A stretch of 56,739 nucleotides of DNA, counting the filler, from Ginglymostoma cirratum (taxonomy: Eukaryota): the NCBI GenBank assembly GCA_024137785.1. It is 3 parts of 3 records of this genome, joined end to end, with 100 filler letters (N's around TTAATTAATTAA, not from the genome) between each part and the next. Parts side by side here need not be neighbours in the genome. Positions count along the whole stretch, not along the records: positions 22,018 to 48,902 come from JAHRHZ010000046.1; 2 more parts are not named here. The stretch is one strand, 5' to 3'. Below the pieces are notes generated by a model. It had not been told where the DNA came from, ran no database searches, and saw only the letters and a program-made list of their open reading frames with translations. How positions within the stretch are numbered: position 1 is the first letter of the stretch; the number at the start of each line of letters is the position of its first letter. A program made the translations under genes and the position numbers. This document shows, piece by piece, positions 1-56,739 of this stretch.

Positions 1-173
1 TCTTCAATGAAAATTGGCAAGCCTATCCAACCTATAATCAGAATTCAAACTTTTAAAGCGCTTTCTCGTTTCTCTGTTATTAAACCACTGTAGTTGTGGG
101 GGGGGGGGAGAGGTGGAAAGTGAATACATGATCCAGAGTCATGTCGGTTTAAGGAATGCTGCTTTCATTTGAC

Positions 174-519
174 GGTATTCATTCAGATATCTCATTAACT
201 CAGCCAGAGGCAGAGACAGGGAAGCCTGGATTGTCTCTGAGTCTCATCTGTAAAATTAGCAGGTTCCATTTGGGCAGCTACATTATGTTCTGCTGTATAC
301 AATGTCCTGGGAACAGCCAGCAATGACAATTTTGGTATATCAATGAATAGAACTAAAGTCTTTAATCCCAACATTAGTGAGCAAGATATTTCTTCGAAAA
401 ACCTTACAAACAATAACTTCGCTTTGGATTTCAGGACATTAATAATACCAGATATTGAGACATATTCATATGCACAGAGATACAGTGAGAGAGATCAGAA
501 CCAGATGATGTGCAAAACT
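174..519 (+). pseudogene. IgM-VH-like V segment pseudogene with 3' RSS
   Basis: Translates [38 protein letters not shown]...SKNLTNNNFALDFRTLIIPDIETYSYAQR (shark VH FR1/FR3 pattern) with stops and a frameshift. Heptamer TACAGTG 481-487, 23-nt spacer, nonamer TGCAAAACT 511-519. Confidence 0.88.
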
Positions 520-2119
520 TTAAGAAAGGTAACGTAACATTTTCCATAATTCACAAAGCAGCAATTCACCCACAACTGTCAACAGCTCATCGAGTCAGAT
601 TATTGTAAAGAGCAGAGGAGGCCATTTGGCATTTCGTATCTCTGCCTAGCCCCAAATACTTCTCAATAAGTCCATCTCAACCATTACTTCCACAGAGCTG
701 AGAGTTTTGTCCTCCAATATATTAATACAACTATCTGATTACTGTATAAGAGCAATGCTTTCTTTTCCACTCTCCCATTATTTTATCGTATGGTCTGCAA
801 TGTTCATATCCAGAAGTTCACTTTTTTTAATGTATTCACAATCATATGCATTTATTGCAAAAAAAGGGGTAGAATTAGAAGCAGGCCATTTATCCTAACA
901 ATGCTGCTCCATCAAGCATTGTGACCATGACTGGTCGAATAACCCGCAACTCCGCTTTCCAGCATGTTAATCAATTCACTTATTTTTTTTTCAATCTGTC
1001 TAACTCAGGCTTGAATACATTAACTTATCCATGCTTAAATTACCTCTGTGGGAAATAATTACACAGATTGATGCAATCCTGATAGATGAGATTCCTCAGT
1101 ATATCTCTCTGAAATTTGTGAATTCTTTCTGGAGGCACATACGGGAATGCTAAGAATTGAAAAATTTACTCCTCTCCCTCTCTCTTTACCCCGCTCTATC
1201 AGCCCCTCCCCGACACCCGTGTTTCTCCCATATGTAAAAATATACACTGCCACCTTCTACTGGATAATGGAATGCCTTCACTACACACTCCTGCACAGGA
1301 GGAGTCTAAAAAAAAATCTCTCGCGTATTCCACCACAATGCAGACAGCTGTTCAGAACTCCTATCAAAATGATTGCCAGCTCACTCTCCTTTTTTTTTTG
1401 TTCTGCACTCGCATTTCAAGCTCAACCTACCTCCTACCTTCCAGCTTGTTTTATAATTTTTTTAAAATTCATTCATGGGATATGAGCGCCACTAGCGAGA
1501 ACAGAAATTATCACCCTTCCCTAATTGCTCAGAGGGTAGTAAAGAGTCAACAACATTGCTGTAGGTCTGGAGTCACGTGTAGGCCAGACCTGTTAAAGGA
1601 GATTTCCTTAGCAAAAGGACATTAGTGAACCAGATGGGTTTCCTGACAATTGACAATAATTTCATGATCGTCATTACACTCTTAATTTCACAATATTATC
1701 AAATTCCACCATCTGCCATGCTGGGATTGAAACCCGGGTCCCCGCAACATAGCTTCTTCCCTGAATTAATACTCTAGCGATAAGTCCACTGGGCCATTGC
1801 CTACCCCTATTTTTCAAACAGTTGGCGAGCTGTCCCTGAATTCTGTTTGATCTTGCCTCGCTCAACAGTCTACCACGTGGAACCTTGTTAACGGCCTTGC
1901 TAAGTCTATGTGGATAACATCTACCGCTCTGCTTTCATCTATCTTCTTTGACAGCTCTGCCAAAACCTCAATCAATGTTCGGGTAGTGGCGGATTGCCTT
2001 GATTTCCCAGTAAATAATCGGCTTTCTGGTTCGATGGTGATAGGGGCAATTATTCATCACAGAATAATACCAGGCCCATGTTTGTGGAAAATGAGTGGAT
2101 CAGCTGTAAAGGAGGGGTT

Positions 2120-2400
2120 GAAGAAGAAAGGAAGGCAGTAGTGGTAGGGGACTCTTTAATCAGAAGACAAGCGATATATATGTAGCACTACAAACCCTGA
2201 AGAATTATGTTGCCTCCTTCTTGCCAGGATCAGCACTATCAAAGAGAAGCGACAGAAAATTCTTCTGGGAGAGACAAACAACTAAGGGTTATGATCCACG
2301 TTGAGATCATTGCCTCAGGTAGGAAGGAGCAGTAAGGTCCAGAATGCAAACTTTCGGGAACAATGAAGTATTTAGCATCTGGAATACACTGACCTGAAAA
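2120..2400 (+). mobile_element. Degenerate CR1 ORF1 (SGNH esterase) fragment
   Basis: Translates AVVVGDSLIRR..., similar to AIVIGDSIVRG in the CR1 ORF1 at about 54200. Confidence 0.6.
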
Positions 2401-3179
2401 TGATGGAGGAAAGTTCAATTGATACATTCCAGAGGACATTGGATGGTTATAGAAATAAAGTGCGGGCCTCTGGGGGAAAAGACATGAGTTTAACATGAGG
2501 TAAAAGAACAGTTGCAGTCATGATTGGTTGAATGACTTCCAACTGCTCCATAACAATTCTGTCATTCTGTGGTGCCTCATATCTATCACAGGTAGGCACC
2601 GTGAGAGGAGGGTCAGTTCTGCAAACTCCTGTAGTCATGCATCTCCTGCAATGTTCAGTCAATAGTTGGAAGTGGAATTCTCTTCCATAACATTCAAATG
2701 TGGAAAAATAACAAGTATGGTCCGACAGTCCTTCGTAATGAATGGGATAATGTTCCATTGGTTTAGAGTACTTAAGCAGGTTTCTATTTCAATTCAATCA
2801 TGTGATGTGGAAATCTCTGGCTATGCCATTGATTACTATTGTCCATTCCTAATGACAGTGACGATGGTAGTTGACTTCCTTCCTGAACCATTTCACTCCT
2901 TCGGATATCAGGACACCCAGAGTGTTTCCTTTTTTCCTGAAGGGGGCAGTTATCCGATGTTGATCCAGCGACTATGAATGAAGAATGACTTTATTTTTTA
3001 TATTTATTCATTCATGGGATGAGGGATTCTCCAGCTTGGCCAGTATTCACCACCCATCCATAACTTACCAGAAAGCAGTTCAGTATAGTACCAAACTATC
3101 CATTGTGGGCCCTCCTGGTACTTTTTCTTTACCAGTACATGGTGTCATTACGAAGAACCGTTGGTTTTACAGGTCGATC

Positions 3180-4540
3180 TCAGAGTCTGTACGGTGAATT
3201 GTGAGGTGATGCATTTTGGAAGGTCAAGTACAGGCGGAACTCATACAGTAAATAGCATAACACTGAGGAGTATTGATATGCAGAGGGAAAGAAATGCAGG
3301 CCCACAGATCGCTGAAGGTCGCAGCACAGGTAGATAAAGTTGTAACAATGGCTAATGGTTATGCTTGCCTTCATTGAAAGGGGCACTGAGTATAAGGATT
3401 GACAAGTTATGCTGCTGCTTTATAGAACATTAATTAGGCCACACTTGGAATATTGTGTACAGATCTGGTTACAATACTTCCACAAGGATGTGGATGCTGT
3501 AGAGTGGATACCAAAATGATTTACCAGGATGATGTCTAGTGTGGGGGATGTTAGCAATGAAGAAAGGTTAGAAAGACTGAGTTTGTTTTCACTGGAACGC
3601 AGGAAGTTGAGGGAGGACCGAATAGGAGTTTATGGGATTGTGAATGGCAGGGATAGAATGGAAAATGTGAGTCCATTTTCCCAGTCTGGAGGGGTAAATT
3701 CCGAGGGGAAACTTGTTCGAGGTGCGAAGGGGTAAGTTTAAAAGAGATGTGCGAGGTATATTTTTAACATAAAGAGTGGTGAATGTCTGGAACGCGTTGC
3801 CAGAGGAGGTGGTGGAAGCAGACGCAACAGCAGCATTCAGGAATCACCTGGACGAAGACATAAACGGGAAGTGAATACAGGTATATAGAACCAATAGGTG
3901 AAGACGGTTTTAACATGGAAGAGCAAAATGTGATGGAGCGGGCCTGCAGGTCCGAAGAGCTTGTACCTGTGCTCTATTGTTCTTTGTATGGACACCTGTT
4001 AAGTTTAAACAGAATTCATTAAACTGAAGTGATTCCAGCTCGTCTAACTGTAATAGGGAAAGAATTAATGGAGAAAATGAAAACCTTATTAAATTGGGGA
4101 AATAAATGTTTGGAGAGACACACTGGGCAAGGAAACAAGAAGGAGAGTGAGAGACCATGTTGAAACTTATAAGTATCTGGGGTGAATTCACAAGGTAGTT
4201 ACAGTGAGGTTATTTCTCCTTGAGGGAGTGTAAAGAACCAGAGTGAATATATATCAGACTGCTTATCATTCTGCTGGTCAGAGAGGAGGTGGAATTTCTT
4301 CTGTCAGTGGTTCGTGAATAAATGGGATTCGTTACCACAGACACCGGTCGAAATCGGATCATTAAATATATTCAAAGCTGAGATAGAAAGATTTTCTAAT
4401 CAGTAAGGGATCAACAGCTATGCAGAGGAAAGGCCAAAAATTTGAGTTGATGATGATGAGAACATCCATGATCTGACTGAGTGCAGAAGTAGTCTCGATG
4501 TAAGGACTGGAATAACTTTTCTCCTACGTCTTATGGTGGT
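3180..4540 (+). mobile_element. Two CR1 LINE 3' fragments
   Basis: Translates EERLERLSLFSLERRKLRED..., the typical CR1 ORF2 C-terminus, followed by CR1-type 3' tails. Confidence 0.8.
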
Positions 4541-6068
4541 ATTGTCTATTAATCTCAGCCTGTTGGTTCTTTTCAGCATCCTTGTCTTCGTCTCTCTTCT
4601 CCTGATGGCGTTTCCCTGTCTCACTCTGTACATGTCACAGCACAAACAGAATGTGCTACTCGTGGACCTGTAATAGTTCTTTTCACTCTCACATTGCTGT
4701 TTGTGTGTTTTCTGTGTGCGGCTCTCGGCATCATTTCTTTCTTCACAACAGTGACTTCATTCCGAGGAAACTCACTGCCTGCAAAATGTTCTAAAATGTC
4801 CACTGATTAGAATGTAAGTTATGGAAAATACGGAGAATATAATACTGAGAACGATTACTGCAATGACTCCTGTCGCAGTAAGGTCAATTCAAAACATGGA
4901 GCACAAGTTGTTAGTGTGATGGGAACCTATTCATTTGGCTGCATGCATCAATCAGATTCAAGAAACCACAAGAAACTCCTCACTCGCCATCACGAAGCAA
5001 CCGTTTTGATTACCGTCCTACAGTTAACTTAAACAAACATTCACTGTGTAGCAGGCCAGAAGGATTGCAGAGGAAAATGTCCGCAAGCAGCACTGTGGTA
5101 AGTCATCCTGTCTGTTTCTAAACGTGGTAACAATATATTCACCCTCCATGGTATCAGTCAGAGTAACCTCGTGGAATTTCTCTGAAGAGGCAAGTGAAAA
5201 TCTGTTTAACATCTACAGCATCAACTTCTTACATCAGAACTTTTACCCTCCTCGTTTGAAGAAGGGAGGCAGAGAATAAGTGAGCTGCTAATTTTAGCAT
5301 CAAGGACTTTATATTGATTAGAAGTTGACTGTCTAGAAGAAGGTTATCTTCAAGCGAATAAATGAAGATGGTACAATATAGATCACTTGGTCCTTCAGAA
5401 CCTGCGCCCATATTCAGTAAGATCATGGCTGATCTCAGTTTACATCTAACTCTACATGTCTGCAAATTACCAATAATCTTACAACACCTTGGTCATCAGG
5501 AATCCGCCTACTGCTACCAGAACAATATTTCAAGATTCTGCAACCACGACATTTTCTGGAAGGAAATTCGAAAACACATAACCCACTGAAAGAAAAGGGC
5601 ACAGTTCCTCAGTTCATTCTGAAATGGCGCTAACCCATTCATAAACATTCCTAGTTCTAAGTTCTAGATTTTTGCACAAGAGGGGGCATTATTTCCACTC
5701 CAGCCTGAGCACGCCCCCACAGACTCATTCATGTTTCCCTTCAGTCTCGTCTGACTATTCTAAACTAGACAGGATACAGGCACGCAGACTAACCTTTTAT
5801 ATACATATATATGCACGAGCCCACTCATTCCAAGCAAGTTAGACTAGGATTAATGGAAATATTGGGAAAGATATAAAATTTAATTTTAATGACCATTCTT
5901 AAGGATTTATTCAAGGTGTGCAGCGGTGATTACTGTACTATTTCTTGCAGCTTGACATTAAGACAGGAACTCTGCTGCCTAAATGATATTCATTTAGGAT
6001 AATGCCCACCTCCTGTGACGTCGTTGATTTTGAAACAGCAAGGCTGTCCGCATGGGTCCTGTTTGTCC

Positions 6069-6424
6069 ATGATCTGTGCATGGTTGCATATTAGATTGCA
6101 ACATGGTGATGATCACTGCACAGACGTAGATGGCAGCATCTGATTTTCCAATGTTTCCGATGATCAAAGCACGATGTCGATGTTCCCAGTGAGGACTGAC
6201 ACAAACCTTCGCTGCTCCCACCACGCTGCCAGAAGCGGTGACCAGAAACCCTGGCTCTCCTCGGTCATATCACTTGTACCACAGCACGAAGCTGAGTAAG
6301 GTGTTCATTGTCAGTGACAAACGTCCACAACCACCAGAGGTGATTTGCTATTTAGCCTTGAGTTCTGTAAAGCGGAACGAGGCTCCATGGGAGACAGGGT
6401 GAAAGGAGATTTTGGTGCATGCAT
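6069..6424 (-). pseudogene. TCR-like V pseudogene (leader+V in one exon) with RSS
   Basis: MHAPKSPFTLSPMEPRSALQNSRLNSKSPLVVVD...LLSFVLWYK*YDRGEPGFLVTASGSVV...LIIGNIGKSDAAIYVCAVII. Heptamer CACCATG (6102-6108), 24-nt spacer, nonamer ACAGATCAT. Confidence 0.8.
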
Positions 6425-6903
6425 CAAGAATATGGATTGTGTCGAAAACGCAGGAAAGTGGATTACAGCACAATAGGAACAGCCATGATCCCTTGGAGGA
6501 ACATTCACGATAGGCTCTGTGGCCTACTTCATCTTCTTTGACTCATGTTCTGAAGACCTTTCGGTTTCAGCCAAATGAACGAGCAGGCGCGTGGATATGA
6601 CCCTTTATAGTATGAGTTGTTAAATTCTGGGATACATGATCAAATTGCTGGTAGACAGAAAAATAAAGCAATGTTTACAAAACGAAACCCAACAAATGTA
6701 AGGACATACAGCAGTTTGAAACTGCCGGTTCTCTGCCGGTAGTGATGTGGACAGAGAGATTGCGCAGTATTATGAACTAGGCAGCAAAGATATGAAGATC
6801 AGAATGGTTTGCTTGTGCAGTTCACAATGGATTGCTGAGCTGCTGTCAATGATAACTTACTGGTGTTTTGAGAGTCAAAGAGGATACTGTTTTACCTCTT
6901 GTG

Positions 6904-7409
6904 GGTTGTGGAACAGGTCGAGATATGATCTGTCTCATTGTGTTCCTCTGCACAATAATATGTTGCATTATCTGACATCCTCAACGTTCCAATATCCAAA
7001 GCAAAGACATTGTTTGAAAGATCTTTAGAGGCAGTAGCTCTTCCTGTAACCTCTGGATTACATCTGTTGCTGCTTTCGCTGCTGTATAAAACTAGCCATT
7101 GCAGGCTCTTTGCACGGGTTTCTCCGTATCAGTGGATGGTGTAGCTGCCGAGCTCGAACCCGCTGTTTTTACAGGTCAGCCTCAGAGCGGGTCCGGCGAT
7201 TCCTGTCTCTGCCTCTGGCTGAGTCAACACCACCGCCGACTGGGTACCTAGTACCGGAAAGCAGCATTAATTAAACCAGATTGACTCTTCCCAGGGAAGG
7301 TGTTTCACAAAAAACTGAAAACTTCTTCGAATTTTGGGAAATGGAGCAAATTGAGCTACACACTGGATGCGAAAAAATGTAGCAGAGGGAGAGACCTCTA
7401 TGATACCAT
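6904..7409 (-). pseudogene. IgM-VH-like V pseudogene (leader exon 7364-7409, V exon 6943-7247, 23-RSS)
   Basis: V exon reads [53 protein letters not shown]...TASKDLSNNVFALDIGTLRMSDNATYYCAEE, with the conserved Trp codon as TGA. The leader carries a TAG. RSS is CACAATG-23-TCCACAACC. Confidence 0.92.
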
Positions 7410-8874
7410 GCTTCCTGATGCCAGGTAAACTAGGGCAATCTGTGGTCGAGTCCGTCACTGATAATGCACTTTGGAGATTGAAAGATTCTGATCATCGCTC
7501 ACAGAAGCTGATGAATTGGCGACAGGGGTAGACAGTTTTGAGGAGACAAGTTATTAGTTGCCTACAATCGACATCTGATGTAAACACATGCACTTCTGAT
7601 CAGCCACAGGGGGTTGTGTAGTAGTACCGTATCATTTTCAAGACTGGGAACATTGAATGAATTGAGGATCATGCCTGACACCCAGAGAAAGATTGTCCTA
7701 TTCCCAATTTCTCCTTTCAGTCTGTTAAAACAATTCTCAAATCCCTAAACCCATGTTGCGCACTAATGTCTTATTTAGGAGTTTACCCCAATCTACTTGA
7801 AAATTCAAATGCACCAAAGCCACTACTTCTTCTGTTCAATTCTGTTTGTTACATCTTCAATAAAATGCTAATGGCTTTGTTACGCGTGATTTGTTAATCG
7901 TAAACACTTGTTGATTTTGTCCAACACGTCAATGTTTTGCGATCTATTCCATGCACAGGATGAATAAAGTGAACGATTATTTCAACAGCATGTTATTGTG
8001 ATAATAAATGACCTCCATGAAAGGATATTGTTCTTTTTCAGTTCTCTTTTGTCCAAGAGTTGGATACATTCCAAGAATAGAAAACCTTATGGGTGCATTA
8101 TGGGGAGAATTGATCATTGTGATGAGCTGATTCACCTGGTTCAAAGTGATTGGAGTATTTTGAGGCGATACCGAGGTGTATATCGCTGGACTGCCAATCA
8201 GAGTAATAATCTGGGTGTCTGAGTTCGAGATTCGCCACAGCAGATGATAGGAATTGAATTTTATAAAAACCTGGAATTAAGAGTCTAATGATGACCATTA
8301 TCTCTTGTCCAAATTCAAAACCCATCTGGCTCCTCCCTTGATGGAAGGAAACTGCCATCCTTTACTGGGCTGGACCTGATGTCACTCCAGACTGAAGCAG
8401 TATGTTTGAGTTATAACTGCCCTGTTAGATGGCCTTCTGGTGTGACTGAATTAAACAAAACAACCAACAATGTACCTGGAGCCTGAGTGGCATTATTCCG
8501 AGCTCTCCCATTCTATTAACCGAGGTTACTGATTATGTGGGAGTTTTCTGGACTCATAAGGGCAATAGTCCAATATTGAGTTGATTACTTTGCATCAACG
8601 TCACCAGAGTATATAGAGATAACACTGACTTTTAAAATAAAATGCAATTCCAAACAATGCCGACACCTATACCGGCATCATAGTGATACAAATGTTACTA
8701 TAGCCATTAACGTAGTGATCTGTGTGCATATTTGGTGGGTATTTGTGACTGTCTTCAAGTGTACGCATGTTAGTGAAGCCGAATGGGTATGATCATTTGT
8801 GAAATTGTGTATATTTACTTGTCTCTCTGTCAGCACCTGTGTAACCATCTGCCCGTGTGTAGCGATCTGCCAAG

Positions 8875-8882
8875 GTGTGTGT

Positions 8883-8916
<34 letters not shown>

Positions 8917-8950
8917 CTGTCTGTGTGTCTGTGTCTGTGTGTGTGTGTTT
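8875..8950. repeat. (TG)n microsatellite
   Basis: Direct inspection. Confidence 0.95.
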
Positions 8951-9149
8951 GCACATGCCCACGCACAACCATGAAATATTTTGCCTGGGCATTGATTGAA
9001 CTGAGAAGATTCAAATTCTTTCAGCATTTTACGTCAGATTGTGTTTAACGTGATACAATAGCAACCTCTGCTGTCAGCAGATGTAACAGTACCTATGATT
9101 GTGAAAAATTCAGTTCGAAGCAGAGCAGCGGCAGCTAGCATCCTAACTG

Positions 9150-9600
9150 ATAGAGGCATCAACACACAACACGGGGTTAATGTGCGATCTACAGTGTTCC
9201 TCAGTGTGAGGACGACAGAGGGGCTCAGTGTGTACAGAGAGGTTGACAGGGGGTATACGAGACTCACTTTGGAACACCAGCGGGGCTCAGCTTGGGAAAG
9301 ACAGCGTTAATCAATGTTGAGATTACAGATATGCTCAGTGTGACAATGACAGAGTTGTTCAGTGTGGGAGGGACAGAGGTGGTCAGAGTGGGGATTAAGG
9401 TGATGCTCGGTGTGAGAAACATCGCGGTGGCCAGTCTTGAGATCACAGAGGTGATGAGGGTTGGAATTAAAGAGGCAGTTTATGTTGCATCCAAACTGTG
9501 GTTCATGCGGGAAGTAAAGAGTCGGTCAGTGTGGGCATGACTGATTTGGTTACTGTGGTGATAACAGAGAATGTCTGTGTGCAGAAATTTCAGCGGCAGT
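9150..9600. repeat. Degenerate 24-bp minisatellite
   Basis: Consecutive 24-mers such as ctcagtgtgacaatgacagagttg / ttcagtgtgggagggacagaggtg / gtcagagtggggattaaggtgatg. Confidence 0.75.
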
Positions 9601-10557
9601 CAGTGTGGAGAGGGCAGAGTTGGGCTGAATGTGGGTTACTTTTTGCGTCAGTGTGGGGTTTATAGAAAAGATCAATTTCCACAGAGAACATGGTAAACAA
9701 CTTAATGACTTTGTTAAAGATTGAAACTATTTCAAACGCGTCTAGATATACTTGACAAAATGCATACAGGTATAAAGCTGAATTAGCTATTTTTCTCCAG
9801 ATAACTAAATTGACGAATAAACATAAAGTATTGGAATTGGGAAATGACACAGCAGATGATTGTTATGATCTTACAAACATACGATGAGAATGCCAGAGTC
9901 GGACATTTGGCCATTTAAGACCATCTTCCACATTTCAGTAATATCATGGCTGATCGGAATTTAATATCAACACAACATTCCAGTATGCCGCCAATAATCT
10001 TTCAGCCACTTCGTCATGAAGAATTCCGCCTGAAAAATAATTAATGATTCTGTATTCTCTTCATTTTGAGAAGGGGAATTCGAAAGACTCACAACATATT
10101 CAAAGAAAATGTATTCTTTTTCATCTTTCGTTTACATTTGCACCCACTTCTGAGCTCTGAACCAGTAGTTCAAGGTTCTTCCACAAAACGAAACATACTT
10201 TTCATACACGCCTGATAAAATCCTCTCAGGATCTTATATGTATCAAATAATTCACGTCTGACTGTTCTAAAGTCTAGAGGATTCAGGTCCAGGCCGCCTA
10301 GCCTTTGCTTAAAAGGCAATATTTTCATTCCAAGCACTTTGATGCAGGCTAGGTGATATGATATTGTACATCTAATACTGATGAGCGTTCTTTAGGATGT
10401 TTTAAGGTACGGAGTGGTTCCAAAAGGATATATCCTTTTCGGTTGACATCAGGGCAACAAATCCGTGGTCTGATTGACAGTTAGTTAAGCTAATGTTCTT
10501 CTCTAAGGTCGTTAATGTTGAGATAATGTTTATGTAGGTGTCACTCCTGTGTGGTCG

Positions 10558-10913
10558 GGTCATCCCTGTGACTGCCTGTTCAGGCGTAACATTCTGATGA
10601 TCATTGCACAGAAGTCGTCGGCGTCAGCCGCCCTCCCATTCTCTGTGATGGTCAAAAAAATTATGTTTGTTCCCGGTGAAGAGTGACCTGAATACACCCT
10701 GCTCTGGGCAAGCTGCGTGAGGAGGTGCTACGAATCTCCAGCTCCAATCTGCCACTGTTCATATCTGAGCAAGGTACTGGTACTGCTGCTTATTGCAATC
10801 GATGTGTCGTCCACAGCTACCTGTACGAGAGTAGACTGTTTGATCCACGAGCTCTGTAGCATGGAAGCAACCACCAGGAGCGAAAGAATAAATGGAGATA
10901 ATGTTGCAAGTAC
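10558..10913 (-). pseudogene. TCR-like V pseudogene (leader+V in one exon), degenerate RSS
   Basis: VLATLSPFILSLLVVASMLQSSWIKQSTLVQVAVDDTSIAISSSTSTLLRYEQW...ADADDFCAMII, then the heptamer-position sequence CAGAATG (10590-10596). Homologous to 6069-6424. Confidence 0.72.
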
Positions 10914-11428
10914 CCAGATCCCTGGCGACACGTTGTATTTCCCAAAGGGAAAACAAGATTTATCCCAACAGGTTTACATACATGTGAGACATCTGGTAGT
11001 GATACAGAGAAACACAAATAAAGGAAGATTTATTAAAGGAGAACCGACAATTTCACTTTTAAGTTGGAGGTTCACGCACGCTGTTTGTTCTCAAACGATT
11101 CAACTAAATGTCTATTACTTTCTTTTAACCGTGTTTATCTATTTATCTATCTCTTTAAAATATCACCAGCATTTACCTTAGCATCCTAGTTTCTCAACGG
11201 TCTCTGGATGAAAATAAATGATGTGGAACTCCCATATTCAATATGGAAAAGTTATGTGTATTTTAATCGGTAGAAATCTAGAGCGTATTTATTTTCTAAA
11301 CAATCCATTCAGAAATCTTGGGATACTCCTCCGAAGCAGGTGAGTCCAGCATCATTTGTACCCGATCCCGTTATAGGGGCACTACCACTGCATGTCAGTA
11401 GCACTTAAGAACCTGATGATTAACTCAC

Positions 11429-11483
11429 CTCCGGTGAGTACATTTATTATAATAAAAAGAATCAATGTTAATCGCAATTCCAT
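11429..11483 (-). other. Orphan signal-peptide (leader) exon, intact
   Basis: MELRLTLILFIIINVLTG+G then gtgagt (phase 1 donor). TATAAA lies about 55 nt upstream. Confidence 0.7.
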
Positions 11484-11689
11484 CTTCATGTCCTGTTGAC
11501 AGGTGTAAGCACCAAAATAAATGGCGTCTCTCCTCTTTATAGTGCACAGCAGGCCAGAGGAGGATGTGGAGCTGTTTCCACCCACATGTTAATTCTAGCA
11601 TAAAACCCAGATTCACTTACATACAACATGAGTTAAAGTTAGAGAACAGTAATGATGTTAGTAACGAGACTAATAGACTAACTGACAAT

Positions 11690-12300
11690 CCGTCCTACGT
11701 AGATGCGATGGTCAAGAAGGCACAGCAACATCTCCTCTTCCTCAGGGGGCTAGAAATTTCAACATGACAATGAGGACCCCACACGAACTTCTATAGAGGC
11801 ATCATGGAAAGCATACTATCCTGGTACTTAACGGCTTGATACAGCAAGTGCTCTGCCCACGATAGTAGGAAACTACAGAAACTCATGTACACAGCCAAGA
11901 CCATTGAGGAAACCAAACTCCTAACCATGGACTCCAATTACATATCTCGATGCAGCTGAATGGCTGCCAATATCATCAACAATCTCTCCCACACCGGTAA
12001 TGCTCTACTACAACATCTTCTGTCAGGAGGTAGATCGGGAAGACTGAACACACGCACCAATGCGTTCAATCACGGCATTTTCTCCTGCCATTGTTAGACT
12101 GATGAATGGACACTCTAACATCAAATAATGCTAATCTTGATAATGTTGGGCTTTCTTTGCGCACTTCCTGTACATGCTTCACTCTATCTAAAGCCCCTAT
12201 GATCTGTGCGTCCTTGTTTGCTATGATCTGCCTGTACTGCTCACAAACAAAGCTTTCCACTGTATTTAGGTACACGTGACTGCAATACATCAGGTCAAAT
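11690..12300 (+). mobile_element. Rex1/Babar-like LINE 3' fragment
   Basis: Translates VKKAQQHLLFLRGL...FYRGIMESIL, resembling the Rex1 RT C-terminal region. Confidence 0.7.
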
Positions 12301-12377
12301 CGAACAGTCCAAGTGAAGATGCAGCTGAAAACAACAGTCAACAAATTGAGATTAAAAGTGAAGTCTTGTAACAATGA

Positions 12378-12770
12378 GAGATAACAAGCATGGGGCTGGA
12401 TGAACACAGCAGGTCAAGCAGCATCATAGGAGCAGGAAAACTTGACGTTTCGGGCCTAAACCCTTCATCAGAAATGGGGGAGGGGAAGAGGGTTCTGAAA
12501 TAAATAGGGAGAGAGGGGGAGGCGGATAGAGGATGGATAAAGGAGAGGATAGGTGGAGAGGAGGCAGACAAGTCGAAGAGGAGGGGATGGAGCCAGTAAA
12601 GGTGAGTGTAGGTAGGGGGGTAGGGAGGAGATAGGTCAGTCCAGGGAGGACGGACAGGTCAAGGGGGCGGGATGATGTTAGTAGATAGGAGATGGGGGTG
12701 TGGCTTGAGGTGAGAGGAAAAACAGGTTAGGGAGGTGGAGATGAGCTGGGCTGGTTTTGGGATGCGGTCT
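12378..12770 (-). mobile_element. Penelope-like pLTR/3' fragment containing a hammerhead core (12444-12471)
   Basis: The minus strand reads CTGATGA AGGGTTTAGGCCC GAAACGTC. Same family as the copies at 21.2, 21.8, 24.7, 29.3 and 33.6 kb. Confidence 0.75.
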
Positions 12771-12930
12771 CCCCTCCCTATTGAGTAGCAGGTGAATCAG
12801 CCGGCAGAGATATGCAGATTCGAATGGTTTCCTTTATCAGTTCACAAGGGTTTGAATAGCTGAGTCTCTGTCAGTTATGAGTCCATTTCTGCTTAGAGAA
12901 TCGAGGAAAAATGTTACATTTCCTCTTGTG

Positions 12931-13415
12931 GGTTTTTGTACAGGTATCTGATCTGCTTCTCTGTGCCCATGTACAGTAATATGTCGCGTTGTCTCACATC
13001 TTCAATGTTCTGATATCCAGAGAAGTTATTTTTTGATCGGTCTTTGGAAGTACTCACTCGTCCTTTAATCTCTGGAATATAATCGTTGCTGTTTTCTCTG
13101 TAGTACCAAACTAACAATTGCAGGTCATTCCCAGGGCGCGGTCTTTTCGAGAACATGGTGTTGCTGTCGAGATCGAACCTATTGGTTTTACAGGTCATTG
13201 TCAAAGACTTTCAGGGTATCCCTCTATCTGCCTCTGGCTGAGTCAATGTCATCTTCGACTGGGCAACTAGTAAAGTAAAGCATCATTCATTAAACCAGTC
13301 TGACTCGGGCTTCTGTCATACACAAAAAAGTTTGGCAGATTATTGGATTCTGAAAATCTGACGCAAATGCTTACGGATGGGCAGGAGGGAGGGTTGTTTT
13401 GAGAAAACAAGTCAT
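12931..13415 (-). pseudogene. IgM-VH-like V pseudogene (leader remnant 13375-13415, V exon 12966-13266)
   Basis: AQSKMTLTQPEADRGIP*KSLTMTCKTNRFDLDSNTM...RVSTSKDRSKNNF, frameshifted before ATYYC. RSS is CACAGAG, 19-nt spacer, canonical ACAAAAACC. Confidence 0.9.
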
Positions 13416-13559
13416 TGATGGCCTAAAATCGTCGTCTTATGTAAATACACAAAGTTCTGCTCATTCATAAGTTACGGGGCAGTTGCACCATCTCATTATC
13501 GACGCTGTGTTAAAAGATGGGATTGAGAATTACTGTTTGACATTCAGAGAAAGACTCAG

Positions 13560-14060
13560 CATCAATGTACACAATTGGTCATTTAGGCGATAACACAGAA
13601 GCCAACGTGAGGACGACAGGTGCGTTCATTATAGGAGCTGCAGAATGAATCAGGTTGGGCATTTCAACCAGAAGTTCATGTGTTATGATAACAGAATGTG
13701 TCAGTGCGGAAATCACAGAGATGATCAGTCAATGGATTCCAGCGGTAGTTTTCTTGGAATTGCAGAGCAGATCCGTGTGGCAATTACAGAGTGAATCAGT
13801 TGGAGAGAGCAGAGATATTCAGTGTGGGTGTTACAGACATTGTCCATGTTTGTTTTGCGGACATATCAGCTTGGCAATGACAGAATTGCTTAAAGTTGGG
13901 ATTTTGGTCGGAGTCAGCGTCGGTGTTACAATAATAATCAGAGTGGAGATTACAGTGCTCGTGAGAGTGGAGTTTTCAGAGAGGGTCGGTGTCGAGATAA
14001 CAGAGTTGGTCAGTAGTGGAGTGCCAAAGAAGCTAGTGTAAGGATTAAATTATGATCGGC
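13560..14060. repeat. Second copy of the degenerate 24-bp minisatellite
   Basis: Units such as atcagagtggagattacagtgctc, with the same periodicity as 9150-9600. Confidence 0.7.
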
Positions 14061-14277
14061 TTTGGCAGAGAAATAGAAGCATATTCCACAGAATCCTCCC
14101 AGAGTTGTTCACAGAGCTCAGTCTCACTGTAGTTCCGCCTCCTCTGTGGGTGTTTTTATCTCTCACTGAACAGCGGTGCCTCACAGAACAGGACTAATTG
14201 CACGTCTGAATAAATTCATAGTTTTTGTCTTTGGTTCTCGGACCATCAGAGTCTGCTTGCGTGTGTCTATATGATTT

Positions 14278-14406
14278 NNNNNNNNNNNNNNNNNNNNNNN
14301 NNNNNNNNNNNNNNNNNNNNNNNNNNNNNNNNNNNNNNNNNNNNNNNNNNNNNNNNNNNNNNNNNNNNNNNNNNNNNNNNNNNNNNNNNNNNNNNNNNNN
14401 NNNNNN
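14278..14406. other. Assembly gap (N run)
   Basis: Ns. Confidence 0.99.
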
Positions 14407-14460
14407 GATCGCTTGTCTGTTGTCCTGATTGTGAATTTGTTTCTGTCTTTGTGTGTGTGT

Positions 14461-14491
<31 letters not shown>

Positions 14492-16099
14492 TGTCTTTCT
14501 GTGTACATATTTGTGCAAATGTGTAATCTGGTTGAAGTGCATAAGTCAAAGAGTCTTTGCACTGGTCTGAATGTTTAGACGTACATATTTGCGGTCAGGC
14601 ATTTGTTACTGTGTTTCGCTGTTGTGTGTTGTTCAACTATCTCAGTACCTGATTAGAAACATGTTGAAAAGATCGTACATATTAAGTTGGAATGTTGTTT
14701 CGGGAGCCTGGTTTCAATACAGAATCCAGTGGCCTTTGCTCTCAGAGACAAGCTGTCTTGAGCGATGATGATAAATAAATTAATGGAATTTTTTTTTCTC
14801 TGTTTCCAAAGTTTCCTCCTTGAGTTGAATGTTATAAAATGCGACCATCTGCTGGTGTATCTCCGCTACTGCACAAGAGGATTGTCAACCTCATCAGTTA
14901 TTCACGCAGGAGTATAGCCGCACACAGCAGTTTCAAACTGACAACAGCATCAGCTCACACAGAGGAAGAAGAGTGTACAGCCTTTTATGTTGTCAATCTG
15001 CATGAAGAGTTCACATTTGTAAATGTGTTGGTGATATTTTAATGATTCTTTTGCAATTTGTTTCTCATTGCTTCGATGTCTGTCATTCTCAATAGCACTT
15101 TCTCCACCTCCCATATCAATTTCCTAGAATCATAGTCAACGGTTCGATGAGAGGAAGAGTTTGCTCTGAATCAGGTTGTGCAACAGGGAACGTTTGTACA
15201 CACTGAGAAAGTTGCACAATGCTTTGAGGTGTACCTATATAATGGACAATTTAGATCTCCTCAATGACGGTTCAGCTTCAGGCTTAACTCCTTACTACTG
15301 AAAAATGTTCCTTAATTCTTAATTTGTTTGTGGCTTTTAGCAGAACAGACATTCATCTCCATCCCAGATGGCAAACTGTGCAACTACTCACAGTAGAACA
15401 CCACTAATGTAAAATAGAATGAGATGATGTCATTGCATGTCTGCAAGTCTGAAAAGAAATGACTGTGAACAAAAATATTTCATGTTTACCAGAATAAGAA
15501 TAATTCTTCAGTATATAATCAAGGTGCTTGGAGGGTACTTGTGGCCTCCTGGTCAGTGTGCCTATCTTTGAGTCAGATGGCTCGCATATGTTCCCTTCTG
15601 CTCTACAGGTGTGCATTGAATACTGGGCAGCTAAAATCAGAAACGTTGTTTACATCTGTAGGAGAGGCTAGGAGAGGAGGACATAATCTTTAAAGAAAGA
15701 CCCGCACCTTTCAGACGGAGATTAGGAGGAAAAGCTTCCCCCAGAAGGAAATAAATCTGAGGAATTCTTTACAACAGAAGTTGGATTGTAAATTATGTTC
15801 AGTGCAGAGGTTGAAAAAATGTATTCGATTATTAGAATCAAAGACTGTGCAGAAAACACAGGAGAGTAGAATTGATGCTTATCAGATGAGCTATGATTTC
15901 ATTTTTCGATGGACTGAGTGGCCTACTTCTGCTTCTATGTTTTATGCTCTTAAGACCTCTTGAATGCAAACAAATGAGAGAGTCCGTCTGTGGGCATGTG
16001 CATTTACGCAGTGATTTGTTTAAAGTTGGATTGCACGACCAGGTTCCAACCAGAGGGGAAAAGGAAATATTTTGTTCAGAATGCAACCATATAAACATC

Positions 16100-16341
16100 C
16101 AGGCAAACTGCCGTCTCTGTACAAATACTAGTGGAAAGGGAATCATTGATTAGTAACTTGAAACAGTGAAGTAAAACAGCATTCATTAAACTGGAGTGAA
16201 TCTTCCTTGTAACTGCCCCTGGGAAAGGTGTTGACAAACGACTGAAATACAACCTTAAAACTGGGGTAAAAAAGAAAATAATTGCACCTATTCACTTGAG
16301 GAGAAAGCAAGAAGGAGAGCTTTAGACCTTGGTGGCACCAT
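16100..16341 (-). pseudogene. VH-like leader exon (16296-16341) with intron; V exon almost entirely deleted
   Basis: MVPPRSKALLLAFSS+A then gtgaat, 46 nt like the 7364-7409 leader. The intron 3' end matches those at 7250-7290 and 13268-13305. Confidence 0.6.
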
Positions 16342-17654
16342 GTTTCCTGAGGCTGTGTTAAATGGGTCCGTATGTCTAAAGTCACTCATTGATAAATCTG
16401 TTTGGCGGATATCAAGAATCAGCAGAAGAGTGGGCGGTTTTAACGACATAAAGTATTGGTTTCCTAATGTTGGCGCACCCAATGTAAATATAAAGGTTTC
16501 TTAATACCCCCAGTGTCCAGCACGGCAGCAGCATCTCATTGTGAACATTTCAGGACAGAATGAATTGTGAGTAAATGCATGAATTCGTTTTATTTCAAAA
16601 GGATACTTTATTCACAAACCTATCCTTATAAACATACATAGTCAACAAACCAGCTCGGGCCTGATTAGTAGCATGTGAAGACAAAAACAAACATTGGAGT
16701 GTGACGCTATCCAGCGAACAATTTCAAGGCTTTCTTACCTGTAGAAGTATATATTTAGATTTATTTAATATACCACGAGTGTCCGATAGTGCACGGACCC
16801 TCATTTAACTTTTGCAGAAAAAGACCATTTACTTTTCCCACTCTGGTTCCTGTATGTCTACGAATTCTTGTTCTGCGCCAACACGTTGTCCCCAGAATCT
16901 TGAAGTTGTCCGCAAACAAATATCATCTTACGTAGGAAATTTTCAAAACATTTTCGGAAAATCAAACGTTACAGTTACAGTGACTCAAGATTTTCAATTC
17001 TACTTGTTAAATACTAAAACAAAATGCAGTAGATTTGTTAAACATGATTTGCCTGCCATAAAATGATGCTGGTTATGCCCAATCCGGTCGATTCTTCCCA
17101 AATGTTTTATTATACACACCTGTCAGTGGTAAATAAACCTTAAAAAGGAATACTGATAACATGGCGGTAGTTTACTTCAGTAACAATTTATAGTGATATG
17201 AGCTGAACTGCCTGATGGGTGACGGAGAATTTACAATTTTCTTTTTGCAAATGGTAGATGGCTGTGTTTCGGGTGTCAGAATACTTGAGGCTGTGCTGTG
17301 GAGAGAATAGGTGAGTGTGATTAACTGAATAATGCACTTCAGGAGCAGCAATGAATCTGAAGGCAACTGACCACATCCCGAGAGCCTCCATTCTATTACT
17401 TGAATTTACTCACGGTTTGGAAGGGTTCTGGGCCCCGAAGAAAAGAAGTCAAACTTTCAGTCAATTACATCTCCCAAGTTTGCATCAGAATCTTCACAGT
17501 TTGCAGCAAATACACAGAAGTTGCACAGAAAATGCAATCCAAATTAATTGTACGAATGTTACAGCAGGCATTAAATTACGAGTTAAGGTGCACGGATGTG
17601 TATCTGAGACTGTGTGCAAGTGTTATCGTGGTATATCACATCCTGCGCGCATGA

Positions 17655-17705
<51 letters not shown>
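17655..17705. repeat. (TG)n microsatellite
   Basis: Direct inspection. Confidence 0.95.
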
Positions 17706-17959
17706 TGTATGTGTTTGTCTGTGTCTGTGTATGTTTGTGTATGTTTTTGTGTGTTTGTGAGTAAGTGTTTCTACTTGCATGCCTGGTGCTGCGCAAACTT
17801 ACACTTGTCTCACTTACTGTGTGTTTGTCTGCTTATCTGTCATTCTGTGTTTGTGAATGCCTCTATTTGTGTAAAAGGAGATATTTGTCAGCAGTTATTG
17901 AATTTCGAGGTGAAAGCCTCCGTGTCGTTTTCCTCACTTTATGTTTAAAATAAAACAAC

Positions 17960-18163
17960 ATGGCATAGTGAATGGGAGCTAGAGCTTCTGGTTACCGACT
18001 CGGGCAGCGTGGTCAGACCAGGGAGGCTTCAGGGCACTCTTCACCGGGAACATAAACAGAGCAATTGGACAATCAGGGACATCGAGAGGAAGGTTGACGC
18101 TGTCTTCCTCTTCATGATGATCATTACCATGATACAACCCAATGAGTAACCAGTACAGAAACT
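17960..18163 (+). pseudogene. 5'-truncated TCR-like V pseudogene with 23-RSS
   Basis: WHSEWELELLVTDSGSVVRPGRLQGTLHREHKQSNWTIRDIERKVDAVFLFMMII, followed by TACCATG (18125-18131), 23 nt, ACAGAAACT. Confidence 0.78.
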
Positions 18164-18454
18164 CTGGGGAGACAGCAGTTAGACAGACTGCCTCACCACC
18201 TCAATCACACCACCTTTTCACAGGAGCAGTAGTAACTGATTGGAAATGAATTATGTGGATTTCCCATGCTCAGTGTGGTCATATTACATGAATCTTAATC
18301 AGTAAGAATCAAGAGTGCATCTATTTACTAAACAGCCTGTTCAGAGATGTTATAAACACTTCTACAAAAGGTGAAGCTAGAAACCCGACCTATTTGATTA
18401 AAAGCAAGTGACAGTGGCTTTCAACATCAGTAGACCCTAAGAATCTCAAAAGTA

Positions 18455-18510
18455 ACTCTCTTCTAGTTGATTTTATTCAGGATAATCAATGTTAATCGCA
18501 CATCCGTCTG
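18455..18510 (-). pseudogene. Degenerate orphan leader exon copy
   Basis: GATGTGCGATTAACATTGATTATCCTG is homologous to 11429-11483, and an upstream TATAAA is retained. Confidence 0.55.
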
Positions 18511-20290
18511 CAATTCCTATTTAAAGGGACACTACATTGAAATAAACAATGGCTCTATGCTTTATACTGCACAGAAGACACGAGAGAAGGAAGTGTCGCT
18601 GTTATACTTCCACCCACACGCTAATTGACATGAAAAGACCCGGGACCTCTGACACACCACATTAGTTAAACAGAGAACAATATTGGCGTCAGTAACACCC
18701 GTGGAAATGCAGTTGGAAAGAAGACTCGATCAATTGTGAATAAAGACTAATTAGACTTCATTTCTTAGTGGGGGCGGGGCAAGATTTTGTTCCATTATGG
18801 TATCTACAATCAAATTTCAGCTGATATCACTAAAACGTAGGGAATGTCCAAGAAGGAGAGAATGAAGGTGAAATTCAGTGCAAAGAAAGTGAGGCACAAA
18901 TAGAGCGCAATAAAGATGGCGCTGTGTATCCTCAAAGAAGCCAACAGGGGAGACTGACAAATGTGAGTCTGTTGGAACTGATACAGAGAAAAACCAAGAG
19001 AGGAGTTCGGCTTGACGTAACTGCAACTACGAATCGTGAAAATCAACAAAAGATCAGCCAAATGGAGAGCAGCAGCAGATCAACAACAAATCTGACAACA
19101 GCATCAATACACGCGAGCACACACACACACAAACTCACACACACATACGCAGAAACAGTGACAGAGACAGTCAAAGTAGAAAGACAAACGAGGAACCATT
19201 TTTGAGGGGCAGTGTGACAATAGATGAATAATTTTGGGCATTGTATCAACGTATACATTTACCGAAGTCTCTCTGTCTTTCAGTCTTGGTGTCCTGATTA
19301 TCTCTGAGTCAATTTCCATTCATCAATCTCTCTATTCCTCCAGCTATCTTCTTTCTGTCCGTCTATTTACCTATCTGTCCATCTATCTATCTATCTATCT
19401 ATACTTATATCTATTAAAATTTCCAGTGTTAGATAGAAAGACATCTGAAGAGGCGTTGAATCTGACTTTGACTCTGTTTTCAAGGATCAGAATCAATCTA
19501 TTGTGAGATCTATCGACTGTGTAAGAGAAAGCGCTCTTCCTCCAAGTCAATCTCAGCAAACATACCTTCTTGAAAAATAAAATATGGACAATGATTCTGT
19601 TAAATTGACATGGGGTAGTGGAAAGGGGTTTACAGAATACCAGTCACCCCAGCAAAGAGAAGCAAAGTACAAAAGAGTCTTTAAAATATGAACAATGAAT
19701 TTATGAATTTCAGTTGGCTTTGAAACTTGAAATTAGAAAAGACTGTTCACTGCTCCTTTGTGTGAGATGATGCTGTTTTCGGTTTGAATGGTGTCATTCA
19801 TCGCTGCTCTCTCTTGACAGAATCCATGATCAGTTTCACCTTTCCCTTGTGTAGTAAAGGACATCCACCAGCAGAAGGTAGAACTGAATTGCATTGAACT
19901 GAAGGGTGGGAAACAGGGATAAACACTGTGAGAAACAAAAACAGAAATGGCTGGAATTTCTCAGCAGGTCTGCCAGAATCCGTGGACAGAAATCAGAGAT
20001 AAAGTTTCGGCTTGAATGCCCCTTCCTGGGAACTAATTTTTCTCCACAGACATTTGCTCAAAGTGAATATTCATAATCTGAGACTGACACACGGTGGGAT
20101 AATGTGAAGAGTATACATGTCTTTTTTTTTAAACTACCATATATACAAGCACTTATTGTGACGAGAACAGACCGAACAAAAAGTGGATTGGGAAGAAACA
20201 GGATGTGTGAATACATATTGGGGTATGCCCATTGGAATGAACGGTCTGTTTCCCTAACGGGAAATTCAATGTGTTTCCAGGGAGCTAGAA

Positions 20291-20660
20291 GTGTGATCCC
20301 CTATCTCCGATCATCATTCCTCCCATGGGGGATTAAGTCCATATTACATAATTGCAGGCCAAAGTATGAAGCACACAGTCGCCTGTGGCACTAATAACTG
20401 TGGAAGTCTCCTACGTGCCAAAGATCTACAGTACACATGACATTGCTCACCTTTGCGAAATGGTTCAGGTGGCACGGCGGAGGGGAGCCAAATCTTCTGA
20501 TCACCACCTCTATCTGCGTAAAGGATTCGGGACGCTCTTCACCAGAACAGAAATGGACCACATTCATCATCAGAGACATCAGGAGGAAGGATACTGTGAT
20601 TTACCACTGCCTGGTGATCATCACCACGTAACAACTCAAAGGGCAACCAGTATAGATGCT
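20291..20660 (+). pseudogene. TCR-like V pseudogene (leader+V in one exon) with 23-RSS
   Basis: ...KSILHNCRPKYE / TQSPVALITVEVSY... / TLLTFAKWFRWHGGGEPNLLITTS...FIIRDIRRKDTVIYHCLVII (frameshifts at the slashes). CACCACG (20622-20628), 23 nt, ATAGATGCT. Confidence 0.8.
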
Positions 20661-20970
20661 CCAGGCAGGCAGGAGTCATGCTGACAGCTTTGCGATCTGA
20701 ACATCAACAATCTTACGGAGGAGCAACAATCACTGACTGAAAATGAATTATGTGAAACTACGCTGTTCAATGTGGAAATATTGTGTGAATCGACATTGGT
20801 GAGAAACTAAAGCGCTTCCATTTTCTAAGGAACGTGCTCTTAGATGTTATTAGGCACATGAAGAGTAGGTGACATGAAAACTGCAATTAATTGGAATCCG
20901 AGGGAGGGAGTCTATCACTGACAGCAGTAGATCCTCAGAGACACACAAGAGCCACTGATCTGTAACTCAT

Positions 20971-21025
20971 CTTGTTGATTTCCAATCAGGCGCATGAGGA
21001 TAATCAATGTTAATCGTACATCCAT
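20971..21025 (-). pseudogene. Orphan leader exon copy with mutated donor
   Basis: MDVRLTLIILMRLIGNQQ+G then atgagt. 55 nt, the same length as 11429-11483. Confidence 0.6.
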
Positions 21026-21214
21026 CTTCATGTGCTGTTCACAGGAGTGCAACTTCGAAACAGGCAAAGATTCTGCTCTTTAAAGTGCACTACAGACCAA
21101 CGAAGGAAATGGAGCAAGTGCATTTGCATTAACACGTGAACTGAAAACAAAGATCCAAGATAACTTATTCAACACTTAATTTAAACATAGAGAATAGTAG
21201 TGTACTCAGTAACT

Positions 21215-21310
21215 CGATAACAAGGCGTGGGGCTGGATGAACACAGCAGGCCAAGCAGCATCATAGGAGCAGAAAAACTTGACGTTTCGGGCCTAGACCC
21301 TTCATCAGAA
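21215..21310 (-). mobile_element. Penelope-derived fragment with hammerhead core (21281-21308)
   Basis: The minus strand reads CTGATGAAGGGTCTAGGCCCGAAACGTC. Confidence 0.72.
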
Positions 21311-21821
21311 ATTTTGTATCTAGAGGTTGGCAGTATCTCAGAGAGTAACAAAGCTAATTAGGAATGCAGATACAGTTGGAAAATGATCAGGAAAAGAAAT
21401 TTCATGTTAATAACATTTCCATGCTGCCTTCTATTGCTTAAAATGAAAAATGATAATGCTATAAATACTCAATAGGTATGGTACTATCTGTGGAGAGAGA
21501 TATATTTCAGGCTGATGACTTTTTATGAGATTGTGGAAAGATATATGTGTATAGGTTTTATGAAACTGGAAGAGACGAGAGGGTAGAATGGATGAAAGAT
21601 AAGGTCTATGACTGAGATGAGTGCAGGAAAGATTAAATGATTAAATTAAACTAAAGGGTTTCATGGCACAAAATCTAAAGTAAATGCAGGTATCCATTGA
21701 GTTCCAAAATTTTCAGCTTTTATTTCAGATTTCCAGAATTTGCTGTTAATTCCTTTATATTGGGTTGGTTTAGCTCAGTTGGCTGGGCAGTTGATTTGCA
21801 AAGCAGTGTGATGCCAACAGC

Positions 21822-22092
21822 GATAAAAGGTACTGCAGATGCTGAAGAATCCGAGATAACAAGGTGTGGAGCTGGATGAACACAGCAGGCCAAGCAGCAT
21901 CATAGGAGCAGGAAAACNNNNNNNNNNNNNNNNNNNNNNNNNNNNNNNNNNNNNNNNNNNNTTAATTAATTAANNNNNNNNNNNNNNNNNNNNNNNNNNN
22001 NNNNNNNNNNNNNNNNNAAGCTGCTTGACCTGCTGTGTTCATCCAGCCCCATGCTTGTTATCTCGGATTCTCCAGCATCTGCAGTACCTTTT
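21822..22092. mobile_element. Palindromic Penelope-derived element spanning a 100-bp scaffold gap (21918-22017)
   Basis: Inverted arms flank the N run, and the gap contains a TTAATTAATTAA linker. Confidence 0.7.
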
Positions 22093-22389
22093 AACTCAGA
22101 TAAATGTTCTGGGGACCTGGGTTCAAATCCTGCTGCAGCAGATGGTTGAAATTGAATTGATAAAAACCTGAAATTAAGAGTCTAATGATGACCATTGTTG
22201 GGGAAAAAGCCATCTGCCCTTTAGGAAAATTTCTTCCTTTGAGAAATTGCTGTCCTTACCTGATCTGGCTGACATGTGACTCCAGGCCCAGAGCAATGTG
22301 GTTGATTCTTAACTGTAACAGTGACCACTGCAAAGTCCTTGTGGAGATGAAGTTCCACTATCACAATGGGAATACCTTATGTCGTGTTG

Positions 22390-24090
22390 TTTTGACACAA
22401 TCATCATGCGAAATGGGACAGACTTCAAACAAATCAAGTAACTCAAGACTGGGCATCCAGCAGAATCTGTAACCGCATAGCCCGGCATCTCCCCCAGTCA
22501 ACCATTACCAACAAGCCAGGGGATCAACCATGGTTCAATGAAAAGTGCAAGAAGACTTCCAGGAGTAGCAGCAGGCATTCTTAAAAGATGAGGTGTCAGT
22601 CTGGTGAAGCTACAAAACAGGACTTGAATGCCAAACAACATTTCAGCAAGTGATAGACAGAGCTAACTGATTCCACAACTAATGGGTCCGATCTAAGCTT
22701 GGTAGTCCTGCTACATCCAGACATGGACAATTAAACAAATGATTACAGTAGGAAGCTGCACAAATATTCCCATCTTCAATGATGGGAGAGCCCAGCACAT
22801 CAGTGCAAAGTGTAAGGATGAACCATTTGCAACTATCTTCAGTGAATTCTGCATGGATGATCCATCTCAGCCTCCTCCAGATGCCAGTCTTAAGCCAATT
22901 CAATCCAATCTGTGTGAAATCAAATAATGTTTGGAGGCACTGGATACTGGAAGGCTATGGGCCTTGACAACTTCCTGGTAATACTACTGAAGATGTGCTC
23001 TAGAGCTTCCCGTTCCCCTAGCCATGCTATTCCAGTCCAACTACAACAGTGACATCTACTCAATAATGTGGAAAATTGCCTAGTTATGTCCCATATACAA
23101 AAGGCAGGAGCAGTCCCACCCAACCACTTAGTTTATTCTTGATTGTCAATAAAATGATGAAAGGTTTCATCAACAGTTCTATCAAATAGCTGCTGCTCAT
23201 TGGCACTCAGTTTGGATTGTGCAAGGGCCACTGAGCTCCTGACCTCATTACAGTGTTGGTTTAAACATGGATGGTAAAGCTAAATTCCAGAGCTGATGTA
23301 AGAGCTGCACTTGGCTGAACATGGCATCTTGGAGTCAATGGGAATCGGGGAAAACTTTGCTGGTTTGAGTCACACCTAACAAACAAAGGAAGATGGTTGT
23401 GGTTGTTGAAGGTCGGTCATCTCTGCTCTGGGACATCTCTGCAGGAGTTCAGTAGGGTATTGTCCTAGGCCCAACCATTTTCAGCTGCTTCATCAATGAC
23501 TTCTCTGTATCAAAAGATCAGTAGTATTTGCCAATGATAGCACAATGTTCAGCACCATTTGTGACTCCTTACATACTGAAGCTGTCCATGTCCATCAGCC
23601 ATGATGCCTGACTCTTCAAAGCAACTCCAACAGCACTCAAGAAGTTTGACACGATCTGGGTCAAAACATACCCCACTTGATTGGCAGTACATACAAAAAC
23701 TTCCACCGTCAATGTTCAGGTTTTGCAGTGTGTACCAAGTACACGAAACACTGCAGAAAATCACTAAAACAGCATCTTTCAAACCAATGACTGCTACCGC
23801 ATATGAGGACAATGGCAGTAGACACATGGGAACACCACCACCTGCAAGTTCTGCTCTAAGCCACTCACCATCCAGACTTGGAAATATATTGCAGTTTCTT
23901 ACCTGTCTCTGGCTCAAAATCCTGCAATTCTTTCTCTATTGGTATGGTCGGTCTACCTTCACCAAATGGACTGCAGCGGTTCAAGAATGCAGTTCACCAC
24001 CACCTTTTCAAGGACAAGTATACGGATGGGCAAAAAATGCTGGTCACCCAGCGATGCCCACGGTTATGAATGACCAAACAAAAAAATTTC
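22390..24090 (+). mobile_element. Degenerate non-LTR retrotransposon ORF2/RT remnant
   Basis: Fragments such as KPGDQPWFNEKC, WKIA*LCPIYK and GV*GIVLGPTIFSCFIND, with many disablements. Confidence 0.65.
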
Positions 24091-24650
24091 CATTTTGAGT
24101 CAGGAGCCTGATGATTACATTAAATGTGGGTTTCCACCCAATATTGTAGAGAACGTCACCATCAGTTAGCCCTTATACTCCCAATACCATAAGGGGCCTG
24201 CAGCCTGACTGGATAGTCCCAGTTGGCCTCTAATTAGGGGCCTAATTTGCCTGTTAGTTACCTTATCAAGATATATGCTGTTCGTTGCAGATGGCTGTTC
24301 TGCTACCAACGTGGGTGTACCGAAAATGGTTTGGAGATGGATGATGCCAGCAAACTGGCTAGTAATGTGAAATTATGTCTCTGACTTGGCTCAGTTCCTG
24401 TGTCCTCACAAGGCAAAACTCCTGCTTTAAATCTGTTTTGTTAAAAATTTAATTGAATTTTAATCACATTTTTAAAATTTGCAAAAGAAACAGCTGAATA
24501 GAAACTGACTAAAACCCAAGTACAAACACGTATGCACACAAACACTGCATACTGAGAACAAAATTGCACACCACATACTGAATGCAATGCACACATAAAA
24601 GTATAAATAGAGTCACTTAGTCAAACAGAACTTGAGCCCTGTTGGAAAGA

Positions 24651-24911
24651 GATACATTTTGACTAAGATAACAAGGTGTGGAGCTGGATGAACATAGCAG
24701 GCCAAGCAGCATCATAGGAGCAGGAAAGCTTGACGTTTCGGGCCTAGACCCTTCATCAGGAATTTTCTGATGAAGGGTCTAGGCCTGAAAGGTCAAGCTT
24801 TCCTGCTCCTATGATGCTGCTTGGCCTGCTGTGTTCATCCAGCTCCACACCTTGTTATCTCGGATTCTCCAGCATCTGCAGTACCTATTATCTCTGATAC
24901 ATTTTGACTAA
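24651..24911. mobile_element. Palindromic Penelope-derived insertion with two inverted hammerhead cores and flanking direct repeat
   Basis: About 94-bp inverted arms (24666-24759 / 24767-24860). GATACATTTTGACTAA occurs at 24651-24666 and 24896-24911. Confidence 0.85.
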
Positions 24912-26296
24912 AATTTTTCTCTTGCACTTGTCAGAACAATTCACAAGAATACCAATCCCAGAGGAAAACCAATTGCATGAGGAGAGTGCTGATTGGTTGG
25001 CAAGTAGACTCTGATTAGTCGAGGCATTACCAAGGAGAACACACGTTTTTGTAGGAAATACTCAAATAAAAATATACACAGAGCGCATAAACAGTATGAA
25101 AACACACACTAGGTACAGAAGATGCATATATATGCAATACTCAAATGCAGATAGAGCAATGCAAATAGCACATAGTGTATACAGAAAAGACAAGACGTTT
25201 ACATACATCATTTCACCAAGCATAAAGGCATGAATACATCAATGTATAAATATGACACACAGCTGCCCAACTTCAATATGGACCAAGTGAAATAAACTGA
25301 AAGAATGATGGTGAAGAAATTTTTCAAATATTTTTATTTGTTCATGCGATTTGGGTGTTGCTAGCTAGGTCAGCAGTTATTGCCCATCCCTAATTGTCCA
25401 AGGTGGTGTCGAGCAGCCTTATTGAACTGCTGCAGTCCTTGTGGTGTACGTACACATATAAAGCTGAGTTCCAGGATTTTGACTTTGTGTCAGTGAAGGA
25501 ACAGTGATAGAGTTCCAAGCCAGGATAGTGGAGGGAAACTCGGGTTTGGTGACCCCATGCATTTCCTGCCCTTGTCATTCTAGGTGGCAGAAATCACAAG
25601 TTTGGAAGGTGCTATTGGAAAGGTCTTGGTGCGCTGCTGCGGCGCATCTTGTGCAAAGACAACTTCTTTTTATTTTTCATTATTTTTGATTGTGTACCAA
25701 AAAAGGGAAAGGATTGTTTTAGACCAAGTATTATAGTCTCTGGGCTATAAGGGGCAATTGCTTCCCATATGCTTGTTTTAGACTTTGCAGCAGTTTGAAA
25801 CAGCTGAATAGCTTGCTAGGGTATTTCAGAAAGCATTTATGAATCACGAGTAGGACAAAATAGATAAAAATGATTGATTTCCTTCCCTAATAAGCCACAA
25901 TTATTTTTACAACAATTGGCAATGGTTTCATGGTTGCCACTGGAATAGTTTTTTTAATATCAGATTTATTAAAACTAAATTCAAATTTCATTTGTCGTGG
26001 TGGATTCCAAACCCGTGTCCCTAAAGCAATAGCCTAGACCTCTAGGTAGCTAGTGCAGTGACACTACCACTATGCCACCACCTCCTTAAGACTTTTTCTG
26101 CACTTTTTAACAGTTAAAAATATGCATGTTTCAAAAAACATTTGGTACTCTAAAAAGCAAATCTTCTCTGTTTCATCTCAATGATGTATGTCAGTAGCAA
26201 AACCTTTGCCTTATTTATTTCAAATTCCAGTTGAAATTAGTTTCAACTAGTTTAAACAAGATAAACAATGATCCATGTCAATATTTCCTGCGTGTC

Positions 26297-26422
26297 CTAT
26301 TCACCAGAATTTAAGTAAAGCACTGAACTGTAGACAATCTTCTCTTCCTTTTTCCTTTCTTTCTGCTGCAAGTTTTCCAATTGCAGCTCTGCATAATATA
26401 TATTATTCCCGCTGTTCTCATC
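26297..26422 (-). CDS. VJ-C1 receptor exon 6: cytoplasmic with two ITIM-type motifs
   Basis: DENSGNNIYYAELQLENLQQKERKKEEKIVYSSVLYLNSGE*. Confidence 0.82.
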   Translation of the reverse strand, partial: DENSGNNIYYAELQLENLQQKERKKEEKIVYSSVLYLNSGE

Positions 26423-29400
26423 CTGAAAAATGGGAAAGACATACAAACGCATTTATATTTTCTGTTCTCAATTTCTTGGATGCCCATCCCTTACACTAAC
26501 TGCAGGCTTTGAAAACCTGGGCTTGTTATTCTTTTTATCTCACTTTATCTCTTACTTTTTCTACATTGCTATACTTGTCACTATTGGGGTTTTACCTTCA
26601 CCTGAATTTCTCAGTAAATAAAAAAGTTTGTAGTGAGAGAGTTCTCCAACTGAGCCAAGTAGACAGAGGTGCAACTTCAATTTGTTCATTTTTAAAAATA
26701 TTTTGACGCATTAACAACCACTTCAGTGAGCAAATGGCTTATGTCATGGCAACTGTGACATTCAAAATTAGTACCGTCAAACCAATTGGAGTTGGGTCTT
26801 ATATAACTTCAGCTCCCATTCCCCAGTAATTGCAAAGATCTATAACTAGAAATGTTTGAATTCTTCTTATCTACATTATTCTTACATGTCTTTATTGTAT
26901 CCTTTCAGTGTCAGCTCCTGTTGGCAAACCCCTGGCGTCAGTTCCTTCTGGTCATCTGCTGAAAACTATTCCTATGTTTTCCTGGCTAGGCTCCGATCCT
27001 CCGCCCTCCATAAACTTTAATTTGTCAAAAACTTGGCTATCTACCATTGGCTTAGGGCAGCACGGTGGTTCAGTGGTTAGTACTGCTGCCTCAAAGTGCT
27101 AGGGACCCGGGCTCAACTCCAACCTTGGGTGGCTATCTGTGTGGAGTTTGCACATTCTCCCCGTGTCTGCATAGGTTTCCTCTAGGTATTCCAGTTTCCT
27201 CCCACAGTTGAAAGATGTGCAAATTAGGTGGATTGGCAATGCTAAATTGCCCATAGTGCCCAGGGATAGAGTCATAGAAACGTACAGCATGGAAACAGGC
27301 CCTTTGGTCCAACTCATACATGCCAACCAGAAATCCTAAATTAATCAAGTCCCACTGGCCCATATCCCTGTGAACCCTTCCTATTCATATACTCATCCAG
27401 ATGCCTTTTAAATGTTGTAATTGTACCAGCCTCCACCACTTCCTCTGGCAGCACATTCTGTACACCCACCACCCTCTATGTGTAAAAATTGTCCCTTAGG
27501 TCCCTGTTCAATCTTTCCCCTCTCACCCTAAACCTATGCCCTCTAGTTTTGGGTACCCCCACCCCAGGGAAAAGACCTTGTCTATTTACCCTAACCATGC
27601 CCTTCATGATTTTATAAACCTCTATAAGGTCACCCCTCAGCCTTCGAAGCTCCAGGGAAATTAGCCCCAGCCTATTCAGCCTCTCCCTGTAGCTCAAACC
27701 CTCCAACCCTGGCAACATCCTTGTAAATCTTTTCTGAACCCTTTCAAGTTTCATAAAATCCTTCCTGTAGCAGGGAGACCAGAATTGCATGCAATACTCC
27801 AACAGTGGCCCAACCAATGTCCTATACTGCCACAACATGACCTTCCAACTCCTATACTCAATGCACTGATCAAGAGAGGCAAGCATACCAAATGTCTTCT
27901 TCACTATCTTGTCCACCTATGACTCCACTTTCAAGGGAATATGAATCTGTACAAAGATCTCTTTGTTTACTAATACTCCCCAGTATCTTACCATTAAGTA
28001 CATAAGTCCTGCCCTGATTTGCCTTTCCAAAATGCCACACCTCACATTAATCTAAATTAAACTCTATTTGCCACTCCTCGGGCCATTGGTCCATCTGATC
28101 AAGATCCCAAATATTCTAAAGTAACCTTCTTTGCTGTCCACTATACCTCCAACTTACCAACCATACCTCCTATATTCACATACATTGTGCAGGCTAGGTG
28201 GGTTAGCCATGGGAAATGCAGGGTTCAGAGATAGGGTAGGGTGTGGGTCTAGGTGGGACACTCTTCATAGGGTTGGTATAGACTAAATGGGCCAAATGGC
28301 CTGTTTCCACACTGTAGAGAGTCTATGATTCTATGCCTTCTCTTGCCAAGTCTGTCTGCTTTATCTGGCCTGGTAGATATGAACAACACTTTGTCAAATA
28401 TGTTTAATTGGTGATTGCTGAAAAATCCTGAATAGGTCCTGGCTTTGAACTAGTAACAGAAGTGAGATCCCTAAATTATGTGGCCACATTGTAAAAAGTA
28501 AGTTTACATTTACGATGCTATCTTGTCTACAATGCAATCTTCGATTACTTGCACAATTTCCATTTTGTTCTTGAGTTCTTTTTCTTCCTGTATAAAATAA
28601 AAATTATGACAAAGAAGAATATAATTAAATATTTTTAGATGCATTGATGTTTAATGATATATTTATTAACTTATTTTAATTGCACATTTTTCTTAATTTG
28701 ATTTCTTCACGTGTAACAAAACAGAAGTGAGAACCATAACCAATATTAAGGCAGAAATGGCTCAGGACACTTTCTCTTTCAAGCATATCCTAAAATGTGA
28801 CGGGCAAAAACCAAAGGGAAAACCGTAAATAAAGCATTTACAAATGTGCATGAAGAAAATCATATATTTGCTTAATATAATTAATTAAAGCTGGGTACAA
28901 ATTGTGAGAGCAAAAGTTAATGTTAGCAAAAAGGAACCGAAAACAAATATTTGTGATTTATTAATCTCATTCATAACAGAATGATTTAAACACAAATGAG
29001 AAGTGTCTTTTGAATTATCAGTTGAGGACCATTGGTAGTCCAATCAACCAATTAACTTTGAAACACTGAACATTTAATTGTGACATCTGAAAATCTGATT
29101 TGAACTAAACACCATTACTGAGTTGTAATAATGAAGCATTTCATTCAGAAAGTGGAGGGGCAAACTCAAGTGTTATTGTAGAGGGAGCATGTGGTGTCCA
29201 CCAAGGCTCTTGATGCCTTTAGGAAAAGATGGGTACCACACAGGATAAAGAGCTTTACTTCCCCCTCCAACTCCATTTTGATTTAGAGATAGTAGGAACT
29301 GCAGATGCTGGAGAATCTGAGATAACAAGGTGTAGAGCTGGATGAATACAGCAGGCCAAGCAGCATCAGAGGAGATGGACCCATCTCTGAAGAAGGGTCT

Positions 29401-32400
29401 AGGCCCGAAACGTCAGCCTTCCTGCTCCTCTGTTGCTGCTTGGCCTGCTGTGTTCATCCAGCTCTACACCTTGTTATCTCCATTTTGATTTAGTCCCCTT
29501 CTCTCCCTAACACCACCCCCTTCACGTTTTAATGTCAGCATTGCCTTCAACAGGCTTTGCTTGTTAATATTCAACTGGCCACATGGGTGTTTTCCTGGTG
29601 GAAAAAATAGATAATAAAGTATGTATACACAATGGTGTCTTCTTACTATGTCACTGGGAAAAAGAACTATACACAGCCACAGATAAATTAGGGTAAAATA
29701 TAAACATTAGTGCTAGGCACTATTGGGTGCAGTGGTAGTGTGGGTTTTTTTTTAAAAAACAAGAAAGAAATAATTGAGAAAGGAAAAGAAGGTGGATGGG
29801 TAGGTCTTGCAGTGCAGGGGTAGTGTCACTGGGACCCAGGTTCAAGTCCTACTTGCTCCAGAGGTGTGTAATAACATCTCTGAACAGGTTGATTAGTAAA
29901 CTAAATTAATTTTTAAAAAATTGAGGGTGGGGTCAGTCTTGTGGCACAAAGGTAGCGTCCCTCCGTCTTGGGCAGAAGGTACAGATTTAATTCCTATCTG
30001 CCCCAAAGGTGCATCTTAATGTTGAAACAGTTCAGTTAAAATGTTTAAAGAAAACACAGTTAATGCCCCTCTAGGTCAGCAGATTGTTATTATCAATGAA
30101 TGGAAAACTGAAATTAACAAAAAAGTGACTTAGTAAAAAAGTTGACTTTTGGGTCCTGTTTCACTGGTTTACTTACTGACCAGCCAGAAAGTCCCTCATT
30201 ACACAAGCAACTGGATCATTGAAACAGGTAGATTGTACAACTGCACTGCGTCCTGAACCTCCCTCACAATCTGAGCTGCCTCTTAAGTACATTTTGCATG
30301 CCTTTCCACTTTGTGAAGATGCATGTTTTTGATAACTGTTAGTATTATTTAAATATTGTTACAATGGTCATGATAACCAAGCTTAAAGGATTTTTTAAAA
30401 AAAACAAAATAGTGTGCTGCTTATGAACACATTGTAATTTGGTTTTGTTGCCTCCAGGCCCAAAGTAGAATCACAGCTGAGAGCTTAATGCTCATGACAA
30501 GATATTATAAAATTATATCATTTTAAACCTTGATGCATTGGTGCTTAGCACAACTGGCACAGACTCTCTTTATATCATGGGAAATTAACATGATATATAT
30601 GTATTCCTTTCACATCAAGTATAAATCATAACTAGAATTGAAGTCAGTGTTTTCTTTTTAACTATTTAGAGTTAAACATTGAGAGGAATGTCAGATGATG
30701 ACAATGGCTGTCGTTGTACGTTAGCTATTATTGATCAAAAAGAAAGTAACTCATTAGCAGTTTTTTTTTGACTGGGGATGTTAATTTTATCTCCTGATCG
30801 TTCTCTGATAAATATTTAAAATGGAATATAACATAAAGATCTTTAAAAAGTATACTAGGTAGCTACATTTCTAAATAAGTGACTAATGAATGAACTTTGC
30901 ACCCAAGCAATGAGACCTCATTTATGAGTGTATTTAGAGACAGCGCTTGGCTTCAGAAAGGTGGAATCTAAACCAGATTCAAATATAAGCTTAATTTATG
31001 AAGACAGTTTATAGAAAATCTGTTCTTTCAGAAGAAAGGCAATTGAGGAACAGGCACAATCCAGGACTTTGAACAAGTAAAAGGAATGCATAAGGTAATT
31101 GTAGACAGATATTTTGTACGAAAAAGAGAGGTACACCTAGCCAGGGAAATGTAAAACTTCAAGCATTTTATTGATAATTAAGATAATATTTTATATCACC
31201 AGTTAAATGATTGAATTAACATAAGACTAATGGGATGTTGGTCGATAGCTGGTTCTAGAGGAAGGAGGTGTAAGAATTGTGGTTGCATTATCAGAGTTTG
31301 ATAACAGATTACATTCCTCATGGAATAAACTATATTGTTTGCTGGACAGCTGCTTACCATGTATGTATTTTATGAGAAAAAGCACAAGAAGAATACTACA
31401 GGCTATTCCACCACAAACGGAAAGTAAAATGAATGACAGCATCCAAAGATGTCCATTATGATCTGCAAAATATGGATTGTAGACTCACAATGTGCATGAA
31501 TTATGCAGACAACCTGCTAAAACTCAAATTGAATACATTTAGATCAAAAAAAGAACTGTAGATGCTGTAAGTCTGAAACAAACAAGACACAAACTGCTGG
31601 GGAAACTCAGCAGGTCTAGCAGCTTCCATGGAGAGAAAACAGAGTTAACATTTTGAGTCCAGAGACCCTTCTTCAGAAATGAGTCTGTCTGAAAACAGGA
31701 GGGGGTTGGTTGGATCAGTTGACTGGACAGCTGATTTGGGATGCAGAGTAACACCAGCAGCATTGGTTCCATTCCTGGTCCAGTCAGGATTTTAATGAAG
31801 GACTCTCCTCCTCAACCTCTCACCTTGCTTGAGGTATGGTGACCCTCAGGGTAAACCACCATCAATTATCTCCCTCTCTCTTATGAGAGAACAGCCCTAT
31901 GATCTAGTAGCATTATGGCAACTTTACCTTTACCTTATAGGTGTATATATGATGAAGAAAGGCAGAGGCTTTTCAGCCCCAACACTGATTCCTTTGGCAC
32001 TGCACTAGTTACAAGTTCCCCTCTTAAAACCATTCCTTTATTCTGTCTTCCAATAGTTAGCCAATTCTCTATCCTTGGCAATATTCTAGCCCCAACACTA
32101 TGCATCATCTAATTCACCCACCGCAAATGAAGCAGTATTTCCACTACATATTGGAAGAAAAATGTTGCAGATACATATTCTGAAGAGTTTGATAATGTTA
32201 CATCTTACCTTCACCTCTTGGGTGTACATGAATGAGGATGGTACGGTTTATATTGAATTGTGAAGCAGGATGCTGAATCATACAAGTGAATTCACTTGAG
32301 TTATTGCAGTTTTCAGTGGAGATGTTAACAATGGCCATGTGATTGTACGTTCCATCAGGGTTAGATGTCTGGATTTCGTTGGTGTGCTGGTTGATGAGAC

Positions 32401-35400
32401 AGGTTGTTTGGAACATCATTGTAATAGTGTTTGGATAAAAATTGTGTGCTGAACAGTTGATTGTAGCTGAAGGTGAAGATGTTTCTTTAGAAGATGCAAA
32501 TAGCCAAAGAGACGGGGGAGCTAGTTATGAAAAGGAGGGCGGAGGATTGGTTAATAATAGAATCTGATTAATGTCAGCTCAATGCGCAACTGAACCATCC
32601 AGACTTCAAAGCTATTAAACAATCCGATATGATCTTGAACAGATATCTAAACACAAAGAAAGAACGTTTTTAGTAATAAAATCACTTTTTAAATATTCCA
32701 TTTTCACTCAATCTCAATTTTAACTTTCACCAACCTGGTAATTGCACTTTAACTTTTTACATGAAATCTTTTCCTTCTTCCTGATTTTACCTTCCTCTGG
32801 GTCCATCAACTTCATTCTCACCATCGCACCCCTATCCCATTTACTTTGCTGTTTTAGATCTGTTAGACCTGCCATTATCTGTTAATATTTTCAGACGTTT
32901 TTCAGCCTGAATCCCATTCTAGCATCGGATGCGATTTGTTCAACCGCTCTCATTTCCATCACGCTCTCTTGCCTCTGCCCCATGTACTCTATGTTGCCCC
33001 TACACTCACTGCCGGCGCCTTGCTGTTTTATTTTCTCCCACTTCTTATCAGTATTTTAAAGTACGTTCCTTCATCCTATTACCAGAATTGAATAAGCAAG
33101 GGATGCACCACTCACGAGCACACTAAAACTATCACCACCACCAAACGAATCATGTCAGCTTGCACTGGATTCCCAACAAGTTTGACGTAAGTGGATTCTT
33201 ACCGGTCGTGTACGCACGGTTTCGGGACCAGGGGAGAAATTGAAGATTCTCACGAAAGGGCGGGGAGAAATTGAAGATTCTCACGAAAGGGCGGCTCCCC
33301 AATTCGCGTCGGGTTAATCCTGCAAGAAGCGGAGTCAAATGGATGACTCGCCCGGCATCGACTGGTACGTCAGTAAATGCCTATTTGAAGTCAAGTTGCT
33401 GATGCTACCGGGGTCGTTCAGGGGCGCTTCTCCTACTCCCCTTTTTACTATTAGAGTGGCATTTGTTTGAACTTGGAAGAATACTTGGTTAATACTCATC
33501 TTAATTCAGCAAAGAATTACTACACGTTAAGAACGTGACAGGCACAATGTGCACAGTACCCTGCAGATATTTTCTTTTCGTGGATAATTATGAAATCTAA
33601 CGAATCATCTTGATAAAATAGACCACTTAGGAATGCTTGACCTGCTATGTTCATCCAGCCCCATGCTTGTTATCTCGGATTCTCCAGCATCTGCAGTACC
33701 TTTTATCTCTGATACACTTAGGAAAATTGTTGCTGTTTTCCCCTTTTAATGTTCTGCAGAAAGAAATTAGCTTATTTCAAGGATATACCAAACTGACTGA
33801 AAAAATCAAACAAAAGTCTGCAGGTGCAGAGTTACACTTGAAACGTTAACTTGTCACTTCTTCGACAGATGTGGTCCCTGATCTGCTTCGTCTTTCCAGT
33901 GTTTTCTCAAAAGTTGGCAGGCTTCACTAATAAATCAAGGAAATGGCCTTTAATTATTGTAAATACAATGGGTACGGTGTGCTCAGAGGAATTACGAGCA
34001 AAGAATCAAAAACTCGTCAAAAGGAAGTGTTTTAAAATATATTAGTTATTTCTTTTAAAGAGAGGATTGAGGTGAAACCTAAGACAGAATCGTCAACTCA
34101 TATATAATTATCAAATAAAAATAGCAGGGGCATTTCATAAATATTTCATGTTTGTCTTTACCAAACTGAGACCAAAGTGAATGTTACTCAGATGTGCAGT
34201 TGAGGTGAATTAGCCATTCTACATTCCTCGTGGTGTCCGGGGATGTGTAGGTTAGGTGGAGTAGCCAAGGGAAATGCAGAGTTACAGGGATGGAGTGGAC
34301 CTGGATGGGATGCTGTTCGAAGGGTCGGTGTGGACTTGATTAGCCGAATAGCCTGCTTCCACACTGTAGGGACTTTATGATTCTATGACGGCTTATTAGA
34401 GTAACCAAATTTATTTCACTAGTCCGAGTTGAGGAATAGAGAACTTCTAAGCCTTTAAGAAGAGATCTTTGCTCCAATTACTCCAATGTCTTGTGCATGG
34501 AAGGAAAATTATGTATTTTGATTAGTAATAGGATAATTTGTTAGTACTATCTCAGAATTTTTCTCATTACTTTATTTGCATTAATTCTGTTAAAGTTAAC
34601 TCATTGGGAAAAGTGTGATCTCTTTTAGGGTGGAATAAGTGGAAATTTAATCTATATGTTATGATTTGTGGCTGATACCTGTCCGTATCACAGCATTGTG
34701 ATTCCAAAATTTGGTCAATAATTGCCTCCCCTCCCCGTTCGGTGACAAACTAGTACATTAATGCGACGAAAATGTACAATCGTTTTCTCGTTTCCATCGT
34801 TGATGTGACTGTTGCGTTGCTGTTTATTTTTGTTAGTTTCTTTCTTGACTCCTTTTCCTATTGTTATTTTCCCTCCATCGTTTCTGAAAATACTTGACCG
34901 TTTGCTGAAGTACAGCACCTGAGGTTCCCTCCAGCATCGCTCCTGTGAATATTCTTTATGCTCGACCTTGGAAACTGAAAGTCACAGGTTTGTTCTGCCA
35001 CGGAGACCACGATCCTTCTGCCTTCTATCAGTGTTATTAATGTAGATTTCTATCTGGAATTCTTACAATGCATTAAGGGTGAGAACCTTCCAAACCCTGG
35101 AATCAAATGTAGCAATTCTACCATCATGCTGGCTAAAATTAGCTAACTCCATAGACTGGCGATCAAACTTGAAGCGTCTCATCTTTATGACATATTCATT
35201 GCTGCTAAAGTTTTCACCAATATCCCAAGGCATGTTAAGGATAAAATTATAGCATCGTTACCTGTTACACTCAGCATTGTTCCTTTGCCAATTCTTTTAC
35301 CGCTTGGTGGAGGCGCGACCTGAAACATCTCACAGTAGTATTGTCCAGTGTCATTGACTTGAACCTCAGTAATTGTTAAAGTGAATGCTTTCTCAACTAA

Positions 35401-36706
35401 GTCATGCTTTGCATAATATCGATAATGAGTCACTTGGGGTACACTGGTCGATAGGTTCGCAATGATCTTTGGAGGTGCTTGGTCAATATTACGGAAAACC
35501 CACCATGCTTCGAATCTTCGTAGATCAGGTACTGAGTGGAAACAATTTAAAGAGATCAGGCCTCCCTTTTCGACCAAAAGATGACCAGGCTGTTGTAAAT
35601 CTCGCTGTCCATCTTGACAAAAGTTAAATTTGTGCATTGTTAGCAATGGATGTGAATATATGAAACGCCTGAGCTAAAGTCATAGGAAAGGTTAACTCAA
35701 TTAATTCCTTCGTTCAAATAGAAGAAAAAACGTTTTTTTTTCTGTATTCACAGTAATGTGCCGTATGTTTCTTATACAAAATATTTCATATATTTTCACC
35801 TTGTTCGGCTATAATTTTGAAGATGCTCCGACAGGTGTTCAACCAAAAATGGAGAAATTTAGTACATTGTGTTAAGAGGTCATTAAAGTACAGAGATGGT
35901 CACAAATTTCCCGATTGCGTATTAATGTAAGAACATCACTGGTAATGAAAGTGTAAGCGGCGTGCGTCAATAAGCAGATCTGCTTACAAAATAAACTATA
36001 GTTAGCAACATAATATAGAATGAAAGGTATTATTGTCTGTAACTATCTTGCTAACTGAGCATATTATGCCATTTTAGTTACACAAAACAATACTGTATGA
36101 AAAGTGAATTGAGGAACATCGACGTCTGGTTTACGAACGGCACATGGACAAGTGATTTAAGCGTTAGTGGATCAAATGTTTTGTTTTGCGTTAATCGCCA
36201 AATTTTTGACGGGTACAACGCTAATTTTGGAAAGTTTAAATACGTTTTCCACAGATTTTAGTTACTGTTATTAGCACAAAGGCAGTTTGGTATGCTGCGC
36301 AATTAAATCAAACATTGGCAATTAAAACCGCGTGGTAGTTCATTTAAATATCAGTAAAAACAGAAGTCAGATATATGTAAATATATTAAATGCTGCTGAT
36401 GTAGGCGATTTTGAAATGCTATTTTAGATTGAAAAACAGTGATAACTAAAACCTCAGCTGAGAAATAAATCATATCTAACTTATATCCATGTCATGTACA
36501 TTAGCCTAACTAAATTATAGACAATTGACTCAGATCATTACTGGCAATATTACCATTCGCTGTAAATGTCACACTTTTATAGTCATCTACAATCCTAACT
36601 TCAAATTTAACGCCTATCCAATTTCAACTAGCACTTCAGTTGAATAAGTACCTGTAAATGGTAATAGCAGTTGTAGGAAAATGTAGAAAATTATCATGTC
36701 GCACAT
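26297..36706 (-). CDS. Non-rearranging VJ-C1-TM-ITIM immunoglobulin-superfamily receptor (6 coding exons, 340 aa; PRARP/VJC1-like architecture)
   Basis: Exons 36652-36706, 35262-35612, 32209-32520, 31358-31462, 28514-28587 and 26297-26422. All introns are GT-AG with compatible phases (1,1,1,1,0), totalling 1023 nt open to TAG. An AATAAA lies about 80 nt past the stop. Confidence 0.88.
27055..28335 (+). mobile_element. HE1-type V-SINE (27055-27265 and 28185-28335) interrupted by a CR1 fragment
   Basis: tRNA-like head GGCAGCACGGTGGTTCAGTGG, V-SINE core TGTGTGGAGTTTGCACATTCTCCCCGTGTCTGC, and a tail ending CTATGATTCTATG. Confidence 0.82.
27270..28160 (-). mobile_element. CR1 LINE 3' fragment
   Basis: ORF 27476-27916 encodes the CR1 ORF2 C-terminus (LEYCMQFWSP...RRLRGDLIEVYKI). 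Confidence 0.9.
28514..28587 (-). CDS. VJ-C1 receptor exon 5: cytoplasmic 1
   Basis: GRKRTQEQNGNCASNRRLHCRQDSI, with a strong polypyrimidine acceptor and a gtaaat donor. It bridges phase 1 to phase 0. Confidence 0.72.
29271..29493. mobile_element. Palindromic Penelope-derived insertion with hammerhead core (29387-29414, +) and 16-bp flanking direct repeat
   Basis: CTCCATTTTGATTTAG at 29271-29286 and 29478-29493. Core is CTGAAGAAGGGTCTAGGCCCGAAACGTC. Confidence 0.83.
31358..31462 (-). CDS. VJ-C1 receptor exon 4: transmembrane
   Basis: DHNGHLWMLSFILLSVCGGIACSILLVLFLIKYIH, bounded by ttttgcag and gtaagc. Confidence 0.88.
32209..32520 (-). CDS. VJ-C1 receptor exon 3: C1-set domain
   Basis: APPSLWL...TINCSAHNFYPNTITM...NPDGTYNH...FTCMIQHPAS... 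Confidence 0.92.
33231..33292. repeat. Perfect 31-bp tandem duplication in a CpG-rich intronic patch
   Basis: GGGGAGAAATTGAAGATTCTCACGAAAGGGC occurs twice. Confidence 0.95.
34220..34390 (+). mobile_element. HE1-type SINE 3' fragment
   Basis: Matches 28185-28335. Confidence 0.7.
35262..35612 (-). CDS. VJ-C1 receptor exon 2: V-set domain with germline J motif
   Basis: ...ISLNC...AWW...FTLTITEVQVNDTGQYYCEMFQVAPPPSGKRIGKGTMLSVT. No RSS is present. Confidence 0.93.
36652..36706 (-). CDS. VJ-C1 receptor exon 1: signal peptide
   Basis: MCDMIIFYIFLQLLLPFT+G then gtactt. Confidence 0.8.
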
Positions 36707-37169
36707 AGGTGAAGTTACTAGTCAGAGATCACCAGCCAAACCGACTGCATCACGTAAAAACCTTAATAACGCGCTAATCCAGTTCAGTCTATTTCTTGAA
36801 TAGCGTGAAGTAGCCTACTAGCTATAGTATACAAAGGATGTGGAACAACGGTTGAAGGCACATGGACAAAACAGTAGGTGGCAGGGCATTGTGGGTGCAA
36901 ATCCTGTAGTGCTAGATCACTGGCTTATAGGCAGCTATGACCGCAGGAAGAGTTCTATAGATGAGATCTATACGTTGTAATTAAACACTAGATCAATTTG
37001 ACTTGGATTTTAATCATTACTATGCAGAAATCGAGCCTTCTAAAAATGTTAGTGTAGCTAGACTGAAGCAACATTTTTTGAGGAAACCGCATAACTAATA
37101 GCCGCATTTTTCTATGAAGCTTGTTAAATATAAATATAATAATTTAACATATTTCACGCTGGGGTTTTG

Positions 37170-37357
37170 AGTATTTATGTCTACCAGTTTGTGGGTTGAC
37201 CTACAAATAGTCTATTTCCTTACGTAGACAATTTCTCTGGTATTAAACTGGTATAATCCTAATTCATCCATCCATTCATCTAAAATGCCATCATTTGTAC
37301 TGTTAATTTGTACACCATGCAGCACCCAGATTACTGTTAGGTCATTCATCCAGTCAT
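37170..37357 (-). pseudogene. Possible decayed C1-set exon remnant
   Basis: DLTVIWVLHGVQINSTNDGILDEWMDELGLYQFNTREIVYVRK*TICRSTHKL resembles C1 strands C-F. Confidence 0.4.
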
Positions 37358-37629
37358 CTAAATGTAAGCTAGGAGCAATACCTTTTTTCTTTACTTTTTC
37401 ATGCGTTGTGGGTTTTAATGGCAAAGCCAGCATTTCTTGTACAATTAACCTTGAACTGAGTGGTTTGCGAGCTATTTCATAGGGCAGTTGAGTCATCCAT
37501 GTTCCTGTAGGTCGGCAGTTGCAAGTAGGCCAGACCAGATAAGGATGACAGATTTCCTTCTCAAAAGGACCTTAGTGAACCAGATGGGTTTTTACAACAT
37601 TTGATGGCGCGTTCTAGGAAATCACCACT

Positions 37630-39760
37630 GTTTGTGTGAAAAACATGCCTCACACATCTCTTTTAAGCTTCCTCCCTCGCACCTTGAACCTGTGTCCCCT
37701 ATTAATTGACTCTTCCTTCCTGGGAAAAAGCCTCATACTTTCCACTCTATCCACGCCATTCACAATCTTAGAAACTTCTATCAGCTCGTCCCTCAACCTC
37801 TTGTGTTCTAGTGAAAACAAACTCAGTCTATCTAACCTTTCTTCATAGCTAAAATCCCTCATTCCATGCAACATTCTGTCAACCTTTTCTGTACTCTCTC
37901 CAAAGCATACATATCCTTCTGGTAGTGTGGCGACTATAACTCTACACAATATCCCAAGTGTGGCGTAACTAAAGTTCTAAAAAACTGCAGCATAACTTGT
38001 CCATCCTTATACTCATTGCCCCTTCCAATGAAGGCAACATGCCATAGACCATTTTTACCACCTTATCACCTGCAGTGATCTGTGGACCTGCACACCCAGA
38101 TCCCTCTATATATCAATACTCCTTAGGGTTCAGCCATTCACTGTATAATTTTCACCTGTACCTGACCTTCCAAAATGCATCACCTCACATTTGTCTGGAT
38201 TAAACTCATGTGCTTTTTTTCTGCCCATGCCTCCAACTAACCTATATCCTGCTGTATCCTCCTCACTGTCCACAACTCCGCCAATCTTTATATTGTCTGC
38301 AAACTTACTAATTTGACCAGCTGTGTTTTCCTCCAAATCATTTATGTAGATCATGAACAACAGAGGTCCCAGCACCAATCCCTGTGGAACATCATTAGTC
38401 ACAGCCATCCATTCCAAAAAGGATCATTCCACCGCTACCCTCTATCTCCTATGACTAAGTCAGTTCTTTATCCATCTTGCCAGCTCACCTCGATACCACG
38501 TGACTCCACCATTTGTACCCATTTGCCATGAGGGACCTTGTCAACGGCTTTAATGAAGCCCATGTATACAACATTAACTGCTTTTCCCGCATCAATCGTC
38601 TTCGTCATCTCCTCAAAAAACTGAATCAAGACAGTGAGGCACGGCCTCCCCTGCATGAAACCATGCTGTTTATCGCTAATCCGTCTATTAGCTTCTAAAT
38701 GCATAGAGATCTTGTCCCTGAGAATCTTTTCCAATAATTTCCCGACCTCTGAGGTGAGGCTCACAGGCCTGTAATTTCCTGGATTATCCCTGCTACCCTT
38801 CTTAAACAATGGGACAACATTAGCTATTCTCCAGTTCTCTGGGATCTCACCTGGGGCCAAAGAGGATATAAAGATGTCTGTCAATGCTCCAGCAATTTGT
38901 TCACTTGCCTCCCTCAATATTCTGGGATAGATCCCATTAAGACCCAGGGACTTATCTATCTTAATACTTTTTAAGATGCACAACATCTTTCCCTTTTTAA
39001 TAGCAACTTGGCTTAGAAATTCGACACTCCCTTCCCTGAGATCATCTTCCACCATTTCCTTCTTTTTGGTGAATACTGATATAAAGTATTCATTTAAGAT
39101 CTCACCTACATTTTCTGGCTCCCCACATACATTTTCTCCTTTGTCCTTGAGTGGGTCAACCCTTTCCCTGGCTACCCTCTTACTTTTTATATTTGTATAA
39201 AAAGCCTTGGGATTCTCCTTAGCGTCTTTAGCTAATGAATTTTCATGACCCCTTTTAGCCCTTCTAATTCCTTGTTTAAGTTCTTTCCTATTTCCCTTAT
39301 ATACTTCAAGGGCTTTGTCAGTTCCCATCTTCCTAGACCTTATGTATGCTTCCTTTTTCTTTTTAACCAAGGTCATAACATCCCTGGTCATCCAAGGTTC
39401 ACGTAACCTGCCATACCCATCCTTCACTCTCACAGGAACATGTTGCTTCTGAACTCTTATCAACTGCCGTTTGACATACTCTCACATAAACAATGTGGAT
39501 TTACCCTCAAACAGACACCTCCAACCAACACTCTCCAGTTCCTGCCTAATATCGTTGTAGTCTGCCTTCCCCCAATTTAACACCTTCACCCGAGGACTGC
39601 ATTTATCCCTATCCATGAGTAACTTAAAATTCACTGTATTATGGTCACTCCCCCTGAAATGCTCCCCCACTGAAACTTCACTCACCTGGCTGGGCTCTTT
39701 TCCCAAAACTAGGTCTAGTATAATCCCTTCCCTGATTGGACTGATTACACACTGTGTCAA
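37630..39760 (-). mobile_element. CR1 LINE ORF2 (EN-RT) fragment, disrupted
   Basis: ORFs 39482-39760, 38468-39463, 38130-38417 and 37650-37949 contain SDH, PGNYRPVSLTS, VPQGLVLGP and FADN motifs. Confidence 0.93.
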
Positions 39761-39989
39761 GAAAATACTGTGTCAATTTTAGACTTTGTAATCAAATTTA
39801 AATTCTACCAGCTGCTGTAGTGGGATTTAAACCCACATCGTCACATCAGTGGGTCTTCGTTTCCACCAATATTTTGTCAATATCCTCTTCCTCAATAGGT
39901 AAGAAAACCCTGCCTTTGGGATTTTAGTGACTCCTTTTTCATTAGTGACTCTATGACTCTAGAAACACTAAACAAGGTACTCATTATGA

Positions 39990-41610
39990 ATGTGCAGCCC
40001 TCTGCTCTCTCCACTCCAACCCCAACCTCACCATAAAACCCGCAGACAAAGGAGGTGCAGTTGTATGGTGCACTGACCTCTACATCGCCGAGGCAGGGCA
40101 CCAACTCTCTGACACCTCCTCCTACCACCTCCTTGATCATGACCCCACCCCCGACCACCAAAACATCAGCTCCCAAAATCATCCACAACCTCATCACCTC
40201 AGGTGACCTCCCATCCAGAGCCTCCAACCTCATTGTTCTCCAACCCCGCACATCCCATTTCTATCTCCTTCCCAAAATCCACAAACCTGACTGCCCTGGT
40301 TGACCCATTGTCTCCACCTGCTCCTGCCCCACTGAACTCATCTCCACGTATCTCGACTCCATCGTCTCCCTCTTGGTCCAGGAACTCCCCACCAATGTCC
40401 GTGACACCACCCACGCCCTCCACCTCCTCCAAAACTTCCAATTCCCTGGTCCCCGCCACCTCATCTTTACCATGGACGTCCAGTCCCTACACACTTGCAT
40501 TCCCCATGCAGATGGCCTAAAGGCCCTTCGCTTCTTCCTGTCCTACAGGCCCGACCAGTCCCCCTCCACTGACACTTTCATCCGCTTAGCTGAACTCGTC
40601 CTCACCCTTAACAACTTCTCCTTCAATTCCTCCCACTTCCTACAGTCAAAGGGGATTGCCATGTGTACCCGCATGGACCCAAGCTATGCCTGCCTCTTTG
40701 TAGGATATGTGGAACAATCCCTCTTCCGAGCTACACTGGCCCTATCCCCCACCTCTTCCTCAGTTACATCGATGACTGTATCGGCGCCACCTCGTGCTCG
40801 CACGAGGAGCTTGAACACTTCATCCACTTCACTAACACGTTCCACCCCAACCTTAAGTTCACCTGGACCATCTCTGATACCTCTCTCTCCTTCCTGGACC
40901 TCTCTATTTCCATCTCTGGCAACCACCTGGAAACCGATATCCATTTCAAGCCTACCGACTCCCACAGCTACCTAGAGTATACCTCCTGTCACCCATCTTC
41001 CTGCAAAAAAGCCATCCCCTATTCCCAGTTCCTTCACCTCTGCTGCATCTGCTCCCAAGATGAGGCATTCCACTCCTGAACATCCCAGATGTCCTCGTTT
41101 TTCAAGGACCGCATCTTCCCCTCCACAGTGGTTGAAAACGCCCTTGACCGTGTCTCTCGCATTTCCCGCAACTCATCCCTCACACCCCCTCCCCGCAATA
41201 ACAACCAAAACAGAATCCCCTTCATCCTCATGTACCACCCCACCAACTTCCGGATCCAATGCATCATCCTCCGACACATCCACCATCTGCAATCCAACCC
41301 CACCACCAAAGACATTTTTCCCTCCCCACCCTTATCTGCTTTCCGGAGAGACCACTGTCTCCATGACTGCCTTGTTCGCTCCAAACTCCCCACCAGCCCC
41401 ACCACCCCCGGCACTTTTACATGCAACCAATGGAAGTGCTACACCTGCCCCTACACCTCCCCCCTCACCCCCATCCCAGGCCCTAAGAAGACCTTCCACA
41501 TCAAACAGATGTTCACCTGCACATGTGCTTATGAGGTATACTGTATCCGCTGTTCCCGTTGTGGCCTCCTCTACATCGGGGAAACCAAATGGAGGCTTGG
41601 GGACTTTAAA
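39990..41610 (+). mobile_element. Penelope-like element RT + GIY-YIG endonuclease, frameshifted
   Basis: FYLLPKIHKP, MDVQSL, YIDD, FLDL and YCIRCSRCGLLYIGET motifs. Confidence 0.92.
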
Positions 41611-43619
41611 GCATGCACTCATGCACTTTAAAGCATGATCCATGGGCACCAGCTGCATGCATCCCTCATCCACAGACATTGGCATCCAACATTTGCCAAA
41701 CCCTCATGACCATAATGGCATAATGTCTCTGATTCCCAGGCTCTCTAGGATGCACAGACTTTCATTGCAGGGTGAACCAGCAACAAGCATTGAAGGGCTG
41801 CTGCAAGGACACTTTGTGTGCAGGGACATGGACCCAGTTCACTGATTGGACTAAGCTGCATCTCAGGATTGATCACTTGATCTGTTAAGGCTCACTCACA
41901 AAGAGCATACCCACATGTTCACTCCTTGCCTTACCGTGCCATTTTGCACAGACAAACATCCAAGCTTGCCTTGCTCGTCAGCAAGGGGCATACATCTTGT
42001 TATATGGCACCCTGCTTTGCCAATCTCTCACCTGCACAACATGCCAGCAGCTTGTATTGTAAACACACTGTATGTGCAGCAAGCAGGCACCATGTCTCAA
42101 ATTTCTACGGGAAACCTCCTCACCAAAGGCCATGGAGGCCCCTGTCAATCAGGGATCCCACAAAAGCATCAAGGGCAGCCTTTGATACTAATCCATCAGG
42201 GTGGTCTTGGTGAGGGGGGTCTGTGCCTCTGCGTCTGTGGAGCGCGTCATTGTCAGTCCTGTGGCTCCTTGGTGACCACTCTGGGGGAAGGGGAATGATA
42301 GGTCTAACATAGTCAGGAGACGTCTAGGTATCGGTTAAAGGTTAATGCACTTCTCAAGTTGGACTGTCCACTTACGTCACACAAGACCGTGGTCAGTCTG
42401 TTAGGTCTGCCCACAGAAACTAAGGAGAAAGGGAGGTAATGCGGGTGGCAACAGGGGGCAGACTGCCACCACAGGAAGGAGACTCAAGAATCTATTCTTT
42501 GGGATTGGGGCTACAGACCAGAGAGAAGGTGTGGTGATAACTGTGGAAAGGCTTAATAGTATCTGTAAGTGGCAAAACAGTGAAGTATGGATGAAAAAGG
42601 GGTCATGCAGGAGGGAGGGAGGTTTGTCTATGGTGAGGAGCCTCCTGGCTTCAAGGGGGGAGCAATGTATGACCACATTTGGCATGGTGATCCCATATGC
42701 CAGAAGCTGGGTAAGGTGAATAGCTGCAGGCGAATGTATGGGGACCTAAGGAGATGCAAAGCCTATGGGGTTTACAGAAAAGCTGCCAGGAAGTGGATGT
42801 TTGTGATTTCACTGACACATAGAATTGGTGCCTGGAAGCTCCTGAGCTGGTTAAAAATAATCAGCGACCTATTCTAATCCATTTTCCAACACTGGACCCA
42901 TAGTCCTACATGCCCTGGCATCACAAGTATCCATTTAAATTCTTTTTAAATGTTATCAGGGTTGCTGCCTTTACCACCCTTGCAGGGAGTGTCACCATGC
43001 CTTTGATAGGATGATGAAGTGCTTGTTTGTGCACCACTAATGCCGACCCTATCCTTGGAGAGAGCCAGAAAATTGCATGAGTTGCTGCACTGCTGTAGTT
43101 CCTGGGCATTCTATATACCTGTCTGCTTCTGCTATCCTTCCCTTTAATTCTAACCAAATACCTGATTGCTGATACCACTGCATCATTTCCTGTCTGGCAC
43201 AGCTCAGGTGCCTGGTGTCCAGCAGTTCTCCAAGTGCCAGAAGCCTGGGATGGTTTTTTTCCCTTGGCCAGCTGTGGAACTATCACAGTGAGGTAAACAC
43301 CAGCATGTGTTCCAAATTCAGATGAGTCAGTATCCAAGCTGGGAGGGTGGGGTGTGCGTACAGGAAGCAGTCTTTCTGATGCTTCCTCTAGTGTCATGGT
43401 CTAGACTGTATTCCTTTAAAGTGCCATCATTCAAAATATCTCCAAGAAGAGAATGAGTGGCACACACACTGAAGACTCCACCTCTCCTGGGTGATCATGC
43501 ATCTACTGTCCTGAAATCACTGCCTATGGGGTGAAGAAATACTAGATATTATAATAAGAAAATTCTCATTCTCCAGATACTCCAAAATGATGCCAGATGA
43601 CCCTGAGGTTCAGGTTCTT

Positions 43620-45490
43620 AAAAAATAAATTGGGAGGGCAAAAAGGGGACACGAAAGCATAATAGCAGGTAAAATAAAGGAGGGTTCTAAGTTATTTTAA
43701 AGGGCATTAAGAGTAAAAGGATAACTAGGGAAAGAGTCGGGCCCATTAAGGACCACATGGTAATCTGTGTTTTGAGACACAGGATTTAGGTAGGGTTCTG
43801 AATTAATATTTTTGTGTTGCTGTCCACTATTGTGTGTGACAATGCAGGTATAAAAATCAGGAAGAAGGGCTGTGATATAATTATTAGACATAGAGGAGGT
43901 TCTGAGTGGTCTGGCAGACTTAAAGGTAGGTATACCTCCAGGTATGACAAGCTGTTGAGGGAGGCAACAGAGGAAATAACAGGGGCACTGGCATCAATTT
44001 TCAATTTGTCTCTGGCCACAGGAGATGTGCTAGAGGACTGGAGGACAGACAATATTGGTACCATTATTCAAGAAGGAAGAGATAAATCAGGAAACTGCAG
44101 GCCATTCAGTTTAACCTCAGTGGTGGGGAAACTATTGGAAGCAATTCTGAAAGACAGAATTAATTTACACTTGGAGGCAGAGATTAATCAAAAACAATCA
44201 ACATGGTTTTATTAGGGGAAGGGTATGCCTGAACAACTTGACTGAATTTTTCAAAGATGTGACCAGGTGTGTAGATGAGGGCAATATATTTGATGTAATT
44301 TACTTGGACTCCATCAAGACTTCTGATAAGACACCACATGGGAGACTGTTAGCAAAGTTAAGAGCCCATGGGATCCAAGGAAATTTGGCTATTTGAATCC
44401 AGAATTGGCTGAGTGGCAGAAAGCACAGGGAGATGGTTGGGAAATGTTTTTGTGACTGGAAGTCTGTGTTCAGTAGGGTTCCACAGGGATCAGTGCTGGG
44501 GCCTTAGCTGTTAGTGGAATATATAAATGACTTAGACTTGAATGCAAGAGGGTTGATCAGTAAGTTCATGGATGAAACAAAAATTGGTGGGGTGGTAAAT
44601 ATTGAGAATAGCTTTAGATTGCAAGAGGATATGGACAGGTTAGACAGAAAGGCTGATCAATGGCAAATGGAATACAATCCAGATAAGTGGAAGTTCACGT
44701 ACTTAAGCAAGTTAAACAAGGGAGAACATGGTGAGTGGTAGGACCCTGGAAGGCACCAAAGATCAGAGGGATCTTGGTGTGCATGTCCACTGGCACCTTT
44801 AAAGTAGCAGGACAGGTAGATAATGTGGTTAAGAAGGCTTATGGAATACTTGTTATTATTAGTTGAGGCATTGAGTTTAAGAGCAGGGAGGTGATGCTGA
44901 ACTGTTGGTTATATTGAACAATGAAATGTTGGTTAGCTCATAGGTGGAATATTTTGCGTAGTTCTGGAATCACATTATAGAAGGGATGTAACTGCACAGG
45001 TGACGATACAGAGGAGATTTACTAGGATGGTGCCTGGGCTGGAGAGTTTTAGTTATAAAGAGAGATTGTAGAGACTGAGGTGTTTTCCTTGGAGCAGAGG
45101 AGACTCATGGGGTCATGATTGTGATACATAAAATTATGAGGGGCATAGGTAGGATAGACAGGAAGGAACCATTCCCCTTGGTGGAGGGATCAATGACCTG
45201 GGGCACAGATTTAAGATAAGGGGCAGGAAGTTTAGAAGGGATATGAGGAAAAATATTTTCACCCAGAGTGTGGTGGAAATCTAGAACTCACTGCCTATGA
45301 AGGTGGTAAAGGCAGAAATCCTCAAAACATTTAAGAAGTATTTGGATGTGTGCTATGATACCAAGGCATTCAAGGCTATAGGCCCAGTGCAGGAAAATGG
45401 GATTAGAATAGTTAAGTGGTAGTCTTTAACCAGCTCAGACTCAATGGGCTGAAGGGCCGTTTTCTGTGCTGTAGACCTCTATGACACTAT
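43620..45490 (+). mobile_element. CR1 LINE RT and 3' end, degenerate
   Basis: GNCRPFSLTSVVGKLLE and YINDLD...ISKFMDETKIGG motifs, plus a CR1 3' tail. Confidence 0.88.
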
Positions 45491-46349
45491 GAAATATCCT
45501 GAAGTTCCCATGTAGTGCAGGAAGTGCATACAAGAGATTTCAACTGCCCGTCCATTGTCTATGAAAAAAGGGTGTCAATTATCACAACATTATAATTCTT
45601 TGTTTTTACTTATTTGTGGGATATAGGCGTTGCTGCCTTACCAGCATTTATTGACCACCCCTAGTTGCCCTTGAGAAGGTGGTAGTGAGCTGCCTTCTGA
45701 ACTGCTGTAGTCCACTTGCTGTGGGTTGACGCACAATGCCATTAGGGAGGGAATTCCAGGATTTTGATACAGTGACAATGAAGGAACGGCGATTTATTTC
45801 CAAATCAGGATGGTGGGTGGCTTGCAGGGTAACTTCCAGGTGGGGGTGTTCCCATGTATTTGCTTTTGCTATGTATGCAAGAATGACACAATGCATTTCC
45901 TCATGGGAATCCTCCTTGTGAATGCTGTAGGAGAAAAGAGAACAAATGAGTGATACCAGACAAGCAAAGTTGCAGATAATTTCTAATCAAACTGTTTATA
46001 CGCCATAACACACCTCTGGAGCAGGTGGGACTTGAATCCAGGCCTCCTGGCTTAGAGATAGGGCCACTAACACTATACCACAAGAGCCCTCCCAAATTAG
46101 ATTGCAACATAAGATAATTGATCAGTTTCTGTGAGCCCCTGGTCCAATTTCATTGGGGAGAATTGTGGGATATGTTGTAATTTGATCTGCAATTAAACTC
46201 CTCTACAGATCAAATCAGACTTTATGATGCATTTTCTATGGTCACTCCAAGTTTGTTGCATTTCTATCCCATAGCAAGGATATCATTGAAAGCCAACAGG
46301 ACAACCGTCTCACATTCACGTCATGGACCATTTTTTCCACTTTGTCAGT

Positions 46350-46770
46350 CATAGATCATAGAATCCCTATAGTGTGGAAACAGGCCTTTGGCCCAAAAAG
46401 ACCACACCAACCCTCAGAGCATCCCACCTAGCCCCATCGCCCCATAACCCACCTAATCTACACATTGCGGAACACAATGCACAATTTACCATGGCCAATC
46501 CACCTAGCCTGCACATCTTTGGATGTGGGAGGAAACCAGAGCACCTGGGGGGAACCCACACAGACATGGGGATAATGTGCAAACTCCACACAGAAGTCAT
46601 CCAAGGGTGGAATTGAACCCAGGCTCCTGGCACTGTGAAGCAGCAGTGCTAACCACTGAGCCACTGTGCCACCCAGAAGTGCAAACTCCACACAGTCTCC
46701 TGAGACTAGAATTGAACTTGGGTCCCTGGTGCTGCGAGGCAGAAGTGCTAACTACTGAGCCACTGTTCTG
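46350..46770 (-). mobile_element. HE1-type V-SINE with duplicated head
   Basis: Reverse complement of the SINE at 27055. Confidence 0.82.
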
Positions 46771-47385
46771 CCCTCTGTCATGACTCTGTGAATTAGGGAA
46801 TTGGGTGCAGTTGCTGTATTACATGCCCATTACAGATTCAATTTCACATCTCTACCTTGAGTTACTTCTCATATAACATATTTCCTTTAACAACGTCAAC
46901 AACTTGCAATTATAAAGCACCTTTAATGTAGTAATTTGTTCCAAGGCTCCTTCTTCAGTTGGCAGAATTTCCATTATGCAGATATGGAGGCAGATATGGA
47001 AATTCCACTCTAGAAAAATTTTAAAATTATTTTCTGTTTTTGGACAGGAGCATTTTTCAGCAAAAGTAAATAGTCAATTGTTCTCTCTTCTGACTAGTAT
47101 TTACACATGGTTGCATTTTTATTCAATGAATGAATATTTTAAAAACAGTCTTCAAAGAGAAAGTCACACCAGTGCATTCAGTTCGGCATTTGATATAATG
47201 TGTATCCATCTAACAGCAAAACAATTTTAAAAGCAGATTGAACCATATGCTGGTTCTCAACATTTGATTGACACAATAAAAAAGGGATTTATACAGAATG
47301 ACAATGAAATAAAACAGTCATAGATATTTTAAAAATCTTTAAATGTGGAGTCACCATCATTCCAGAACATTATGTTACTGGTCTC

Positions 47386-47398
47386 TGACAGACAGACG

Positions 47399-47450
<52 letters not shown>

Positions 47451-47462
47451 CACACACACACA
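47386..47462. repeat. (GACA)n/(CA)n microsatellite
   Basis: Direct inspection. Confidence 0.95.
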
Positions 47463-47624
47463 CCAGTTGGACTAAGGTGTACTGTCATAAACAAATGATG
47501 GATTCACATAGAGCATCGAGGTGCCATTGTGCAGTACATTTAGTTTACAGAGAATTTTCATGGAGGTGACAACATAGCATTAGGATTCTATTGTACTGTC
47601 ACAGTTGAGTGAAAGATGGACGTG

Positions 47625-48900
47625 GTGTTACGATGATGCTTCCTATTTTAAATATTAAGCGGATTTAATTTTTGAAAAATTGTGAAAAATTGATTTATCT
47701 CAAGTTTTGCGGAAATTCACAGAGTTGTTTCATTAAAAGAGATTGTTGAAAATTCACTGTGGACATTGGAGACTATGTAAACATGTCTTCTCAGAAATCT
47801 CGTAACAGGTGATAAATACTTGCTTTGCTGTAGAATCAATGCTGGAGCTGTTTGAACAGTGAAAAGGTTGGAAAAGTACTTATTTCATCTGGTTCAGTTG
47901 AAGGTAAAGCCACTAAGAGCAAGCTGAGTTGGAGGAAAACTTGCTAAGAACAAGCTGCCCAGATGATCTCTCATTTCTGAAAATAGAACTTTCTTGTTGA
48001 GATCAACAATCTAATTATTCTTTTAAAAGAATGAAAATGAAACATTTCCAGATTGTATTTCCCAAGAAGCTGTGTCTGCAAGACTTCAGAGACAACTGTG
48101 CAAATTTAGTAAATTGACCACATGTGCCAAAACATCAGGGCAATGGACGGTGGGACACCTTACACTTTATCTTTTTGCCTTCAAGAACAATCCATTGGCA
48201 AAGGTTCTTTTCTCTACCAGAAAGCCAAGCAATGTCTGCAGAGAAATCTGACTTTTTTTTCTTTTCCGATCGAGTTTGAGTGACAACTTTTGGGGAAATT
48301 TAGAAGGATATTCTAACTTCTCTCTCTCTGATTGTCTATGTTAACACTTTATTCCATTTTCATTGAATAAGTTTTGTTTTGATAATAAATCAATAATTGT
48401 ATCCATCAAGAAACCTGGATGATAGGTCTTGTTTAAAACCTGATAAAGACAAGGTATTATATTGGTCATATTGATAACCTAAAAGGTATTTTATTTCATA
48501 TATGACCCATTGAGTAGTGGGATGAGGGTGACAGTGCATTCCTTCGGTCTCAGTTTTAACTTAAAAGTGGAGGCTCACAGGGGGTAAACAAGGAAGACAT
48601 CAAGTAAATGCAACTGGGGTATTAATAATTATAAAATGATAAACGGAGTAAATTGGTTTTCTTGAGCATTATTATATCAAAATTATGTTGGCCTTTGCTA
48701 AGGCTTTTCTGGGTAAGGGAATTTTATGCCTGAATGACTTGCAAAGAACAACCATATGTAGGCTAATTGAATTAGCTGGGAAGTTAGGGTTAAATTTACA
48801 AGCATACTTGAAGTTTAATGAACAGCAATACAAATCTGATGCTGAGTCACTTGAGTTCATGATAATACAGTTGAAGATTAACACTTGAACAGGAAAGAGA
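47625..48900 (+). mobile_element. Probable Gypsy-type LTR, PBS-like site and gag N-terminus
   Basis: TGTTAC start, internal AATAAA, TGGAGGCTC at about 48568, then ORF MLAFAKAFLG...RLIELAGKLGL, truncated by the gap. Confidence 0.5.
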
Positions 48901-48902
48901 AT

Positions 48903-49002
48903 NNNNNNNNNNNNNNNNNNNNNNNNNNNNNNNNNNNNNNNNNNNNTTAATTAATTAANNNNNNNNNNNNNNNNNNNNNNNNNNNNNNNNNNNNNNNNNN
49001 NN
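48903..49002. other. 100-bp scaffold gap with TTAATTAATTAA linker
   Basis: Ns with an embedded linker. Confidence 0.98.
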
Positions 49003-50139
49003 AGTAGTTGTATAACTTCGCACTTTATAACTAACTTCATAATGGAAATTAATACTATGAATCTTATAGCAATTAGTTAAAACCAATTGTCTTTTGTATT
49101 TTTTAATGTACATGATTGGGACAAAAGAAAATACAAGAGGAATAACGGAATTTGATAAATATTGCACATGGAAAACAATGAATAACAGAATTCAAGCAGT
49201 CCTTAGAGATAAGCAAGTCTGAGACAGACCAGAAAGATTATAACCAGTAACTTTGGAATGTTAATTAGCAGGTTGTATAGAAAGATCCCAAGACTTGGAG
49301 ATTAACAATGTCTGTTAAACACCATGAGATCATGGGAACCTGAGGCCATCCATAGAAATACGCATCATTGATTAGGTGTTTTACAGGATTGGGTGTATGG
49401 AATCAGGAAGAAGGATGCTTTAACCACATTGTATGTGAGTATTGTAACACAAAACGTATAAAAATGCTGTGTTTCACTGTAAAAATCACAATGTGTCATT
49501 GCTCTCTCTTCTGGCCTGAGTCAACAATTAAGGGAATAATTGCGTTCTCACGCGAGGTCAGATTCCAGGAAGATCCTTTGGCATTAACCAGTTCTTGCTT
49601 GAATAAAAGTCCGCCATTTGTCTGAATCCTGCCTGCTTCCTGAGTCAATGGGCTGAATTGCCTCTTTTGTGGCTTAACTTCTCTATGGTTGCGTTTATCT
49701 CCAGCAGTCCAGTTAGCAGCAGTATCCACATTCAAACCAGTCTTTGGATAAAAATGTTTCTCCATTGGACTTCTTAGTGTCTCCTATATTTACAGTTCCT
49801 AGTTTTGGTCGCTCTTTGTCTACTCTATCAAACCATAAATTGTGTATCAGGTCAACTTTCAGTCTTCTCTGTTCTCAAAGTGAGAGCATTTGCATCTTTG
49901 ATATTTCCTGTTAGGTAGACCTTCTAAGTTCTAAACAATTTCTGGATCTACTGTATTATATCTAGCTGTGATGTATATCAAGAGATGGGAATTCTGCATA
50001 ACACTCAAATTGTAGGTGAATGCCAGAATTACATTTTTAAACAGATTATCTCTTCTTTGATTCTGCTCATCCAAAAATGGGATCCAATGTGTGGTTTGCA
50101 TTTCTTTGGTGTATCTCCTGCCAATACACTTGAACCAGA

Positions 50140-50960
50140 TGTGAGTGCCATTGACATCATCATTGTCCACCCAATTTTCCCTCTCCCTCACCATCCTAAT
50201 AAGACTCTCAACGCTGCTCCCCTTGACTCCACTCAATGTTCCACTTAATTCTGTGGACCATACTTCTTCTCTCCCCTTGCAACTCCTCTTGGTCATCCAC
50301 TCCCTCAACTATTCCTCTCAGCACTTTGAGTTACTCCCCTTTGTTCTCATCAGATCTTCACATTACCTCCCTTCTCCTTTCCACTCCCCTCTCCTCTTCC
50401 CTCACCTCCCTACATTGCTCCCCATATCTCTAATCTGTCCTCACATGTCCTCTTGGTTCTCCGCTGTACTGACTGCTCCCCTCACCTCTCTGAACTTCTC
50501 CCTGACCTCTTTGTTGTCCTCAATATTCCTCTTACCTGGATCTCCACACAGTTCACTGCTCCACTCACTTCTCCACGTTACTTTCCTCATCTCTGTTCAC
50601 TCTCCCCTCACCTATTCACATTGATCCCCTCGCCTGTACATTCCCCTCATTTTGGATCTCTACACACCTCACTGTTCTCCTAAACTCTGCACTTTCCATG
50701 ACCTAAGCTTTCTGCTGCTTTCAATGCTCCCTTAGTTTCTCAACCCCACCTTGCTGTTCCCCTCATCTCTCTGCTCCCCTCACTGTTCCCCTCTGCTCCC
50801 TCACTGTTCCCCTCTGTTCCCCTTGCAGAGCCCCTCACTGGTCTGCTCCCCTCCCTGTTCCCCTCATCTCTCTGCTCCCCCACTGTTCCCCTCAGCTCTT
50901 GTACTCCTTTTGCTGTTCCCCTCAGCTTTCCACTCTCTTAACCTCTTTGCTTGCCAACCT
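50140..50960. repeat. CT-rich low-complexity region with short tandem ctgttcccctca-like units
   Basis: Direct inspection. Confidence 0.75.
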
Positions 50961-50984
50961 GCTCACCCCTTGGTGGAAAGCCTT

Positions 50985-52660
50985 AAGGTGAGTGTGGATA
51001 CATTAGCAGACACAACACCAGTTGTATCCCCAATGGAAGATTCTGTAACGGTATTAAATTTTCTGGACATACTCCCAGTCACAGCTGACAATATCAGACT
51101 TTGGACATAGAAGGATTCAGTCCTTTCAAATCTGAAACAACTGGTGGTAATGGGAGAAACCAATGGACTATCACAACTAGAACTGAAACATTTTTGGACC
51201 CGGAGACGCAAGATGACAGTAGAGAAAGGTACATTGTTATGGGGAGCAAGAGTGTTTGCCCCAAGCAAACGTTGCTGCCGAACACTGGCTGAACTTTACC
51301 AGGGCATTGAGGAATCTCCAAAATAAAGATGTTGGCAAAAAAGCTATGCCTGGTGGCCAGGCTTGGATGCTGACATGGCTGTGTTGATGGGGCAGTGCCC
51401 AAAGTTCCAACATGGACAAAAATTATTGTCAGCAGCTCCCCGATATCCATGCGAATGGTCAGGTAGACTCGATTGCATGTTGATTATGAAGCCCTTTAAT
51501 GGGGTCAATGTTTTTAGTCATTGTAGGTGCCCACTCAAAGTTGTTGCACATGCGTAGAGTACATTTGTCAAACACAGAGACAATGATAGAAAAATTGCAC
51601 ACTCTTTTTCAATAAACAGAGTCCTGGAATTTTTAATTGCAGAAAACATGCCATCGCTTGCCAATGGGGAGTTTGGGTATTTCCTAAAGGTGAACAGGAC
51701 TCGACATATAAGGACAGCTCCAAATCACCCATCATCCAATAGCCTGGAAGAAAGAACAGTCGAAACTTTGAAGACTGGCTTGAAGAAACAGGCTTGCTAG
51801 ATACCATGCTGTCATGATTCCTATTTGATTATAGGAACAGACTGCATCCAGCTACAGGGATAGCACCAGTAGAGTTGTTACTGGGGAGAAGACTCAACAC
51901 CAGGATCTTCCTGGACCTGGGGGTTGAGGGTGAAATGGTATCAGGAACACCAATGCCTGACACAAGACTCTACCAAGTGAGAGAGACAGTTTGACATAGG
52001 GGTCCAAGTTTGACGCATGAATCATGGAAATGGCTCAGAATGGGTGGGAGGTATGGTCAAGGTAAGGTCAAGTCCAGTGATGTATTAAATTCAGGGAGGT
52101 GTGACAGTCCTTGGACTGTATGAAAACCACAAATTTGCAAACAGTGTGGGGAAAAAATGTGCCAGCCCTTTGGAAAAATAGGAAAGGCTGCCAGAACCCA
52201 TGTGTTTATTCTCTCCATCAAGCATTGATGAGTCCTCTGAATAAGAGATGGACACAACAGGTAGAGCTGCATGATGCCTTTGTCACCGGAATAAGGAACT
52301 GAAATTCTAGCAAAGCATTCCTGGTGCAAGGGGTGAGCTCCCGTGTGTCACACACTGCTCATATTGGGCGCTGAGTCTGAGGAGCCTGACACAGTGCTAA
52401 AATACCCCAGCAGGTTCTCGAAGAGAAAAGATCAACCTGTGTCCTTGGACTCAGAGAGGGAGGGATGCAGTGATTGTAATGAGGTTAGCCAGCTGGACTT
52501 CACAGAGTGTGAATTCCCTGATTGGGGCTGTTATTCTGGTCCAATCAGGGAGCCCTGGCTGACAGATATAAACAGGGGTGTCAAAGGTTCTGTTTGCTCT
52601 GAGGGAGCTGGATCAATGTCAAGGACTTGCCACATTTAAATAAGGGGTGGCTTGGTGACT
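50985..52660 (+). mobile_element. Gypsy-like LTR retrotransposon remnant: integrase region, PPT and 3' LTR (about 52466-52660)
   Basis: LPVTADNIRLWT*KDSVL...GTLLWGARV...WWPGLDAD motifs. The purine tract AGAGAGGGAGGGA precedes a TG LTR start. Confidence 0.8.
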
Positions 52661-52823
52661 TCAGATACTCAACAGGCCAAATAACCCCTGTGGAGGGAAA
52701 CAGGGTGAATATTTTAGTTCAATGATTTTCACTAGAAAATTAAATCATTAAAGGTTCAGAGAATTAGTTACACCCTCACTATGCACTGTCTACAGACTGA
52801 AGAATGTATAAGCAGCTTCTTAC

Positions 52824-53174
52824 CAGGTATGACCTGCAGCCGTGTCTCTTTCTGGATCAGATACTGAGAATTAGGTTCAGAAGTGTATTCCACCTGACAC
52901 AGGTAAGTGTGATTGTCCCTCACACTCAGCTGGTTTATCCTGGTCGAGGCATTTCCCTCCTCTGGGTTCCCGATGAGCTCATATTGATTTCCACCGTTTA
53001 CAGTTGTCCAATTTCCCTGTGATTGGGCTGTAAAAGTAACAATTTGTTGGTAGGGCTCCTTCCTCATCCAGGCAACAGTGGTCAGGTGGTAATTGCGCTT
53101 GGTCTTGAAGATACAGGGTAAAGTGACTGAATCTCCCTCTGTCCCACTCACCACTGAAACTTCTCCCTGAGCAG
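52824..53174 (-). CDS. Intact Ig V-set exon, Siglec-15/PILR-like (partial gene)
   Basis: cag / gtaag boundaries, phase 1-1, 351 nt. Reads SVTLPCIF...VAWMRK...YELIGNPEEGNASTRINQLSVRDNHTYLCQVE...TRLQVIP. Confidence 0.8.
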
Positions 53175-53776
53175 CTGAGGAAAGGGCAAATATCAGAATG
53201 AATGAGGTCAGTACGCTGAAGTTCTTGATTCAATCTGTTACATTTCTTTGAAATTCACAATAAAACAAGTAGTTAAAAAGGCCTTCTCGTGGTGCGGTAG
53301 TGTGTCCCGACCCCTGGACTGGGAAGACTGAATTCAAGTCGCACCGGCTCCGGGTGTTATGGAAGGGTATAGAATATCTGTAGTGTTAAAGAGGCCATTC
53401 GGCCCATCGAGTCTGCACTAACCATCCAAAGAGTATCCCACTCAGATCCAGCACCCCACCTAATCCCAATAACCTCACATTTACCATGGCTAATCCACCC
53501 AGTCTGCATTTTGGACTTGGGAGGCACCTCACCGGGAGCGGCGGGTGACGGAGCGGAGGTGACGTTGGAGACCAGGAGGTTGTGAGGAAGGTAAGGAATT
53601 ACTATATATTTGGGCAGCAGCTAAACCCGAGATGCGACACGTGTAGCATCTCCCTCCTCCTCTAACCAGAAGAAAAAGACTCTGCAAGGTAAGGGGGTTT
53701 TTTTTGTTTGTCTTTTTTTAATATATTTAAGTGCATTGTTTGGTATTAGTTAGTTGAGTCAGAGCTAAGGCTTACA

Positions 53777-54710
53777 ATGGCAGGGGACCTCAGACCCGTG
53801 ACATGTGCCTCTTGCTTGATGTGGGAGATCAGGGATGTGACTGACGTCCCTGACTGTTACACTTGCAGGAAGTGTGTCCAGCTGCAGCTCTTGTTGGACC
53901 GCATGACGGCTCTGGAGTTGCGGGTGGACTCACTGTGGAGCATCCGCGATGCTGAGAAGGTTTAGTGAATTGGTCACACCGCAGATTAGGATTACTGAGG
54001 GAGACAGTGAATGGGTGACCAAAAGACAGAGAAAGAGCAGGAAGGCAGTGCAGGTGTCCCCTGCGGTCATCTCCCTCCAAAACAGGTATACCCTTTTGGA
54101 TACTGTTGGGGGAGATGGCTCACCAAGGGAGGGCAGCAGTTGCCCGGATCATGGCACCATGGCGGGCACTGCTGTTCAGAAGGGCGGGAAAAAGACTCAT
54201 AGGGCCATAGTCATAGGGGATTCTATTGTAAGGGGAGTAGATAGGCGGTTCTGTGGCCGAAAATGGGACTCCCGGATGGTATGTTGCCTCCCAGGTGCTC
54301 GGGTCAGGGATGTCACCGATCGGCTACAGAGCATTCTGAAAAGGGAGGGTGAACAGCCAGTTGTTGTGGTGCATATAGGCACCAATGATATAGGTAAAAA
54401 ACGAGATGAGGTCCTGAAAGCAGAATTCAGGGAGCTAGGAGAGAAGTTAAAGAGGAGGACCTCAAAGGTAGTGATCTCAGGGATGCTACCAGTGCCGCGT
54501 GCTAGCCAGGGTAGAAATGAAAGAATAGGCAGGATGAACACGTGGCTTGAGGGATGGTGTAGGAGGGAGGGGTTCAGATTTGTGGGACACTGGGACCGGT
54601 TCTGGGGAAGGTGGGACTATTACAAATTGGATGGTCTACACCTGAACCAGACTGGAACTAGTGTCCTAGGGGGAGTTTTTGCTCGGGCTGTTGGGGAGGG
54701 TTTAAACTAA
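53777..54710 (+). mobile_element. CR1 LINE ORF1 (zinc finger + SGNH esterase), one frameshift near 53960
   Basis: CASC...CRKC, then GDS, HIGTND and DGLHLN motifs. Confidence 0.93.
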
Positions 54711-56739
54711 TGTGGCAGGGGTCTGGGAACCAGAGGAGAAGACTAGTAGACAGTGAGGTGGAAACTAGAGACTGTAGGGATCATGAAATTAGCATTACCA
54801 AGGGGAAGAGTAGGCAGAGAGCAGATGAACGCAAAGGAACTGGTGGTCTGAAATGCATATACTTTAATGCAAGGAGTATAGTGGGTAAGGCAGACGAACT
54901 TAGGTCTTGGATTAGTGCCTGGGAGTATGACGTTATTGCGATCACAGAGACTTGGTTGAAGGAAGGGGATGATTGGCAACTAAATGTCCCAGGATATAGA
55001 TGCTTCAGACAGGACAGGGAGGGAAGTAAAAGGGGGGGAGGAGTTGCATTGCTGGTCAGGGATGATATCACGGCTGTGCTAAAGGAGGGCACTATGGAGG
55101 GCTTGAGCAGTGAGGCATTATGGGTAGAGCTGAGAAATAAGAAGGGTGCAGTTACATTGTTGGCGCTGTACTACAGGCCTCCCAACAGTGAGCGTGAGGT
55201 AGAAGAACAAATAGGTCGACAGATTATGGAAAGATGTAGAGGTGACAGGGTGGTGGTGATGGGAGATTTTAAGTTTCCCAACATTGACTGGGATACACTT
55301 AGTGTCAGAGGTCTGGATGGGGCAGAATTTGTAAGGAGCATCCAGGAAAGTTTTCTAGAGCAGTATGTCAATAGTCCAACGAGGGAAGGGGCCATATTGG
55401 ACCTAGTGCTGGGGAATGAGCCAGGCCAGGTGGTAGAAGTTGCAGTGGGGAATTTCTTTGGGAATAGTGACCACAATTCTGTAAGTTTTAGAATACTCGT
55501 AGACAAAGATGAGAGTGGTCCTAAGGGAAGAATACTAAACTGGGCCAAGGCCAATTATATCAAAATTCGGCAGGAGCTGGGAAATGTGGATTGGGGACAG
55601 CTATTTGAAGGGAAGTCCACATTTGATATGTGGGAGGCTTTCAAAGATAGGTTGAAGATAGTGCAGGATAGGCATGTCCCTTTGAAAACAAGGGATAGGA
55701 AAGGAAAGATTCGTGAACCGTCGATGACAGGAGAAATCGTGCGACTAGCCAAGAGGAAAAGGGAAGCGTACATAAGGTCCAGGCAGCTAAGAACAGAATG
55801 GTCCTTGGAGGAATATCGGGAGAGTAGGACCAATCTTAAACGAGGAATCAAGCGGGCTAAAAGGGGTCATGAAATAACTTTAGCGAACAGAATTAAGGAG
55901 AATCCCAAGGCCTTTTATTCATATATAAGAAGCAGGAGGGTAACTAGAGAAAGGGTTGGTCCACTAAAGGATAAGGAAGGAAGGTTTTGTGTTGAACCTG
56001 AGAAAATGGGTGAGATTCTCAATGATTACTTTGCATCAGTGTTCACTGAGGAGACGGATATGATGAATGTTGAGATTAGAGATAGAAGTTTGTTTACTCT
56101 GGATCACGTTGACATAAGGAGGGAAGATGTGTTGGGTAGGCTAAAGGATATTAAGGTGGACAAATCCCCAGGACCGGATGGGATCTATCCCAGGATGCTG
56201 AGGGAGGCAAGAGAGGAAATAGCTGGGGCCCTGACAGATATCTTTGTAGCATCCTTAAACACAGGTGAAGTGCCGGAGGACTGGAGAGTTGCTAATGTTG
56301 TCCCCCTGTACAAGAAGGGTAGTAGGGATATTCCAGGTAACTACAGACCAGTAAGCCTGACGTCAGTGGTGGGAAAGTTGCTGGAGAAGGTACTGAGGGA
56401 TAGAATCTATTTATATTTGGAAAAGAATGGGCTTATCAGTGATAGGCAACATGGTTTTGTGCAGGGGAGATCATGCCTTACTTACTTAATAGAGTTCTTT
56501 GAGGAAGAGACCAAGTTGATAGATGAAGGAAGGGCTGTAGATGTCATCTACATGGACTTTAGTAAGGCGTTCGGTAAGGTTCCCCATCGTAAACTAATGG
56601 AGAAAGTGAAGTCACATGGTGTGCAGGGTGTTCTAGCTAGGTGGATAAAGACCTGGTTGAGCAACAGGAGACAGAGAGTAGTAGTTGAAGGGAGTTTCTC
56701 GAAATGGAGAAAGGTGACCAGTGGTGTTCCACAGGGATC
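54710..56739 (+). mobile_element. CR1 LINE ORF2 (APE endonuclease + RT), runs off the window end
   Basis: YFNARS, ITETWL, YYRPP, GDFKFP, SDH, PGNYRPVSLTS, YMDFSKAF and SGVPQG motifs in the frame starting at ATG 54710. No stop was noticed. Confidence 0.95.

Follow-up and report, generated by a model that had tools for sequence, protein, structure and literature searches.

The 22-kb piece at positions 1-21917 of the window (the whole stretch of 56,739 nucleotides from Ginglymostoma cirratum that was analysed) is likely a decayed stretch of the V array of the shark TCR alpha/delta locus, a reading to which we give a probability of about 0.8. It comprises nine dead V gene remnants, five of them antibody-heavy-chain-like (family A) and four TCR alpha/delta-like (family B) (Table 1). 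The V exons follow each other in the order A1(+) B1(-) A2(-) B2(-) A3(-) B3(+) B4(+), and all seven are pseudogenes; no protein can be encoded by these copies. The preliminary description, in which three VH-like exons alternate with four V segments of an unrelated family in both orientations, proved accurate for the place of each of the seven. Two VH remnants (A4 and A5), three B-type promoter/leader elements (E0, E3, and E4), and two identical 100-base N-spacers had gone unnoticed. We infer that the spacers likely join separate assembly records, and linkage of the sequence past the first spacer to positions 1-21917 is therefore unsupported. Any link of the V array to the C1 and VJ exons was dropped, as these are located to the right of the spacer.

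Table 1. V gene remnants, promoter/leader elements, and N-spacer of the analysed record.
Feature	Description	Position	Strand	Details
A1	VH-like V exon, pseudogene	174..480	+	sequence lesions
A1 RSS	23 spacer	481..519	+	first heptamer base C>T
A5 exon	FR1-FR2 fragment of a further VH-like gene	3079..3194	-	nhmmer E 3.5e-13; tblastn
A5 leader	leader/intron remnant	4007..4166	-	nhmmer E 1.8e-11
B1	TCR alpha/delta-type V exon and RSS	6071..6400	-	heptamer at 6108, spacer 22-23
A2	VH-like gene in best condition: leader, V exon, RSS	6904..7409	-	
B2	TCR alpha/delta-type V exon, frameshifted	10550..10900	-	heptamer at 10596, third base altered
E0	promoter/leader element	11195..11665	-	
A3	VH-like V exon and RSS	12931..13266	-	
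A4	VH-like leader and intron	16150..16420	-	
B3	3' half of TCR alpha/delta-type V exon	17960..18163	+	second Cys gone; RSS 18125-18163, 23 spacer
E3	decayed copy of the E0 promoter/leader	18236..18696	-	tail to tail with B3
B4	TCR alpha/delta-type V exon, 5' half damaged	20320..20660	+	RSS 20622-20660, 23 spacer
E4	copy of the E0 promoter/leader, donor GT gone	20724..21213	-	tail to tail with B4
N-spacer	100 bases, 12-base core	21918..22017	.	exact repeat at 48903-49002

With regard to family A, A2 retains a leader (7409-7364) with an in-frame stop, a V exon (7247-6943) with a stop at the FR2 Trp and both Cys present, and an RSS (6942-6904). It matches the V-set of Pfam (E 5e-9) and VH domains in the PDB. 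A1 has lost the acceptor AG, the FR2 Trp, and the second Cys, carries a stop and a +1 frameshift, and exhibits no leader within positions 1-173. A3 exhibits two stops and two 2-base deletions, the FR2 Trp is gone, and the leader is deleted; the nonamer of its RSS is perfect. The leader of A4 (16341-16296) is open, and its V exon and RSS are deleted. According to repeat matches, the exon and the leader of A5 are split by a high-copy LINE-like insert (about 3197-3960). Pfam matches to INSIG and Cry1Ac_D5 were under the cut-off and are due to chance.

A full HMMER scan was performed for relatives of family A, with 150 matches listed and 30 of these placed in a tree. Among the matches listed, the top three single domains are found in P0005 of Cetorhinus (140 bits), P0012 of Scyliorhinus canicula (128 bits), and P0009 of Chiloscyllium punctatum (124 bits), which are automatically predicted shark gene models, and the next domain scores 109 bits. 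All three models sit with TCR segments, and two of them are joined to J and C-delta. The nine best PDB matches of the J-C part of P0012 are TCR delta, P0005 exhibits a C-terminal J-C resembling that of P0012, and P0009 exhibits a TCR-type V directly upstream. On P0005, family A scores 123 bits on the VH-like domain versus 30 on the NAR-like domain. A1-A3 and the three models form a single clade (99/98 in the 33-row tree, 100/99 in the 21-row tree), and the AU test rejects the grouping of A with five IgM-type V (p-AU 0.007) and with three IgW-type V (p-AU 0.0014), the groups having been defined in view of the first tree and the pseudogene branches being long. The trees and AU tests place A as an IgH-like lineage apart from both IgM and IgW V, together with V of the TCR delta locus, and agree with the initial view that this VH family differs from canonical IgM. 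The margin in identity is thin for A1 (43-44% versus 41%) and for A3, whose second-best identity is an IgM-type V (52%), with P0009 at 48% and P0012 at 46%. Because the family clusters with TCR-linked shark V and apart from IgH-linked V, we designate it as TAILV-like ("Ig-TCRd V"), a name given by likeness alone.

Ig-type V among TCR alpha/delta V have been catalogued in four elasmobranchs, where "Ig-TCRV", "Ig-TCRd V", TAILV, and lone IgMV are present in both orientations, and the published maps locate such V close to TCR constant genes (PMC12227049 table S1). In the literature searched, TAILV was found in a shark context in PMC12227049 only. The TAILV, "Ig-TCRV", "Ig-TCRd V", and "IgWVTCRD" entries resemble family A, which lacks its own D-J-C and lies among TCR V within the 21.9-kb record: they are IgH-type V without D-J-C of their own, they are interspersed with TCR alpha/delta V in either orientation, and TAILV and related entries exhibit a 23-spacer RSS. 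The closest relatives found for A are gene models joined to TCR delta J-C. In contrast to the TAILV entries, with which the likeness is drawn from descriptions, the A copies are all dead and were amplified in blocks with a V-alpha/delta neighbour. P0012 probably corresponds to the catshark "IgWVTCRD" entry, as the name, the species, and the scaffold size agree; the A clade does not group with IgW-type V. As the copies are pseudogenes and their arrangement has already been mapped in sharks and rays, their own importance is small.

To assess the identity of family B, a profile built on five fragments, drawn from all four copies, was searched against the PDB. It retrieved 309 sequences at E up to 1 (best E 3e-6), and the best 60 of these 309 comprise 56 named TCR alpha, two TCR of unnamed chain, one TCR gamma, one CD8 alpha, and no Ig, the references being mammalian chains. 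T8G9 together with a heptamer at +15 from the Cys codon, which is the V-alpha layout (PMC10322711), is present in all four B ends and in none of the three A ends. The second family, first described as TCR-like, can thus be assigned to the TCR alpha/delta V from its profile and its V ends. Separately, a single B copy is marginal (E 0.008), single copies give no V-set match in Pfam, and B1 in tblastn finds a snake IgL-like domain (E 0.003) slightly ahead of a shark TCR V (E 0.017). B scores weakly in a comparison with a small number of shark V domains, its best being 17 bits on a TCR V. Word-index protein searches gave no match for the B alignment or for A2; as the HMMER scan of the same collection gave shark relatives of A2, the A2 blanks are false negatives, and that for B is uninformative. 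The profile matches, the T8G9, the position of the heptamer, the 22-23 spacers, and the separate leader exon are shared with TRAV/TRDV; unlike these, the B copies are pseudogenes, and no close intact shark relative was retrieved. The use of a V as alpha or delta is not readable from genomic sequence (PMC10322711).

The element E0 comprises a TATA-like box (about 11541), an open 20-codon hydrophobic leader exon (11489-11429), a GT donor, and the start of an intron, and is likely the leader of B2. B1 carries two stops, and no leader was found for it. The junction between E4 and B4 is the same as that between E3 and B3. Interpretation of the conserved 470-base element as D/J remnants was ruled out, since it corresponds to the minus-strand promoter and leader, as was a RAG-made inversion of B3 and B4, since the junction is located about 70 bases beyond the nonamer and not at a heptamer.

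The spacer length of each RSS was set by the best nonamer. Spacers of 23 are observed in A1, A2, B3, and B4, in line with the mostly 23-type RSSs reported before (four of the seven); the spacer is 22 in B1, 19 in A3 through a 4-base deletion, and ambiguous in B2. No RSS of the seven is better fitted by a 12 spacer. The RSSs are decayed, with 1 to 8 mismatches in 16. In 5000 random draws, at most 4 mismatches occur in 0.3 to 0.4% and at most 5 in 2 to 3%, so that, judged by mismatches alone, no RSS stands out from random places except those of A2 and A3 and, approximately, those of A1 and B3; the other B RSSs are recognisable through their aligned position. The 1 kb behind each VH-like RSS contains 8, 5, and 5 loose RSS-like matches, versus a background of 3.8 +/- 3.1 per kb, and no back-to-back RSS pair, as expected from the earlier remark that no D lies downstream of any VH. 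Within 1-21917, where the record ends, none of five F/W-G-x-G motifs is in a J context, and six shark J-C queries yielded no tblastn match with an E under 0.5. CTCF-like sites were sought at a constant distance behind the RSSs; of 12 loose matches in 1-21917, none is located at such a place. As the record is at most 21.9 kb, any part of a V array would be expected to lack D, J, and C over this length. The earlier inference of a decayed edge of a TCR alpha/delta translocon, or an orphon of it, is supported in part, namely by the TCR alpha/delta-type B family, the separation of A from IgH-linked V, and the lesions in all copies; "edge" or "orphon" is not supported, as the record ends at the spacer.

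Duplicated blocks of 0.5-1.7 kb with 58-71% identity link 5312-6429 with 9829-10918, 6773-7287 with 12793-13306, 17961-18696 with 20470-21213 and, in pieces, 7258-8931 with 16173-17785. An old duplication of a VH-like and V-alpha block accounts for much of the A/B alternation, which makes this alternation less surprising. An IgH-derived V lineage without its own D-J-C may have adjoined a V-alpha/delta gene; this block would then have been copied several times, in part inverted, and would lastly have decayed through deletion, repeat insertion, and point mutation. In intact A relatives, RAG would use the V RSS with its 23 spacer for joining to D and J of TCR delta, and an Ig-V/TCR-delta chain would result; intact V-alpha-type relatives would join J-alpha (or D-delta). 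Two sequencing runs gave matches, with shares of 0.06 and 0.05, none of the runs listed being RNA, and their contigs covered mainly repeats. Within 5950-7480, run X1 provided four short pieces (33-38 bases) that fit A2, whereas B1 was fitted by none. One of the four extends into a consensus heptamer, so a better-kept germline VH end exists in the organism from which the reads came; these pieces have no bearing on expression or family.

It is unlikely that the piece is an orphon, in which part of the V array of the TCR alpha/delta locus was copied to another genomic site and decayed without D-J-C in reach. The death of all nine remnants, the drift of the blocks, the lack of an intact member in 21.9 kb, and the absence of a flanking locus marker from the record would suit such a copy, but shark V arrays commonly contain dead V (pseudo entries, PMC12227049 table S1), and markers would not be expected in so short a record.

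The VH exons could also derive from ordinary IgM miniclusters whose D, J, and C-mu have disappeared, the TCR V between them being strays. Family A falls inside an IgM-related group in the 33-row tree (99/99), and it resembles the V of shark IgM miniclusters in its IgM-related FR1, its VH fold, its split leader of 46 bases, and its 37-52% identity with V joined to JH and C; TCR-type V have also been reported between IgH clusters (PMC12227049). Moreover, the V-D distance is 250-500 bp in IgM clusters (PMC5192425), whereas the 3' flank common to A1-A3 is about 130-260 bases, so that a D could have been deleted. However, A2 and A4 have about 290 further flank bases in common, with no D signal, and the VH copies are 4-6 kb apart, versus more than 120 kb for IgM clusters (PMC5192425). 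An IgM minicluster exhibits VH-D-D-JH within about 2 kb, followed by C-mu (PMC5192425); no such cluster and no trace of C-mu is present within 1-21917. A also forms a separate clade, and its grouping with IgM-type V is rejected by the AU test. This origin is very unlikely and already disfavoured.

The NAR-TCR layout includes a NAR-type V with its own D and J, then a supporting V-delta, which is not known to have a leader. It is hardly tenable that the VH-like and TCR-V unit derives, through decay, from a doubly rearranging cassette of this kind in which a VH took the place of the NAR V and was followed by a supporting V lacking a leader. The minus-strand order A then B does occur twice (A2-B1 and A3-B2), with leaderless B1 just 500 bases behind the A2 RSS, but the V in first place is VH-like and not of NAR type, no D or J lies between A and B, and a promoter and an open leader (E0) likely belong to B2, so the lack of a leader in B1 looks like a deletion.

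A further, small feature concerns the residue following the FR2 Trp. In the alignment, it is a Tyr in all three intact A relatives and in none of 12 other chondrichthyan VH, and the A copies exhibit a Tyr-type codon at this place, unlike the IgH-linked shark V, which mostly exhibit Val at this V-V interface position, a likely pairing surface. We tentatively consider it possible that the VH-like family represents an antibody V lineage of old age that is dedicated to T cells and has persisted in at least three shark orders. Its dimer face would have been remodelled (Tyr, as in TCR/light-chain V) for pairing with TCR gamma in place of a light chain, and the family would have been block-amplified with a V-alpha/delta neighbour. 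In the shark TCR delta locus, the Ig-type V act as a single conserved lineage, not as recent IgM strays. If the Tyr change serves pairing with TCR gamma, it would account for the turning of an antibody V into a T-cell receptor V.

The three VH-like exons and four exons of a second V family that the preliminary description had placed in alternation are real and were correctly described. All seven are recovered by six-frame translation, self-BLAST and family profiles, in both orientations as claimed, and family profiles reveal two further VH remnants. All V segments lie inside the first record (1-21917), which contains a 129-base gap at 14278-14406; the two N-spacers of the window (21918-22017 and 48903-49002) are identical, at 100 bases each, and connect three distinct records. 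The RSS spacer is mostly of the 23 type (four of the seven copies), with 22 in B1, 19 in A3 and no clear length in B2, and neither D nor J nor C could be recognised anywhere in positions 1-21917. We consider it roughly 80% probable that these segments are a decayed part of a shark TCR alpha/delta V array, duplicated in blocks and containing TAILV-like segments.

V segments and remnants of the VH-like family (A) and the second family (B) in the first record
Segment	Position	Strand	State
A1, VH-like exon	174-480	+	
A2, VH-like exon	7247-6943	-	
A3, VH-like exon	13266-12966	-	
A4, VH remnant	16150-16420		leader and intron kept, exon gone
A5, VH remnant	3079-3194 and 4007-4166		split by LINE-like insert
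B1, second-family exon		-	
B2, second-family exon		-	
B3, second-family exon		+	
B4, second-family exon		+	

The seven V exons are all dead. The best preserved, A2, has a stop in the leader and another at the framework 2 (FR2) Trp, and both A1 and A3 contain stops and frameshifts. B1 has two stops, B2 has a frameshift, B3 lacks its 5' half and the second Cys, and the 5' half of B4 is damaged. The same non-consensus heptamer, changed at positions 4 and 5, occurs in the B copies at 6102-6108, 18125-18131 and 20622-20628, so these changes are older than the duplications. The AG acceptor is also absent at the aligned place in all three readable B exons, a hint that family B was dead before being copied.

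With regard to the identity of family B, B1 alone gives a TCR alpha chain as its top PDB match, weakly (E 0.008), and neither B1 nor B4 as a single copy matches Pfam V-set. A profile built from five fragments representing all four copies is more telling: of the 309 PDB sequences, the best 60 include 56 named TCR alpha, the other four being one TCR gamma, one CD8 alpha and two TCR chains whose type is not named, and no Ig occurs among these 60. The second family is thus TCR-related, as had been proposed. According to Giorgetti et al. (PMC10322711), V-alpha ends carry T8G9, conserved in cartilaginous fish, and in zebrafish the RSS of V-alpha lies at +15 relative to the Cys codon. Both features are present in all four B copies and in none of the three A copies, which supports the V-alpha nature of B independently of the profile. 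The weak scores of family B against the few shark V domains available count against the TCR alpha/delta assignment.

The closest proteins come from sharks. A full HMMER protein scan with family A gave 815 matches with E no higher than 0.001; among the 150 listed, the three top-scoring single domains belong to automatically predicted gene models of Cetorhinus (P0005), Scyliorhinus canicula (P0012) and Chiloscyllium punctatum (P0009). In P0012, the VH-like V runs on into a J and a constant region, whose nine best PDB matches are TCR delta. P0005 comprises several TCR-type V, a VH-like V and then a J-C similar to that of P0012, and P0009 has a TCR-type V immediately upstream of its VH-like V. A1-A3 and the three models form one clade in a tree with 18 matches (100/99) and in a larger one with 30 of the 150, chosen by score and taxon (99/98); the pseudogene branches are long and the identity margins of A1 and A3 thin. 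With the 18-match set, trees forcing A with IgM-type V (p-AU 0.007) or with IgW-type V (p-AU 0.0014) are rejected, these groups having been named only after the first tree and labelled in part from the J-C that goes with each V and from the names that the models bear at source. The VH family is distinct from IgM-type V, as previously stated, and in the 30-match tree its clade lies inside a larger IgM-related group.

The residue following the FR2 Trp is Tyr in A2 and in all three intact relatives; the codon in A1 and A5 is one change from Tyr, and that of A3 is more distant. Tyr is found there in none of the 12 other chondrichthyan VH aligned, and in 8 of 149 domains scoring at least 40 bits (18 of the 149 not parsable): four in the three shark models, one in camel and three in turtle. 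Light-chain and TCR alpha/delta V have Tyr at this position, which we take to be on the V-V interface. This Tyr may be an adaptation for pairing with TCR gamma.

Comparable arrangements have been published. Flajnik et al. 2025 (PMC12227049) report that IgH clusters have TCR-type V lying between them, and that some V are intermediate in type between those of TCR and those of Ig. Entries of their table S1 include 'Ig-TCRV' among TCR alpha/delta V in both orientations in the epaulette shark, a run of 'Ig-TCRd V' ahead of C-delta in the stingray, TAILV and 'IgWVTCRD' in the catshark, and a single IgMV adjoining TCR V in the white shark. Rearrangement of IgH V to TCR delta is mentioned by Ott et al. 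2018 (PMC5931798) and in a review (PMC6795676), Ig-TCR linkage in PMC3964593, and the geometry of IgM clusters in PMC5192425. The VH-like family would work like this known Ig-V/TCR-delta system, and is TAILV-like by likeness only.

Other Ig-type exons occur elsewhere in the window. Past the first spacer lies an open VJ-type Ig domain encoded by a single exon (35263-35619, minus strand; Pfam V-set E 3e-12), with a G-x-G-T J-like end and a GT donor; an open C1-type exon follows 2.7 kb downstream (32213-32524, minus strand), for which UrIg2 is the best summed PDB match, its E of 4e-13 owing mostly to the adding up of domains. The two constitute a non-rearranging VJ-C1 gene, whose V matches by eye neither the UrIg nor the UrIg2 V in fig. 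S2 of PMC12227049. Beyond the second spacer, there is an open V-set exon (52825-53169, minus strand) with Siglec-15 as best PDB match (E 1e-10). Stretches at 40000-41620, 43800-45480 and 53790-56739 are retroelement-like, with a C-rich reading frame and LINE-like sequence, by eye and from repeat matches.

A 470-base promoter/leader element is present in three minus-strand copies, E0, E3 and E4. E0 is directed into B2 and comprises a TATA-like box, an open, hydrophobic exon of 20 codons, and a GT donor. E3 stands tail to tail with B3, and E4 with B4, with a common junction about 70 bases beyond the nonamer, as could result from an inversion or from a deletion between two genes. An Ig-promoter-type octamer (21122-21129, minus strand) precedes the E4 leader by about 100 bases; it is missing in E0 and E3 and may be a chance match.

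Duplicated stretches are shared among A and B copies: B1 and B2 over 1.1 kb (60%), A2 and A3 over 0.5 kb (71%), the upstream regions of A2 and A4 over about 1.7 kb in pieces (58-64%), and B3+E3 and B4+E4 over 0.75 kb (63%), with rough corrected distances of 0.37-0.57. The duplicated block also includes degenerate tandem repeats upstream of A2 and A3 (9180-9680 and 13500-14060). A 360-base non-coding element occurs twice in inverted relative orientation (14789-15137 and 19587-19941; 68% identity), each copy with a CTCF-like motif (about 14855, minus; about 19868, plus) that has no tie to an RSS. The stretches shared among A and B copies make it likely that an A-then-B block was duplicated in tandem, two or three times over; inverted block copies would have arisen at both ends, and erosion would have followed. 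As the alternation would stem from block copying, few independent Ig-TCR juxtapositions, perhaps one, would be needed.

What the first reader, a model, noticed from the sequence alone, without database searches (positions are those of the whole stretch)
26297..26422. Tandem ITIM-type motifs and an uncharged TM point to an inhibitory receptor
Seen: the last exon encodes IYYAEL and IVYSSV, with the motif tyrosines 21 residues apart, and the TM has no Lys, Arg or Asp. Known: (I/V/L/S)xYxx(L/V) tandems recruit SHP-1/SHP-2, whereas TCR chains signal through charged TM residues and CD3. Inference: a TCR-chain-shaped ectodomain is wired directly to inhibitory signalling.
Basis: partly seen in the sequence, partly recalled or inferred. 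Interest (0 to 1): 0.7.

Follow-up and report, generated by a model that had tools for sequence, protein, structure and literature searches.

The report
Shark antibody-shaped inhibitory receptor family
This exon is the spliced, conserved signalling tail of a shark cell-surface receptor that is shaped like a T-cell-receptor chain but never rearranges; it likely acts as an immune brake, and its relatives in fish, amphibians and turtles, some of them probably activating, appear to form a little-noticed receptor family.

Summary
Observation confirmed. Window 26422-26297 (-) is the last coding exon of a six-exon shark gene (leader, V, C1, TM, two tail exons; 342 aa, 96% identical to whale shark XP_020371795). 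It encodes IYYAEL and IVYSSV, tyrosines 21 apart; the TM is uncharged. Contigs of two runs from two studies join exon 5 to this exon in frame. Both tyrosine motifs are kept in 9 of 9 shark/ray orthologues with an in-frame tail and in gar. The gene is not a TCR chain, SIRP, UrIg or any single-V CD28 gene. It belongs to a clade (sharks, rays, gar, amphibians, turtles; coelacanth and chimaera by signature) with a CD28/CTLA-4-type PPP..GxG loop in V and a C1 domain carrying an invariant extra cysteine pair. Other members have a TM Arg/Lys and short tails, the paired-receptor pattern. Best reading: an inhibitory receptor recruiting SHP-1/2 (inferred, untested). Non-rearranging V-C receptors with ITIMs are a known kind (SIRP, lamprey NICIP, PRARP). 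I found no description of this family, but could not read the PRARP and VJC1 papers, so it may already be named.

The parts
36652..36706 (-). Exon 1: start codon and leader (18 codons + 1 nt)
   Evidence: ATG at 36706, GT donor; 94% to whale shark residues 1-18
35262..35612 (-). Exon 2: single-exon, non-rearranging VJ-type V domain with YxC-x6-PPP-x5-GxG loop
   Evidence: Pfam V-set E 2.4e-12; 97% to whale shark; model pLDDT 93.9; no RSS-like site near it
32209..32520 (-). Exon 3: C1-set domain lacking the C-strand Trp, with an extra cysteine pair (C176, C207)
   Evidence: Pfam C1-set E 4.7e-10; extra Cys pair in 16 of 16 family rows and 0 of 26 outgroup rows
31358..31462 (-). Exon 4: short stalk without Cys and uncharged transmembrane helix (31430-31368)
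   Evidence: Hydropathy 2.82, no K/R/D/E; helix 244-276 in the model; donor matches orthologue models
28508..28587 (-). Exon 5: first cytoplasmic exon (80 nt, phase 1 to 0)
   Evidence: 100% to whale shark 276-302; its 3' end is the loose end of X1 and X2 contigs
26297..26422 (-). Exon 6 coding part: 41 aa plus stop, with both tyrosine motifs
26384..26401 (-). Membrane-proximal ITIM IYYAEL (Y311)
   Evidence: Orthologues [IV][CY]Yxx L in 9 of 9 sharks/rays
26321..26338 (-). Membrane-distal ITIM IVYSSV (Y332); ITSM TVYSSV in bamboo shark
   Evidence: Orthologues [IVT]VYSxV in 9 of 9 sharks/rays
25900..26296 (-). 3' UTR (at least this far; contigs run on about 0.9-1.0 kb beyond the stretch laid)
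   Evidence: X1 and X2 contigs of 1548 and 1442 nt cover 25900-26422 without differences

Best explanation
This exon is the spliced, conserved signalling end of a germline-encoded, single-pass V-C1 receptor of sharks that likely works as an inhibitory (checkpoint-type) receptor: ligand binding at the V domain would lead Src-family kinases to phosphorylate Y311 and Y332, which would then hold the tandem SH2 domains of SHP-1/SHP-2 and damp nearby activating signals. Shown: gene structure, exon 5-6 joint, uncharged TM, motif conservation, and a clade apart from SIRP, IgL and TCR rows. Inferred: surface expression on leukocytes, phosphorylation, phosphatase binding, monomeric state (no stalk Cys), an extra C1 disulfide (C176-C207), and that relatives with a TM Arg/Lys and short tail are the activating partners of a paired-receptor family. 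The ligand is unknown; the CD28-type PPP loop makes a B7-family protein my first guess.
For: Six exons give one open 342-aa frame, 327 of 342 identical to whale shark. Exon 5-6 joint in X1 and X2. Both motifs fit (S/I/V/L)xYxx(I/V/L) or TxYxx(V/I), definitions as in PMC12151841, in 9 of 9 shark/ray orthologues with an in-frame tail (spacing 19-21) and in gar (spacing 20), while whole-protein identity falls to 49-51% in the two full-length rays and 27% in gar. Four amphibian long-tail members keep two tyrosines 22-23 apart, the distal one ITSM-like. Same spacing class as tested receptors: lamprey NICIP Y295/Y318 recruits SHP-1/2 (PMC5071834), PD-1 Y223/Y248; the SHP-1/2 binding sites are conserved across jawed vertebrates. 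Paired pattern: 7 of 21 family rows examined have a TM Arg/Lys with a 12-44 aa tail holding no or one ITIM; all 13 rows with both an intact TM and a long two-tyrosine tail have an uncharged TM; the remaining row is an isoform without a TM. V+C1 tree: family against all else 98.6/99 (SH-aLRT/UFBoot), SIRP 100/100 apart.
Against: No biochemical test. No reads on the exon in the one raw poly(A) run laid (X10); intron-5 contigs in X2 and X3. Orthologue annotations include isoforms without ITIMs (bamboo shark X3, X4), without TM (catshark X3, stingray X4), and the zebra shark model skips the TM and reads the last exon in another frame. In frogs and the caecilian the proximal motif has Pro at +3 and fails the consensus. 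The V-only tree does not recover the family as one clade (14% of bootstrap trees). Tissue of expression was not available.
Confidence: 0.72

Rival explanations
1. Same mechanism, but the gene is the shark orthologue of an already named non-rearranging VJ-C1 gene (PRARP of Fu et al. 2019, or one of the VJC1 genes of Ohta et al. 2019). This rival concerns novelty, not function, and overlaps with the best explanation.
For: PMC10751288 states that several VJ-C1-type genes are known in tetrapods and lists PRARP among joined-VJ genes. Recalled, not read: PRARP has V-C1, ITIM/ITSM and orthologues in bony fish, amphibians and reptiles, a range like ours.
Against: Recalled: PRARP has a canonical J-like segment and occurs in birds; ours reads IGKG, and none of the named hits was a bird. 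None of our accessions was found in the supplements of three comparative papers. Neither primary paper is held.
Confidence: 0.3
2. The tyrosines are mainly YxxPhi sorting signals or adaptor (SAP/EAT-2-type switch) sites; the receptor would inhibit by internalising ligand, CTLA-4-like, or signal both ways.
For: YAEL and YSSV both fit YxxPhi (own knowledge); the V loop is CTLA-4-like; the distal motif is an ITSM in bamboo shark and tungara frog.
Against: The hydrophobic -2 residue, irrelevant for AP-2 but part of the ITIM definition, is kept at both sites in sharks, rays and gar, and so is the 19-21 spacing that suits tandem SH2 domains.
Confidence: 0.13
3. The main products lack the ITIM tail (intron-retaining, frame-shifted or TM-less soluble forms) and act as decoys; the ITIM form is minor.
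For: Intron-5 contigs in X2 and X3; alternative isoform models in bamboo shark, catshark, stingray and zebra shark.
Against: X1 shows only the spliced form; the ITIM frame is conserved from sharks to gar.
Confidence: 0.08
4. It is simply a shark SIRP (CD47-binding) gene.
For: NCBI names several orthologues SIRP-alpha-like; top Atlas cluster is SIRP-alpha at 0.96; human SIRP-alpha is second in a profile search of PDB sequences.
Against: SIRP rows form their own clade, 99/97 in V and 100/100 in V+C1, without this family; the same orthologues are also auto-named kappa light chain-like.
Confidence: 0.05

Closest known systems
SIRP-alpha/beta paired receptors
   Same: Joined-VJ V plus C1, TM, tandem ITIM/ITSM; inhibitory and charged-TM members side by side (architecture and own knowledge).
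   Different: Separate clade; one C1; PPP loop; extra C1 Cys pair; activating-type members have Arg near the N-terminal part of the TM.
CD28 family, esp. CD28X, CD28HL3 and PD-1 (PMC11599192, abstract, sections 14-16 and passages read)
   Same: V loop fits the CD28X signature YxCx6PPPx4/5GxG exactly; tail resembles CD28HL3 ([I,V]xYxxL..VTYxxV) and PD-1 ITIM/ITSM; CTLA-4 ranks among the top Foldseek matches.
   Different: All nine described members have a single V; ours adds a C1. No EYEDM, no TM YxxxxT. CD28HL3 was not found in cartilaginous fish.
PRARP (Fu et al. 2019) and VJC1 genes (Ohta et al. 2019); neither paper read, features recalled
   Same: Non-rearranging VJ-C1, ITIM/ITSM tail, non-mammalian range.
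   Different: Recalled canonical J segment and avian members not seen here; orthology could not be tested.
UrIg and UrIg2 (PMC12227049, parts 1-4 of 8 and table S1 part 1 read)
   Same: Shark non-rearranging single-exon VJ plus C1, auto-annotated as light chain; UrIg2 is the top PDB sequence hit of the family profile.
   Different: UrIg has 3 and UrIg2 9 C domains, disulfide-linked dimers, no ITIM mentioned; ours has one C1, no stalk Cys and a two-ITIM tail.
Lamprey NICIP (PMC5071834, abstract and passages read) and lamprey TCR-like (recalled)
   Same: V plus C, TM, two ITIMs about 20 residues apart; NICIP recruits SHP-1/2.
   Different: C2-set rather than C1-set; jawless vertebrates; no homology shown here.
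T-cell receptor chains
   Same: V-C1-TM order, one exon per domain; predicted V fold closest to TCR alpha/delta V (Z 16-17, rmsd about 2).
   Different: No rearrangement signals, no charged TM residue, no stalk Cys, long tyrosine-bearing tail.

Membership tests
ITIM inhibitory receptors (functional class) | Cytoplasmic (S/I/V/L)xYxx(I/V/L) motifs, in frame with a TM | tested here: met
   exon 4-5 joint by orthologue models only
ITIM inhibitory receptors (functional class) | No charged TM residue | tested here: met
ITIM inhibitory receptors (functional class) | Phospho-dependent SHP-1/SHP-2/SHIP binding and inhibition | not testable with these tools
   Needs bench work
TCR chain | Split V and J with recombination signals | tested here: not met
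   V and J-like strand in one exon; 3 RSS-like sites in the window, none within the gene
TCR chain | Charged TM residue, connecting-peptide Cys, short tail (own knowledge) | tested here: not met
   No Cys between 215 and 256, uncharged TM, 72-aa tail
TCR chain | V-set plus C1-set fold | tested here: met
SIRP | V-C1 ectodomain with tandem ITIM tail | tested here: met
SIRP | V and C1 group with SIRP sequences | tested here: not met
   most SIRP rows were labelled by me from motifs, three by source name
SIRP | CD47 binding, synteny | not testable with these tools
   No genome held
CD28 family | YxCx6PPPx4/5GxG in the V FG loop | tested here: met
   Motif text; sequence
CD28 family | Single extracellular V domain | tested here: not met
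   C1 exon present and kept in orthologues; definition
CD28 family | V domain groups with CD28/CTLA4/CD28H/PD-1 in a tree | not tested
   No named CD28-family sequence was returned by any search; structure search ties CTLA-4 with TCR V
CD28 family | Binds B7-family ligands; known synteny blocks | not testable with these tools
   No ligand data, no genome held
PRARP / VJC1 genes | Non-rearranging VJ-C1 with ITIM/ITSM (recalled) | tested here: met
   definition recalled, papers not held
PRARP / VJC1 genes | Canonical FGxG J segment (recalled for PRARP) | tested here: inconclusive
   Ours reads IGKG, but the published definition could not be read
PRARP / VJC1 genes | Sequence orthology and MHC-paralogon linkage | not testable with these tools
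UrIg / UrIg2 | Three or more C1 domains, disulfide-linked homodimer | tested here: not met
   One C1 in the window and orthologues; definition

The most novel reading that the evidence does not exclude
An undescribed, jawed-vertebrate-wide family of paired V-C1 receptors that is a two-domain branch of the CD28/CTLA-4/PD-1 family: a checkpoint-type V loop on an antigen-receptor-like V-C1 chain, binding a B7-family ligand, kept from sharks to turtles and apparently lost in mammals. With its sister family (PPP-loop V plus canonical C1, one tyrosine) it would link costimulatory receptors to the pre-RAG antigen-receptor precursor.
Probability: 0.2. Interest if true: 0.78.

Novelty: new variant of a known kind. 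Interest (0 to 1): 0.5.

Why it matters
Non-rearranging VJ-C1 genes are sought as relics of the gene that the RAG transposon split (PMC12227049, PMC10751288). This one adds a membrane-bound, signalling-competent example with a CD28-type loop, and defines by clear sequence signatures a family that databases mislabel as kappa light chain or SIRP. If it is a checkpoint receptor with activating partners, it extends the inhibitory repertoire of sharks, basal fish and amphibians and makes a CD28/antigen-receptor link testable by ligand screens and synteny. If it is PRARP/VJC1, the gain is the shark orthologue, its transcript support and the paired-receptor pattern.

Tried and rejected
No whole genome is held, so synteny could not be tested. 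No listed run is on record as RNA holder ('no RNA holder listed'); X1-X3 are guesses. Only the last exon and its flanks were laid with reads, so joints between exons 1-5 are not read directly. An exon-like stretch at about 29594-29526 and the alternative exon-5 donors were considered; orthologue models do not use the first, and reads pick donor 28508. Fold searches of the two-domain model gave only generic Fab/TCR/B7 matches; CD28 itself and NKp30 were not listed in the top rows, which excludes nothing. Pfam gave no family beyond generic Ig sets. Literature: nine completed searches found no paper describing this gene; accession or name searches in supplements of PMC10751288, PMC11599192, PMC12227049 and PMC12619710 found none of ours; figures in those supplements cannot be searched. 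Fu 2019, Ohta 2019, Flajnik 2012/2023/2024, Ott 2021 and Dornburg 2022 are not held, so 'not in print' is not established. Earlier-finding look-ups by sequence and place were empty. The C1-only tree was the quick version. The V+C1 tree left out 10 of the 52 rows: long-branch, B7-like and unclassified rows and four others. No complex prediction was run, as no binding partner is claimed.

Full report
Observation. On the minus strand, 26422-26300 encodes 41 residues behind an AG acceptor and ends in TAG at 26299-26297. IYYAEL (26401-26384) and IVYSSV (26338-26321) are there, with tyrosines 21 apart. By themselves they mean little: the window's six frames hold 203 such hexamers and 4 stop-free tandem pairs, and 1.8% of shuffles of the exon give two.

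The gene. Upstream lie a leader exon (36706-36652), a V exon (35612-35262; Pfam V-set 2.4e-12), a C1 exon (32520-32209; C1-set 4.7e-10), a TM exon (31462-31358) and a tail exon (28587-28508), all with GT-AG ends and matching phases. Together they give one 342-aa frame, 327 of 342 identical to whale shark XP_020371795 and 80% to bamboo shark, so the window is most likely from a carpet shark (inference). The TM 21-mer has no charged residue, there is no cysteine between the C1 F strand and the TM, and there are six N-glycosylation sequons. V and the J-like strand share one exon; none of 3 RSS-like sites in the window lies in the gene.

Transcription. Contigs of runs X1 and X2 (two studies; RNA by the tool's guess) cover the exon and 3' UTR without differences, break off at 26422 and continue with the end of exon 5, fixing donor 28508 and the ITIM frame; X1 has no intron depth. 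Against this, X2 also holds an intron-5 contig (22.9 against 39.1), X3 only an intron-side contig, and the raw poly(A) run X10 (24% read, tissue unknown) has no read on the exon. The exon 4-5 joint was not read from RNA; whale shark, bamboo shark and catshark models use the same donor. Annotated isoforms without ITIMs or without TM exist in bamboo shark, catshark and a stingray, and the zebra shark model skips the TM and reads the last exon in another frame.

Conservation. Searches (names from 16, 42, 53, 55, 63) found relatives in sharks, rays, elephant shark (partial model), gar, coelacanth (partial), salamanders, a caecilian, frogs and turtles; no named hit was a mammal, bird or teleost, but these searches are limited and most representatives are unnamed. 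Both motifs match ITIM or ITSM in 9 of 9 shark/ray orthologues with an in-frame tail (spacing 19-21) and in gar; four amphibian members keep two tyrosines 22-23 apart, with the proximal motif degenerate in three. Of 21 family rows examined, 13 have an uncharged TM and a long two-tyrosine tail, 7 have a TM Arg or Lys and a 12-44 aa tail with no or one ITIM (axolotl, newt, coelacanth, three turtles, one unnamed), and one is a TM-less isoform. Axolotl has both types, with near-consecutive accessions on a contig of the same length. This is the pattern of paired inhibitory/activating receptors (own knowledge) and independently favours the inhibitory reading.

Family signatures. The V FG loop reads YxC-x6-PPP-x5-GxG, the signature given for CD28X and reminiscent of CTLA4 in PMC11599192. 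The C1 domain lacks the C-strand Trp and carries two extra cysteines in 16 of 16 family rows and 0 of 26 outgroup rows; they sit at the end of strand C and before strand F in the model, so a second disulfide is likely but unmeasured. A V+C1 tree separates the family from all else at 98.6/99, SIRP rows at 100/100, and a sister family (PPP-loop V, canonical C1, one tyrosine; elephant shark, stingray, sturgeon) at 98.9/99; the two together against SIRP/IgL/TCR get only 92/82. The V-only tree does not hold the family together. The predicted V domain (pLDDT 93.9) is closest to TCR alpha/delta V (Z 16-17, rmsd about 2), with CTLA-4 tied in Foldseek.

Mechanism. Most likely (0.72) a monomeric surface receptor whose two phosphotyrosines engage the tandem SH2 domains of SHP-1/SHP-2, as shown for lamprey NICIP (PMC5071834, abstract and passages) and PD-1, whose phosphatase-binding sites are conserved across jawed vertebrates (PMC12151841, passages). 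Expression site, phosphorylation, phosphatase binding and ligand are inferred or unknown. Rivals: sorting/switch motifs (0.13), decoy isoforms dominant (0.08), SIRP (0.05).

Comparison. It works like SIRP-alpha or PD-1, but is not a member of SIRP (trees), TCR (no RSS, charge or stalk Cys), UrIg/UrIg2 (PMC12227049, parts 1-4 and table S1 part 1) or the nine single-V CD28 genes (PMC11599192). PRARP and the VJC1 genes are the open risk (0.3): I know them only from recall and from mentions in PMC10751288 (passages and section 13) and PMC11599192; the primary papers are not held. Nine searches and four papers' text supplements did not show this gene (see Tried and rejected); supplementary figures could not be searched.

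Verdict. The design is known; the family, with its CD28-type loop, altered C1 and paired members, appears undescribed in what I could read. New variant of a known kind, interest 0.5.

Noticed in passing
window 6943-7263 (-), 12947-13282 (-), 156-about 500 (+): Three broken immunoglobulin VH-like segments (stops or frameshifts), 33-48% to shark heavy-chain V; no C exons for them in the window.
   Followed up: partly
window 5997-6269 (-) and 20398-20628 (+): Two further degenerate V-like segments resembling each other at the F-strand end; type not determined. An RSS-like site lies at 6170 (+), possibly chance.
   Followed up: no
window 52771-53229 (-): Open V-set exon whose best PDB sequence hit is Siglec-15 (E 9e-11); it has Gln where I recall the Siglec F-strand Arg; no downstream exons identified.
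   Followed up: partly
P0047, P0079, P0055, P0095, P0099, P0112 and others (not in the window): Sister family: V with [EQ]IPPP-type loop like CD28H, canonical C1, TM and one IYxx[LV]-like tyrosine; elephant shark, stingray, sturgeon and unnamed rows. No copy in the window.
   Followed up: partly
P0012 (axolotl XP_069483859): Model with a duplicated V-C1-V-C1 ectodomain and TM Arg, beside the ITIM-bearing member.
   Followed up: partly
window 26423-27027 (-): Intron-5 sequence present in X2 and X3 contigs: retained intron, pre-mRNA or DNA.
   Followed up: no
window 37650-41700, 43800-44400, 53900-56739: Long ORFs that look like LINE-type reverse transcriptase/endonuclease remnants (recognised by eye).
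   Followed up: no
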